Shown here: in pieces, positions 1-42,020 of the stretch
How the letters are laid out: each line of letters opens with the position of its first letter
Numbering within the stretch: the stretch's first letter is position 1
NCBI GenBank assembly: GCA_023474835.1
Contig: JAMCXQ010000026.1
Span: 1-42,020, forward strand
Direction: 5' to 3'
Length of the DNA: 42,020 bases
From: Patescibacteria group bacterium
GTDB taxonomy: Bacteria > Patescibacteriota > Minisyncoccia > Minisyncoccales > CG1-02-41-26
Position numbers and translations under genes: made by a program
The notes under the pieces: generated by a model
What the model saw: the letters and a program-made list of their open reading frames with translations, nothing else
What the model was told of the DNA's origin: nothing
Database searches by the model: none

Positions 1-132
1 CGGTGCTTGTTTGTTTTTCATTTGACTTATCAGGCGCAAAACAAAACATTAACATCAAAAGAAACGGGTGAAATCCAAAAAAAGATAATTGAAGCATTGG
101 AAAAAAACACAAACTGGAAAGTGAAAAGATAA
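1..132 (+). CDS. Partial CDS, C-terminal 43 codons of an unidentified protein entering from upstream of the window
   Basis: Frame 1 is open from nt 1 to TAA at 130-132 (...QAQNKTLTSKETGEIQKKIIEALEKNTNWKVKR*). The sequence looks protein-like and helical. No family recognised. Confidence 0.3.
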   Translation, partial: RCLFVFHLTYQAQNKTLTSKETGEIQKKIIEALEKNTNWKVKR

Positions 133-149
133 TAATCAGAAATTTTGTT

Positions 150-2180
150 ATGGCAAAAAAACAAACAAGCACCGACAGTTCAAACTACACCGCCAAAGAC
201 ATTTACGTTTTGGAAGGCCTTGCTCCGGTGAGAAAACGCCCGGGTATGTACATCGGCTCAACCGGCCCGGACGGCCTGCACCATTTGGTTTGGGAGGTTG
301 TGGACAACTCGCTGGACGAAGCAATGGCCGGATATTGCACGCAGATTGAGGTCACCTTGCAAAAAGACGGCAAAGTAAAAGTGGCTGACAACGGCCGGGG
401 CATACCGGTTGAAAAACATCCCCAAACCGGCAAGTCCGCTCTGGAAACGGTAATGACCACTTTGCACGCGGGCGGAAAATTCGGGGGAAGCGCCTACAAA
501 GTGGCTGGGGGGCTGCACGGTGTGGGCGTTTCAGTGGTTTGCGCCCTGTCAAAATACATGAGAACCGAAGTGTGCAGAGGCGGCGAGCTTTACGCGCAGG
601 AATATGAAAAAGGCAATGTAAAAGCTCCGGTGAAAAAAATCGGCAAGTGCCAGAAAACCGGCACCACGCAAATTTTTGAACCCGACCCCGAAGTTTTCAA
701 AGAAATAATCTTTGACCGGAAAAGAATTTTAAGCCATTTGCGACAGCAGGCGTATTTAACCCCCGGCATTAAAATCATTTTCAAAGACGATAGAAAAGAC
801 CAAAACTTCAGTTACGGTTTTTTCTTTGACGGCGGCTTAAGGTCGTATGTGCGATACTTAACCGGCGGGGCCGGAACGCACCACAACAATATTTTTTACG
901 GCAAAGGCGAAAAAGAGGATGTTTTCGTGGAAATCGCCCTGCAATACGCGAAAGAAATGGAATGCCTTGAAGAAAGCTTTGCCAACAACATTTACACCGG
1001 CGAGGGCGGTATGCATTTAACCGGTTTCAGAACCGCCCTAACCAGAACCATCAACGATTACGCCAGAAAAAACGGGCTCTTGAAAGAAAAGGACGAAAAC
1101 TTGCTTGGCAACGACATGCGAGAAGGTTTGATCGCGGCAGTGTCGGTGAAAATCAGGGAAACCCAGTTTGAAGGCCAGACAAAAGCCAAACTGGGCAATC
1201 CGGAAGCCAAAACAGCGGTTGAGGCGGTGATGAATGAAACGTTTTCGGCTTTTTTGGAAAAAAATCCGCAGGACGCGAGAGCAATCGCGGAAATCTGTCT
1301 GCTTTCAGCCCGGGCGCGCATAGCCGCCAGGGCCGCAAAAACAGCTGTTTTGCGCAAGGGGATTTTGGACGGCCTGACCCTGCCAGGCAAACTGGCCGAC
1401 TGTTCGTCGAAATCAGCGGAAGAATCGGAGCTTTATCTGGTTGAAGGCCCTTCGGCCGGCGGCTCCGCCAAAAGCGGCCGGAACCGGAGATTCCAGGCGA
1501 TTTTGCCGTTAAAAGGAAAAATTCTCAACGTTGAACGGGCGCGCCTGGACAGACTTTTGTCGTCGGAGGAAATAAAAGCAATAGTGATCGCTCTGGGCAC
1601 GGCCATTTCTCAGGATTTTGACATTGGAAAATTAAGATACCACCGCATTATTATAATGAGTGATGCGGATGTCGACGGCGCTCACATAAGAACCCTACTT
1701 TTGACTTTGTTTTACCGCCATTTCAGGGAAATCATTGAAAATGGCTATTTATACATCGCCCAGCCGCCGCTTTATAAAATCCAGTCGGGCAAACAAATGC
1801 AATACGCCTACATTGAGTCCGAAAAAGAGGAAATTTTAAGTGAAATCGCCAAACAAAAAAAAGAGCAGCCCAAAAAAGAACAGCCGGCCGCCAAAAAAAC
1901 AGTTGAAGCAACAGGCGCGGATGGAGAAGAACCGGATCAGGCCGTTGAGCAAAAAATCAGCGGAGTCAATGTGCAAAGATACAAGGGCTTGGGCGAAATG
2001 AACGCAGAAGAGCTGTGGGAAACAACAATGAATCCTGAAAACCGCATTTTGCTCAAAGTCACCATTGACGACGCCAAAGAAGCCGACCGGATGTTCGACA
2101 TTTTAATGGGCGAGGAGGTGGCTCCGCGGAAAAAGTTTATCCAAACGCACGCAAAAAATGTCAAAAACCTAGACGTGTAA
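150..2180 (+). CDS. gyrB: DNA gyrase subunit B
   Basis: 676-aa ORF. GHKL ATPase motifs (RKRPGMYIGSTG, HHLVWEVVDNSLDEAMAG), Toprim motifs (EGPSAGGSAK, SDADVDGAHI) and the C-terminal QRYKGLGEMN...APRKKFIQTHA tail. Confidence 0.97.
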   Translation: MAKKQTSTDSSNYTAKDIYVLEGLAPVRKRPGMYIGSTGPDGLHHLVWEVVDNSLDEAMAGYCTQIEVTLQKDGKVKVADNGRGIPVEKHPQTGKSALETVMTTLHAGGKFGGSAYKVAGGLHGVGVSVVCALSKYMRTEVCRGGELYAQEYEKGNVKAPVKKIGKCQKTGTTQIFEPDPEVFKEIIFDRKRILSHLRQQAYLTPGIKIIFKDDRKDQNFSYGFFFDGGLRSYVRYLTGGAGTHHNNIFYGKGEKEDVFVEIALQYAKEMECLEESFANNIYTGEGGMHLTGFRTALTRTINDYARKNGLLKEKDENLLGNDMREGLIAAVSVKIRETQFEGQTKAKLGNPEAKTAVEAVMNETFSAFLEKNPQDARAIAEICLLSARARIAARAAKTAVLRKGILDGLTLPGKLADCSSKSAEESELYLVEGPSAGGSAKSGRNRRFQAILPLKGKILNVERARLDRLLSSEEIKAIVIALGTAISQDFDIGKLRYHRIIIMSDADVDGAHIRTLLLTLFYRHFREIIENGYLYIAQPPLYKIQSGKQMQYAYIESEKEEILSEIAKQKKEQPKKEQPAAKKTVEATGADGEEPDQAVEQKISGVNVQRYKGLGEMNAEELWETTMNPENRILLKVTIDDAKEADRMFDILMGEEVAPRKKFIQTHAKNVKNLDV

Positions 2181-2274
2181 CCCAAGAGCCCGTTAAAATG
2201 CAAAAGGGGGTCGGGGAAAAAGAATTTTTCCCCGCGGCGGAAATATTAAAACCGAAGGGTTTTAAGGAGCGAAG

Positions 2275-2359
2275 CGACATTTTAATGGGCGAGGAGGTGG
2301 CTCCGCGGAAAAAGTTTATCCAAACGCACGCCAAGAACGTGAAAAATCTTGACATTTAA
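2275..2359 (+). pseudogene. Orphan duplicate of the last ~27 codons of gyrB (displaced 3' end)
   Basis: Positions 2275-2359 repeat 2096-2180. The first 57 nt are identical. The last 28 nt differ mostly at synonymous positions (AKNVKNLDV* vs AKNVKNLDI*). There is no upstream coding context. Confidence 0.75.
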
Positions 2360-2364
2360 TTCCA

Positions 2365-2393
2365 TTGACAAAAAGCCGATAGGGGAGTATTAT
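2365..2393 (+). promoter_or_regulatory. Sigma70-like promoter upstream of secE
   Basis: TTGACA (2365-2370), a 17-nt spacer, then TATTAT (2388-2393). It lies 44 nt upstream of the secE ATG. Confidence 0.45.
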
Positions 2394-2404
2394 CAAAGTA
2401 ATAG

Positions 2405-2424
2405 AGCCCCGGGAGGGGCTTTTT
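2405..2424 (+). terminator. Short GC hairpin plus T-run: weak intrinsic terminator or 5'-leader hairpin
   Basis: agcccc-ggga-ggggct (6-bp stem, GNRA-type loop) followed by tttt. It lies downstream of the putative promoter and 12 nt before the secE ATG, so its role is ambiguous. Confidence 0.3.
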
Positions 2425-2436
2425 AGAAAAAACCCT

Positions 2437-2628
2437 ATGAATTCGGGAGAGAAAATAAAAACGTTTTTTAAGGAAGTGGCCACCGAGGGCAAAAAAGTTG
2501 ACTGGCCGTCCCGCCAGAAAACTTTGCGCTACACCGCCATTGTTATCGGTATTTCAGCGGGCGTGGCAATATTTTTGGGCGCCTTGGATTTGCTCTTTGT
2601 GACGGTTTTGGGCAAATTCTTTTTATAA
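2437..2628 (+). CDS. secE: Preprotein translocase subunit SecE
   Basis: 63 aa. Carries the KEVATEGKKVDWPSRQKT motif followed by a single TM helix, and sits in the canonical position before nusG. Confidence 0.85.
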   Translation: MNSGEKIKTFFKEVATEGKKVDWPSRQKTLRYTAIVIGISAGVAIFLGALDLLFVTVLGKFFL

Positions 2629-2640
2629 ACGATTTAACGC

Positions 2641-3186
2641 ATGCCAAAGCAAACCCTGCAACAAAACAGAAACTGGTACGTGCTGCACACTTATCCGGGT
2701 GAAGAAGAAGCGGTAGCGCGGAATCTGAAACAAAGAATTGAAAGTCTGGGTATGGAAGACAAAATCTTCAATGTTTTGGTGCCCAAAGAAAAGAAAATCA
2801 AAATCAAAAACGGCAAAAGAAAGGTTATTGAGGAAAAAATTTATCCCGGGTACGTTTTCGTGGAAATGACCGTGACCGACGACTCCTGGTACGTGGCGCG
2901 CAACACGCCCCGGGTTACCGGCTTTATCGGCTCGGGCACAACGCCCATTCCGGTTTCCGACAATGAAATGGACATTCTGCAAAAAAGAATCGGCATCGAA
3001 GCTCCCGAGTATAAAGTTGATTTTTCCGTGGGCGGTTTGGCCCGAATCATCGACGGCCCGTTCAAGGATTTTGAGGGAAAAATTTCGGAAATTGACAAGG
3101 AAAGAGGCAAACTCAAGGTTTTGGTCAATATTTTCGGCAGAGACACGCCCGTTGAAGTGGACTCGCTGCAAGTTAAAAAGATTTAA
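2641..3186 (+). CDS. nusG: Transcription termination/antitermination factor NusG
   Basis: 181 aa. NGN domain (WYVLHTYPGEEE) and KOW motif (ARIIDGPFKDFEGKISEID). Synteny secE-nusG-rplK. Confidence 0.95.
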   Translation: MPKQTLQQNRNWYVLHTYPGEEEAVARNLKQRIESLGMEDKIFNVLVPKEKKIKIKNGKRKVIEEKIYPGYVFVEMTVTDDSWYVARNTPRVTGFIGSGTTPIPVSDNEMDILQKRIGIEAPEYKVDFSVGGLARIIDGPFKDFEGKISEIDKERGKLKVLVNIFGRDTPVEVDSLQVKKI

Positions 3187-3194
3187 AAAAGTTT

Positions 3195-3617
3195 ATGGCA
3201 AAAAAAATCAAATCATTGGTGAAACTTCATATTGAAGCGACAAAAGCAACGCCCGCCCCGCCTATTGGCCCGGCTTTGGCTCCCCACGGCATCAACATCA
3301 GCGAATTTTGCAAGCAGTTCAACGACGCCTCGAAAAACCAGGCCGGGTTTAAGCTGCCCGTTGACATTATGATTTACGAGGACAGGACTTTTGATTTTAA
3401 GCTTAAAACCCCGCTTACCTCCCAGCTGCTCAAGAAAGCCGTGGGTATTGAAAAGGGTTCGGGCCAGCCCAACAAAAAGAAAGTAGGCAAAATCACGCGC
3501 GAACAATTAAAAGAAATCGCCAAAACGAAACTGCCCGACTTAAACACCAAAGACATAGAGCGGGCGACAAACATAGTGGCGGGCACCGCCAAAAGCTTGG
3601 GCCTGGAAATTGTATAA
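3195..3617 (+). CDS. rplK: 50S ribosomal protein L11
   Basis: 140 aa. Contains the PAPPIGPALAPHGINISEFCKQFN motif typical of uL11. Confidence 0.97.
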   Translation: MAKKIKSLVKLHIEATKATPAPPIGPALAPHGINISEFCKQFNDASKNQAGFKLPVDIMIYEDRTFDFKLKTPLTSQLLKKAVGIEKGSGQPNKKKVGKITREQLKEIAKTKLPDLNTKDIERATNIVAGTAKSLGLEIV

Positions 3618-3639
3618 TCGGCAAGAACAAAACAAAAAA

Positions 3640-3681
3640 GAGGTCAAAGCCAAATACTTGGCTTTGACCTCTTTTTTGTTT
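3640..3681. terminator. Strong intrinsic (bidirectional-looking) terminator after rplK
   Basis: Perfect 14-bp stem gaggtcaaagccaa/ttggctttgacctc with loop atac. It is flanked by an A-run upstream and ttttttgtttt downstream. Confidence 0.8.
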
Positions 3682-3690
3682 TGAAAAGTT

Positions 3691-3699
3691 TGCTATAAT
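3691..3699 (+). promoter_or_regulatory. Extended -10 promoter element for tmk
   Basis: TGcTATAAT at 3691-3699. The -10 ends 8 nt before the tmk ATG (3708), implying a leaderless or near-leaderless mRNA. No good -35. Confidence 0.35.
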
Positions 3700-3707
3700 A
3701 GCCCAAT

Positions 3708-4424
3708 ATGCAAAAAAACCAAAAACAAAAAGGCAGGCTCATTGTTTTTGAAGGCATTGACGGCTCGGGAAAATCAACCCAAACCAACCTTTTGATAGAA
3801 TATCTGAAAAAAGGAGGGTGGCAAACGGAAAAACTTGATTTCCCCCGTCACGGCGAAACAGCCGGTATTTTCGTTGACAATTATCTGCTGGGCAAATACG
3901 GCACGGCCGAAGAAGTGGGGCCGTACAGAGCGTCCATTTTTTACGCCTGCGACCGCTATGACGCTTCGTTCAAAATCAAAGAATGGCTGGGCGGCAACAA
4001 AATAGTGGTTCTTGACCGATATGTCACTTCCAACATCGGGCACCAGGGCGGAAAAATCAGCAGTAAAAAAGAACGAAGCAAATTTTTTAAGTGGATTTTT
4101 AACCTGGAATTCAAGCTTTTTGCCATACCCGTGCCCGACATCACCGTATTGCTAAAAACGGGCGCGGAAATTTCCTTGAAATTGTCGGGCACAACCGCCG
4201 ATAAGGAGAAACAAACCCGTCTCAAATCATATCTGGGCAAAGAGAAAAAAGACATCCACGAAAAAGACAGGGGACATTTGAAAAACGCGCTGGATTCGTA
4301 TTTGCAGGCGGCAAAAGAATTTCCGGATTATTTCAAAGTTATTGACTGCGTGCAAAATAACAAGTTATTGGCGCCGGAAATCATTCATCAAAAAGTCGTG
4401 AAAGCTATCCGAAAAATTTTATAA
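3708..4424 (+). CDS. tmk: Thymidylate (dTMP) kinase
   Basis: 238 aa. P-loop FEGIDGSGKSTQ, a DRY-type motif (CDRYDAS) and VVLDRY. Confidence 0.9.
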   Translation: MQKNQKQKGRLIVFEGIDGSGKSTQTNLLIEYLKKGGWQTEKLDFPRHGETAGIFVDNYLLGKYGTAEEVGPYRASIFYACDRYDASFKIKEWLGGNKIVVLDRYVTSNIGHQGGKISSKKERSKFFKWIFNLEFKLFAIPVPDITVLLKTGAEISLKLSGTTADKEKQTRLKSYLGKEKKDIHEKDRGHLKNALDSYLQAAKEFPDYFKVIDCVQNNKLLAPEIIHQKVVKAIRKIL

Positions 4425-4428
4425 AAAT

Positions 4429-5100
4429 ATGTTATCAGCAAAACAACTGGCCAAAATCATTGACCAGACGAACATTGACCCCAAAGCCACTGTCAAAGAC
4501 ATCAAAAAAACCTGCCAGGAAGCGAAAAAATACGGCTTCCGGGGGGTTTGCGTCAATCCGCAGTGGATTGGCGCGGCATACGGCGAATTGCGTGGCAAAA
4601 ACATAAATATTGAGGCTTTGATTGACCCGCCAATGGGCCTGAGCCCGCATTTCAAACGGCTGGAAACATGCCAACAGGCGAAAAAAGACGGGGCCACGGA
4701 ACTTGACGCGGTAATGAACGTTATTGACTTGAAATACGAAAGATATGACGACGTTCTGGCTGACCTCAAAGAAATCTGCAAAATTCTTCCTACAAAAGTG
4801 ATTATCGGCTCGGGCTATTTAACTGACAGCGAAATAGTCAAAGCCGCGGAAATCGTCAAAAGCGCGGGCGCTTTTTGCGTTAAAACAGCCACCGACAAAG
4901 ACCCGCTGGAAAACATTGAAATGGACGAAAAAGCCAGACATCTGAAACTGATGAGGCGGGGAGCGCCCGGCCTTAAAATCAAAGCATCGGGCAAAATAAA
5001 AACCCTCAAAGACGTTTTAATGATGATTGAAGCAGGAGCGGATATTATCGGCACAAGCAACGGAATGGAAATACTAAAACAATTAAAAGCTAAAAATTAA
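4429..5100 (+). CDS. deoC: Deoxyribose-phosphate aldolase family protein (divergent)
   Basis: 223 aa. IDQTNIDPKAT and VCVNPQW motifs, Schiff-base-type CVKTAT, and KASGKIKT...GADIIGTS at the C-terminus. Confidence 0.75.
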   Translation: MLSAKQLAKIIDQTNIDPKATVKDIKKTCQEAKKYGFRGVCVNPQWIGAAYGELRGKNINIEALIDPPMGLSPHFKRLETCQQAKKDGATELDAVMNVIDLKYERYDDVLADLKEICKILPTKVIIGSGYLTDSEIVKAAEIVKSAGAFCVKTATDKDPLENIEMDEKARHLKLMRRGAPGLKIKASGKIKTLKDVLMMIEAGADIIGTSNGMEILKQLKAKN

Positions 5101-5101
5101 A

Positions 5102-6625
5102 ATGGAATACGAAACAACAATCGGCCTGGAAATCCACATTGAACTGAACACCCGCTCAAAAATGTTCTGCTCCTGCCCCAACGATTCCAGCGAAAAAACG
5201 CCAAACGCCAATGTTTGCCCGGTGTGTTTGGGGTACCCGGGCACTTTGCCGGTTATAAACAAGACTGCTGTAATGAAAGTAATTAAAACCGGCCTGGCTT
5301 TGAACTGCCAAATCGCCGAGAATAGCTTTTTTGAAAGAAAAAATTATTTTTATCCGGATTTAGCCAAAGGATACCAGATATCACAATATCAAACTCCGCT
5401 TTGCAGCGGCGGATACTTGGATATCAAAACCCGCGATGAAAACGACGCCCGGAATTTCCAGGCAAAAAAGATAAAAATAGAGAGAATACACTTGGAGGAA
5501 GACACCGGCAGTTTAATTCATCCCCAGGGAACCGACTATTCGCTGGTAAACTTCAACAGAAGCGGCGTGCCCTTAATGGAACTGGTTAGCGAGCCCGACA
5601 TTCATTCCTCGCAGGAAGCCAGGGAGTTTATCAAAGAGCTGCAACTTATTTTGCGCTATCTCAATGTTTCTGCGGCAGATATGGAAAAAGGGGAAATGAG
5701 GGCGGAAGTGAACATCAGTTTGCGCCCCCAAACAGACAAATCCCAAAAGTTAGGCACAAAAGTGGAAATAAAAAACCTTAATTCCATAAAAGCGGTGGAA
5801 AAATCCATTGATTACGAAATAAAAAGGCAGGCCGAAATTCTGCAGAAAGGCGAAAAGATCGCGCAGGAAACAAGGGGCTGGCACGACGCAAAAGAAATAA
5901 CGTTTTCCCAAAGAGAAAAGGAATCGGCCCACGATTACCGCTACTTCCCGGAGCCGGACTTGCCGCCCCTGAAAATCAGCCGGGAAATAATCAATGAAAT
6001 AAAATCAGAAATAGGGGAACTGCCCGGCCAAAAAAGAGTTCGGCTTAACGATGAGTACGGCTTGGCTGAAAAAGAAATCGAGCTTTTCGTGAACCAGCGG
6101 GATTTGGGCGAATATTTTGAAAAAGTGGTTTCCGAGCTGAAAATATGGGAAAAAGAAAAAGAGCGCAATTTAACTCCCGAGCACTGGCAACAACTGGTTA
6201 AACTCGCTTCCAATTATATTGCCACTGATTTGCAGGCATTGTTAAAGGAAAAGGGGATTGCGGTTTTTGACGAAGGAAAGTTCAAAATAAGTCCGGAAAA
6301 TTTCGCCGAATTTTTGACCCTTCTTTTCTCCGGAGAAATTTCAAGCAAAATAGCCAAAATGGTTATGGGGGAAATGTTCCACAAGGGCAGGGACCCTTCG
6401 CGGATTATCGAAGAAAACAACTGGCAAATGGTGTCAAACGAAAGCGAAATATCATCAATAGTAAAAAAAATTATCAAAGAAAATCCCAAAGCAACAGACG
6501 ATCTTAAAAAAGGCAAAAAAACATCCTTGCAATTTCTTATCGGACAGGCAATGGCAAAAACAAAAGGCAAAGCCAACCCCGATGTTTTGAAAAATCTTAT
6601 TGAAAAAGAAATTTCCGTTTCTTAA
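5102..6625 (+). CDS. gatB: Asp-tRNA(Asn)/Glu-tRNA(Gln) amidotransferase subunit B
   Basis: 507 aa. YETTIGLEIHIELNTRSKMFCSC, VCPVCLGYPGTLP and RIHLEEDTG, plus a C-terminal GatB/YqeY-like tail. Confidence 0.95.
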   Translation: MEYETTIGLEIHIELNTRSKMFCSCPNDSSEKTPNANVCPVCLGYPGTLPVINKTAVMKVIKTGLALNCQIAENSFFERKNYFYPDLAKGYQISQYQTPLCSGGYLDIKTRDENDARNFQAKKIKIERIHLEEDTGSLIHPQGTDYSLVNFNRSGVPLMELVSEPDIHSSQEAREFIKELQLILRYLNVSAADMEKGEMRAEVNISLRPQTDKSQKLGTKVEIKNLNSIKAVEKSIDYEIKRQAEILQKGEKIAQETRGWHDAKEITFSQREKESAHDYRYFPEPDLPPLKISREIINEIKSEIGELPGQKRVRLNDEYGLAEKEIELFVNQRDLGEYFEKVVSELKIWEKEKERNLTPEHWQQLVKLASNYIATDLQALLKEKGIAVFDEGKFKISPENFAEFLTLLFSGEISSKIAKMVMGEMFHKGRDPSRIIEENNWQMVSNESEISSIVKKIIKENPKATDDLKKGKKTSLQFLIGQAMAKTKGKANPDVLKNLIEKEISVS

Positions 6626-6640
6626 AAATAAATTAATTTT

Positions 6641-7963
6641 ATGGAAAGAACATTAATCGTTCAAACACCCAATTTTCTGGGCAAAGAAGTCCGCGTTAAA
6701 GGCTGGGTCAATTCCCGAAGAGACCACGGCGCCATTGTTTTTTTGGATTTAAGGGACGCAAGCGGGCTTTTGCAGGTGGTAGCTTCCTCTGAAATTGCCG
6801 AGGACATAACCGACGAATACGTGGTAGAAATAGAAGGACAAATTAAAGAACGGCCGCGCTCCATGGTCAATGCCGCTCTTTCTACCGGACAGGTGGAACT
6901 GGAAGCGAAAACGATAAAAGTTATAAGCAAAGCCGAAGTTCTGCCTTTTGATTTGAAAGAGATTGAAAAAGTAAGCCTGCCGGTTTTATTGGATTTTCGG
7001 CCCCTGAGCTTGCGGCACGAAAAAATAAAAGCGATTTTCAAAGTCGAAGAAGCCGTTATTGAAAGTTTCCGCGCCTTTCTCAAAAACAGGGGGTTCACGG
7101 AAATCCAGGTGCCCACCATTGTGCCAACTGCCACGGAAGGAGGATCGGAAGTTTTCAAAGTCGACTACTACGGCAAAAATGCTTTTTTGGCGCAAAGCCC
7201 GCAATTTTACAAACAAATAATGGCAGGGGTTTTTGAGAAAGTCTACACTTTGGCTCACCTTTACCGGGCCGAACCCAGCGTAACCACCAGACATATGTCC
7301 GAATTTCTGGGAATGGACGCTGAAATGGGCTTTATTGAATCCTGGGAAGAAATCATGGAAACAGCAGACGCTGTTATTAAAAACATTTTCAAAACGCTGG
7401 AACAAAAATGCCCTGCCCAATTGACTCTGCTTAACGCCACAATGCCGTTGGTAACGGACAAAACCCCCAGGTTGAAAATGCGTGAAGCCCAGGAAATCAT
7501 TTTTCAAAGAACCGGCCGCGACAACAGAGCCGAGCCCGACTTAAGCCCCCAAGACGAACGGGAAATTTGCCAGTGGGCAAAAGAAACCGGAAATTCGGAC
7601 ATTATTTTCATTACCCATTACCCGACGAAAAAAAGGCCTTTTTACACCCAGGAAGACCCGAACGACCCGGAGTACACTTTGAGTTTCGATGTTCTATGCC
7701 GCGGCCTGGAAATTGTAACAGGCGGGCAAAGAATCAACGATTACCAAAAACTATTGAACAATGTCAAAAAATGGGGCAATAAGCCCGAAAATTTTGATTT
7801 ATATCTTCAGGCATTCAAATACGGAATGCCGCCCGAGGGCGGGTTCTGTTTGGGAGCGGAAAGAATAGTCAAACAAATTTTAGGCCTGGAAAACCTCAGA
7901 GAAGCCAGCTTGTTCCCGCGGGATATGTCCAGAATTGATTTCCGGCTTTCCAGGGAGGAATAA
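6641..7963 (+). CDS. aspS: Aspartate--tRNA ligase, archaeal/type-2 form (possibly non-discriminating)
   Basis: 440 aa. Class II motifs (FRAEPSVTTRHMSEFLGMDAEM, GGQRINDY, YGMPPEGGFCLGAERIV). The length and layout match the short archaeal-type AspRS. Confidence 0.85.
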   Translation: MERTLIVQTPNFLGKEVRVKGWVNSRRDHGAIVFLDLRDASGLLQVVASSEIAEDITDEYVVEIEGQIKERPRSMVNAALSTGQVELEAKTIKVISKAEVLPFDLKEIEKVSLPVLLDFRPLSLRHEKIKAIFKVEEAVIESFRAFLKNRGFTEIQVPTIVPTATEGGSEVFKVDYYGKNAFLAQSPQFYKQIMAGVFEKVYTLAHLYRAEPSVTTRHMSEFLGMDAEMGFIESWEEIMETADAVIKNIFKTLEQKCPAQLTLLNATMPLVTDKTPRLKMREAQEIIFQRTGRDNRAEPDLSPQDEREICQWAKETGNSDIIFITHYPTKKRPFYTQEDPNDPEYTLSFDVLCRGLEIVTGGQRINDYQKLLNNVKKWGNKPENFDLYLQAFKYGMPPEGGFCLGAERIVKQILGLENLREASLFPRDMSRIDFRLSREE

Positions 7964-7969
7964 AAATAT

Positions 7970-8917
7970 ATGATGAAAAAATCGAAAATTTTTTGGCTTG
8001 CTTTCCTATCCAGTATGTTTGTCTGGTGGAGCATAAACATAACGCAAAAAAACGCGGAAGATTTTTTAGTGGCTAAAATGCTGCGGGCAAAACCGCAGAT
8101 AAACGTAAATATTCTGGCTGAAATTTCTTCCGCCAAAAGCGAGACCCTACCGGAAAAAGCAGAATGCGATATTAACAAAATTAAAGCAACCAATTTTTTG
8201 ACGGTGCTGGAAACAGCCGGCAACAAAACAACCGTCATATCAGCCAGAAACGAAAACCTGAAAACGCCCATAGCCAGCCTGACCAAACTTTTGACTTTTG
8301 CCATCGCCCAGGAGTATTATCCGGAAAATTACCAGTTCGTGATTTCCAAACAGTCCGTGGAGCAGCCCGAAGAACTTGGCAGGCTTAAAGTAGGGGAAAT
8401 ATTCAGCAAAAAAGACCTTTCAGCCATTATGCTCATGGAATCAAGCAACGATGCTGCCTTTGCTCTTAGCGAGCCGATTGGCGGAGAAGGCTTCGTTAAT
8501 TTAATGAACTTAAAAGCGGAAAACGACATATTGATGGGCGACTCGTACTTTTACAATCCAACCGGCCTGGACCCCAACGGTTCGAGCAGCAACGAAAGCC
8601 AGATAAACTATTCCACGGCCAATGATCTAGCCAAACTGATGAAATACGTGGTGGACAATTACGCAGAACAAGTGAAATTCCTGGGACAAAAAGAATATCC
8701 GCTGGGCAGGCAGGGGCGCACCCTGAAAAACACAAATATGCTGGCGGGCGAGGTTGACGGTTTGATTGCGGGCAAAACCGGCTATACTGAACGGGCGAAC
8801 GGCTGCCTGATAATGGCGGTAAAAGCGAAAAATCCGGGCGCTTATTTTATTTACGTTATTTTGGACTCGCCCGACCGCTTTAATGACATGGAAGAACTGA
8901 TAAAATGTTCTTTTTGA
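7970..8917 (+). CDS. D-alanyl-D-alanine carboxypeptidase (serine peptidase S11 / PBP5-like)
   Basis: 315 aa. N-terminal TM/signal segment, then the SxxK (ASLTK), SxN (SSND) and KTG (GKTGYT) motifs. Confidence 0.8.
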   Translation: MMKKSKIFWLAFLSSMFVWWSINITQKNAEDFLVAKMLRAKPQINVNILAEISSAKSETLPEKAECDINKIKATNFLTVLETAGNKTTVISARNENLKTPIASLTKLLTFAIAQEYYPENYQFVISKQSVEQPEELGRLKVGEIFSKKDLSAIMLMESSNDAAFALSEPIGGEGFVNLMNLKAENDILMGDSYFYNPTGLDPNGSSSNESQINYSTANDLAKLMKYVVDNYAEQVKFLGQKEYPLGRQGRTLKNTNMLAGEVDGLIAGKTGYTERANGCLIMAVKAKNPGAYFIYVILDSPDRFNDMEELIKCSF

Positions 8918-8940
8918 CCCATAAATAATTTCATATCGTT

Positions 8941-10020
8941 ATGATTCCTCATCCTTCAAGCGTTTTGGAAGCAAACGTCATAAAAGTTCTGATAATGTGC
9001 GCCCTTTCGGCTGTTTTGGCTTTTCTGTGGACGCCTTTCCTGACGAAGTTTTTATACAAACATAAACTTTGGCGCAAATCAGCGAGAGATAAAGCCATTG
9101 ACGGGGGAGCCGCCACGGTTTTCCACCAGCTGCATAAAGACAAAGAAACAGCCGCGCCCAGGTTCGGCGGGCTTTTAATCTGGATTACAAGCGCCTTTAT
9201 TATCTTCCTGTTCGCTTTCCTGGACAGCGTTTTCCCGTCGTCGTCCCTTTTCCACAAACTTAATTTTTTATCAAGAGAGCAAACCTGGCTGCCTTTGGGA
9301 TTTTTGATTGCCGGAGCCCTGCTTGGCCTGGGAGACGACATTTTGCAGGTTTTTGAAAAAGGAAAATACGCGGGCGGGGGCATCCGCTTCACCCGAAGGC
9401 TGGCTTTTGTTTTGCTGATTGGCGCCGCGGGCGCCTGGTGGTTTTATTTCAAGCTGGGCTGGCACACTTTGCACATACCGGGCAACGGCGATATTGAAAT
9501 CGGCCTTTTTTATCTGCCTCTTTTTGTTCTGACTGTTCTGGCCTGCTGGGCGGGCGGAGTCATTGACGGCCTGGACGGATTGTCGGGCGGGGTGTTTTCA
9601 GTGATGTTCGGGGCTTTCGGCATTATCGCTTTCGCGAACTCGCAATATAATCTGGCGACTTTTTGTTTTGTGGTGGCGGGCTCGACAATGGCTTTTTTGT
9701 GGTTTAACCTGCCTCCGGCCCGCTTTTACATGGGAGAAACCGGCACAATCGCCTTAACCGCCACGTTGGCGGCGGTTGCTTTTTTAACCGATTCTTTGCT
9801 GGTTTTGCCGATTATCGCCGGGCTTTTGGTGATTGAAGTTGCTTCAATTTTAATCCAGCTGGTCGCTAAAAAATTCTGGCACAAAAAAGTTTTTTTGTGC
9901 GCCCCGATTCACCACCATCTGGAAGCCAAGGGCTGGTCGCGGGAAAAAATCACGATGCGATTTTGGCTGATTGGCATGGTACTGGCAATTGTCGGAGTGG
10001 CGATACGGCTGCTTGGATAA
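8941..10020 (+). CDS. mraY: Phospho-N-acetylmuramoyl-pentapeptide transferase
   Basis: 359 aa polytopic membrane protein. Motifs DDILQ, DGLDGLSGG and APIHHHLEAKGWSREKI. Confidence 0.95.
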   Translation: MIPHPSSVLEANVIKVLIMCALSAVLAFLWTPFLTKFLYKHKLWRKSARDKAIDGGAATVFHQLHKDKETAAPRFGGLLIWITSAFIIFLFAFLDSVFPSSSLFHKLNFLSREQTWLPLGFLIAGALLGLGDDILQVFEKGKYAGGGIRFTRRLAFVLLIGAAGAWWFYFKLGWHTLHIPGNGDIEIGLFYLPLFVLTVLACWAGGVIDGLDGLSGGVFSVMFGAFGIIAFANSQYNLATFCFVVAGSTMAFLWFNLPPARFYMGETGTIALTATLAAVAFLTDSLLVLPIIAGLLVIEVASILIQLVAKKFWHKKVFLCAPIHHHLEAKGWSREKITMRFWLIGMVLAIVGVAIRLLG

Positions 10021-10044
10021 AAATTTTCAATATTTTAGTTTATT

Positions 10045-12570
10045 ATGCTGAAAGCACAATCTTTTGAATTTGTCTCGTATAGTTTTGTTCCGAAACAAAA
10101 GAAAGTCAGTTTTAAGTATAAAATAAGTTTTATCAAGGGAAAACCTTTGTTTTTTGTTGAAAATATTGTTTTGCCAAAAACGCCGGGCTTAAGCCGAGTT
10201 CCAAAGGACTTATTGGATAATCTTTTACAAGGATTGCATTTAATTTTAGGGGTAAGTTATTACAAAATTTATTGTCCGGCAAAAATAAAATTAAATAAGC
10301 CGCTTTCGCCAGAGCAGGCGGATTTTTGGGACAAGGTATATAAAAGGGGATTGGGGGAGTTTTTCTATCGTAATAAACTTAATCCAAAAATTGTAAAATT
10401 TCCATTCAAAAAAATACCGAAAGCGCAAAGCCATGAATTAAAAAGAAAAAACAGGTCTTTGCTGGGTATTGGAGGAGGCAAGGATTCAATTGTCGCCGCG
10501 GAGCTTCTCAAAAAAGGCAATTTCGAAGTCAATGGCTTTGCTGTTGAAACAGAAAAAGGATCCGAAGTGATTGATTCGGTTATCAAAAAAAGCGGACTTG
10601 GGGCGCTGAAAATCAGGCGCATTTTGGACCCAAAATTGTTCAGTAATCTTCCTAATTCATATAACGGCCACGTACCAATATCGGCCGTGTATGGATTTTT
10701 GGGGGTTTTTTGCGCGGTTTTATACGATTATTCAAATGTTATAGTTGCTAACGAACAAAGCAGCAATTTCGGCAACTTGGTTTATTATGGCGAAATAATT
10801 AACCACCAATGGAGCAAATCGCAGGAGTTTGAAGAGCTTTTCCAGAATTATGTCAATAATTTCATCACCCCGGACATAAAATATTTTTCTCTGCTTCGGC
10901 CCTTTTACGAAATCCGCATTGCGCGAATGTTTTCTGAACACAAAAAATACTTTCCTTATTTCTCAAGCTGCAATCAAAATTTCAGAGCGAACAGGCAAAG
11001 AGGGGGTCCGTTGTGGTGCGGGAAATGCCCTAAATGTGTTTTTGCGTTCACTCTTCTTTCCGCTTTCATTTCTAAAAAAGAGCTTCTGGGTGTTTTCAAA
11101 AAAAATCTTTACGAAGACGAGTCCTTACTGCGCCTATTTTCCGATTTGCTGGGATTCGGAAAAATGAAGCCTTTTGACTGTGTTGGCGCTTTTGAAGAAA
11201 CGCGGGCCGCCCTTTATCTGGCAAGAAACAAATTTAAAAATAGTTTCATAATCGCAAAACTGCTGTCGAAAATACAAAATCCCGATGATATAGCGAAAAA
11301 AGTGTTCTCCACTAACTTGGCGCTAAATATTCCCACCCGTTTTCGTTTTTTAGGTATGAAAAGCATTTTGATTTTGGGATTTGGCAAAGAGGGGCAAACA
11401 ACCCGACAATACTTGCAAAAAAATTTCCCCAAATGCAAAATTGGAATTGCCGACCAAAAACAAGACGGGAATTATCTGGAAAAACAGAAAAAATACGATA
11501 TTGTTGTCAAAACACCCGGAATCGCCAGAAAAAACATCGTGATTCAATACACCACTGCCTCCAACATCTTTTTGTCGCAAATTGACAACATGGTTATTGG
11601 CGTGAGCGGCAGCAAAGGCAAAAGTACTACGGCTTCCTTAATTTACGAAATTCTGAAAACGGCGGGCAAAAAAGTTTGTTTGCTGGGAAACATCGGCCAG
11701 CCAATGTTAAAGTCCCTTTTGGGGCCGATTGAAAAAAGCGAGATATTTGTTTTGGAACTTTCCAGCTATCAGCTTGACGATATTGAATTTTCGCCCAATG
11801 TAGCCGTAATAACGAATTTATTCCCCGAACATATGGATTATCATGGAGGAGTAAAACCGTATTTTGAAGCCAAACAAAACATCGTCAAATACCAAAGAAA
11901 AAATGATTTTTTCATTTATAACCCCAAAGTAGGGAAGTTGGGAAAATGGGCTAAGGAAACAAAAGCGAAAACAATTCCCTTTGAGAAAAAAATTCCGCTA
12001 AACCAAGCGGAGATACCTTTGCTTGGAGAACATAACAAAGATAACATCAAGGCGGCGGTGAGTGTGGCGAAAATTTTCAAAATCAAAAATGAAATCATCA
12101 AAAAAGCGATTGGAAATTTCAAGCCGCTGCCCCATCGTTTGGAGCTCGTTGGCGAATTTAGTGGAATTAAGTTTTATGATGACGCGATTTCAACCGCGCC
12201 CGAATCCACGATAATGGCCTTAAAATCAATCCCGAATATTAAAACGATTTTCCTTGGCGGAGAGGACCGCGGCTATGACTTTTTTGAACTTGAAAAAATC
12301 ATAAGAAAAAACAAAATAGAAAACATCGTTTTATTCCCGAAAAGCGGCAAAAGAATGTTCAAACAGAGAAGGGGATTGAATATTTTGGAAACATCCATAA
12401 TGAAAAAAGCCGTTGAGTTCGCTTACAAAAACACGCCGCAAGGAACGGCTTGCCTTCTTTCCACCGCCTCTCCAAGTTATACTATTTGGAAAAATTTTGA
12501 AGAAAAAGGCGACCAGTTCAAATATTGGGTTAAAAAATTTTCCAAAAAATATGGCGCTCGCGCAAAATAA
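10045..12570 (+). CDS. murD: Fusion protein: N-terminal PP-loop/4-Cys domain (aa 1-~435, candidate MurL-like) + UDP-N-acetylmuramoylalanine--glutamate ligase MurD (aa ~438-841)
   Basis: The C-terminal half has Mur ligase motifs (ILGFGKEGQ Rossmann, GVSGSKGKSTT P-loop, LGEHNKDN, PHRLE). The N-terminal half has GGGKDS (nt 10471-10488) and C309..C325-x2-C328-x2-C331. It is one uninterrupted frame, in the canonical murD slot between mraY and ftsW. Confidence 0.85.
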   Translation: MLKAQSFEFVSYSFVPKQKKVSFKYKISFIKGKPLFFVENIVLPKTPGLSRVPKDLLDNLLQGLHLILGVSYYKIYCPAKIKLNKPLSPEQADFWDKVYKRGLGEFFYRNKLNPKIVKFPFKKIPKAQSHELKRKNRSLLGIGGGKDSIVAAELLKKGNFEVNGFAVETEKGSEVIDSVIKKSGLGALKIRRILDPKLFSNLPNSYNGHVPISAVYGFLGVFCAVLYDYSNVIVANEQSSNFGNLVYYGEIINHQWSKSQEFEELFQNYVNNFITPDIKYFSLLRPFYEIRIARMFSEHKKYFPYFSSCNQNFRANRQRGGPLWCGKCPKCVFAFTLLSAFISKKELLGVFKKNLYEDESLLRLFSDLLGFGKMKPFDCVGAFEETRAALYLARNKFKNSFIIAKLLSKIQNPDDIAKKVFSTNLALNIPTRFRFLGMKSILILGFGKEGQTTRQYLQKNFPKCKIGIADQKQDGNYLEKQKKYDIVVKTPGIARKNIVIQYTTASNIFLSQIDNMVIGVSGSKGKSTTASLIYEILKTAGKKVCLLGNIGQPMLKSLLGPIEKSEIFVLELSSYQLDDIEFSPNVAVITNLFPEHMDYHGGVKPYFEAKQNIVKYQRKNDFFIYNPKVGKLGKWAKETKAKTIPFEKKIPLNQAEIPLLGEHNKDNIKAAVSVAKIFKIKNEIIKKAIGNFKPLPHRLELVGEFSGIKFYDDAISTAPESTIMALKSIPNIKTIFLGGEDRGYDFFELEKIIRKNKIENIVLFPKSGKRMFKQRRGLNILETSIMKKAVEFAYKNTPQGTACLLSTASPSYTIWKNFEEKGDQFKYWVKKFSKKYGARAK

Positions 12571-13687
12571 ACGGATAAAAGCAAAACCGGATTTGGTTTT
12601 ATTTCTAATTATCTTTGCCCTTGTTGTTTGGGGCTTTTTCACTATGTCGGCGGCTTCTTTTTCCGCGGCTTTGCTGGAAAACAGAAACCCCTGGTATTTT
12701 CTCACGCACCAGGGGGCGCTTTTGGCGGGCGGGATTGTTCTGGGCCTTGTCGCTTACAAAATACCGCTTGCCAAGCTGAAAAAAATGTCGCCGGTAATTT
12801 TTTTGGCTTGTTTGGCGCTTTTGCTGGCGGTGTTTTTGCCGGGAATCGGTGTGGAAAGCGGGGGAGCCCGGCGTTGGATGCGCGCAATCGGAGGATTTTC
12901 CTTGCAGCCCGCGGAATTTTTGAAAATCGGCTTTATCCTTTACCTGGCCGCCTGGCTGAACGAAAAATTCAAAAACAAAAAAGGCAAAATCTCCCTGAAA
13001 GACATTCTGCCATTTTTCGCGGTTTTGGCGGTTTTAACTTTTGCTTTAATCAAACAGCCCAACATGAGCACGCTGGCCATTGTTTATTTGACAGGCTTTG
13101 CCATGTATCTTTTGACCTCGGCCCCCTGGTGGCATTTTGTCGGGCTCGTTGGCGCGGGAGGCGGGGCGATAGCGGTTTTCATTTCTTCGGCTCATTACCG
13201 GATAAACAGATTTTTAACCTTTTTAAACCCGAACTCCGACCCCCTCAACAAAGGCTACCAGCTGAAACAGGCAGCTATCGCCATTGGTTCGGGCAAACTG
13301 GTGGGGGTCGGAGGCGGATTAAACTTCGGCTTGAGCCGCCAGAAGCTTGGTTTTCTGCCCGAAGTTCTCACTGATTCCATTTTCGCCGTGGTGGCTGAAG
13401 AAATGGGTTTTTTGGGATGTATAGCCTTAATCTGCCTTTTTATGGCTTTCGCCTGGCGCTGCCTGCGCCTGGCCGCCAGATGCGGTAAAACATTTGAAGG
13501 CTTTTTGGCCTGTGGCATCGCCGTTTGGATAACCCTGCAGGCGCTGTTTAACATGGCGGGCATTACCGGATCTCTGCCTTTGGGCGGCATTCCTTTGCCG
13601 TTTTTCAGCTATGGAGGCTCGCACATCATCGCGGAAATGATTGGCGTAGGGCTGTTATTGAACATATCAAAACATAATAATTCATGA
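12551..13687 (+). CDS. ftsW: SEDS-family peptidoglycan glycosyltransferase FtsW
   Basis: Start moved to ATG 12551 (MALAQNKRIK...), which overlaps the murD stop by 20 nt. Polytopic, with the GGARRWM...SLQPAEFLK and PFFSYGGS motifs. The ORF-track start at 12413 lies inside murD. Confidence 0.9.
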   Translation: MALAQNKRIKAKPDLVLFLIIFALVVWGFFTMSAASFSAALLENRNPWYFLTHQGALLAGGIVLGLVAYKIPLAKLKKMSPVIFLACLALLLAVFLPGIGVESGGARRWMRAIGGFSLQPAEFLKIGFILYLAAWLNEKFKNKKGKISLKDILPFFAVLAVLTFALIKQPNMSTLAIVYLTGFAMYLLTSAPWWHFVGLVGAGGGAIAVFISSAHYRINRFLTFLNPNSDPLNKGYQLKQAAIAIGSGKLVGVGGGLNFGLSRQKLGFLPEVLTDSIFAVVAEEMGFLGCIALICLFMAFAWRCLRLAARCGKTFEGFLACGIAVWITLQALFNMAGITGSLPLGGIPLPFFSYGGSHIIAEMIGVGLLLNISKHNNS

Positions 13688-14796
13688 AATTAGTTTTTGC
13701 GGGCGGAGGAACCGCCGGACACATATTCCCAATAGTGGCAATAACGCAGGAAATGAGACGGCTTTATCCCAGCTCCGAACTGAAAATATACTATTTAGGC
13801 CCCGGATACGACTACGGCGATGTTTTGCTGTCCCGTGAAAAAGTCGCGATAAAGCACATAGTATCGGGAAAATTGAGAAGATACTTTTCCTGGCGCAATG
13901 TGTCGGATGTTTTCAAGGTGCCAGTAGGGTTTTTGCAGGCGTTTTGCAAGCTTTTTGTTGTTTCACCCGACGTTGTTTTTTCCAGCGGAGGATTTGGCGC
14001 TTTTCCCGTTATTCTCGGCGCCTTTATCCTTAGAATTCCAATAGTTATGCATGAGCCGGACACTGTCGCGGGCCTGGTTTCCAGAATAACCGCTAAATTT
14101 GCCGCTCAGATTTTCAGCGCTTTCCCTGACGTTGAAAAACTGCCCAAAGAAAAAACCATTTGCGTGGGCAACCCCATCAGACCCGGGCTTTCGGGCGGTT
14201 CGCCCGAAAAAGCGAAAGAAATTTTCAGCCTGCAGAACGGCCGCCCGATAGTTTTGATTTTGGGCGGATCGCAAGGGTCGCAAAGCATCAATAATTTGAT
14301 ATTGGAAATTTTGCCCCAGCTTACAAATTCCCTTGAAGTTATCCACCAAACCGGCTTCAGCAACGAACAAGAAACAGCAAAACAGGCGAACTTTACGCTT
14401 GATAAAGAACAAAAAAAGTTTTATCATTGCTATGGGTTTTTGAATTCCGAACAATTGAAACACGCCTTCGCCGCGTGCAACCTGATAATTTCCAGGGCCG
14501 GTTCGGGCGCTTTGTTTGAAATTGCCTCGGCCGGAAAACCCTCGATTCTGATACCCCTGCAAAAAAGCGCGCAAAACCACCAGGCGAAAAACTCCTATTG
14601 GTTCCAGGCGAAGGGGGCCTGCGAAGTCGTTGAAGAGCAAAACTTAAAACCAAACATATTTTTGCAAAGGTTGTTTAATTTGATAAACAGCGAAAAAGCG
14701 CTGGCGAAAATGGCTGAAAACGCCGCGGGCCTGGCCAAACCGCAAGCCGCAGCCATTATTGCCAAATACTTGATTGACTGCCTGAAAAATGGATGA
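13684..14796 (+). CDS. murG: UDP-GlcNAc--lipid I N-acetylglucosamine transferase
   Basis: 370 aa. FAGGGTAGHIFP, GGSQGSQ and ISRAGSGALFEI motifs. ATGA start/stop overlap with ftsW. Confidence 0.95.
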   Translation: MKLVFAGGGTAGHIFPIVAITQEMRRLYPSSELKIYYLGPGYDYGDVLLSREKVAIKHIVSGKLRRYFSWRNVSDVFKVPVGFLQAFCKLFVVSPDVVFSSGGFGAFPVILGAFILRIPIVMHEPDTVAGLVSRITAKFAAQIFSAFPDVEKLPKEKTICVGNPIRPGLSGGSPEKAKEIFSLQNGRPIVLILGGSQGSQSINNLILEILPQLTNSLEVIHQTGFSNEQETAKQANFTLDKEQKKFYHCYGFLNSEQLKHAFAACNLIISRAGSGALFEIASAGKPSILIPLQKSAQNHQAKNSYWFQAKGACEVVEEQNLKPNIFLQRLFNLINSEKALAKMAENAAGLAKPQAAAIIAKYLIDCLKNG

Positions 14797-16300
14797 AAAA
14801 CAAAAAATCAGAGTTCGTATGGCTCCCTCGCCCACAGGGCCCTTTCACATTGGTTCGGCCCGGACCGCTCTTTTTAATTACCTTTTCGCCAAAAAATACA
14901 ATGGCAAGTTCATTTTAAGGATTGAAGACACCGATAAAGAAAGATCGGAAAAAAAATGGGAAAACGACATAAACGATGCGTTTGAATGGCTTGGCATTAC
15001 CTGCGACGAAGGGCCGGGCAAGGGCGGCGATTTCGGACCTTACCGCCAATCGGAAAGAACAGGCACCTACCGAAAATACATTGAAAAGCTTTTGGCTGAA
15101 AATAAGGCCTATCCCTGCTTTTGTTCGGAAAAAGAGCTGGAAATACACCGCCAGTATTTGTTAAGCCAGGGCAAACCGCCGGTTTATTCGGGCAAGTGCC
15201 GCGATTTGCCGCAAAAAGAAACAAAAGAAAAATTAACGCGAAACCCGAACGCCCCTGTCATCCGCTTCCGCACACCAAACAAAAAAATATCTTTCAACGA
15301 CATTTTAAGAGGCAAGATAGAATACGAAAGCGGCATTTTCGGGGATTTTGTGGTGGCAAAAGACAGCCAAACCCCGCTTTACAATTTGGCGTGCGTTATC
15401 GACGATTATGAAATGCAAATCAGCCACGTTATCAGGGGCGAGGAGCATATTTCCAACACGCCCCGCCAAATTTTGCTGGCCGAATCTCTGGCCATAAAAA
15501 CGCCGCAATATCTGCATCTGCCGCTGATTTTAAACCAACAGAGGGCGAAACTGAGCAAAAGAGACCCCCAAATAAACGCCAAAGTGCTTGACTATAAAAA
15601 AGACGGGTATTTGGCCGAAGCCCTGGTGAATTTTATCGCTCTTTTGGGCTGGAACCCGGGCACCGACAAAGAGCTTTTTTCGCTGCAAGAGCTCATTGGC
15701 GAGTTTAGCGTTGAAAAGCTTCAGAAGGCCGGCGCGGTTTTTAACAAACAAAAGCTGGACTGGCTCAACGGCCGCTATATCAGGCAGCTAAAACCCGAAA
15801 AGCTCACGGAACTATGCGCCCCTTATCTTATCGAAGCGGGACTGATTGGCAAAAATTTTCCTTTTGACGTTTTAACGAAAATCGTCTGCCTACACCAGGA
15901 GCGGCTGAAAACCCTTTCGGAAATAACAGCGATGGCCGCTTTCTTTTTCCAGGGAAATTTGGATTACGACGCAGACCTGTTAAGGTGGAACGAAATGACT
16001 AATGAAGAAATTGCCGAGGCATTGCAAAAAAGCGAAAAGACAATTTACGCTGTCGCGCAAAGCGACTGGACAAAAGAAAAATTAAGCGAAATTTTATTGT
16101 TTGAGGCGGAAAAATTTCACCAACGGGCAGACGGAACAGGGGACAGGGGATGGCTTTTGTGGCCGCTGAGAATTTCTTTATCGGGCAAAAAAGCGTCGGC
16201 GCCGCCCTTTGAAATTGCCGAGATTTTAGGCAAAGAAAAAACATTGCAAAGAATAAAAAAAGCGATTGAAAAGGTTAAGCAAATTCGCAATAACATATGA
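14789..16300 (+). CDS. gltX: Glutamate--tRNA ligase
   Basis: 503 aa. RMAPSPTGPFHIGSARTA (HIGH region) and KLSKRD (KMSKS). Confidence 0.95.
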   Translation: MDEKQKIRVRMAPSPTGPFHIGSARTALFNYLFAKKYNGKFILRIEDTDKERSEKKWENDINDAFEWLGITCDEGPGKGGDFGPYRQSERTGTYRKYIEKLLAENKAYPCFCSEKELEIHRQYLLSQGKPPVYSGKCRDLPQKETKEKLTRNPNAPVIRFRTPNKKISFNDILRGKIEYESGIFGDFVVAKDSQTPLYNLACVIDDYEMQISHVIRGEEHISNTPRQILLAESLAIKTPQYLHLPLILNQQRAKLSKRDPQINAKVLDYKKDGYLAEALVNFIALLGWNPGTDKELFSLQELIGEFSVEKLQKAGAVFNKQKLDWLNGRYIRQLKPEKLTELCAPYLIEAGLIGKNFPFDVLTKIVCLHQERLKTLSEITAMAAFFFQGNLDYDADLLRWNEMTNEEIAEALQKSEKTIYAVAQSDWTKEKLSEILLFEAEKFHQRADGTGDRGWLLWPLRISLSGKKASAPPFEIAEILGKEKTLQRIKKAIEKVKQIRNNI

Positions 16301-16716
16301 AACATATATTTTTTTTGTTTGCGTCTTTCGCCTTTATTGGGGTTTACGCCGTTATCCTGCCGCTACCAGCCGTTGCGGCAAACAGCGCAACCGGTACAAC
16401 CGGCGCAAGCAACGGTAATTTCGCATCGTCAGACGTGCCCAATATTTTACAGGATTACACGACGGATAACGGGCTGTGGGAAATGGCAAAAAAGGTTTTC
16501 GGGCCTCTTCTGAACATTTGGGGGCCGATGAACGAAAAAGCCAGCCAATGGTGGAAAAGTCACACCTCGGGTTCGATAAAAAAATGGGCAGACCAGCGGA
16601 TAGGGGACATAAAAACCGGATTCGAGGAAGAAAAACAGGAATTGCAGCAAGACTTCAGCAAAAACTCTTTTCAGTTTTTGCGCACAATCTGGCAAAAAAT
16701 CAGAGACAAGTTTTAA
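16297..16716 (+). CDS. Hypothetical secreted/exported small protein (Trp-rich)
   Basis: 139 aa. N-terminal hydrophobic signal-like segment ending AVAANS. ATGA overlap with the gltX stop. No family recognised. Confidence 0.5.
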   Translation: MKHIFFLFASFAFIGVYAVILPLPAVAANSATGTTGASNGNFASSDVPNILQDYTTDNGLWEMAKKVFGPLLNIWGPMNEKASQWWKSHTSGSIKKWADQRIGDIKTGFEEEKQELQQDFSKNSFQFLRTIWQKIRDKF

Positions 16717-16859
16717 TCAAATCCGTTGCGAAAGTTCAGACACGCGATAATTCGCGGTTCAAGAAGAGGCAACGGGGGGATTGGTACAAAAAGCCCAAAC
16801 AGCCGTTGTTTAATTGATATCAGAGTGAGTATAATAACCCTTACACTCATTCAGCATTT

Positions 16860-17810
16860 ATGCAAAAGCCAAAAATACAGCTTCCCAGCTTGGATGATTT
16901 TCTGCTTAATTTGCAGACAAATAATCTATCGCAAGAGACCGTTTATAACTATGAAAGGGACCTGGATGTTTTCCAGGATTTTTTGAACGAAAATAGTGTT
17001 GAATTTGCAAACATCGGGAAAAAAACGCTTTTATTTTATAAAGCGTACCTGAACTCGCACGACAGAAAAACGCCCCTCCACAAAACCGGAAAAAACAAAC
17101 TAAGCAGCTTTTCAACCAATAGAATGTTGTCGGCTTTAAGGTCTTATCTGAAATTTTTGGTTGATGCGGATATCGCAACTCCCATAACCCCTGAAATGGT
17201 AAAATTGACAAAAAATGAAAAAAAACAATATAAAATATCCGAGCTGCTGGAAATAATAAAAATAGTCGAGGCCCCGATGGATTTTGAAAAAAATCAAAAA
17301 GTGGCTTTGCGAAACCGGGCTATGTTTGAAATGCTTTTTTCAACCGGAATGCGCATCTCCGAGCTAATCGGCCTCAAGCAGAACCAGATTGATAAAACAG
17401 GCCGCATTCTTATCAAAGGCAAGGGTAAAAAGGAAAGATTTGTTTATTTGACTCCGAGGGCCGAAAAACACCTGAAAAGCTATCTTGATATCAGAGGAAT
17501 TGTTGACACTCCTTTTCTTTTCATTCCCTATCATGGCAAAAATATCCGCAAAGAAAACAAGAGAATTTCCGCAAATTATATGCAGGAAAGAATAAAAAAA
17601 TACCGCGAATGGCTGGGCATAAATATTCCGATTTCCTGCCACAGCATCCGCCATGCATTTGCCACTTATTTGGCTGAAAACGGAGCCAGCCCGGCGGCTA
17701 TTCAAGTACTGTTGGGACACGAATCATTGAACACGACAACAAGATACATTAACGCTTCAAACAAGTTTGCCGAAGAAACCCACAGGAAATTTCACCCTTT
17801 GAAAAATTAG
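16860..17810 (+). CDS. Tyrosine recombinase, XerC/XerD family
   Basis: 316 aa. N-terminal SAM-like core-binding domain. Catalytic region includes ..R..(GMRISELIGL), HSIRHAFATYL and LLGHESLNTTTRY. Confidence 0.85.
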   Translation: MQKPKIQLPSLDDFLLNLQTNNLSQETVYNYERDLDVFQDFLNENSVEFANIGKKTLLFYKAYLNSHDRKTPLHKTGKNKLSSFSTNRMLSALRSYLKFLVDADIATPITPEMVKLTKNEKKQYKISELLEIIKIVEAPMDFEKNQKVALRNRAMFEMLFSTGMRISELIGLKQNQIDKTGRILIKGKGKKERFVYLTPRAEKHLKSYLDIRGIVDTPFLFIPYHGKNIRKENKRISANYMQERIKKYREWLGINIPISCHSIRHAFATYLAENGASPAAIQVLLGHESLNTTTRYINASNKFAEETHRKFHPLKN

Positions 17811-17813
17811 AGA

Positions 17814-18008
17814 CTACTCCCCCGCCGGAGCTTCAATGACCAGAGGCGGTTTTTGCAGATAAAATTGGACAACCATCCCAGCGCCGAAAGCCAGCAAAAC
17901 CAAAAGAAATACGGTGACAGCGAGCAAGATATCGGCCTTATGGCGCTTGATTTTATTGATTAAATCTGGTAGCATAGCAATATAAAATAATTTCGCATTC
18001 ATTTTCAT
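17814..18008 (-). CDS. Hypothetical small single-pass membrane protein
   Basis: 64-aa ORF with one TM helix (ILLAVTVFLLVLLAFGAGMVV). An alternative start at 17975 (MLPDL...) is equally plausible. No homology recognised. Confidence 0.3.
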   Translation of the reverse strand: MKMNAKLFYIAMLPDLINKIKRHKADILLAVTVFLLVLLAFGAGMVVQFYLQKPPLVIEAPAGE

Positions 18009-18052
18009 TTTGCATTTTTAATTTTGCATTTTGAATTTGAGCGATAGCGATT

Positions 18053-18325
18053 ATGGCACATACAAAGTCCAAAGGTTCAACGAGGCTGGGCAGGGATTCC
18101 CGGCCAAAATACCTGGGTGTTAAAAAATCGGACGGCCAGACCGTGAAAAGCGGAATGATTTTGCTGCGCCAAAGAGGCAGCAGATTTGTGGCTGGTGGCA
18201 ATGTCGGCTGTGGCAAAGATTTCACCTTATACGCGAAAAAAGACGGAAAAGTTCAATTCAAAACCATAAAAAAAACCGCGTTCACCGGCGCCAAAAAAAC
18301 AGTTAAAAGGGTGAATGTGGTTTAA
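18053..18325 (+). CDS. rpmA: 50S ribosomal protein L27
   Basis: 90 aa. [24 protein letters not shown]...RQRGSRF..G.NVG.GKDFTL. Confidence 0.95.
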
Positions 18326-18343
18326 CAACGTCGCCTGCCTCTG

Positions 18344-18787
18344 CTATTCGGCCACAATGATCAGCTTTACATTTGCTTCCAAGCCGTGGTCAAATTTAAT
18401 TTTGGCTTCAAATTCGCCCAATTCTTTTATATCGCCGGCTAAATCAACCTGCGTTTTTTTTATGTCGTAGCCCATATCCTGCAACTTTGAGGCGATTTTT
18501 TGGGAATTCACTTTTTCAAACAGCTGGCCTTTATCCCCTATTTTCACCGGCATCTCAATTTCCAGGCCGTCTATTTTCCCCGCCATCTTGGCAACCTCTT
18601 TGAGCGCCTCCGCCGCTTCTGCCTCTTGTTTGGCCTGTTGCTCCTGCGCCCATTTCTCATTTGCAGAGCTGAAATCCCTGACTAATTTTTTGGGAAACAA
18701 AAAGTTCCTGGCGTAGCCGTCGTTCACTTCTTTTGTTTCAAACGCTTTCCCCAGCCCTTCAACTTCCTGGATAAGTATTACTTTCAT
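18344..18787 (-). CDS. rplI: 50S ribosomal protein L9
   Basis: 147 aa. MKVILIQEVEGLGK...VNDGYARNFLFPKKL. Confidence 0.93.
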   Translation of the reverse strand: MKVILIQEVEGLGKAFETKEVNDGYARNFLFPKKLVRDFSSANEKWAQEQQAKQEAEAAEALKEVAKMAGKIDGLEIEMPVKIGDKGQLFEKVNSQKIASKLQDMGYDIKKTQVDLAGDIKELGEFEAKIKFDHGLEANVKLIIVAE

Positions 18788-18817
18788 AATTTTACCTGCC
18801 TTACGGCTTTAATAATA

Positions 18818-18846
18818 ATTATATTACAAATTCAAATTTTTGACAA
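18818..18846 (-). promoter_or_regulatory. Sigma70-like promoter for rplI embedded in the ctpA 3' end
   Basis: On the minus strand: TTGTCA (18846-18841), a 17-nt spacer, then TATAAT (18823-18818). This leaves about 24 nt of leader before the rplI ATG. Confidence 0.5.
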
Positions 18847-20041
18847 CATCTATTGCCTTTTCCAGCTGCGCGTCCTCCAACGTTGCAGTGGAAGTGGCCG
18901 CTACTTCGATGTCGGGCGCCAAACCCTCCTTGTCAATAAGATTGCCTTTGGGAGTGAGCCACTTGGCAATGGTGATTTTCAGCGATGATTTGTCGGATAA
19001 GTTAATCTGCTCCTGCACCGAGCCCTTGCCGAACGATTTTTCGCCAATCAGCTGGACTCCCCTTAAATCGCGCAGGCATCCGGCCAATATTTCCGCGGCC
19101 GAAGCCGAACCCTCGTTGATCAAAACCACGGCCGGATATCCCATAAAAGCTCCGTTGCCGTTGGCGTAATGGGGCTTTCGCGCCTGGTTTTCTCCCATAT
19201 CCTGCCAAACAACTACCTCGTTGTTTTTAACGAACCAGCCGGCGATATTCTGTGCCACCTCCAGGTAGCCGCCGGGGTTATTTCTTAAATCAATAATAAT
19301 TCTTTTGGCGCCGGAGCGCAAAATTTCGTTCGATGTTTTCACAAACTCGCCGGGCAGAATTTCATTGAACTGGTAGATTTTTATCAAAGCGATGTCGTCT
19401 CCCTTTTTCTCCCATTCCAAAGTGGGAATTTCAATCAATTCCCTTTTCAAGGCAAAATCCCTGGCTGCCTGCCAATCCCCTCTCACAATTGAAAGAGTAA
19501 CTTCCGTGCCCCGCTCCCCTTTTATTTTGCTCACTGCTTCTTCCACGGTCATATCCTTGGTGTCAACGCCGTCAATTTTCAGAATTGCATCCCCGGCTTT
19601 CAGGCCGGCTTTTTCCGCCGGAGTCCCTTTCAGCGGCGAAATAACGGTTAACTGCCCGTCTTTTATGCCAACGTACATCCCGACGCCCTCATATCTGCCC
19701 GACAGCTCTTCGTTAAAATTGGTGGTTTGCTGAGGCGTAAAAAACGAAGTGTAGGGATCGCCCAAACTTTTGGTCATTCCGTCAACGGCTCCGTAAACCA
19801 TTTTTTGGTAATCAATCTTGTCCTGGCCGATGAAATTTTTTTCCAGCTGCCTCCATGCTTCCCAAAAAATGGCAAAATTTACATTGTTCGGCTTGTCCAA
19901 ATCAGAGCCAATGACATTGGCGGGCGGAGTTTTCATTAAACGGCTTTGCTCAACTAAAATTCCGGCCCGATAACCCAAAAACCCGATTGCCAGAACAATC
20001 GCCAAAAAAACAATGGGTTTGAAAATAGTCTTAGCTTTCAT
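18824..20041 (-). CDS. Carboxy-terminal processing peptidase (S41 family) with PDZ domain
   Basis: 405 aa. N-terminal TM anchor, PDZ region (PAEKAGLKAGDAILKIDG), GSASAAEILAG and GEKSFGKGSVQ. Confidence 0.9.
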   Translation of the reverse strand: MKAKTIFKPIVFLAIVLAIGFLGYRAGILVEQSRLMKTPPANVIGSDLDKPNNVNFAIFWEAWRQLEKNFIGQDKIDYQKMVYGAVDGMTKSLGDPYTSFFTPQQTTNFNEELSGRYEGVGMYVGIKDGQLTVISPLKGTPAEKAGLKAGDAILKIDGVDTKDMTVEEAVSKIKGERGTEVTLSIVRGDWQAARDFALKRELIEIPTLEWEKKGDDIALIKIYQFNEILPGEFVKTSNEILRSGAKRIIIDLRNNPGGYLEVAQNIAGWFVKNNEVVVWQDMGENQARKPHYANGNGAFMGYPAVVLINEGSASAAEILAGCLRDLRGVQLIGEKSFGKGSVQEQINLSDKSSLKITIAKWLTPKGNLIDKEGLAPDIEVAATSTATLEDAQLEKAIDVVKNLNL

Positions 20042-20075
20042 AATCGCTTTTCAATTATAGTATAGCATAACCGTT

Positions 20076-20453
20076 TTAAAATTCCACGCGCCAGCCAAAT
20101 CTTGGTTTGAATTTTTTGTTTGTTGGCCTGGCCCGCTTTATCTTGCCGACAATAAAACTGTCGCAGTGGTCGTCAGCCGTGCCTATCGTATAGCCGTTGA
20201 AAATATGGCCCGGGCTCAACCGGTCTTTGCCAAAAACCAAATGTTCGGCTGCGCCGCCAATGTCATTTGCCAGGCAATACGGCTCGACTTCCCTCCATCC
20301 CTCCGGCGAGTTGTCGGTTTTAGGATAATAAATGTCCACAGTTTTTCTTTGCCGCGCTGAGCGGGCGATTATTGCCAGAATATCCTTAAAATCCATGTAA
20401 TGGGCTTTGCGCTTCCATTCATTGACAATCTTTTGCGCCTTTTTTGCTGTCAT
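20076..20453 (-). CDS. Hypothetical protein with a weak WYL-like signature
   Basis: 125 aa. VDIYYPKTDNSPEGWREVEPYCL followed by ..FIVGKIKRA resembles the WYL-domain pattern. The match is by eye only. Confidence 0.4.
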   Translation of the reverse strand: MTAKKAQKIVNEWKRKAHYMDFKDILAIIARSARQRKTVDIYYPKTDNSPEGWREVEPYCLANDIGGAAEHLVFGKDRLSPGHIFNGYTIGTADDHCDSFIVGKIKRARPTNKKFKPRFGWRVEF

Positions 20454-20483
20454 TTTTTTTCAGTTTTGGCTTTTTCTTTTTAA

Positions 20484-21092
20484 TCATAAACCCGCCAGCC
20501 AGCGGAAAAGCGGCTGGGCAATAAAGGGAGAGCCAACCTGCATCATAAAATAAATCGCCGCCAATGCGAAAAACAGGGCCACGCCCGAAAAAGACATTTT
20601 GTAAAACCACTCCCCTGCCTCCGGAATTATGGCTCCCAAAATGTGCGAGCCGTCCAAAGGCGGCAACGGAATTAAATTGAAAACACCCAGCAAAACATTA
20701 AGCCAGACAAACATTAAAAAAAACTCGGTCAATCCCCTGCCCTGAACCAGGCCGGCCCGTAAAATCAAACCGACGGTAAGCGCCATTGCGAAATTTGACA
20801 AGGGCCCGGACAAACCGACCAAAGCCGACCCCCAGCGCCTGTTTTTCAGGTTATAGGGGTTAAACGGCACGGGCTTGCCCCAGCCGAAACCGAACAAAAA
20901 AAGCATTACTGTGCCAACCGGGTCCAGGTGCGCCAAAGGATTGACGGTTAAACGGCCCATACTGCGGCTGGTTTTATCTCCCAGCAAGTCGGCTGTTTGC
21001 GCGTGGCAATATTCGTGCACGGTAAAAGCGATAACCACTGAAACAGCCATCATCAAATAACTCAAAGGGTTGGAGAATAACAATTCTATCAT
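20484..21092 (-). CDS. Site-2 protease family (M50) zinc metalloprotease
   Basis: 202 aa polytopic protein. HEYCH (HExxH) in the first TM region and NLIPLPPLDG downstream. Confidence 0.85.
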   Translation of the reverse strand: MIELLFSNPLSYLMMAVSVVIAFTVHEYCHAQTADLLGDKTSRSMGRLTVNPLAHLDPVGTVMLFLFGFGWGKPVPFNPYNLKNRRWGSALVGLSGPLSNFAMALTVGLILRAGLVQGRGLTEFFLMFVWLNVLLGVFNLIPLPPLDGSHILGAIIPEAGEWFYKMSFSGVALFFALAAIYFMMQVGSPFIAQPLFRWLAGL

Positions 21093-21116
21093 ACTGGCTA
21101 ATCATACCACTAAAAT

Positions 21117-21145
21117 TTGCAAAATTCAAAATAATCGGCTAAAAT
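21117..21145 (+). promoter_or_regulatory. Sigma70-like promoter for rpmB
   Basis: TTGCAA (21117-21122), a 17-nt spacer, then TAAAAT (21140-21145). It ends 30 nt upstream of the rpmB ATG. Confidence 0.4.
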
Positions 21146-21174
21146 AGAAGCATAAATAACAAAATCAAAAATCT

Positions 21175-21399
21175 ATGGCTAAACAATGCACAATTTGCGG
21201 CAAGGGAAGCCTGCTTTTCGGCAAACTGAACAAATTAAGGGGCAAGTACAATCCGGCCCCCAAGGTGCGGAAATACCCCAATTTGCAATGGCTCAATGTG
21301 CCCGAAATAACCAACAAAAGGCAGTTCCAGCCGCACCGCGGCACAAGGGTTTGGGCGTGCACGAAATGCATTAAAACCCTGTCCAAGCGTGCGAAATAA
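21175..21399 (+). CDS. rpmB: 50S ribosomal protein L28
   Basis: 74 aa. MAKQCTICGKG...G, ...RKYPNLQW... and a basic tail fit the bL28 pattern. Confidence 0.75.
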   Translation: MAKQCTICGKGSLLFGKLNKLRGKYNPAPKVRKYPNLQWLNVPEITNKRQFQPHRGTRVWACTKCIKTLSKRAK

Positions 21400-21407
21400 G
21401 CCTGAAA

Positions 21408-21478
21408 CGGGCTGTAGTATAATGGTAGTATTTGCCCTTGGGGTGGGTAAGATTCCGGTTCAATTCCGGGCAGCCCGA
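21408..21478 (+). tRNA. tRNA-Pro (anticodon GGG)
   Basis: Hand-folded cloverleaf. Acceptor stem CGGGCTG/CAGCCCG is 7 bp perfect. Anticodon stem TGCCC/GGGTA with loop TT-GGG-GT (G37). T-arm TCCGG-TTCAATT-CCGGG. Discriminator A. CCA is not encoded. Confidence 0.85.
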
Positions 21479-21485
21479 AAAAACT

Positions 21486-21839
21486 ATGCCAGAAAAAATG
21501 TTTCAATTCGGCCTTGACGGCAAAAAGGAAGTTATTATTCCCCGAAAAAAAGAAACGGAACTTCCTCCGACAATCGAGACAATACTCAGCAATATTCTTA
21601 AATTAGCGGAAAGCAAAGCCGTTAATTCGGATACTGAAGAAAAAGAAATAAAAAGAATAGGCGGTCTGGTAAACTGGTATTTAAAAAGCACGGAAATATC
21701 CGAAAAAAGAATTGAAATTTACAACAGCCTGACCCAAAGAATTTCCGAAGAGCGAGAAAAAATAACAGGCAAAGACACGGCGGAAAGAATAAAAACTATT
21801 TGGAACAAAATTGACGAACAAATAGGATTTCTTGACTAA
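21486..21839 (+). CDS. Hypothetical protein (charged, helical)
   Basis: Start moved to ATG 21486, because the ORF-track start at 21432 lies inside the tRNA. 117 aa. No family recognised. Followed by a strong terminator. Confidence 0.5.
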   Translation: MPEKMFQFGLDGKKEVIIPRKKETELPPTIETILSNILKLAESKAVNSDTEEKEIKRIGGLVNWYLKSTEISEKRIEIYNSLTQRISEEREKITGKDTAERIKTIWNKIDEQIGFLD

Positions 21840-21840
21840 A

Positions 21841-21887
21841 AGCAAACTAAAACCCTGTCGCTTGAAGCGACAGGGTTTTAGTTTGCT
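21841..21887. terminator. Bidirectional intrinsic terminator between convergent genes
   Basis: Perfect 21-bp inverted repeat agcaaactaaaaccctgtcgc / gcgacagggttttagtttgct with a 5-nt loop. Confidence 0.8.
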
Positions 21888-21900
21888 TACAGCTTACCGC

Positions 21901-24159
21901 TTACTGCTGCCCGCCGGTTGAGGTGCCCAAAACATCCTTGAAGTTTTCGGCCCATTGCGCGTTAAAAGCAACTGCCTGGCGGGCGACTTCGCCCGCTTCG
22001 GCAATATCCCCTGCTTTTTGGGCGAAGCTAACGGCAAAAGTGTAAAAACTGAGCTGGTCCGGGTACTTGGTAATTCTCGCTATGGCGGCTTCTTCGCCCT
22101 GTTTGGCGATTTGCCTGGCTGTTTCCTGCTGGCCGGTTAAATCGGCGATTCTCTGGGCAATATCGTAGGATTGCAGCCAGGCCGGCTCCAGGACAATAGC
22201 CTGCTGGGCCAGCTGCAAAGCCTCGTCGTATTTACCCTCATAAATTCTGTTTTGAGCCAAAGCCCACAAAGCCATCTGATTTTTCGGCGACAAACCCAGG
22301 GCCGTTCGCAAAACCGTTTCGGCCTGGTCTTTTTTGGAATAATCAAGCAAAGTATAAACATTGTATGCCTGGCCCAGTTTGAGCCACGACCTGAAATCCA
22401 AGGGCGACTCCTTAACGCTTTTTCCCAGCTCGCCGGCAATAAAGCCGATTTCACTTTGCGCCGCTTTTTTCATTGCCTCGTCTTTCTGCCAGTCGCCTGC
22501 CCTGTCCTGCACCAGTTTGGTGATGTTTTCGGAAAAGAAATCCCTGATTTGATATTTCCCCAAAGGAGAATCGGCTAAAGTTTTTTTGTAAAATTCCATC
22601 CGGGTGGCCGTATCCTGCCCGACAATGGCCGAAATGACAAAGTGGTCGGACATCGCCGGCTTGACGACGAACTCGGCCAGACAAACGGCAAAAGCAGCCA
22701 GCGCCACGAGAGCGAACCACTGATTTTTTAATTTGCCTGTTTTTTGCGCGACCGGCTGGTTTTTATCCGTGGCCAGGAAACCGCCAAACCCCAGCGCCAG
22801 GCCGAACATCATCAGGCTTACGGGCATGTCAAAAACAGTCAGGTTCTGCAGGAAATAGGCGACGGGCAAAATAATGAAAACAACAAAAGTCCAAAAATCA
22901 ATGGTTTTTTCTTTCAGGTATTTTCGCGAAACAATGTAAAAGAGCGCGGCGAAAATTCCAAAATACGCCAAAGAGCCCAGCACGCCCATTGTCGCTAAAT
23001 TGTCAAAAACAATGTTGTGGGTCCGGTCAAACCAAACTTCGCTGCCACACTCCAAGGTAAAAAGGCAGGGGTTGAAAAATCTGGGGAAAAGAACGTCGTA
23101 TGTTTCCGGGCCCCAGCCCAAGGCAGGCCTTTCCATAAATCCTGACCAGGCGATTTGCCAGTTGACAAACCTTGAACGGCTTGTCAAATCAATGAACTTA
23201 TTGTGCACGAAACTGCCCGGAGTGAAAAGCAAAACCAAACCGCACAGAGCTGCCGCCAGCGACAGGCAAAGCAGAACCCGGCCGACGATTTTCAGCGATT
23301 TCCTGCGGGGCATAAAGCTCAGCCAAAAAAGGGCGCTCAAAGCCAGGCCGCCTATCAAGCATACGGTGGCGGCCCGCGCCCCGGCGAAATGGACGACTAA
23401 CAGAAAATAAACAACCAAAGCAGCGGCAATGATTTTCGCGGTTTTGTTTTTTGCCTGCCAAAAAACGTAAAAAGCCAAAAACCCGCTGAACAAAAGATAG
23501 GTGCCCAAAAAAGAAGTATTGCCCACGGTGGCGCTGCCGTTTGCCGCCATACCCAGATTTTTAACGCCGGCCAGCTCCAAAGTCGCCAGAAAAGCCGTGA
23601 TAACCGACCAGCCAAGCGAAACAACGAAAATTTTCCGCCAGTCTTTCCAGGTTTTGAAAGTGTTGGAAATCGCCAGAAAAAACCCGAAAATATGCAGCCA
23701 CATTAAAAGCCCGGTCATTCTTTCAAATTTTGACCAAAAAGACCTGGAGGGGTCAACGCCGAAAACCGAGCTCAGGGTCATTGCCAGAATAAAAAAAGCG
23801 AAAGCGATTAAAAGATAATTGAGCTTGGGCCGGTACTGCTTGGAAAGAACGGCCAAAACCAGCCAGCTGAAAAACACCAGTTCGCAAAAACCCATTAAAT
23901 AAAGGCTTTTTAAGCCGACAAAAGGAAAGAAAAATTTACTTTGCAAAACAAGCGGGCTGGCCAGGGCCAGATACACCCCGATTGTTGCCAGAAAAAGCAA
24001 AACTTTTTCCAGCCCCGATTGCGCAGGGCGGCCGGAAACGATAACGTCCGGCTTCAAGCCGGGGCTTTCCCGTTTTATCTTTTTTTCTCTTGATTTTTTG
24101 CCCATAGGTTTTTTGTTGTATATGTTTTGCATTATACTATTAATATGGATTTTTGCCAA
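21901..24159 (-). CDS. O-antigen ligase/polymerase-like (Wzy_C family) membrane protein with C-terminal TPR-like repeats
   Basis: 752 aa. About 12 TM segments followed by a soluble tail with TPR-like helices (YDEALQLAQQAIVLEPAW..., AEAGEVARQAVAFNAQW). The exact start codon is uncertain because there are several in-frame Met residues. Confidence 0.75.
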   Translation of the reverse strand: MAKIHINSIMQNIYNKKPMGKKSREKKIKRESPGLKPDVIVSGRPAQSGLEKVLLFLATIGVYLALASPLVLQSKFFFPFVGLKSLYLMGFCELVFFSWLVLAVLSKQYRPKLNYLLIAFAFFILAMTLSSVFGVDPSRSFWSKFERMTGLLMWLHIFGFFLAISNTFKTWKDWRKIFVVSLGWSVITAFLATLELAGVKNLGMAANGSATVGNTSFLGTYLLFSGFLAFYVFWQAKNKTAKIIAAALVVYFLLVVHFAGARAATVCLIGGLALSALFWLSFMPRRKSLKIVGRVLLCLSLAAALCGLVLLFTPGSFVHNKFIDLTSRSRFVNWQIAWSGFMERPALGWGPETYDVLFPRFFNPCLFTLECGSEVWFDRTHNIVFDNLATMGVLGSLAYFGIFAALFYIVSRKYLKEKTIDFWTFVVFIILPVAYFLQNLTVFDMPVSLMMFGLALGFGGFLATDKNQPVAQKTGKLKNQWFALVALAAFAVCLAEFVVKPAMSDHFVISAIVGQDTATRMEFYKKTLADSPLGKYQIRDFFSENITKLVQDRAGDWQKDEAMKKAAQSEIGFIAGELGKSVKESPLDFRSWLKLGQAYNVYTLLDYSKKDQAETVLRTALGLSPKNQMALWALAQNRIYEGKYDEALQLAQQAIVLEPAWLQSYDIAQRIADLTGQQETARQIAKQGEEAAIARITKYPDQLSFYTFAVSFAQKAGDIAEAGEVARQAVAFNAQWAENFKDVLGTSTGGQQ

Positions 24160-24191
24160 GCTTTATTATACAATAAATTGAGGCAATTTAT

Positions 24192-25502
24192 ATGAAAAAA
24201 CTAAGGCAGCTTATTCTGTTCCTGGGCGACCTGATAATGGCCGCTGGCGCGCTTTTGGCCACGGTTTACCTTGGCTTTTGGAACAACTTTTCCTGGCGCG
24301 TTTTTAACCAGCACATTCTGCCATTTTCAATCCTCTATGCCGTGTGGCTGGCGATTTTTTATGTTTTCGGGCTTTATGATTTAAGCGTCCTGAAGCCGAA
24401 AACCGACCTTTTGTCAAAAATCGGCCAGGGCTTTGCCGTTTGTTTTTTAATTGGCCTGGCTTTTTTCTATCTCATACCCATATTCGGCATAACGCCCAAA
24501 ACCAATTTATTGATTGACATTTTGGTTTTCGCCGGCCTGGTGCTTTTGTGGCGCCGCGCCTTCTACGGCCTTTTTTCAACCGTTTATCTGCGCAACATCG
24601 GCTTTTTGGGCAAAACGGCCCTTTCCGAAAATTTATACCAGACAATAAAAAACAACCCCCAGCTGGGCTACAAACTGGCCGGCTATCTGGAAAAAACCGA
24701 AAATATAATCCACCAGATAAAACAAAACAAAATCCAGGTTTTGGTTTTATCCCAAGACATTTCCAAAAATCCGAAAATCGTTCAGGGACTTTACCAGTGT
24801 CTGCCCCTGCGAATTGACATTTTAGATCTGGCCCGGGCTTACGAAGCGATACTGCAAAAAATCCCGATTGATTTCGTCAACCAGACCTGGTTTCTGCAAA
24901 ATCTTTCCGAGGGGGAAAAAATATCTTACGACAAAACCAAAAGAATAATTGACGTTTTTTTGGCAGGGCTGCTTTTAGCAATAACTTCGCCTTTTTGGTT
25001 TTTTATATTTTTGGCAATCAAACTTGACGACAAAGGCGCGATTTTTTACAAACAGCAAAGAATCGGCAAAGACAACAGGGTTTTTTGGATTTGGAAATTC
25101 AGGTCAATGAAACCGGATGCGGAAAAAACGGGCGCGAAGTGGGCCGAGAAAAACGACCCGCGCATAACAAAAGCGGGCAAAATCTTGCGGAGATTGCATT
25201 TTGACGAATTTCCGCAAATGCTCAACGTGCTCAAAGGCGACATTTCCCTGGTAGGGCCCCGGCCGGAGCGGCCGGAGTTTGTGCGCCAGCTGACAAAGCA
25301 AATCCCCCACTACCACTTAAGAAACCTTATCAAACCGGGCTTTACCGGCTGGGCGCAGGTCAAATACATCCATTACGCCAGAAACGAGCAGGAAAGCCAC
25401 GAAAAATTCCAGTATGACCTGTATTACATAAAAAACAGATCCTTTTTTCTGGACCTGGGCATTTTGCTAAAAACATTTCAGTTATTTTTCACCAAAGGAT
25501 AA
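24192..25502 (+). CDS. Polyprenyl-phosphate glycosyl-1-phosphate transferase (WbaP/large PGT type, initiating enzyme)
   Basis: 436 aa. N-terminal TM bundle. The C-terminal bacterial sugar transferase domain has RIGKDNRVFWIWKFRSM and DEFPQMLNVLKGDISLVGPRPERPEF. GAGG lies 8 nt upstream of the ATG. Confidence 0.9.
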   Translation: MKKLRQLILFLGDLIMAAGALLATVYLGFWNNFSWRVFNQHILPFSILYAVWLAIFYVFGLYDLSVLKPKTDLLSKIGQGFAVCFLIGLAFFYLIPIFGITPKTNLLIDILVFAGLVLLWRRAFYGLFSTVYLRNIGFLGKTALSENLYQTIKNNPQLGYKLAGYLEKTENIIHQIKQNKIQVLVLSQDISKNPKIVQGLYQCLPLRIDILDLARAYEAILQKIPIDFVNQTWFLQNLSEGEKISYDKTKRIIDVFLAGLLLAITSPFWFFIFLAIKLDDKGAIFYKQQRIGKDNRVFWIWKFRSMKPDAEKTGAKWAEKNDPRITKAGKILRRLHFDEFPQMLNVLKGDISLVGPRPERPEFVRQLTKQIPHYHLRNLIKPGFTGWAQVKYIHYARNEQESHEKFQYDLYYIKNRSFFLDLGILLKTFQLFFTKG

Positions 25503-26165
25503 TTCTTCAAATGCCTCTTTTTTCCGCAAAATCAGGATGCGCAAGTTTTCTCTTCTTTTAATTTCCCAAGAAAACAACAGCTCTGTTTCCATACCTTTTA
25601 GAATATCCTTATACTCGTCCTCCAGCCACCAGTCCATATTTACCCTCGCTTCCCCGCCCGGTCTCAAAACCCTCAGAATTTCCTTAACCATTTCTTGCAC
25701 CATAACTTTTCTTTCTGCGTTATCCGGATATTGATAATCCGCCCAATAAAAAGAAGAGAAGTTCGCCAGACAAAGGTCAAAGCTTTCATCCAAAAAAGGC
25801 AAGGCCTCGTTAATGGCGGCTGCTTTATTTTTTCTGGTTCTTCCTTTTTTGACGAAATCATCCCGAAAGCGAAGCACGCTGGTTCTTCCGGACACCTTTG
25901 TATCATCTTTTTCCTCCTCCTTGCCCAACATCTTTTCTGCGTCCTCTGTCAAGTACCTGTACATCGGGTCTATTGAGATAATTTTAGTGCCGGGCTTTCC
26001 CGCTTCTTGTTGAAACCTCGCCAGACCAGCCCCGATATCCAAAATATCCTTGTTTTCTAAATCTTCTTTGCGCAAACCTAAAAATCTTTTGTACAGCGCA
26101 ACCCCCCTGTCTATGGGGCAAACTGCTGATTTGTCATAGCTGAACTTCTTACTTTCTTGATTCAT
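25482..26165 (-). CDS. Class I SAM-dependent methyltransferase (with insertion)
   Basis: 227 aa. Motif I ILDIGAGLARF and post-II LRVLRPGGEARV. Confidence 0.6.
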   Translation of the reverse strand: MNQESKKFSYDKSAVCPIDRGVALYKRFLGLRKEDLENKDILDIGAGLARFQQEAGKPGTKIISIDPMYRYLTEDAEKMLGKEEEKDDTKVSGRTSVLRFRDDFVKKGRTRKNKAAAINEALPFLDESFDLCLANFSSFYWADYQYPDNAERKVMVQEMVKEILRVLRPGGEARVNMDWWLEDEYKDILKGMETELLFSWEIKRRENLRILILRKKEAFEELSFGEK

Positions 26166-27291
26166 AAATGTTTATTGTTTCTTTGACCATTTCTGACAAA
26201 GAGAACTCGCCCTGAGCCCTTTGTCTGTTTTTCCCGCCCATTTCCTGGCGCAAGCCGGGGTTTTTTATTAAGTTTGTCAAAGCGGCTACAAAAGCGCCGG
26301 CATCGTTGTTTTTAATTAAAAATCCGCAATCCCTGCCAACTGCCTCGGCAATGCCGCCAACGTCGCTGGCAACAATTGGCAGACCCGCGAACATCGCTTC
26401 CAAAATCGTTACGGGCAAACCCTCAAATTTTGAGATTAAGACGAAAATATCCAAACCAAACAGAATTTCCCTTGTTTTTTCCGGCGATTTTTCACCCAAA
26501 AGAAAAACACTGGTTGATAAATTATTCTTTTGAACAAAACTCTCGCAATCAGCCATCAGCGGCCCGTCGCCGATTAAAACAAATTTTGCCCGCAACAAAT
26601 CCCCTGTCATTTTTTGGGCAACCGACAAAAAAGCGAGCGGGTCTTTGGGATAAGCAAGCCGCGCCACCATGCCAACGGCAACGTCATCCTTGTTCAACCC
26701 AAGCTCTTGCCTAGTTTTTTCCCTTGCCAGTCCCCTGTCCCCTGCGGCAATTGGAAAATCAATGCCGTTTCTGACAACAATCATTTTGTTCGCCTTGGCT
26801 ATTTTGTTTTTCAAACCGTCGTCAAAAACCTTTTGCGAAACGCAAATTATCCTGGTGGTGATCTTGGCGGCGGACTTTTCCAAAAAAGTAAATAATTTCT
26901 GGCCCCAGCCGTATTCTTCCTGATTATAAAAACCCCAGGAATGAACCGTGTAAAATATTTTTTTGGTGCGGCTAAACTTCGCGGCCCATCTTCCTAAAAT
27001 TCCGGCTTTGGCGGAATGACAATGGACAATGTCGTATTTGCCTTTTTCAATGATTCCGAGCAAAGCGAAAAAAGCCGCCAAATCGCGCCAAGGCGAAATT
27101 TCTCTTTTGAGCGATTTGATTTCAAAAACGGCAATCCCCTGCTCTTTTAATTTTTCAACCAGCAGGCCGGCGGCCTGGCACGCAACGCCAACTTCAAAAC
27201 CGCTGTTTTTCAAGCCCAGCGCCAAATCATAAACAACCCTTTGCGCCCCGCCCCACTCCGATAAAGTGATAATCTGCAAAATTTTCGGCAT
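26149..27291 (-). CDS. Glycosyltransferase family 4 (GT-B)
   Basis: Start moved to ATG 27291 (MPKILQIITLSEWGGAQRVV...). The C-terminal E-x7-E-type region is SKFEGLPVTILEAMFAGLPIVASDVGG. The 100-codon upstream extension in the ORF track has no protein-like character. Confidence 0.85.
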   Translation of the reverse strand: MPKILQIITLSEWGGAQRVVYDLALGLKNSGFEVGVACQAAGLLVEKLKEQGIAVFEIKSLKREISPWRDLAAFFALLGIIEKGKYDIVHCHSAKAGILGRWAAKFSRTKKIFYTVHSWGFYNQEEYGWGQKLFTFLEKSAAKITTRIICVSQKVFDDGLKNKIAKANKMIVVRNGIDFPIAAGDRGLAREKTRQELGLNKDDVAVGMVARLAYPKDPLAFLSVAQKMTGDLLRAKFVLIGDGPLMADCESFVQKNNLSTSVFLLGEKSPEKTREILFGLDIFVLISKFEGLPVTILEAMFAGLPIVASDVGGIAEAVGRDCGFLIKNNDAGAFVAALTNLIKNPGLRQEMGGKNRQRAQGEFSLSEMVKETINIYESRK

Positions 27292-27293
27292 AA

Positions 27294-27322
27294 TTGATAT
27301 TTCATTCAAATTAACATAGAAT
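27294..27322 (+). promoter_or_regulatory. Sigma70-like promoter for flippase gene 27330
   Basis: TTGATA (27294-27299), a 17-nt spacer, then TAGAAT (27317-27322). The -10 ends 7 nt before the ATG, which predicts a leaderless transcript. Confidence 0.45.
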
Positions 27323-27329
27323 ACAACCA

Positions 27330-28568
27330 ATGAAAAGGCGTTTTGACAAATTGCTGGATTGGTTTGGCAAAAAAACCAAAATGGACGTTGCCTATTTGGC
27401 CAAAGCCAGCTTGTGGAGTTTTTTGGGCGACGGAGCGGCAACCATTGCCAGCATTCTGCTTTCCGTGGCTTTTGCCAACCTGATGAGCAAAGAAACTTTC
27501 GGTTTGTACCGCTACGTGCTTTCGGTGGCGGGCATTTTGACTTTTCCCACTTTGGTTGGCATAAATATGAGCATGGTGCAGTCCGTGGCACGGGGCTTTG
27601 AGGGCTCTTTTTTTGACGGGTTGAAAACCAAAATCAAATGGGGCAGTTTTGCCGCGCTTTTTTGCGCCGTAATCGCCGTTTATTACATAACTAAAGCCAA
27701 CCATACCCTGGCCGTTGCTTTCATCATTGCCGGGTGCTTTTTGCCTTTTATGGATTCGGTTTTGCTTTACCAGTCAATCTGGGCGGGCAGAAAAAACTTC
27801 AAAACGCAGAATATTTTCCAGGTTATAGCGCAGGTAATAGCCGTGGCCGTTGTTTTTTTGGTTTTGCTTTTCACCCGCAACATTCTTTTGGTTATTCTGG
27901 CCTATTTCGCCGCCTACACTTTTTCCAGGACGCTGCTGCTTTTTATCACCGTTAAAAAAGCGAAAATCAACAGACAAAAAGACGAGAAAACCATTTCTTT
28001 CGGCAAACATTTAAGCTTGATGCAGGTGCCGGGCATAATAGCCAACCAAACGGACAAAGTTTTGCTTTGGAGTTTTTTGGGGCCCTCGGCCCTGGCCGTT
28101 TATTCTTTCGCCATTTTGCTGCCCGACAACATCCGGACCGTTTTCCGCGATTTGGAAACCGTTATTTTGCCTAAATTCAGCCAAAAACAAAAACAGGAAC
28201 TGCAAAAAGGCCTGCCCAGAAAAATACTGGTTGTTTTGCCGGTTTTAATCTTGGCGGTTGTCGTTTATGTTTTAATAACCCCCTGGATTTTCAAAATATT
28301 TTTTCCCAGGTATCTTGACGCAGTGAAATATTCTCAAATTTATTCTTTGTGCATTATATTTTTCACTTTGCAAGTGCCTTTTACCACCGCCCTCACCTCG
28401 CAGCTTGAAAAAAGAAAACTATATTTTTTCAGGTTTTTCGCTCCCCTTTTGCAAATAGCCCTTTTGGCAGTATTCACGCCTCTCTACGGAATTATGGGCG
28501 CGATAGCAGCGATAATTTCCTCGCAAATTATCGGGCTTTTGGTTTTGATATTTCTTTTCAAAAAATAA
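27330..28568 (+). CDS. Wzx-like oligosaccharide flippase (MOP/polysaccharide biosynthesis protein family), copy 1
   Basis: 412 aa with about 12 TM segments. Clear paralogue of 29398-30648 (shared FGLYRYVLS, LKTKIKWG, LFLTRNI.LVILAYF, FGKHLSL). Confidence 0.8.
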   Translation: MKRRFDKLLDWFGKKTKMDVAYLAKASLWSFLGDGAATIASILLSVAFANLMSKETFGLYRYVLSVAGILTFPTLVGINMSMVQSVARGFEGSFFDGLKTKIKWGSFAALFCAVIAVYYITKANHTLAVAFIIAGCFLPFMDSVLLYQSIWAGRKNFKTQNIFQVIAQVIAVAVVFLVLLFTRNILLVILAYFAAYTFSRTLLLFITVKKAKINRQKDEKTISFGKHLSLMQVPGIIANQTDKVLLWSFLGPSALAVYSFAILLPDNIRTVFRDLETVILPKFSQKQKQELQKGLPRKILVVLPVLILAVVVYVLITPWIFKIFFPRYLDAVKYSQIYSLCIIFFTLQVPFTTALTSQLEKRKLYFFRFFAPLLQIALLAVFTPLYGIMGAIAAIISSQIIGLLVLIFLFKK

Positions 28569-28576
28569 CACCTACC

Positions 28577-29386
28577 TTATTTTATTTTCTGCTTTATTTT
28601 TTGGGGCACTAACAGCCAAGCTGCCCGCGCCAAAATGTGAAACATCCCCCGTATTTTCGGATACCCGTACTTTGCAATGGCGTACCAGCGGGCTTTTAAG
28701 GCATATTTTTGCTGGGAATTGCCGGAAAAAGAAATTGAGTTTGGCGACATCCGCCATTGCAAAAGTTTTTCCGCCAGGTTGGCCACCGGATATTTGGCGG
28801 CCAAGCGCAAGACCAATTCGTAGTCCTGGGCTTTTTTGAATTTTTCATCGTAAAAACCCTCTTTGTCCAAAACCGATTTTAGCATAAACAAAGACGAATG
28901 GATAAATTGATTGTTGAAAAGCAATCCTTTTTTAATGTTTTGATAATCCAAAGCCAGATTTTTCTCTCCGATTATTTTGCCCCCGCTGTCAATGACAAAA
29001 GCCAAAGAGCCACAAAGGACCGTTTCGGGATTTTTTAGCATAAAGTCAAACTGCTTTTCAAGCCGTTCGGGCCGGGCAATGTCATCGTCGTCCATACGGG
29101 CGATAAATTTGCCCGAGGCCAGGCAAAGAGCTTTGTTGAGCGACCTGGTCAGGCCCAAATTTTTTCCATTGTTGATAATTTTAATCCGTTCGTCTTTTTT
29201 TTGGAAAGCTTGCAAAATTTCCGTGGTTCGGTCGGTTGAACAGTCATTGACAATCAAAAACTCAAAGTCGGCCAATGTCTGGCTTAAAATGCTGTTAATG
29301 GCTTCTTTTATGTGTTCTTGGCCGTTATGGCTTGCCATTATAACTGAAACCAAAGGATTGTGGTTTTGCTGGTTTTGCGATAACAT
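28577..29386 (-). CDS. Glycosyltransferase family 2
   Basis: 269 aa. VSVIMASHNGQEHI...LIVNDCSTDRT and ARMDDDD (DxD). Confidence 0.9.
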   Translation of the reverse strand: MLSQNQQNHNPLVSVIMASHNGQEHIKEAINSILSQTLADFEFLIVNDCSTDRTTEILQAFQKKDERIKIINNGKNLGLTRSLNKALCLASGKFIARMDDDDIARPERLEKQFDFMLKNPETVLCGSLAFVIDSGGKIIGEKNLALDYQNIKKGLLFNNQFIHSSLFMLKSVLDKEGFYDEKFKKAQDYELVLRLAAKYPVANLAEKLLQWRMSPNSISFSGNSQQKYALKARWYAIAKYGYPKIRGMFHILARAAWLLVPQKIKQKIK

Positions 29387-29397
29387 ATAAATATGAT

Positions 29398-30648
29398 ATG
29401 CGGATAAAAGAAAAAATAAAAAATATTCTGCTTTGGAGCCAAAAATACACGAAAACCGATATGCTTTACGTGGCCCGGGGCGGCTCCTGGCTCCTGGCCA
29501 GCCAGCTGGTCAACTTTATAGCTAACGTTGTTTTAACGATAGCTTTGGCCAACCTGCTGCCGCCCCAAACTTACGGCCTTTACCGCTACGTTCTGTCAAT
29601 TGTGGTTATTTTGGCAATTCCCTGTTTATCGGGAATGAACTCGGCTGTTTTAAGGGCCGCCTCCAAAGACGAAAACGACAGTTTCTTGCCGGCTTTAAAA
29701 ACAAAAATAAAGTGGGGAACTCTGGGCGGGCTGGCCTCCCTGCTGGTCGGACTGTATTATTTTTCCCAGGGCAATTCTACTTTAACTTTTTGCTTTTTGA
29801 TATCGGCCTGTTTTATCCCGCTGATGAATCCTTTCGGACTTTACGAATCGTTTTTGGCGGGCAAAAAAAGATTTGATTTGCAAAGCCTGTACGGCATTGT
29901 CAACCAGGCGGTGTCCGCCGGGCTGATGATATTGGTTTTGTTTTTAACCAGGAATATTTTTTTGGTCATTTTGGCTTATTTCGTTTCCTGGACCGGACTT
30001 TATCTGATTTTCACCGTTATCACAATAAAAAAATGGAAATTAAAAGCGCAAAACCCCGACGAAGAAACGCTCGCTTTCGGCAAACATTTAAGTTTGCTTG
30101 ACGTTTTGTCAACAATTAACAGCCAGATTGACAAAGTGATAATGTGGCATTTTCTGGGAGCCGGGCCGGTGGCGATTTATTCCATTATCATGAATGTGCC
30201 CGACAAAATCAAGGACTTGCTCAAAACCATCGGTTCTTTGGCTTTCCCCAAGCTGAGCAGCCGGTCCATGGAAGAACTGAAAAAATCAGTGCCGCAGAAA
30301 ACCCTGATGCTTTTCCTTCTGGCAATTCCAGTGATGCTTGTTTATATATTAGCTGCCCCCTGGCTTTACAAAACATTTTTTCCCAAATATGCTTCCTTCG
30401 TAATCTATTCGCAGGTCTACGCTTTAATCTTTCTGACTTTCCCCCGGCTTTTGTTCGGCACAAGTTTAACCGCACAAAAACAAACCAGGTCCTTGTACAT
30501 TGCTTCTTTTATTTTAGGGCCCACCTATATCGTTTTGCTTTTAATTTTGACGCCGATTTTTGGCATTTGGGGGGCTATTAGCGCTTTTCTGGCGATTGAA
30601 GCAATGAATTTTATGACAAACTATTTGCAATTTAAGCGAATGAAATAA
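29398..30648 (+). CDS. Wzx-like oligosaccharide flippase, copy 2
   Basis: 416 aa, polytopic. Paralogue of 27330-28568. Its start lies only 11 nt from the divergent GT2 start. Confidence 0.8.
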   Translation: MRIKEKIKNILLWSQKYTKTDMLYVARGGSWLLASQLVNFIANVVLTIALANLLPPQTYGLYRYVLSIVVILAIPCLSGMNSAVLRAASKDENDSFLPALKTKIKWGTLGGLASLLVGLYYFSQGNSTLTFCFLISACFIPLMNPFGLYESFLAGKKRFDLQSLYGIVNQAVSAGLMILVLFLTRNIFLVILAYFVSWTGLYLIFTVITIKKWKLKAQNPDEETLAFGKHLSLLDVLSTINSQIDKVIMWHFLGAGPVAIYSIIMNVPDKIKDLLKTIGSLAFPKLSSRSMEELKKSVPQKTLMLFLLAIPVMLVYILAAPWLYKTFFPKYASFVIYSQVYALIFLTFPRLLFGTSLTAQKQTRSLYIASFILGPTYIVLLLILTPIFGIWGAISAFLAIEAMNFMTNYLQFKRMK

Positions 30649-31409
30649 TCGATGTTTCTCGTATCGTTTTCCAGGCCTTTGCCTTTTTTGGGAGTTTCAA
30701 AAGCAATAAAAATATCTTTTGTTTGGGACAAGCCGACTAAGAGACCTTTCAGCCATTTCAAATCAAAATCGCTCTGCCACAAATCCAAATGTTTGTCGCC
30801 AATGCCCTGCGTGTCGCCAATGCCGCAAATATGGAAATAAAACGGCTGTAAATCGCTGATTAAGCCCCGCGCGAACTGCTCGGGTTCTTTTTTTTGCGCC
30901 ACAGCCGATGAAAAAGCGTGCCCCACATCCAGACAAATTTCAAAGCCGCACTGTTCATGAATAAATTCCAGCTGCTCTTTTGAATAACCGAAGCAACTAA
31001 CCCCGCCGGTCTTCTTAACAAAACCTATTTTGGGCATATTTTCCATTAAAACTCGCCGGTCTTTTAATTTTTGCGCTTCTTTTTGAAAAATTTCGCTTGA
31101 ATCCCCTACTCCGGCATGCGTGATAATAAAAGGGCTTCGCAGATAATCGGCTGTTTTGACAATCTGCTCTTTCCAGATTGCCAGATTTTTTTCATTGAGA
31201 TTGAAAACGTCAAAATCGTGGCTGGTGTGCGGGCTGTGCACCATAACCGGAATTTCGTTTTGCGCGAAAACGTCAAAATCAGCAAACCGGAACGAATCCG
31301 GCACCAAATATATTTCAATAAAATCAATCAAACCCCGCTTTTGCAGGGCTGTTGCCTCGCCAAACCAATCTTTGTTAATGCTCCAAATTTTCAAGCCGTA
31401 TTTAAGCAT
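30621..31409 (-). CDS. Xylose-isomerase-like TIM-barrel protein (sugar phosphate isomerase/epimerase family)
   Basis: 262 aa. The pattern of H/E/D metal-ligand-like residues (VMVHSPH, ITHAG, LMEN, LDVGH, FHICG) is typical of the AP-endonuclease-2/TIM-barrel fold. The start overlaps the pseI stop by 8 nt. Confidence 0.65.
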   Translation of the reverse strand: MLKYGLKIWSINKDWFGEATALQKRGLIDFIEIYLVPDSFRFADFDVFAQNEIPVMVHSPHTSHDFDVFNLNEKNLAIWKEQIVKTADYLRSPFIITHAGVGDSSEIFQKEAQKLKDRRVLMENMPKIGFVKKTGGVSCFGYSKEQLEFIHEQCGFEICLDVGHAFSSAVAQKKEPEQFARGLISDLQPFYFHICGIGDTQGIGDKHLDLWQSDFDLKWLKGLLVGLSQTKDIFIAFETPKKGKGLENDTRNIDYFIRLNCK

Positions 31410-32460
31410 CTATCAAATCCCAGTTTAATGGCGTTGCTTTTTCAATGTCTTTGGCGGCTTTTTTGCCGATTATCCGGCTGAAATATTTTACTTCCAGGCC
31501 GTTTGCCGGCCGAAAACTGGCCACGTTCTCTTTGGAAAAAACTTCGCCTTTTTTCACGTCCTTTATCACCCAAAGCGACCTTCTAAAAACAATGTTTTCT
31601 TTTTCGCTCTCAGTTGGGCTTAAATCCGGCTTGCCCAGGGCTTTTTCAACTTCTCTTATTTCTTTTACCATTTTTGCAAATTCCTGCGGCTCCAAAGAAA
31701 AAGCCGCGTCCGGGCCGCCGTCCGTTCTGTTCATAATAAAATGACGCTCAATCACTTTCGCTCCCAAAGCAACGGCGGCCGGGCCCGAAGACGTGAGCAG
31801 GCTGTGGTCGGAAAGCCCGACAATATGTTCGGGAAAATGTTTTTTGATTTCCAGGATATTGAGCAAATTCAAATCCTCGGGCTTTGTCGGGTAAGCGCTC
31901 ACGCAATGCAAAATGGCAATGTCCTTTGCGTTGTTTTCTTTTAACACGGTTATTGCCTGGGACAATTCCTCGAAAGTGGTCATTCCGCGTGATATGATCA
32001 CCGGCTTTCTGGTTTGAGCCGCTTTTTGCAAGAATAAAACGTCCGTTGCCTCAAAAGAAGCGATTTTTACGCAGGGGCAATTCATCTTTTCCAGAAAATC
32101 AATTGAGGTTGCGTCGTAGGGCGTGCCGATTAAAGGCACTTCGTATTGCCAGGCGGTTTTTTCCAGCTCGGCGTGCCACTCCCAGGGCGTTTGGGCAATC
32201 TGGTAAAGCTGGTGCAGGGTCCGGTTTTTCCAAGCGTCGTTGACTTTCACCTGGAAGGGGTCTTTGTTTGAATCCAGGGTCATTGTGTTTGGAGTGTATG
32301 TCTGGATTTTAACAATGTCAGCTCCGGCTTCGCACGCGGCTATAACAAGCGTCTTGGCTTTTTCAAAATCGCCATTATGATTGGCTGACAACTCGGCGAT
32401 AATCAAAGCCGGGTGGCCCTCGCCAACCGTTTTATTTTTGATTTTAAATTCTTTTGCCAT
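31402..32460 (-). CDS. pseI: Nonulosonic acid synthase, pseudaminic acid synthase-like (NeuB family)
   Basis: 352 aa. PALIIAELSANHNGDFEKAK...GADIVKIQTY. C-terminal SAF-like domain (VIKDVKKGEVFSKENV). Confidence 0.8.
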   Translation of the reverse strand: MAKEFKIKNKTVGEGHPALIIAELSANHNGDFEKAKTLVIAACEAGADIVKIQTYTPNTMTLDSNKDPFQVKVNDAWKNRTLHQLYQIAQTPWEWHAELEKTAWQYEVPLIGTPYDATSIDFLEKMNCPCVKIASFEATDVLFLQKAAQTRKPVIISRGMTTFEELSQAITVLKENNAKDIAILHCVSAYPTKPEDLNLLNILEIKKHFPEHIVGLSDHSLLTSSGPAAVALGAKVIERHFIMNRTDGGPDAAFSLEPQEFAKMVKEIREVEKALGKPDLSPTESEKENIVFRRSLWVIKDVKKGEVFSKENVASFRPANGLEVKYFSRIIGKKAAKDIEKATPLNWDLIDA

Positions 32461-32463
32461 ATG

Positions 32464-32919
32464 TCAAATAACCAAATAATATTTCCCCCAGACGCCGTCC
32501 TGACCCTTTAACGCAAACCCCAGTTTTTCAAACAGTTTCTGCGAAGCGATGTTTTCCTGGTGGATTTCAGCCAGTAATGTCTTCATTCCCGCTTTCTTGG
32601 TTTGTTTTATCAGCAACTTCAAAGCTGCTTTGCCGACTCCCCTGCCCTGAAATTCTTTTAAGATTGCGATGCTAACTACTGCCTGCTGATTTTCTTTTGC
32701 ATCAAACCGAACCTGACCAATCGGAGTTTTGTTTTGGCAAACAACAAAAAGGCGCTTTTCATTCAAACCCAGAATAATGGGCATAATCCAGCTGACATGC
32801 TCTTGCCATTCAATAACTCTGTTTGTCTGAAAAAACCTGAAAACCTCGGGCTGGCTGTTTCGCAAGTGCCACAAAAATTCAATGTCGCTGAAATCAGCTT
32901 TTTTTAATTTTATTTTCAT
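32464..32919 (-). CDS. pseH: GNAT N-acetyltransferase, PseH-like
   Basis: Start moved to ATG 32919 (MKIKLKKADFSDIEFLWHLRN...). 151 aa. Acetyl-CoA motif QGRGVGKAAL. The size and N-terminal W.LRN pattern match PseH. Confidence 0.65.
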   Translation of the reverse strand: MKIKLKKADFSDIEFLWHLRNSQPEVFRFFQTNRVIEWQEHVSWIMPIILGLNEKRLFVVCQNKTPIGQVRFDAKENQQAVVSIAILKEFQGRGVGKAALKLLIKQTKKAGMKTLLAEIHQENIASQKLFEKLGFALKGQDGVWGKYYLVI

Positions 32920-32940
32920 AAACCGGCTTTTTTTGGGCGA

Positions 32941-33063
32941 GGAAAGTGATTTTGAGGAGTATCCGCAGGCAAAATGCTTGGTTTCGCCGCAGGCGAAATT
33001 TTGCCGAGGACTAAGCGAGCCCGTCGCAGGAGCGGGCGAGCGGCTCCTCAAAATTACCTTTCC
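32941..33063. repeat. 123-bp GC-rich palindromic (MITE/REP-like) intergenic element
   Basis: Terminal inverted repeats ggaaagtgattttgaggag (32941-32959) and ctcctcaaaattacctttcc (33044-33063). Internal nested hairpins are ggcaaaat...attttgcc and ttcgcc-gca-ggcgaa. Confidence 0.6.
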
Positions 33064-33074
33064 GAGCCCCCTGA

Positions 33075-34400
33075 TTAATTAAGGCGCTGGAAGCCCGCGT
33101 GCGCAACCGGGCCTTCCAGTAATTGTTCAACCTTATTGCCGGCAATGGCCTGGCTTAAAATTGAAAAAGCCTCATCAACCGCTTTTAAGTATTCGTTAAC
33201 ATGCTCTTTCTTAAACGCCAAAGAAACATACACTCCTGCTGAGGCCAAAACATTTCTTTTTAGCATTTCCTGGGTAAATAAAGTTCTAATTGCCTGGCCG
33301 TTGGCATAATCAAAACCCAAGTGCAGCATTGCCGGCATTCCTTCAACGTGCAGTTTAATGCCGTGCTTTTGCGCCATTTCCAAAAGCCCTTGCTTTATTT
33401 CCAAACCAGTTTTTTCCAAATACTCCGGCACTTTTTCTTTTATCATTTTGTTAATAGTGGCCAAGGCAGCGGTAGGGCCAATTCTTTCTGTCCAATAAGT
33501 GCTGGATATAAAGCTGGTCTGGGCTGCCTGTATTATATCTTTCTTGCCGATAATCGCGCCCATAGGAAAGCCGTTGGAAATGCCCTTGGCAAACACTGCC
33601 ATATCTGGCATTACGTTCATCTGCAAGTGCGCCCCGCCGATATTAAACCTAAAACCCACTGTTATTTCATCAAAAATCAAAACTGCCTTAATTTTATCAG
33701 CAATCTCCCTCACTTTTTTTACAAACCCGGTTGTATCAAGCTGAAACTTCATCGGCTCCATTACAATAACGCCAACATCGCTGTTGCTTGCCACAATACT
33801 TTCCAGTTCTTCAATTTTATTAAAATGAAACGGCAGCATTGTGCCAGCCAATCCTCTAGGCACGCCGTTTGGCTCAAGGCCAGCCAGCAAATGCCCGTCC
33901 AAATTTTTATCGTTGGCCAAATTGGCCGACAAATACCAATCTTGCCAGCCATGATATCCGCAAAAAGCAATTTTATCTTTGCTAGAATAAGCCCTGGCAA
34001 CTCTAACAGCCACTGCCATTGATTCTCCGCCAGTTCTGGCATAGCGCACCATGCCTGCCCAAGGGTGTATTTGCAAAAGTAATTCGGCTAACTCCACTTC
34101 TTCTTTGCAGTTTAAAGTGTTCATCGAGCCGTTATCAATCGCCTGTTTGACTGCTTTGTCAACATCATCGTCTGCATAGCCCAAAATACACGCGCCAATG
34201 CCCATATAGGAAAAATCCAGATACTTGTTTCCGTCCAAGTCCCAAACATAACAGCCTTTGGCTTTTTCATAATAGCTTGGCCATAAATCTGGCAAAAACA
34301 TTTCTGGCCGCTTGCTCAACAATTGCGTGCCGCCTGGAATTATTTCTTTTGCTCTTTTGTAAAGCTCAATGCCTTTTTTATTTTTTTCTTTTAAACTCAT
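33075..34400 (-). CDS. Class-III PLP-dependent aminotransferase (glutamate-1-semialdehyde aminomutase-like)
   Basis: 441 aa. GGTQLLSKRP, YARTGGESMAVAVR, LIFDEITVGFR and FAKGISNGFPMGA (PLP-Lys region). Confidence 0.85.
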   Translation of the reverse strand: MSLKEKNKKGIELYKRAKEIIPGGTQLLSKRPEMFLPDLWPSYYEKAKGCYVWDLDGNKYLDFSYMGIGACILGYADDDVDKAVKQAIDNGSMNTLNCKEEVELAELLLQIHPWAGMVRYARTGGESMAVAVRVARAYSSKDKIAFCGYHGWQDWYLSANLANDKNLDGHLLAGLEPNGVPRGLAGTMLPFHFNKIEELESIVASNSDVGVIVMEPMKFQLDTTGFVKKVREIADKIKAVLIFDEITVGFRFNIGGAHLQMNVMPDMAVFAKGISNGFPMGAIIGKKDIIQAAQTSFISSTYWTERIGPTAALATINKMIKEKVPEYLEKTGLEIKQGLLEMAQKHGIKLHVEGMPAMLHLGFDYANGQAIRTLFTQEMLKRNVLASAGVYVSLAFKKEHVNEYLKAVDEAFSILSQAIAGNKVEQLLEGPVAHAGFQRLN

Positions 34401-34404
34401 AGTA

Positions 34405-35001
34405 TTAAAGTTTTTTTCCTATAATAATTTGATGTTTTTCTCCTCCGCTCTCGTCAATCTCCTCAAAGATAATTTCAAATCCTGCCTCTTGAATAATTTC
34501 TCTGTTTTTCTCAGGCCCATAATGACTCCAGTACATTTGTGTTCCATGAAAATTCTCTTCTCCTTCCCACTCCGAAGCTCCCATAGTCACAAGAATTAAT
34601 CCACCTTGGCAAAGAAAAGAATTGATTTTGTTAAAGATTTTTTGATGGGTTTCCTTTGGAACATGAAAAATCGCATAAAAAGAAACAACTGCATCAACTT
34701 GATACTCATTATCTTTTAAATTCGACATGTCCCTAACCTCAAAATTTCCTTGAGGCAAATTTTTTCTCGCTAAATCTATCTGCTTATCAGAAATATCAAT
34801 CCCTATCACTTTGCATCCTTTTTCAATCAAATATTTATCAACAGGAACTCCCGCCCCACAACCAATGTCTAGCACTGTTGAATTTTCTTTCAATAGATTT
34901 TCTAATTTCTCAAGATAAAATATGCTGCTAAAATCACCGCGCTGGTTTGAATAATTCTCTGCAACTTTATTATACCCTTCTTTTACCATTTCCTGCTTCA
35001 T
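34405..35001 (-). CDS. Class I SAM-dependent methyltransferase
   Basis: 198 aa. Motif I VLDIGCGAGVP, then VIGIDIS and DAVVSFYAIFHV. Confidence 0.8.
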   Translation of the reverse strand: MKQEMVKEGYNKVAENYSNQRGDFSSIFYLEKLENLLKENSTVLDIGCGAGVPVDKYLIEKGCKVIGIDISDKQIDLARKNLPQGNFEVRDMSNLKDNEYQVDAVVSFYAIFHVPKETHQKIFNKINSFLCQGGLILVTMGASEWEGEENFHGTQMYWSHYGPEKNREIIQEAGFEIIFEEIDESGGEKHQIIIGKKL

Positions 35002-35762
35002 AATTTATCTTCTTTTATTGATTTTAATAATCCTTCGTTGCGCCCTATGCCTTGGTTTATTTTCAACAGCTCGGGCTTTTGCCCGAATAATTTTAGCATA
35101 TCGTCCAGGCCAAAAAACTTTTTTATCGGATACAAATAGCCATAAATTTTTCTTATTAAAATCAAGTCCTTTGGCTCGTCCAAAGTCAGGCGCAAAGCCG
35201 ACAAATCCCGGCCCTTTCTTTTGACATTGCCCAGCCGGAAAATTTCAGGATGTTTGGCAATGTACGGAGTAACGTGTTCTCTTTCCGATTTCAGTTTGGC
35301 ATTTTCCCGGCATTTTCCCAGCGTTTTGAAGCTGAAAACCTCAACGTCCAGGCCGTCGGGAAAAGTGGGCGGCCGGACATTGCTTACGTAATCAAACTTT
35401 TTCTTGTTTCTTAAATAAAACTCTATCACCTGTTCGACCACAACCCTGTCAAGCAGCGGGCAATCAGCGGTAATGCGAACAATCGGGTCAAGGCCAAACT
35501 GTTTTGCCGCGTCATAATACTGCTTTAATAATTCGCCTGTTCTGCCCCGATGAACCAAACATTTGTGTTTTTTGCCGATTTTTTCTAAAATGCCGTCTTC
35601 TTCTTTATCAGTAGTGGCTAAAACTATCTTTTTGGGAGAATAATGAATTTTTTTCACCCTTTCCAAAACATGTTCAATAACATATTTGCCCTGGATTTTT
35701 TTAAGCATTTTTTTTGGCAAACGGGTTGAACCGGTTCTGGCCTGAACGATAATGCCTAACAT
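34998..35762 (-). CDS. Cytidylyltransferase, SpsF/acylneuraminate cytidylyltransferase family (candidate CMP-nonulosonate synthase)
   Basis: 254 aa. N-terminal IIVQARTGSTRLPKKML, then RITADCPLLD. 4-nt overlap with the downstream methyltransferase gene. Confidence 0.75.
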   Translation of the reverse strand: MLGIIVQARTGSTRLPKKMLKKIQGKYVIEHVLERVKKIHYSPKKIVLATTDKEEDGILEKIGKKHKCLVHRGRTGELLKQYYDAAKQFGLDPIVRITADCPLLDRVVVEQVIEFYLRNKKKFDYVSNVRPPTFPDGLDVEVFSFKTLGKCRENAKLKSEREHVTPYIAKHPEIFRLGNVKRKGRDLSALRLTLDEPKDLILIRKIYGYLYPIKKFFGLDDMLKLFGQKPELLKINQGIGRNEGLLKSIKEDKL

Positions 35763-35781
35763 AAATTAAAATTTTCAATTT

Positions 35782-36789
35782 TCAATTATCAATTTTCAAA
35801 CAAACGGATTTCTTAATGGCTAAGGCAATTTTCAGGGTTTCAATGCCTCGCTGCAAGCCGCTTGACGGATTTTTTTTTGCTTTCAAACACTGCAAAAATT
35901 CTTTTGCTTCCGCCAGATAAGTCGTATTCCAGTCAAAATTTTCAATTTTATCAATGGTTTGCCATTTCTTTTCCGCGGCTGGAAACAAATCCAGTTTCGC
36001 GCTGCCCAAATCCCAAACCAATGCGCCCTTTTCGCCGATTATTTTTAAGTGCCGGGAATAATCTCTCTGCAAGTAATCCATGTGAACCTGGCCGATAATG
36101 CCGTTTTCAAATTGCAAAATCGCTTCAACGTAATCCTCGGTTTCAATTTTCAAATTGCTTTGTTTTGCTGTCAAACCGAAAACCTTTTTAACTGGCCCGA
36201 ACAAATTATACAAAGAATTGATTTCGTGGATATCGTCCAATAAAATGCCCCCGCCCAGCGCTTTTTTGGCGGAATATGACTTGGAATAATCGGTTTTCGG
36301 CCGCCAGTCAGGCAGATATTGGCCGAATTCCGCCCGAACCCCCCAAACCTTGCCCAGCGTTTTTTTTGCCAAAAGCGCTTTGATTTTTTGAAACTGAGGG
36401 TGGAAATCAATGTTATAACCCGTCATTATCGGCTTTATGTTTTGGCCTGCTTTTTGCAATTGGCCCAAGCCCGCCAATGTGTGGCTCAGCGGCTTTTCAA
36501 TGAACATTGGGGTTTTTGTTTTGGCAACATCCAAAGCAATCTTCATATGTGTGGAACTTGGCGAGCAAATAAAAACCGCGTCCCATTTTTCTTTTAAGGC
36601 TTGCTTTAAGCTCGGCCGAAACCCGACCCCCCCGAAACTGGGACTCGGATTTTTGGAGGTCGGGTTTCTAAAACTCGGGTCAATTGCGCCAATTTGCTTA
36701 ACGCCAAGGGTTTGCAGGTTTTTGATATGCCTCCTGCCGATTGAGCCCACTCCCGCCACCAGAATTTTATAATCAGTTTTTGTTGACAT
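35782..36789 (-). CDS. Gfo/Idh/MocA-family NAD(P)-dependent oxidoreductase
   Basis: 335 aa. Rossmann ILVAGVGSIGRRH and ...DAVFICSPSSTH..EKP motifs. Confidence 0.85.
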   Translation of the reverse strand: MSTKTDYKILVAGVGSIGRRHIKNLQTLGVKQIGAIDPSFRNPTSKNPSPSFGGVGFRPSLKQALKEKWDAVFICSPSSTHMKIALDVAKTKTPMFIEKPLSHTLAGLGQLQKAGQNIKPIMTGYNIDFHPQFQKIKALLAKKTLGKVWGVRAEFGQYLPDWRPKTDYSKSYSAKKALGGGILLDDIHEINSLYNLFGPVKKVFGLTAKQSNLKIETEDYVEAILQFENGIIGQVHMDYLQRDYSRHLKIIGEKGALVWDLGSAKLDLFPAAEKKWQTIDKIENFDWNTTYLAEAKEFLQCLKAKKNPSSGLQRGIETLKIALAIKKSVCLKIDN

Positions 36790-37909
36790 TGATGATTTCT
36801 TTTACGGTTTCAATCACATATTCCACTTCTTCGTCCGTTAATTTGGGAAACAAAGGCAATGTTATGGCCTGGTCGTAGTATTTTTCCGCTATTGGAAAAT
36901 CGCCTTTTTTATAGCCGAAGGTTTTTTGGTAAAAAGGCATATAATGCACCGGCACGTAATGAACCTGGCATTTTATCCCCTTTTCCGCCAGTTTTTCAAA
37001 AATTTCCTTGCGGCTGATTTTTAATTTTGCCAAGTCAAACTGCACGGGATAAATGTGCCAGGCGGTTTTGGCAAAGCTTTCTTCTTTTATTAAAATGATT
37101 TCCGGAATGTCCTTGAACGCTTCCTGGTATTTTTTTACTATTTCCCTTCTCCGGGCGACGAATTTATCCAGTTTTTTAAGCTGGGAAATCCCCAGGGCGC
37201 AATGAATGTCGGTTAAACGGTAATTGTATCCCAGCTCCTCGATTTCATAATACCAGGGCCCGATCTCGGGCTTTTTAACAATGCCGTGGTGCCGGAAAGT
37301 TTTTAATTTTCGGGCAAACTGTTCGTTGTCAGTCAAAACCATTCCGCCCTCGCCCGAAGTTATGGTTTTTACGGGATGAAAACTTAAAATAGTCAGGTCT
37401 GCCAAGGAGCCGACTTTTTTGCCTTTATATTCGGAACCCAGGGCGTGCGCACCGTCTTCCACAACCAATAAATTATGTTTTTCGGCGATTTCTTTAATCG
37501 CGTCGAAATCGCAGGGCTGGCCCGCAAAATCCGTAATGGCGATGGCTTTGGTTTTAAAATTTATTTTTCCTTCTATTTTAGCGGGGTCGATATTTAGGGT
37601 ATCGCTTTTAATGTCGCAAAAAACAGGAATGCCCCCGCAATAAACAGCCCCGTTGGCCGTGGCGGAGAAAGTCATCGGAGTAGTGACAACCTCATCGCCT
37701 TTTTTTATGCCCAAAACAAAATAAGCGCCGTGCAAAGCGGAAGTGCCCGAAGAAAAAGCGACTGCGTATTTTGCGTTGCAATAATCGGCGATTGAGCGCT
37801 CAAATTCGTCCACCTTGGGCCCGCAGGTAAGCCAGTCGCTTTTTAACACCTCGACCACAGCCGCAATGTCGTCGTCGCTGATCCACTGTTTGCCATAAGG
37901 AATTAACAT
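36773..37909 (-). CDS. pseC: DegT/DnrJ/EryC1-family aminotransferase, PseC-like (UDP-4-amino-4,6-dideoxy-sugar transaminase)
   Basis: 378 aa. IPYGKQWISDDDIAAVVEVLKSDWLTCGP and SFHPVKTITSGEGG (PLP-Lys). Confidence 0.85.
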   Translation of the reverse strand: MLIPYGKQWISDDDIAAVVEVLKSDWLTCGPKVDEFERSIADYCNAKYAVAFSSGTSALHGAYFVLGIKKGDEVVTTPMTFSATANGAVYCGGIPVFCDIKSDTLNIDPAKIEGKINFKTKAIAITDFAGQPCDFDAIKEIAEKHNLLVVEDGAHALGSEYKGKKVGSLADLTILSFHPVKTITSGEGGMVLTDNEQFARKLKTFRHHGIVKKPEIGPWYYEIEELGYNYRLTDIHCALGISQLKKLDKFVARRREIVKKYQEAFKDIPEIILIKEESFAKTAWHIYPVQFDLAKLKISRKEIFEKLAEKGIKCQVHYVPVHYMPFYQKTFGYKKGDFPIAEKYYDQAITLPLFPKLTDEEVEYVIETVKEIINVNKN

Positions 37910-37921
37910 AAAATTTGTAAA

Positions 37922-38890
37922 TTATTGGATAATTTCCTTCAGTTCTTCTTTCGTGAGCCACCGGGTATTTTTATCGCTGGTGTATTGAAAACCGTCCGGC
38001 AATGGTTTGCCTTCATTCTCTGTTTTGAATTCGCCCCAAAAAGGAAACTCCGGCTCAATGGTAAAGTAATTGTCGTGCTCTTTTACGTGTTTTGCTTCTT
38101 CCGCGGTAATGAGCGCTTCGTGCAGTTTTTCGCCGGGCCGAATGCCGATAATTTCTTTTTTGGCTTCCGGCGCCGCAACTTCCGCCAAATCCATTATTTT
38201 CATTGAGGGAATTTTAGGCACGAAAATTTCACCGCCCCTCATAAGTTCCAGGCATTTTACCACAAATTCCACGCCCTGCTCCAGGGTTATCCAAAAACGG
38301 GTCATTTTTTCGTCGGTGATGGTTATTTTGCCGGTTTTCGCCTGCTCTCTGAACAACGGCGCAACCGAGCCGCTTGAGCCAACCACATTACCGTATCTGG
38401 TGCAGGCAAACCTGGTGTTGTTTTTGCCCGCGTACGAATTGCCCTGAACGATTATTTTTTCCATTACCATTTTGGAAGCCCCGTATAAATTAACCGGATA
38501 AACCGCTTTATCGGTGCTCAAAGCAATAATTTTTCCAACGCCAGCGTCAATCGCCGCTTCCACGATATTTATGGCTCCCTGAATGTTTGTTTTTATTGCC
38601 TCAATGGGATTGTATTCGCAAACCGTAATGTGTTTTAAGGCGGCAGCGTGAACCACAATATCGACGTCTTTCATCGCTCTTTTCAAGCGGTCTTTGTCCC
38701 TTATGTCGCCGATAAAAAACCGCAAACGCTCGTCCTGGAATTTTCTCTCCATTTCCACCTCTTTTAGCTCGTTTATGTCAAAAACCCGAATGGCTTTGGG
38801 GCTATATTTTGCCAAAACCACTTCCACGAATTTTGAGCCAAAAGATCCGACTCCGCCGGTGAGCAAAATTGTTTTGTTGTTTAGTACCAT
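37922..38890 (-). CDS. pseB: UDP-N-acetylglucosamine 4,6-dehydratase, PseB/FlaA1-like
   Basis: 322 aa. LLTGGVGSFGS, FFIGDIRD, HAAALKH and YGASKM (YxxxK). Confidence 0.88.
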   Translation of the reverse strand: MVLNNKTILLTGGVGSFGSKFVEVVLAKYSPKAIRVFDINELKEVEMERKFQDERLRFFIGDIRDKDRLKRAMKDVDIVVHAAALKHITVCEYNPIEAIKTNIQGAINIVEAAIDAGVGKIIALSTDKAVYPVNLYGASKMVMEKIIVQGNSYAGKNNTRFACTRYGNVVGSSGSVAPLFREQAKTGKITITDEKMTRFWITLEQGVEFVVKCLELMRGGEIFVPKIPSMKIMDLAEVAAPEAKKEIIGIRPGEKLHEALITAEEAKHVKEHDNYFTIEPEFPFWGEFKTENEGKPLPDGFQYTSDKNTRWLTKEELKEIIQ

Positions 38891-38924
38891 ATGTTTATGT
38901 TTTTGTGTTATTTGCTCTATACTA

Positions 38925-40184
38925 CTACTTTTGAATTAGTTTTTCAATTTCCGAAACGATTTTCGCAACAGCCCCGCCACTGAGACCACCCGCGAATTTT
39001 TGCAGATACCGGCTTTGTTTTTCTTTATCCAATGGAAAATCGCTGAATGTTTTTTGCGGCAGTTCTCTGATTATTTCCGCAATGCTTTTTAAGTACGAAA
39101 CGCCGAGAAAACCGAAAAAATCGTTCTCTTTTTCCAGAATGGTTTGCCACAGAACATTGCGGATATCCTTCCAGTCCGAAACGTCGGGAGCAATGCAAAC
39201 GTTGCTCACCCCCATTGCCGCCGCTTCAATGGCGGCCGTGGAGTAAAAATTAAAACAGACATCGGCGACGGAAAAACACTCAATTATCGTTGACGGATAA
39301 AAGCCCCCGTCAAAAAGGATTTTATCCGCCATTTTAATTAAATATTTTTTAGCCGGGTCCTTTTTACGGCATTTAACCAGAAGAAAACAGTTATTTCGCT
39401 CGCAAAACCGCTTAATCGCCAAAGAAACCCGAAAATCGTTTTCTTTTCCCATAACCTGTTTTATCCATCTTTTATTGAACGAAAAAAGCGCCAAAGGCAG
39501 CTGCGAAAAAACATTATGCCAGCCAAAAACATACTTTGTCCAAAATCTGTCAATACTCGAACCAAAAGGAAAGGGCAGCAGCAAAACCACTTTTTTGCCC
39601 GCTCCAATCCCCCATTTTTTTCTTACGGCAGTCGGGTCAATAATGGATTTTTGCTCGGCCGTCCAAAAACCAACTGGTTTTACCCTCTCCCGGAGCTTTT
39701 TCTCAAACTCCGAAAAATTTTCTTCTTTTGTTTTGCCTGCTTTTTTCAAATACTCAAACATCCATTCCAGCCATTCAGAAGAATAAACAAAAAACCTGTC
39801 GGGCATCGAAAGGTTTTTCCCCGAGTGCGGGCCGCTGTCAAACCCGTTTTGCAAAGCCGCCCAAAAAACGCCTTTTTTGGCAAGCTCCTCCCTTAAATTG
39901 AAGTGCGCCTCGATAAAATCCAGAGAAAAAACAAGCTCAATGCTGTTTTGCAAAACTTTATCAATAAAATCCCGCTCGCTTGAAAATTCCAAAGAAAAAA
40001 CCTGGCCGTTGCGAAAAAACGGAGTTTGCGCAATGTCGGGAAACTGGTAGCCCTTTGAGCCGCCTTTTGGCTGGCTGTAATCGTGCAAACAAAAAACACT
40101 ATGCCCTTTTTGCAAAAAGCCGTCTATCACCGGGCCAAATGACCTGAAATAAACGTTTCTGGCAATTAAAAAACCGATTCTCAT
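38925..40184 (-). CDS. Hypothetical protein, probable GT-B-fold enzyme (candidate nonulosonate transferase or PseG substitute)
   Basis: 419 aa. N-terminus MRIGFLIARN...QKGHSV. The C-terminal ADVCFNFYSTAAIEAAAMGVSNVCI resembles GT-B/TagF-like donor-binding segments. No confident family call. Confidence 0.45.
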   Translation of the reverse strand: MRIGFLIARNVYFRSFGPVIDGFLQKGHSVFCLHDYSQPKGGSKGYQFPDIAQTPFFRNGQVFSLEFSSERDFIDKVLQNSIELVFSLDFIEAHFNLREELAKKGVFWAALQNGFDSGPHSGKNLSMPDRFFVYSSEWLEWMFEYLKKAGKTKEENFSEFEKKLRERVKPVGFWTAEQKSIIDPTAVRKKWGIGAGKKVVLLLPFPFGSSIDRFWTKYVFGWHNVFSQLPLALFSFNKRWIKQVMGKENDFRVSLAIKRFCERNNCFLLVKCRKKDPAKKYLIKMADKILFDGGFYPSTIIECFSVADVCFNFYSTAAIEAAAMGVSNVCIAPDVSDWKDIRNVLWQTILEKENDFFGFLGVSYLKSIAEIIRELPQKTFSDFPLDKEKQSRYLQKFAGGLSGGAVAKIVSEIEKLIQK

Positions 40185-40194
40185 AATTTTATAA

Positions 40195-40242
40195 ATATCC
40201 TTTGCACTCCACTGCTACGTAGCAGTGGAGTGCAAAGGATAT
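40195..40242. repeat. 48-bp perfect palindrome (24-bp arms, no loop) between two co-oriented genes
   Basis: atatcctttgcactccactgctac|gtagcagtggagtgcaaaggatat. It begins 3 nt after the stop of 40246-41037 and ends 10 nt before the ATG of 38925-40184. Confidence 0.9.
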
Positions 40243-40245
40243 CTC

Positions 40246-41037
40246 TTAAAGTTTTTTTATGACAATTTCCTGGTCGGGGTAAACAAATAATCTTTCCACC
40301 AGCAAACGCCAAAAAAAGTTATGCTTTTTTGAACGCCTCTTCAAACCGCTTTCGTAAAATCTTGACCAAACGATGTTTTTTTGCGAAAACAAAAGCTTGT
40401 CCAGTTTTTTTTCGCTCAGAAAATTTATTGATTTCAAAAAACCGAGCGGTTTTCTCATCAGCCATAAATAAAAATAGCCGAAAATTTTGGGCAAAAACGT
40501 GGGAAAAGCCATTTTGTAATGGTTTTCCGCGGGGAATGCGTAGTTGGGAAGGCCGATGTGGATATGGCCTCCGGGCTTGACAACCCTGACCATTTCTTGC
40601 AGACATTTTTCAACATTTTGCACGTGTTCCAAAACAGTGAAACAATGGACGAAATCAAACTGGTTAGGAGCAAAACTCATTTGCTCGCCGAATTCCTGTT
40701 TGAAGTTAGATGAGCTGACTCCGGTTTCTCTGCACTTTGCCACGATAATGGAAAATTCTTCCTTGTCCGGCTCGATGCCGAAAACCTCTGCTCCGAATTT
40801 TTCAGCCAGAACAACTGCCAAGCCGCCGGTGCCCGCCCCGAAAACAAGGTGCTTTTGCCCGGTAAAATCAACATTGAGCATTTTCTGCCAATACTCCATT
40901 TTTGCCATTTCCCAATCCTCCTCGTTGAGCCGCTCTTTGGCTCTTTGCTCAAAATCGTTAAGGCCGCACGACTTGTAGTATTTTTCGTAGTAAGCGATTA
41001 TTTTGTTTTGCAGCTCAGGCGAATATTGAAACATCAT
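40246..41037 (-). CDS. Class I SAM-dependent methyltransferase
   Basis: Start moved to ATG 41037 (MMFQYS...), an ATGA overlap with the upstream stop. Motif I LVFGAGTGGLAV, then FDFVHCFTVLEHV and VKPGGHI. Confidence 0.8.
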   Translation of the reverse strand: MMFQYSPELQNKIIAYYEKYYKSCGLNDFEQRAKERLNEEDWEMAKMEYWQKMLNVDFTGQKHLVFGAGTGGLAVVLAEKFGAEVFGIEPDKEEFSIIVAKCRETGVSSSNFKQEFGEQMSFAPNQFDFVHCFTVLEHVQNVEKCLQEMVRVVKPGGHIHIGLPNYAFPAENHYKMAFPTFLPKIFGYFYLWLMRKPLGFLKSINFLSEKKLDKLLFSQKNIVWSRFYESGLKRRSKKHNFFWRLLVERLFVYPDQEIVIKKL

Positions 41038-41819
41038 ATTTTTTGAAAAACCAGCAAAATCGCATGGCCGGTTATGCGGGCAAACAACAGGCTGAAAAAC
41101 AGCCGGAAACATCTGGCGGCAAAATTGCGGCTTTGGTAAACTTTTTGCCAGAAACTATGCCCGAAAGAAATTTCGTCTTTCAGCCCCTTTATCGCGTCAA
41201 ACGGCTTTTTCATTTTAAGGGAAAAACCCAAACTTTCAAGCTCTTTGATAATGTTTTTCTCGGAAAAAATAAACTCATAAAAATTCTTCTCCCCCTGTGC
41301 TTCGTAATTCGCATAATCTCCTCTTTTCGCTTTCCATTTTCGCAAAGGGTTTAACCAGGGAAAAGTCAAAAACAAATAACCGTTTTTTTTCAAAACCCTT
41401 TTTGCTTCCACTAAAATCAGCGAGTGGTCGGTGAAATGTTCAATCACACCCAGCGACCAGTAGCCGTCAAAAAAATCATCGGGAAAATCCAGGCTTCTCA
41501 CGTCCCCTGCCTTTATTTTAAGCCCGGAAAAATGTTGGTTGATTTTTGCTATTGTTTTTTGGGCAAAATCAATTCCGAAAGCGTCGTAGCCCCAGGCCTC
41601 CAAACCGAAAACATTTTGCCCCAAGCCGCATCCTCCTTCCAAAACCCTGGCCCCTTTTGGCAAAAAACGGCTGCTGGCTTTTTTAACCAGCAAATTGTTC
41701 TTGCCTGCTTTAACCTGCCCGACAAAATCACCGGCCTGCCAGTGGCTGTCCCAAAAATCAGCCGTGGCCTTCGCCTCCACAACAACTATTCTTTGGTTTG
41801 CCTGGTCGTAAAAATTCAT
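41034..41819 (-). CDS. Class I SAM-dependent methyltransferase
   Basis: 261 aa. VLEGGCGLGQN, AFGIDF, FDGYWSLGVIEHF and LKKNGYLFL. Confidence 0.8.
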   Translation of the reverse strand: MNFYDQANQRIVVVEAKATADFWDSHWQAGDFVGQVKAGKNNLLVKKASSRFLPKGARVLEGGCGLGQNVFGLEAWGYDAFGIDFAQKTIAKINQHFSGLKIKAGDVRSLDFPDDFFDGYWSLGVIEHFTDHSLILVEAKRVLKKNGYLFLTFPWLNPLRKWKAKRGDYANYEAQGEKNFYEFIFSEKNIIKELESLGFSLKMKKPFDAIKGLKDEISFGHSFWQKVYQSRNFAARCFRLFFSLLFARITGHAILLVFQKI

Positions 41820-42020
41820 AATTGTTCCAGCAGTTTGTTAAGCCACTCCGCGCCCTTTTCTTTTATGTCTTTGTCGTGCATGCAAAAAAAGCCGTTTTTG
41901 TCATCGATAAATCCAATGCCCTGCATCGGCTCACAGCTGTCCTGCATATAGCGCGAAGAAATTACCTTTTTTATGCTGGTTTTTTGAAGCGCCTCGCAGG
42001 TTTTTTTGCTCCAAACATTG
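41816..42020 (-). CDS. Partial CDS (C-terminal 67 codons) of an unidentified protein; the operon continues beyond the window
   Basis: Open minus-strand frame from the window edge to TGA at 41818-41816 (...GFIDDKNGFFCMHDKDIKEKGAEWLNKLLEQL*). ATGA overlap with the next gene. Confidence 0.5.
   Translation of the reverse strand, partial: NVWSKKTCEALQKTSIKKVISSRYMQDSCEPMQGIGFIDDKNGFFCMHDKDIKEKGAEWLNKLLEQL

Follow-up and report, generated by a model that had tools for sequence, protein, structure and literature searches.

A gene joining MurL and MurD2-type ligase domains in a Patescibacteria bacterium and its predicted role in D-glutamate supply

In an uncultured ultra-small bacterium, the gene described here combines both enzymes of the rare "Xanthomonas" route by which D-glutamate enters the cell wall. 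It was found in a 42,020-nucleotide stretch of DNA, referred to below as the window. In the reading that we favor, and hold to be very probable, one polypeptide performs both the MurD2 and the MurL step toward the D-Glu of the peptidoglycan precursor. The route itself is already known; the fused form and its wide spread in Patescibacteria are new relative to the literature searched. In that literature, which included few subscription papers, no report of MurL/MurD2 in CPR/Patescibacteria, or of the fusion, was found.

The fused gene, its junction and its neighborhood

The gene, its two halves and the genes on either side of it are arranged in the window as follows.

8941..10020, + strand: mraY, directly upstream with a 24-nt gap (TIGR00445, E 5e-44)
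10045..12570, + strand: MurL-MurD2 gene, predicted to be bifunctional; single ORF, 841 aa, ATG start
10045..11355, + strand: MurL domain (NF041275, E 4e-104; precomputed Pfam MurL_N and MurL_epimerase_C; AF2 model)
11356..11358, + strand: junction at Met438, the start codon kept from a formerly separate murD2 gene and joined to the MurL C-terminus without a linker
11356..12570, + strand: MurD2-type ligase domain (TIGR01087, Mur_ligase_M and PDB MurD matches)
12551..14796, + strand: ftsW and murG, directly downstream (TIGR02614 and TIGR01133)

An earlier note on this DNA had described a single ORF of 841 aa in the murD slot of a dcw cluster. The ORF list contains exactly this frame. Flanked by mraY and ftsW/murG, the fusion gene does take the place of murD in a dcw-like cluster. 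The likely ATG of ftsW, inspected individually, is at 12551, giving a 20-nt overlap with the end of the fusion gene. The order of mraY followed by the fusion gene is also found in the close relatives L087 and L088, and ftsW is located directly 3' of the gene in 33 of 67 evaluable related loci. GC content dips to 0.38 over the fusion gene, compared with 0.50 in mraY and ftsW. Recent horizontal transfer into the source genome was considered as the cause and rejected, because two syntenic relatives with identical gene order share the same dip; an older transfer or a gene-specific composition could account for it.

The MurL-MurD2 fusion is real. Of 80 related Patescibacteria genomes, 63 encode both domains in one uninterrupted frame; in the remaining 17 murL and murD2 are adjacent and separate, with their order unchanged. 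Separate, adjacent genes in this same order are also found in Xanthomonadales (Arenimonas and Pseudolysobacter), in a Parcubacterium and in Sericytochromatia. In unfused relatives murD2 starts at the place equivalent to Met438 and is overlapped by the end of murL by 14–26 nt. At the junction the protein reads ...RFRFLG followed directly by MKSILILGFGKEG. Genes that are separate and overlapping in 17 of 80 relatives, as well as in cultured bacteria, could be fused by one indel, and an assembly or frameshift artefact joining two neighbors would produce such an ORF. The same fusion is nevertheless present in 63 genomes that were assembled independently, as well as in more than 119 homologous protein clusters of 813–883 aa from different projects, with junction residues F433, G437 and G445 conserved. 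We therefore give an artefact next to no probability, and the frameshift concern raised in the earlier note is answered by the open frame in those 63 genomes.

A further reading accepts the frame but holds that two proteins are made in practice, with translation also starting at Met438 to release free MurD2, so that the fusion would have little functional meaning. In favor of such internal initiation, Met438 aligns with the start of unfused MurD2. However, no Shine-Dalgarno-like sequence was found at a useful distance upstream of the ATG at 11356, the fused frame has been kept in 63 genomes, and the junction is compact and ordered in the predicted structure. The full-length AF2 model (pLDDT 92.3, pTM 0.88) is compact and has no disordered linker, with pLDDT across the junction of 93–97. 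Even with internal initiation the full-length protein would remain. We regard this two-protein reading as very unlikely.

The N-terminal half: MurL family and predicted fold

Three sets of residues in the N-terminal half are used below.

10471..10488, + strand: PP-loop GGGKDS (aa 143–148), predicted ATP pyrophosphatase site
10969..11037, + strand: four cysteines in the pattern C309-x15-C325-x2-C328-x2-C331, predicted to bind a metal, probably Zn, in a site like that of QueC
11167..11187, + strand: invariant KPFxCVG motif with Cys379, putative acid/base residue for epimerisation

Homology of the first ~435 residues to MurL had been proposed in the earlier note as a hypothesis, and it is borne out over nearly the full length of the family profile. 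NF041275 (MurL) matches residues 4–415 along profile positions 7–417 of 447 with 348.6 bits, and the precomputed Pfam annotation of the source protein and of all listed homologues gives MurL_N plus MurL_epimerase_C. The score does not reach the NF041275 equivalog cut-off of 700 bits, which was set on Xanthomonadales in a model named for Xanthomonadales. Because a homologue of the gammaproteobacterial type (P0233) also scores only 571 bits, this cut-off marks a narrow clade and is not the boundary of the family. A local Pfam scan of aa 1–437 gave no match, owing to an older Pfam copy without MurL models and not to absence of the family. Searching the MurL domain against PDB sequences with phmmer returned nothing meaningful, QueC included, which indicates that no MurL structure is available.

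The PP-loop and the cysteine cluster are located exactly where they had been reported from the sequence, at nt 10471–10488 and as C309, C325, C328 and C331 in the pattern C-x15-CGKCPKC. Among 150 family representatives (clustered at 50% identity), residues G143–S148, the four cysteines and C379 either do not vary or are conserved in at least 90% of sequences. A separate alignment of 107 sequences, Xanthomonadales MurL among them, shows all of these residues to be invariant. K375, P376, F377, C379, V380 and G381 of the KPFxCVG motif are likewise invariant or at least 90% conserved in the family alignments. As judged from this conservation, the PP-loop and Cys motifs are not chance occurrences.

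The AF2 model of the MurL domain (pLDDT 96.6, pTM 0.94) places GGGKDS between a strand (135–141) and a helix (146–157); the first residue of the motif is Gly where the canonical SGGxDS has Ser. With Foldseek the best match to the model was QueC (3bl5; E 9e-5, probability 1.0, target-normalised TM 0.61), although the overlap is confined to a core of ~200 residues and the query-normalised TM is 0.31. Further matches were Cap9 (target-normalised TM 0.67), TtuA, argininosuccinate synthase (ArgG) and MnmA, all of them PP-loop adenylating enzymes. The earlier remark on a PP-loop-like motif and a QueC-like cysteine cluster is supported by the predicted structure. The model supports membership of the MurL core among the PP-loop ATP pyrophosphatases, a placement that fits the published ATP-to-AMP chemistry. 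In QueC the C...CxxCxxC cluster is a zinc site. By analogy the Cys4 cluster of MurL is a predicted metal site, probably for Zn.

These resemblances raise the question of whether the N-terminal domain is instead an unrelated PP-loop enzyme of the QueC, TtuA or MnmA type, active on tRNA or queuosine and fused to MurD by chance. The PP-loop motif and Cys cluster do resemble those of QueC and TtuA, and in a profile search the PP-loop region aligned with TtuA and MnmA (TtuA PP-loop match, E 7e-4). Models of MnmA and TtuA, which are tRNA-modifying families of the kind that the earlier note had given as an example of a refuting match, reach only E ~0.01 over ~35 residues, compared with E 4e-104 over the full length for MurL. 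The structural overlap with QueC, as given above, covers the core alone. We consider the unrelated-enzyme explanation to be refuted by the full-length MurL profile match, with a residual probability close to nil, and retain the MurL assignment.

The ligase half and the supply of D-glutamate

The C-terminal half contains five positions at which published work distinguishes MurD2 from MurD.

11827..11829, + strand: Glu595, a specificity switch; corresponds to Asp182 of E. coli MurD and Glu197 of X. oryzae MurD2
12187..12189, + strand: Ile715, replacing E. coli MurD Lys319
12268..12270, + strand: Arg742, a specificity switch; corresponds to Lys348 in E. coli and Arg358 in MurD2
12472..12480, + strand: Pro810 and Tyr812; correspond to Ala414/Leu416 in E. 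coli and Pro433/Phe435 in MurD2

That a MurD ligase would occupy residues ~438–841 was confirmed by a TIGR01087 (murD) match at aa 441–830 (257 bits, cut-off 212), Pfam Mur_ligase_M (E 1e-25) and matches to PDB MurDs down to E 4e-56. The source protein keeps equivalents of the E. coli catalytic residues K115, N138, E157, H183 and K198, as do 119 of 119 homologues. In X. oryzae MurD2 the distinguishing residues are E197, R358, P433 and F435; the E197D/R358K double mutation turns this enzyme to D-Glu use, and a K319T mutant of E. coli MurD gains use of L-Glu (PMC8788868).

Glu is found at the 595 position in 63/63 fused proteins, 16/16 unfused relatives and 4/4 reference MurD2s, and the corresponding residue in five canonical PDB MurDs is D, T, D, D and D. 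Position 715 is Ile in all MurL-associated reference ligases and Lys in all five canonical enzymes. Arg742 and Pro810 are each present in 119 of 119 fusion homologues, with Ala at the latter position in canonical PDB MurDs. Overall, the five canonical structures carry D/T, K, K/R/E, A and L/W/F at positions 182/319/348/414/416. E595, I715, R742, P810 and Y812 are the same residues found in the murL-adjacent ligases of Arenimonas, Pseudolysobacter, the unfused Parcubacterium and a Sericytochromatia genome. Numbering was checked in a MAFFT alignment, in which E. coli Lys348 lies in the GGDGK loop (R742) and the NDSK lysine is Lys319 (I715). An alternative numbering with Lys348 in the NDSK motif, which would give Ile in the source protein and speak against MurD2, was rejected by that alignment. 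Some canonical MurDs also have Arg at the 348 position or an aromatic residue at 416.

Overall similarity does not separate this domain from canonical MurD: pairwise identity to S. agalactiae MurD is 35%, the same value as to the MurD2s of Sericytochromatia and Parcubacteria, and only 27% to those of Xanthomonadales. Because these identities overlap and the TIGR01087 murD cut-off is passed, the MurD2 call rests on the five positions plus gene association. The L-Glu-adding MurD2 anticipated in the earlier note is supported by MurD2-type residues at every published specificity position, and on these residues the ligase half would be MurD2-type and L-Glu-specific.

The principal competing explanation is that the ligase half is an ordinary D-Glu-adding MurD, with D-Glu from a racemase elsewhere in the genome, while the MurL-like half does other work, for example the repair of wrongly incorporated L-Glu or a reaction on some different carboxylate substrate. 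Its passing of the NCBI murD equivalog cut-off and its equal similarity to S. agalactiae MurD and to MurD2s are compatible with this, and public records name the 840-aa fusions "D-glutamate ligase" (many stand-alone MurLs appear there as "endonuclease domain-containing protein"). An active MurI has moreover been reported from some Patescibacteria (Saccharimonas), according to a reference listed in PMC11974145. Against an ordinary MurD, each of the five specificity positions has the MurD2-type residue, without variation in 79 of 79 MurL-linked ligases, and the source protein has the E and R states whose exchange makes MurD2 use D-Glu. That murL is strictly paired with this ligase type in four phylum-level groups also argues for a shared pathway. 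Within the 42-kb window no Asp_Glu_race (murI-like) or class-IV aminotransferase domain was found among ORFs of at least 150 aa. A tblastn search with E. coli MurI gave no match in 1.38 Mb, made up of the window and 87 related loci, a result that speaks for those loci and not for whole genomes. We judge an ordinary MurD to be unlikely. With an L-Glu-adding MurD2 paired with MurL, glutamate racemase may be dispensable in the host.

Proposed route, implications and comparison with known systems

In the proposed route the C-terminal MurD2-type ligase would use ATP to add L-glutamate, and not D-glutamate, to UDP-MurNAc-L-Ala. The N-terminal MurL, as a PP-loop ATP pyrophosphatase that resembles QueC and has a predicted Cys4 metal site, would then spend a second ATP to adenylate the alpha-carboxylate of the terminal L-Glu. 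Adenylation would render the alpha-proton acidic, so that an enzyme base could invert the center; invariant Cys379, His254 and Lys258 are candidate bases. In this explanation the fusion originated through stop loss at an overlapping murL/murD2 junction. It would fix the two activities at 1:1, and the L-Glu intermediate may pass directly from one active site to the other. The homology, domain order, specificity residues, predicted fold and fusion conservation come from the present analysis, while the literature on characterised MurD2/MurL supplies the ligation of L-Glu, the need for ATP and Mg2+, the formation of AMP and the one-way direction, with MurL biochemistry described for XOO_1319 (PMC5808125). 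We infer the activity of the fused protein, the identities of its metal and base, channelling and the dispensability of glutamate racemase.

In a broader combined reading, much of the Patescibacteria, and other uncultured lineages such as Sericytochromatia, would obtain peptidoglycan D-Glu mainly or solely by the MurD2/MurL route, which would then be no oddity of a few genera, with the fused enzyme handing the L-Glu intermediate directly between sites and MurL acting as a QueC-like zinc PP-loop enzyme that inverts through an acyl-adenylate with Cys379 as base. We put this forward tentatively, at somewhat short of an even chance.

The MurD2/MurL route has been called limited to relatively few genera and promoted as a narrow-spectrum drug target (PMC8788868). 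With 2,553 clusters at 50% identity, the MurL family has a far wider distribution than the literature gives it, and it is common in Patescibacteria; a MurD2/MurL target is therefore not narrow. Given the names in the public records, metabolic reconstructions of ultra-small bacteria will mis-score D-Glu supply. Reviews describe MurL as lacking known domains and its mechanism as unclear, and the PP-loop/QueC-like fold together with a few invariant residues provides directly testable mechanistic hypotheses. A natural single-chain MurL-MurD2 would also be convenient for structural and channelling work and for one-gene complementation of D-Glu auxotrophs.

Xanthomonas oryzae MurL and MurD2 were reportedly studied by Feng et al. 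in 2017. Both enzyme families and the upstream position of murL are common to that pair (XOO_1319 and XOO_1320) and the source gene. The X. oryzae system, reviewed in PMC5808125 and PMC8788868, consists of two proteins, whereas the source has one polypeptide without a linker. The distinguishing E, R and P of X. oryzae MurD2 are identical in the source ligase, with Tyr812 in place of the aromatic Phe435, and the PP-loop and Cys residues of Xanthomonadales MurL, seen through the Arenimonas and Pseudolysobacter orthologues, are common to the source MurL. Identity between the source and Xanthomonadales proteins is only 27–38%. The Xanthomonadales pair adjoins a lysC/lysA fusion, unlike the source gene in its slot between mraY and ftsW. 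Published hosts of MurL/MurD2 are Xanthomonadales, a few Alphaproteobacteria and rare actinomycetes, while the present host is a Patescibacteria (CPR) bacterium.

QueC (7-cyano-7-deazaguanine synthase, PDB 3bl5), TtuA, MnmA, argininosuccinate synthase and NAD synthetase have an alpha/beta core fold in common with the MurL model. In MurL as in these enzymes an SGGxDS-type loop follows the first strand, and the C...CxxCxxC cluster is like that of QueC; the predicted chemistry, in which a substrate oxygen is adenylated and PPi released, is also alike. MurL differs in its additional domain of ~130 residues at the N-terminus and its helical region at the C-terminus. Its proposed adenylate would permit inversion of a stereocenter and then be hydrolysed, whereas in PP-loop relatives the adenylate is attacked by ammonia or sulfur.

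Fusions of Mur ligases are represented in NCBIfam by MurC/Ddl (NF011171), MurE/MurF (NF008896) and MurF/alanine racemase (NF008897), which like the source gene join a ligase to an enzyme that acts at an adjacent step or supplies a D-amino acid. The partners there are different, and ligation follows the synthesis of a free D-amino acid; in the source fusion, as proposed, the L-amino acid would be ligated first and inverted on the nucleotide precursor. Two MurD-MurL proteins, P0256 (878 aa) and P0269 (883 aa), contain the same two domains in the opposite order and so go back to an independent fusion event; at position 182 their ligase domains carry Asp instead of Glu.

The fusion gene and its surroundings

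A single 841-aa open reading frame lies between mraY and ftsW/murG and so stands where murD would in a small cluster of the dcw type. This is as the earlier note had read it from the sequence, and the positions it gave for the GGGKDS motif and the four clustered cysteines are exact.

Features of the fusion gene and its neighbours
8941-10020, plus strand, mraY, 24 nt upstream of the fusion gene
10045-12570, plus strand, fusion ORF of 841 aa with ATG start
10471-10488 (aa 143-148), plus strand, sequence motif GGGKDS
aa 309, 325, 328 and 331, plus strand, cysteine cluster C-x15-CGKCPKC
aa 379, plus strand, additional cysteine inside the motif KPFxCVG
12551-13687, plus strand, ftsW, probable ATG at 12551, overlapping the fusion gene end by 20 nt
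13684-14796, plus strand, murG, following ftsW

The fusion is real and conserved. A word-indexed protein search returned at least 119 other clusters of 813-883 aa (55-74% identity, 97-100% coverage). When one genome per GTDB species was scanned, 122 relatives were confirmed and 80 kept, of which 63 carry a single uninterrupted frame across both domains. In the other 17 murL and murD are separate neighbours, invariably in that order. Unfused genomes show an overlap of 14-26 nt between the murL stop and the murD2 start. By the names in the genome records, the fusion is found in Staskawicz-, Moran-, Uhr-, Nomura- and Peregrinibacteria and Paceibacterota, and the separate genes in Taylor-, Colwell-, Sungii- and Gottesmanbacteria, Microgenomates and Peribacteria. 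The junction in the window reads ...RFRFLG-M438-KSILILGFGKEG, so that the old murD2 start codon is retained without a linker. The full-length AlphaFold model (pLDDT 92.3, pTM 0.88; pLDDT 93-97 at the junction) suggests that the two enzymes form one compact body.

The eight-gene order aspS, S11 peptidase, mraY, fusion, ftsW, murG, gltX and xerC-like is kept in the two closest syntenic relatives, L087 and L088. The fusion is the best conserved protein of this block (67-69% identity; mraY has 58-69%, and ftsW, murG and gltX have 42-58%). It also forms a sharp low-GC island (GC 0.38, GC3 0.42; mraY and ftsW, GC 0.50, GC3 0.575). Recent transfer into the window genome is unlikely because the same dip is repeated over the fusion gene in L087 and L088; candidate causes are a gene-specific composition or an older lateral spread by homologous replacement. 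The XerC/XerD-type tyrosine recombinase downstream of gltX in all three loci (window 16860-17810, L087 16661-17611, L088 17030-17992) is likewise low in GC (0.39) and 67-69% identical. The window aspS, of the non-discriminating type (6641-7963), shares only 30-32% identity with the genes at the same place in L087 (6494-7864) and L088 (6439-7839), far under the neighbouring genes, and may represent replacement by a different aaRS lineage.

A large surface-polysaccharide/nonulosonic-acid-type gene cluster occupies 21901-41819, mostly on the minus strand. The sole Rfam/ARAGORN match in the 42-kb window is a tRNA.

Other features of the window
21408-21478, plus strand, tRNA-Pro(GGG)
24192-25502, Bac_transf
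31402-32460, NeuB
34405-35001, minus strand, methyltransferase (GC 0.34, GC3 0.29), possibly a separate acquisition
34998-35762, CMP-sugar cytidylyltransferase
36773-37909, DegT aminotransferase
37922-38890, PseB/CapD-like dehydratase
within 21901-41819, Wzy_C-like protein of 752 aa, GT4, GT2, two Polysacc_synt flippases, GNAT, class-III aminotransferase, GFO/IDH/MocA oxidoreductase, several methyltransferases

Identity and fold of the MurL half

The NCBIfam search assigns residues 4-415 to NF041275, 'UDP-N-acetyl-alpha-D-muramoyl-L-alanyl-L-glutamate epimerase' (MurL), nearly over its full length (E 4e-104, profile positions 7-417 of 447). The 348.6 bits fall below the equivalog cut-off of 700 for this model, whose name refers to Xanthomonadales, as do the 571 bits of a proteobacterial-type homologue (P0233). 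The earlier note had proposed this profile search, with an unrelated PP-loop family as the alternative. Next in the search come the tRNA thiolases MnmA and TtuA, with E no better than ~0.01 over ~35 residues around the PP-loop. A Pfam copy without MurL models gave no match to this half; precomputed domains on the window protein and its homologues are PF26299 (MurL_N) and PF26298 (MurL_epimerase_C).

A search of the PDB found no MurL structure. The AlphaFold model of the MurL half, built on an alignment of 107 diverse sequences (pLDDT 96.6, pTM 0.94), has QueC (3bl5) as its top Foldseek match in the PDB (E 9e-5, probability 1.0, TM to target 0.61), which supports the PP-loop/QueC-like reading first made from motifs. 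QueC-like Cap9, the [4Fe-4S] tRNA thiolase TtuA, argininosuccinate synthase, MnmA and NAD synthetase follow, every match being a PP-loop ATP pyrophosphatase that adenylates a substrate oxygen. In the model GGGKDS follows strand 135-141 and leads into helix 146-157, the first of each in the core, as is classic for a PP-loop, and in the family profile this stretch aligns with the TtuA PP-loop (E 7e-4). Across 150 representatives, and in a second alignment including Xanthomonadales MurL, the PP-loop, the four clustered Cys, Cys379, His254, Lys258, Asn310 and Lys330 vary little or not at all.

The zinc site of QueC is of the C...CxxCxxC type, and the cysteine cluster of the MurL half parallels it. 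Since ATP and Mg2+ are the only MurL requirements named in the reviews, a structural zinc is easier to reconcile than an iron-sulfur cluster, and we infer that a putative metal here would more probably be zinc. Cys379, His254 or Lys258 could hypothetically serve as catalytic base. Characterised MurL needs ATP and Mg2+, forms AMP and acts one-way from L to D, with an alpha-carboxyl adenylate proposed, and is said to lack known conserved domains (PMC5808125, PMC8788868). The modelled PP-loop fold fits this published chemistry and would supply the missing fold.

Specificity residues of the ligase half

Residues 441-830 score 257 bits against TIGR01087 murD (cut-off 212) and match MurDs of known structure (E down to 4e-56), and the catalytic residues common to all Mur ligases are intact in a MAFFT alignment. 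Going from E. coli MurD to X. oryzae MurD2, the residues near the glutamate site change by D182->E197, K348->R358, A414->P433 and L416->F435; the MurD2 double mutant E197D/R358K is a D-Glu ligase, and K319T allows E. coli MurD to use L-Glu (PMC8788868). These positions were compared by MAFFT, with E. coli numbering verified on PDB alignments, in four MurL-adjacent reference ligases (the Xanthomonadales Arenimonas and Pseudolysobacter, an unfused Parcubacterium and a Sericytochromatia genome) and five canonical MurDs.

Residues at the MurD2-type positions (E. coli; window; four reference ligases; five canonical PDB MurDs)
D182; E595; E; D, T, D, D, D
K319; I715; I; all K
K348; R742; R; K, R, E, K, K
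A414; P810; P; all A
L416; Y812; Y or F; L, W, F, F, L

Position 319 excepted, the MurD2-type pattern is found in 63/63 fused and 16/16 unfused Patescibacteria loci; position 319 is Ile in 60/63 fused loci. Overall identity does not separate MurD2 from MurD: the window domain shares 35% with S. agalactiae MurD and the same 35% with two MurD2s, but 27% with the Xanthomonadales MurD2s. Some canonical MurDs, too, have Arg at 348 or an aromatic residue at 416; the discriminating positions, judged from the alignment, are Glu182, the lack of Lys319, and Pro414. The window ligase is predicted to be of the L-Glu (MurD2) type.

Distribution and relation to the known pathway

Together, the MurL profile match and the MurD2-type residues support the fusion hypothesis of the earlier note, and the product is predicted to be a natural single-chain MurL-MurD2 enzyme. 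With the MurL domain as query, an exhaustive HMMER search recovered 2,553 representatives (50% clusters) at E <= 1e-3, of which 1,179 have E <= 1e-30. The best 150 of the 2,553 are mostly stand-alone proteins of ~450 aa, with ~22 MurL-MurD fusions and two MurD-MurL. In the latter order (P0256, 878 aa; P0269, 883 aa) MurD is N-terminal and MurL C-terminal, which implies a second, independent fusion event; in both, the ligase domain carries Asp instead of Glu at E. coli position 182. Public records of the protein matches are systematically mis-annotated.

The two Xanthomonadales genomes (L001 2384-5008, L002 2333-4945) both carry a further fused enzyme of a peptidoglycan- and lysine-linked pathway, a ~870-aa aspartokinase (AA_kinase) and diaminopimelate-decarboxylase-type fusion directly upstream of murL-murD2. 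The unfused Parcubacterium (L003 8696-10243) has a MurB homologue (FAD_binding_4 and MurB_C) joined to a DUF559 endonuclease-like domain.

No glutamate racemase was found among the ORFs of the 42-kb window, and an E. coli MurI query had no match in 1.38 Mb of the window and related loci, which are small parts of their genomes. Active MurI is reported in some Patescibacteria (Saccharimonas) by a reference cited in PMC11974145, so the MurD2/MurL route is not universal in the group.

The genera given by the reviews comprise only Xanthomonadales, three alphaproteobacterial and four actinomycete genera (PMC5808125, PMC8788868); named MurL homologues found here include Gammaproteobacteria, Thiotrichales, Sericytochromatia and Parcubacteria. 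We found no paper on MurL/MurD2 in Patescibacteria, the fusion or the PP-loop assignment in the literature searched, mostly outside subscription journals. The outcome is a corrected annotation, a far wider distribution of the pathway, a PP-loop/QueC-like fold with a few candidate catalytic residues for MurL, and a fused protein handy for experiments. The architecture and the phylum-level host group are new; the pathway itself was published in 2017, public domain databases already tag both pieces, and the system is of a kind already known.

Follow-up and report, generated by a model that had tools for sequence, protein, structure and literature searches.

The gene arrangement at the center of this report has already been drawn, with no function given, in clusters of Aeromonas, Legionella, Leptospira, and Vibrio (PMC7874193, PMC3694923, PMC3438082, PMC7371886). 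The Aeromonas order, pseB-pseC-AKR-'pseF'-class III aminotransferase-(pseG)-(pseH)-pseI, where AKR is an aldo/keto reductase, was found in most subgroups (IA–IE) of 96 group I strains (PMC7874193). Publications on Legionella pneumophila Sg6/12 (PMC3694923) and on Leptospira (PMC3438082) list related arrangements. Vibrio sp. B9-25K2 carries a fusion of an AKR with an SpsF-like protein, and its compound has the mass of PseAc2 but a different MS/MS pattern (PMC7371886). Compared with Aeromonas, the operon described here has a Gfo/Idh/MocA protein in the oxidoreductase slot instead of the AKR; compared with the Vibrio cluster, for which no class-III aminotransferase is reported, it has one (PMC7371886).

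The operon lies in a 42-kb stretch of DNA, the window. A tightly packed, co-directional run of minus-strand genes, to which all of the genes discussed individually below belong, extends from 30621 to 41819 (ORF listing). Spacing within the run is −79 to +61 nt, with the sole exception of a 155-nt spacer between the aminotransferase and GNAT genes. The operon proposed by an earlier, sequence-only reading is therefore real, and it gains two SAM methyltransferase genes at its head (40246–41112 and 41034–41819; both Pfam Methyltransf_11/25), the first of which is 55% identical to the gene at the same position in the Pacebacteria locus L001. The rest of the glycan assembly locus (21901–30648) encodes a Wzy_C-domain protein (752 aa), a Bac_transf initiating transferase, a methyltransferase, a GT4, two Wzx-type flippases, and a GT2 (Pfam), and the order and sequence of these genes are kept in the Pacebacteria loci L001 and L005 (36–62% identity). 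The cluster is part of a glycan locus of the Wzx/Wzy type, which shows synteny with metagenome-assembled genomes (MAGs) of Pacebacteria.

Three core enzymes of pseudaminic acid (Pse) synthesis are assigned by scores above the cut-offs of NCBIfam equivalog models. The protein at 37922–38890 (322 aa) is identified on this basis as PseB, the inverting UDP-GlcNAc 4,6-dehydratase (TIGR03589, 482.7 bits versus 407.75; Pfam match Polysacc_synt_2), and it is 75–77% identical to its syntenic counterparts in L001 and L005. That at 36773–37909 (378 aa) is identified as PseC, the DegT-family UDP-4-keto-6-deoxy-L-AltNAc C4 aminotransferase (TIGR03588, 502.7 versus 423.5), with 52% identity to a PGAP-annotated pseC of Bacillus thuringiensis. 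The NeuB-family protein with a SAF domain at 31402–32460 (352 aa) is similarly assigned as PseI, pseudaminic acid synthase (TIGR03586, 427.3 versus 340.25), and stays under the cut-off of the NeuB model (309.8 versus 399.65). In a neighbor-joining tree of the NeuB family, it groups with PGAP-annotated pseI and with NeuB homologs from PseG-carrying loci, apart from those of NeuC-carrying loci. Because of these cut-offs and this placement, we agree with the earlier assignment of the operon to the Pse type rather than to the Leg or Neu type.

The same reading had counted five core homologs. The claim stands for PseB, PseC, and PseI, and in part for the GNAT protein at 32464–32919 (151 aa counted from ATG), which by score is PseH-like rather than a PseH equivalog: its top NCBIfam match is PseH (TIGR03585) at 61–62.2 bits, under the 93.1 cut-off. 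It shares 31% identity with the GNAT portion of a protein that PGAP annotates as a PseG-PseH fusion, and 45–53% with the GNATs that occupy the corresponding place in L001, L005, and L006. The mechanical ORF at this position reaches 33051 and starts with TTG. The claim fails for PseF, since equivalog identity of the cytidylyltransferase is excluded by the HMM (18.9 bits versus a cut-off of 205.7).

That cytidylyltransferase (34998–35762, 254 aa), the only one in the cluster, is SpsF-like. It scores 98 bits against Pfam CTP_transf_3 (PF02348), has 6oew, deposited as 'cytidylyltransferase', as its best PDB match (1.6e-40), and is ∼29% identical to the protein between pseC and pseG in the B. thuringiensis Pse operon. 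It is probably a CMP-nonulosonate (CMP-NulO) synthetase and a functional stand-in for PseF. A B. subtilis mutant in spsF continues to produce Leg without transferring it, which fits such a synthetase (PMC7439481).

Pfam confirms that, as first noted, genes for an oxidoreductase, an aminotransferase, and a methyltransferase are interleaved with the core. The oxidoreductase (35782–36789, 335 aa) has three GFO_IDH_MocA domains; its top NCBIfam matches, both sub-cut-off, are inositol 2-dehydrogenase and then archaeal UDP-GlcNAc 3-dehydrogenase, and the related PDB entries are dehydrogenases of sugars and inositol. The class-III aminotransferase (33075–34400, 441 aa; HemL-like, Pfam Aminotran_3) has a catalytic Lys that aligns with that of GSA aminomutase. 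A search of a collection with one genome per species returned at least 580 matches to it, from which 80 loci were kept (57–83% identity), covering CPR, DPANN, Asgard archaea, methanogens, Planctomycetota, and Chloroflexota. Neighborhoods were counted in the 54 loci with at least three genes on either side. A CTP_transf_3 cytidylyltransferase lies within two genes of the aminotransferase, or is fused to it, in 43 of these 54 (80%); a Gfo, AKR, or short-chain dehydrogenase (SDR) oxidoreductase lies within three genes in 36; and 40 (74%) have a NeuB homolog. In other loci, an AKR or SDR takes the place of Gfo beside the aminotransferase. AKRs normally reduce carbonyls instead of oxidizing alcohols, which counts against reading the module as a dehydrogenase/transaminase pair.

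Cytidylyltransferase-aminotransferase fusions occur in P0045, P0057/L003, L041, L062, and Pseudosulfitobacter (WP_089422657, located between pseC and pseG), and AKR-cytidylyltransferase fusions, in both domain orders, in L082, L057, and L069. These genes are added to complete core sets both in Pse-type loci (4,6-dehydratase, DegT, PseG, GNAT, and NeuB) and in Leg-type loci (NeuC, DegT aminotransferase, 4,6-dehydratase, and a cytidylyltransferase nearer to PseF), and in many phyla they are placed between pseC and pseH/pseI. Comparative gene content thus identifies the Gfo protein, the SpsF-like cytidylyltransferase, and the HemL-like aminotransferase as a conserved module of hundreds of species of Bacteria and Archaea. 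Being so widespread, the module is not CPR-specific. A few loci (L025, L026, L029, and L044) have the aminotransferase without a nearby NeuB or cytidylyltransferase, so that the enzyme may not be strictly NulO-specific.

The absence of PseG, also noted earlier, is upheld: a tblastn search of the full window with three reference PseG sequences gave nothing at E ≤ 0.01, except that the GNAT portion of one PseG-PseH fusion matched the GNAT protein. The TIM-barrel protein at 30621–31409 (262 aa), whose gene overlaps pseI by 8 nt, had been taken for a xylose-isomerase-like tailoring enzyme. Our results point elsewhere. Its Pfam match to AP_endonuc_2 is weak (22.4 bits, under the gathering score of 31.1), but its AF2 model (pLDDT 94.7) has endonuclease IV (3aam, TM 0.73) as best PDB fold match. 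Nine invariant residues, H58, H98, E123, D161, H164, H193, D205, H207, and E238, line up with the metal-ligand positions of endonuclease IV, whereas sugar isomerases and epimerases would be expected to have a smaller metal site. The model therefore predicts an endonuclease-IV fold with a complete trinuclear metal site. Among 31 further loci with relatives of this protein, NeuB is present in 28 and PseG in none. Because of this active site and this complementary gene distribution, the protein is most likely a replacement UDP-sugar hydrolase (phosphodiesterase), and a candidate for the step of the absent PseG. The TIM enzyme is itself missing from many PseG-less loci and so cannot be the sole replacement for PseG. 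Genes for PseG or PseF may also lie in parts of this genome beyond the 42-kb window.

We favor, with some confidence, a pathway in which a Pse-type nonulosonate is made, activated, and probably transferred, the module acts as an aminating add-on, and the TIM protein replaces PseG. PseB and PseC, whose gene identities, like that of PseI, are established, would convert UDP-GlcNAc to UDP-4-amino-4,6-dideoxy-L-AltNAc. The PseH-like GNAT would acetylate N4, the endonuclease-IV-fold metalloenzyme would free the sugar from UDP, PseI would condense it with PEP, and the SpsF-type protein would form the CMP-sugar in place of PseF. Gfo-family dehydrogenases are paired with transaminases in WbpB/WbpE, GnnA/GnnB, and NtdC/NtdA, and KdnB/KdnA make Kdo8N ahead of CMP activation. 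Extra oxidation and amination, as in the sequence-only reading, is the best reading of the pair found here: most likely, Gfo and the aminotransferase convert a secondary hydroxyl of the nonulosonate to an amine around the time of activation. Their linkage to the cytidylyltransferase is genetic and, in some species, also physical. As a guess, C8 is the preferred site, whose oxidation would give a methyl ketone, with C4 as the alternative; no direct connection to an organism known to make an 8-amino nonulosonate was found.

The 198-aa class I SAM methyltransferase (34405–35001; Pfam Methyltransf_25/11) may then methylate the product. Its gene sits between those of the cytidylyltransferase (4-nt overlap) and the aminotransferase (4 nt away), and it has no counterpart in the syntenic L001, L005, L006, and L007, nor among 84 related loci at E < 1e-8. 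It is a strain-specific insertion and a candidate tailoring enzyme. The glycan, lipid-linked and flipped, would probably display a Pse derivative that is aminated and possibly methylated. A host-interaction or immune-evasion role for this sugar is speculation.

The literal first reading was of a Pse core without PseG plus four independent, genome-peculiar tailoring enzymes, yielding a lineage-specific, heavily decorated nonulosonate. All four genes are indeed present and interleaved, and the methyltransferase is truly strain-specific. However, the other three do not fit: Gfo and the aminotransferase, with the cytidylyltransferase, belong to the module shared by hundreds of species and partly fused, and the TIM protein has the endonuclease IV ligands and relatives only in loci that lack PseG. 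We therefore regard this reading as unlikely. Most of the 'odd' genes of the cluster amount to a little-studied shared module and a likely stand-in for a missing step.

The module might instead alter configuration or shift a substituent, by oxidation-reduction epimerization or a 1,2-amino shift of the GSA-aminomutase kind, to give a di-N-acetyl-Pse isomer. The Vibrio product described above appears to be such an isomer with no extra nitrogen, which counts against amination, and the closest solved relatives of the aminotransferase are aminomutases. Yet the Vibrio cluster is the one without a reported class-III aminotransferase (PMC7371886), and the window enzyme falls below the cut-off of every GSA-aminomutase model (NCBIfam). 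An aminomutase would also need a free vicinal amino-carbonyl, which N-acetylated intermediates should not offer. We consider isomer formation quite improbable.

It is also doubtful, and a poor bet on present evidence, that plain Pse5Ac7Ac is made while Gfo and the aminotransferase serve a co-located separate amino-sugar pathway, for example to a 3-amino sugar of the same glycan, formed by a UDP-GlcNAc 3-dehydrogenase together with a transaminase. The second-best NCBIfam match of Gfo and the few aminotransferase loci without nearby NeuB or cytidylyltransferase would suit such a pathway. Against it, to our knowledge the known NDP-hexose transaminases are of the DegT family and none is class III. 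Moreover, the aminotransferase is covalently fused to a CMP-synthetase-type cytidylyltransferase in some species, the frequencies of adjacent cytidylyltransferase and of NeuB are high, and many phyla, as well as Aeromonas, have the genes in the interval from pseC to pseH/pseI.

PseG and NeuC are GT-B-fold hydrolases, and a GT-B protein (38925–40184, 419 aa) is encoded immediately upstream of pseB, as it is in L001 and L005. It has no Pfam match at E ≤ 0.01 and no NCBIfam match at E ≤ 1e-5, with a weak NCBIfam match to the BFO_1060 glycosyltransferase family; its 38 relatives form a narrow Pacebacteria family. Foldseek matches of its AF2 model (pLDDT 89.5) are GT-B enzymes. Those with the highest TM-scores (0.56–0.58) are to CDP-glycerol-using TagF, and hydrolyzing-epimerase-type enzymes are also among them. 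One could thus propose that this protein is the functional PseG and that the TIM protein has another role. This is very unlikely: the protein has no sequence similarity to the three PseG references, its family is so small, it is absent from the PseG-less, TIM-carrying loci L007 and L089, and TagF, its best match by TM-score, is a cytidine-nucleotide-using transferase. We propose it as a candidate CMP-nonulosonate glycosyltransferase, which would transfer the sugar, and retain the TIM protein as the candidate replacement for PseG.

That the cluster is a contaminant or chimeric join foreign to a CPR genome is scarcely credible, since it is contiguous with housekeeping genes with no step in GC content, two Pacebacteria-type MAG contigs show synteny across the entire ∼20-kb glycan locus (36–83% protein identity), and the named best relatives of three cluster proteins come from Candidatus Pacebacteria or Patescibacteria MAGs. 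These data, including the synteny in related MAGs that the first reading had suggested checking, support a Pacebacteria-like CPR host of the tiny-celled type; Pacebacteria are filed under Minisyncoccota. Among the best 120 aminotransferase relatives, most named ones are from Patescibacteria-group MAGs, and many related loci are from CPR, DPANN, and Asgard MAGs. This weakens the earlier view that such a sugar is unexpected in a minimal symbiont.

Finally, the 155-nt spacer (32920–33074) is predicted to form a hairpin of −62.5 kcal/mol (z = −3.78) and has no match in Rfam. L005 and L006 have additional ORFs at this same aminotransferase/GNAT junction.

The genes that run without a break along the minus strand from 41819 down to 30621 in the ORF listing constitute a genuine pseudaminic acid (Pse)-type operon in a CPR bacterium, with added capability for oxidation and amination and possibly for methylation. 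The sequence-only reading had proposed a Pse-type operon with four non-canonical tailoring enzymes and no PseG. Family HMM cut-offs, placement of the synthase in the PseI clade, and synteny with other CPR genomes bear out the operon itself, and the ORF listing together with Pfam and NCBIfam scans shows that its coordinates and gene calls were right. The ATG chosen for the GNAT gene was also correct, since the mechanical ORF from an upstream TTG adds 44 implausible residues. Gaps between neighboring genes range from −79 to +61 nt, with the sole exception of a 155-nt spacer. The run opens with two genes that Pfam/NCBIfam scans identify as SAM methyltransferases (41034–41819 and 40246–41112). A promoter and terminator scan of 29–42 kb returned nothing decisive.

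Three core enzymes are exactly as had been claimed, each scoring over its NCBIfam cut-off. PseB (37922–38890), the inverting UDP-GlcNAc 4,6-dehydratase, reaches 482.7 bits with TIGR03589 (cut-off 407.75); PseC (36773–37909), the C4 aminotransferase, reaches 502.7 bits with TIGR03588 (cut-off 423.5); and PseI (31402–32460) reaches 427.3 bits with TIGR03586 (cut-off 340.25), while the NeuB model stays below its own cut-off on the same protein. A neighbor-joining tree of NeuB homologues, the phylogenetic check that had been proposed, likewise groups the window protein inside the PseI clade. Two other assignments stand only in part. For the GNAT (32464–32919), PseH is indeed the best-ranking model, but its 62.2 bits lie under the cut-off of 93.1; the protein is 31% identical to the GNAT half of a PseG–PseH fusion. 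The cytidylyltransferase (34998–35762), described earlier as SpsF/PseF-type, is an SpsF-like CTP_transf_3 enzyme but not a PseF-type one: it scores 18.9 bits with the PseF model TIGR03584 against a cut-off of 205.7. Another CTP_transf_3 type, found in related loci, reaches 157 bits with that model. The absence of PseG was confirmed, as tblastn with three PseG references found no match within the 42-kb window. Compared with the canonical pathway of Helicobacter pylori and Campylobacter jejuni (PseB, PseC, PseH, PseG, PseI, PseF), the window thus likewise has PseB, PseC, and PseI equivalogs, a PseH-like GNAT, and a CTP_transf_3 cytidylyltransferase, and the UDP-GlcNAc start and CMP-nonulosonate end are expected to be common to both. 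It differs in lacking PseG, in having an SpsF-like enzyme instead of PseF and a GNAT under the PseH cut-off, and in its extra oxidoreductase, class-III aminotransferase, methyltransferase, and endonuclease-IV-like enzyme.

The last of these, a 262-aa TIM-barrel protein (30621–31409) whose gene overlaps pseI by 8 nt, probably supplies the missing PseG function and is a candidate UDP-sugar phosphodiesterase. The sequence-only reading had counted it among the tailoring enzymes as xylose-isomerase-like; its endonuclease-IV-type ligands and its distribution favor a non-orthologous replacement of PseG. Distribution is the strongest argument. At 47 proteins found, the family is small; those of its members that carry a name come from CPR MAGs, and members lie in NeuB/cytidylyltransferase clusters in every locus whose sequence continues beside the gene. 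Among the loci that carry the class-III aminotransferase, PseG (11 loci) and the TIM-barrel protein (seven loci) never occur together, and three further contexts of TIM-barrel relatives are nonulosonate clusters without PseG. A metagenome set of 31 TIM-barrel loci, each of at least 9 kb, contains NeuB in 28, a cytidylyltransferase in 27, a distant NeuC in three, and PseG in none; the three loci without NeuB extend at most ∼6 kb on the expected NeuB side, and at most ∼1 kb in two of them. The PseI clade of the NeuB tree divides along the same line, into a PseG-linked branch and a branch with the window protein, half of which is TIM-linked and none of which has PseG.

The structural evidence points to a divergent relative of endonuclease IV. 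When the family profile was compared with PDB sequences, endonuclease IV came first (E 2.3e-5). Nine residues that are invariant in 24 family members (H58, H98, E123, D161, H164, H193, D205, H207, and E238) align with the metal-binding His/Glu/Asp positions of Staphylococcus aureus endonuclease IV; for this comparison of nine ligands we assumed the residue numbering of Escherichia coli Nfo. The AlphaFold model (pLDDT 94.7) has as its top Foldseek match the endonuclease IV 3aam (E 4.3e-12, TM 0.73), and other endonucleases IV follow at TM 0.66–0.72, with solved endonucleases IV only 13–20% identical to it. At the level of sequence families, the protein scores 22.4 bits with PF01261, under the gathering score of 31.1. 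Its sole NCBIfam match is a weak one to CbiR, and no NCBIfam endonuclease IV model matches at E ≤ 0.1. CbiR is a small-molecule phosphodiesterase of the AP_endonuc_2 superfamily. The window protein shares the TIM-barrel fold and all nine trinuclear-metal ligand positions with endonuclease IV (Nfo) and is linked to CbiR by the weak match; it differs in scoring below the thresholds for the endonuclease IV sequence family and in its proposed substrate, a UDP-sugar rather than DNA. Attack of the endonuclease IV type at the β-phosphate, with the anomeric oxygen leaving, would yield UDP and free sugar, which are the products of PseG.

Other sources of the PseG activity have to be considered. A pseG gene could lie elsewhere in the genome, beyond the window. 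Moreover, many PseG-less loci have no TIM-barrel protein either, and HAD-type hydrolases may serve as the substitute in some of them. Two clusters without PseG encode proteins that bear on this: a 353-aa protein (10411–11472 of locus L003) with weak HAD-phosphatase (Hydrolase, Acid_PPase) and GNAT matches, in an architecture resembling the PseG–PseH fusions, and a 358-aa protein (2616–3692 of locus L090) with a weak Acid_PPase match. Such proteins, like the HAD hydrolase of one Aeromonas island type, ID, may represent another route of PseG replacement. Concealment of PseG as MurG (13684–14796) was rejected: MurG shows no similarity to the PseG references, and no other protein in the window has a Glyco_tran_28 domain. 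Among other roles for the TIM-barrel protein, that of a sugar isomerase or epimerase was rejected on the nine endonuclease-IV-type ligands, and that of a housekeeping Nfo because the family is narrow and cluster-bound and matches no endonuclease IV model.

A further protein that might be thought to act in place of PseG is the 419-aa product of the gene at 38925–40184, which has no Pfam or NCBIfam family match and only 38 relatives, and whose gene lies immediately upstream of pseB in the syntenic loci. Its AF2 model (pLDDT 89.5) has a GT-B fold with two Rossmann-like domains, and the best 50 of its 261 Foldseek matches in the PDB at E ≤ 0.001 are GT-B enzymes. The top TM-scores belong to TagF, a CDP-glycerol-using polymerase; BshA, plant UGTs, and UDP-GlcNAc 2-epimerases are among the other matches. 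We regard the protein as a candidate CMP-nonulosonate transferase, with a PseG-like hydrolase as the weaker alternative.

The claim of non-canonical tailoring enzymes holds insofar as oxidation and amination, and possibly methylation, are added, but chiefly these enzymes form a widespread, uncharacterized module rather than a lineage-specific set. In the window, the order is Gfo/Idh/MocA oxidoreductase (35782–36789), cytidylyltransferase, methyltransferase, class-III aminotransferase (33075–34400), GNAT, and PseI, which conforms to the module. A scan with one genome per species gave at least 599 pattern matches and at least 580 confirmed relatives of the aminotransferase. The best 80 of these are 57–83% identical to the window protein, which marks the family as unusually conserved at the sequence level; these 80 are spread over CPR, DPANN, Asgard archaea, methanogens, Planctomycetota, Chloroflexota, Omnitrophota, Proteobacteria, and others. 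We called the ORFs of 84 loci, clustered them, and labeled the clusters by Pfam; co-occurrence was counted in the 54 non-redundant loci where the aminotransferase has three or more genes on either side. A CTP_transf_3 cytidylyltransferase lies within two genes of the aminotransferase or is fused to it in 43 of the 54, an NAD(P) oxidoreductase lies within three genes in 36, and a NeuB homologue is present in 40. The oxidoreductase family is interchangeable: of the full set of 84 loci, 30 have a Gfo enzyme, 13 an aldo/keto reductase (AKR), and 16 a short-chain dehydrogenase (SDR). Cytidylyltransferase–aminotransferase fusions (P0045, P0057/L003, L041, and L062), one of the same kind between PGAP-annotated pseC and pseG on a Pseudosulfitobacter plasmid, and AKR–cytidylyltransferase fusions in both domain orders (L082, L057, and L069) link the three members of the module. 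Within Pse-type loci, pseC lies on one side of the module and pseG/pseH/pseI on the other; in legionaminic acid (Leg)-type loci, marked by NeuC together with a DegT aminotransferase and a 4,6-dehydratase, the module adjoins a cytidylyltransferase nearer to PseF. Being found in both kinds of locus, it is an add-on to otherwise complete Pse and Leg core pathways. The SAM methyltransferase of 198 aa (34405–35001) stands apart. Its gene has a 4-nt overlap with the cytidylyltransferase gene and a 4-nt gap to the aminotransferase gene. No counterpart was found in any related locus, which marks it as a strain-specific addition.

The SpsF-like enzyme of the module can be set beside characterized systems. 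In the Pse operon of Bacillus thuringiensis, which Li et al. reportedly reconstituted biochemically in 2015, a protein encoded between pseC and pseG has an SpsF-like domain ∼29% identical to the window enzyme. The nearest solved structure, 6oew, was deposited as "cytidylyltransferase" and is presumably a Leptospira protein. The Bacillus sps and B. thuringiensis Pse operons thus have an SpsF-like CTP_transf_3 domain in the CMP-synthetase slot, as in the window; they differ in having PseG/SpsG, and the B. thuringiensis stretch examined has no class-III aminotransferase. In spsF mutants of B. subtilis, legionaminic acid is still produced but no longer transferred (PMC7439481), as predicted for loss of a CMP-synthetase. 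A Vibrio that carries an AKR plus SpsF-like fusion produces a compound equal in mass to di-N-acetyl-Pse but different in fragmentation (PMC7371886).

The module already appears in published clusters, with no function assigned to it. The polar-flagellin islands of Aeromonas group I read pseB–pseC–aldo/keto reductase–"pseF"–class III aminotransferase–(pseG)–(pseH)–pseI, and subgroups ID and IE have no pseG, carrying instead a HAD-IA hydrolase (ID) or a deacetylase (IE) (PMC7874193). Judged from that description, the gene order around the oxidoreductase, cytidylyltransferase, and aminotransferase matches that of the window, and subgroups ID and IE share its lack of pseG. In contrast, the islands use an AKR where the window uses a Gfo-family enzyme, their role is to glycosylate flagellin by means of a Maf transferase whereas the window has a Wzx/Wzy-type locus and no flagellar genes, and no TIM-barrel protein is mentioned for the PseG-less subgroups (PMC7874193). 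The LPS cluster of Legionella pneumophila Sg6/12 contains a GNAT, PseG, a "GSA aminomutase," and a cytidylyltransferase, with an aryl-alcohol dehydrogenase at a greater distance (PMC3694923). For a Leptospira cluster, an aminotransferase is listed whose role is uncertain and whose accession number is consecutive with those of a CMP-nonulosonate synthetase and a nonulosonate synthase (PMC3438082). Taken together, the Aeromonas, Legionella, Leptospira, Vibrio, and Bacillus observations support a role for the window's SpsF-type enzyme as CMP-nonulosonate synthetase. A Tenacibaculum O-antigen paper, a Clostridium Pse paper, and the SugarBase preprint yielded nothing on the module, and a literature search found nothing joining GSA-aminomutase with legionaminic acid and flagellin.

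What the module does is suggested by its aminotransferase and oxidoreductase. The aminotransferase has a class-III fold, with HemL as the top-scoring solved relative of the family profile (185 bits), and the catalytic lysine is conserved relative to HemL. A true HemL was rejected: the protein scores 204 bits with TIGR00713 (cut-off 527) and 259 with NF004856 (cut-off 486), failing every cut-off, and it has nonulosonate gene neighbors rather than a tetrapyrrole context. A Gfo-family dehydrogenase acting with a PLP transaminase is an established route from hydroxyl to amine on sugars, as in WbpB/WbpE, GnnA/GnnB, and NtdC/NtdA; KdnB/KdnA aminate Kdo, a 2-keto-3-deoxy acid sugar, to Kdo8N ahead of CMP activation. 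The window shares with all of these pairs an oxidoreductase, here of the Gfo family, partnered with a PLP aminotransferase. It differs in that the aminotransferase is class III (HemL-like) and not DegT-type, that the partner oxidoreductase is interchangeable across the module (Gfo, AKR, SDR), and that the module is linked or fused to a cytidylyltransferase. Most likely, then, the Gfo enzyme and the aminotransferase would convert a sugar hydroxyl to an amine. Because the module joins Pse cores as well as Leg cores and is coupled to the enzyme of activation, its substrate is probably the finished nonulosonate or the CMP derivative. Pse and Leg are both 9-deoxy, which leaves C4 and C8 as the positions with an available hydroxyl. 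A ketone formed at C8 would be a methyl ketone, the kind of substrate on which class-III transaminases typically act, and for this reason an 8-amino derivative is our preferred guess for the product. The 198-aa enzyme could possibly methylate that product. A literature search found nothing on triamino nonulosonates.

Related loci hold further genes. Some Parcubacteria-type loci with the aminotransferase (L002, at 12877–18404, and L014) also encode a phosphopantetheinyl transferase, an AMP-binding enzyme, an Fe-type alcohol dehydrogenase, LuxE, LuxC, and an unannotated 84-aa ORF; this set suggests acyl activation and aldehyde formation, with further acyl decoration of the sugar. B12-binding radical-SAM genes (14 loci) and, in other loci, radical-SAM/SPASM genes recur within nonulosonate clusters, among them those of L006, L009, L019, L021, L022, L071, L078, L089, and L090. 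Such genes suggest that the sugar of those clusters may be C-methylated or tailored by another radical reaction; the window has no radical-SAM gene.

The identity of the host is consistent throughout. The first 21 kb of the window hold housekeeping genes (gyrB, nusG, L11, tmk, gatB, an Asp/Asn-tRNA ligase, MraY, a Mur ligase, FtsW, MurG, gltX, a Xer-type recombinase, L9, and others), and GC content shows no step along the window. Among the best matches of the aminotransferase, 419-aa, and TIM-barrel proteins, the named relatives are "Candidatus Pacebacteria" or Patescibacteria MAGs; Pacebacteria are classified under Minisyncoccota (former CPR). An exact look-up of the window PseI in the assembly collection gave no record. 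The whole locus recurs in the same order in two syntenic Pacebacteria-type contigs, L001 (GCA_028718785.1) and L005, at 36%–83% protein identity. These relatives and this synteny uphold the CPR-like host that had been proposed, and together with the even GC content they leave contamination by a non-CPR contig without support. Between 21.9 and 30.6 kb lie genes for a Wzy_C-domain protein, a Bac_transf initiating transferase, GT4 and GT2 glycosyltransferases, and two Wzx-type flippases, which indicates that the nonulosonate genes belong to a lipid-linked, flipped glycan system.

Nonulosonic acids are key surface determinants in motility and in phage and immune recognition, and their biosynthesis is exploited for glycoconjugate tools. 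The Wzx/Wzy context makes a putative surface role in host interaction plausible. The value of the present work lies in two concrete, testable enzyme assignments of very broad phylogenetic reach. That an endonuclease-IV-fold enzyme was recruited as the nucleotide-sugar phosphodiesterase in place of PseG, and that the module also makes unrecognized triamino (e.g., 8-amino) nonulosonates, is a joint proposal that we think unlikely to hold in full. If it were true, the endonuclease IV fold would stand in for PseG, a GT-B hydrolase, throughout one branch of the Pse-type pathways, hundreds of lineages of Bacteria and Archaea, among them CPR, DPANN, and Asgard archaea, would make triamino nonulosonates, and episymbiotic lineages would bear a charged sugar on their host-contact surface structures. 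UDP-sugar phosphodiesterase activity, if confirmed, would be new to the endonuclease IV fold. Once assigned, the function of the module would annotate at least hundreds of genomes in both prokaryotic domains and would explain unexplained genes of the Aeromonas, Legionella, and Leptospira clusters. Our results also imply that ultra-small CPR bacteria commonly invest in nonulosonates; the searchable literature yielded no link of CPR or Patescibacteria with nonulosonic or pseudaminic acid.

Several smaller features of the window deserve mention. Its two Wzx-type (Polysacc_synt) flippase genes lie at 27330–28568 and 29398–30648, both on the plus strand; L001 and L005 have one clear counterpart only, 56%–58% identical to the second. 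A 227-aa methyltransferase (25482–26165) is missing from both contigs. Large Wzy_C-domain proteins (690–870 aa), several with weak or faint TPR matches, adjoin these CPR nonulosonate clusters, with genes at 21901–24159 (minus strand) in the window, 18675–20756 in L001, 1668–4271 in L002, and 15396–17642 in the related locus L088; they could be O-antigen-ligase-like or protein O-oligosaccharyltransferase-like. The sole tRNA that Rfam finds in the window, a tRNA-Pro (GGG) at 21408–21478 (plus strand), marks the boundary of the glycan locus between the M50 peptidase and Wzy_C genes. The Mur ligase ORF (10045–12570, plus strand) encodes 841 aa with a sole Pfam match, Mur_ligase_M at residues 520–649, which implies a long N-terminal extension or a fusion. 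Finally, the 155-nt spacer between the aminotransferase and GNAT genes (32920–33074, minus strand) has no Rfam match; it is GC-rich and is predicted to form a long imperfect hairpin (−62.5 kcal/mol, z = −3.78), one arm of which is present only once within the window. Extra ORFs occur at the same junction in L005 (462 aa) and in the related locus L006 (145 aa), and the spacer may represent a hot-spot for insertions, the remnant of a mobile element, or a hairpin involved in mRNA processing.
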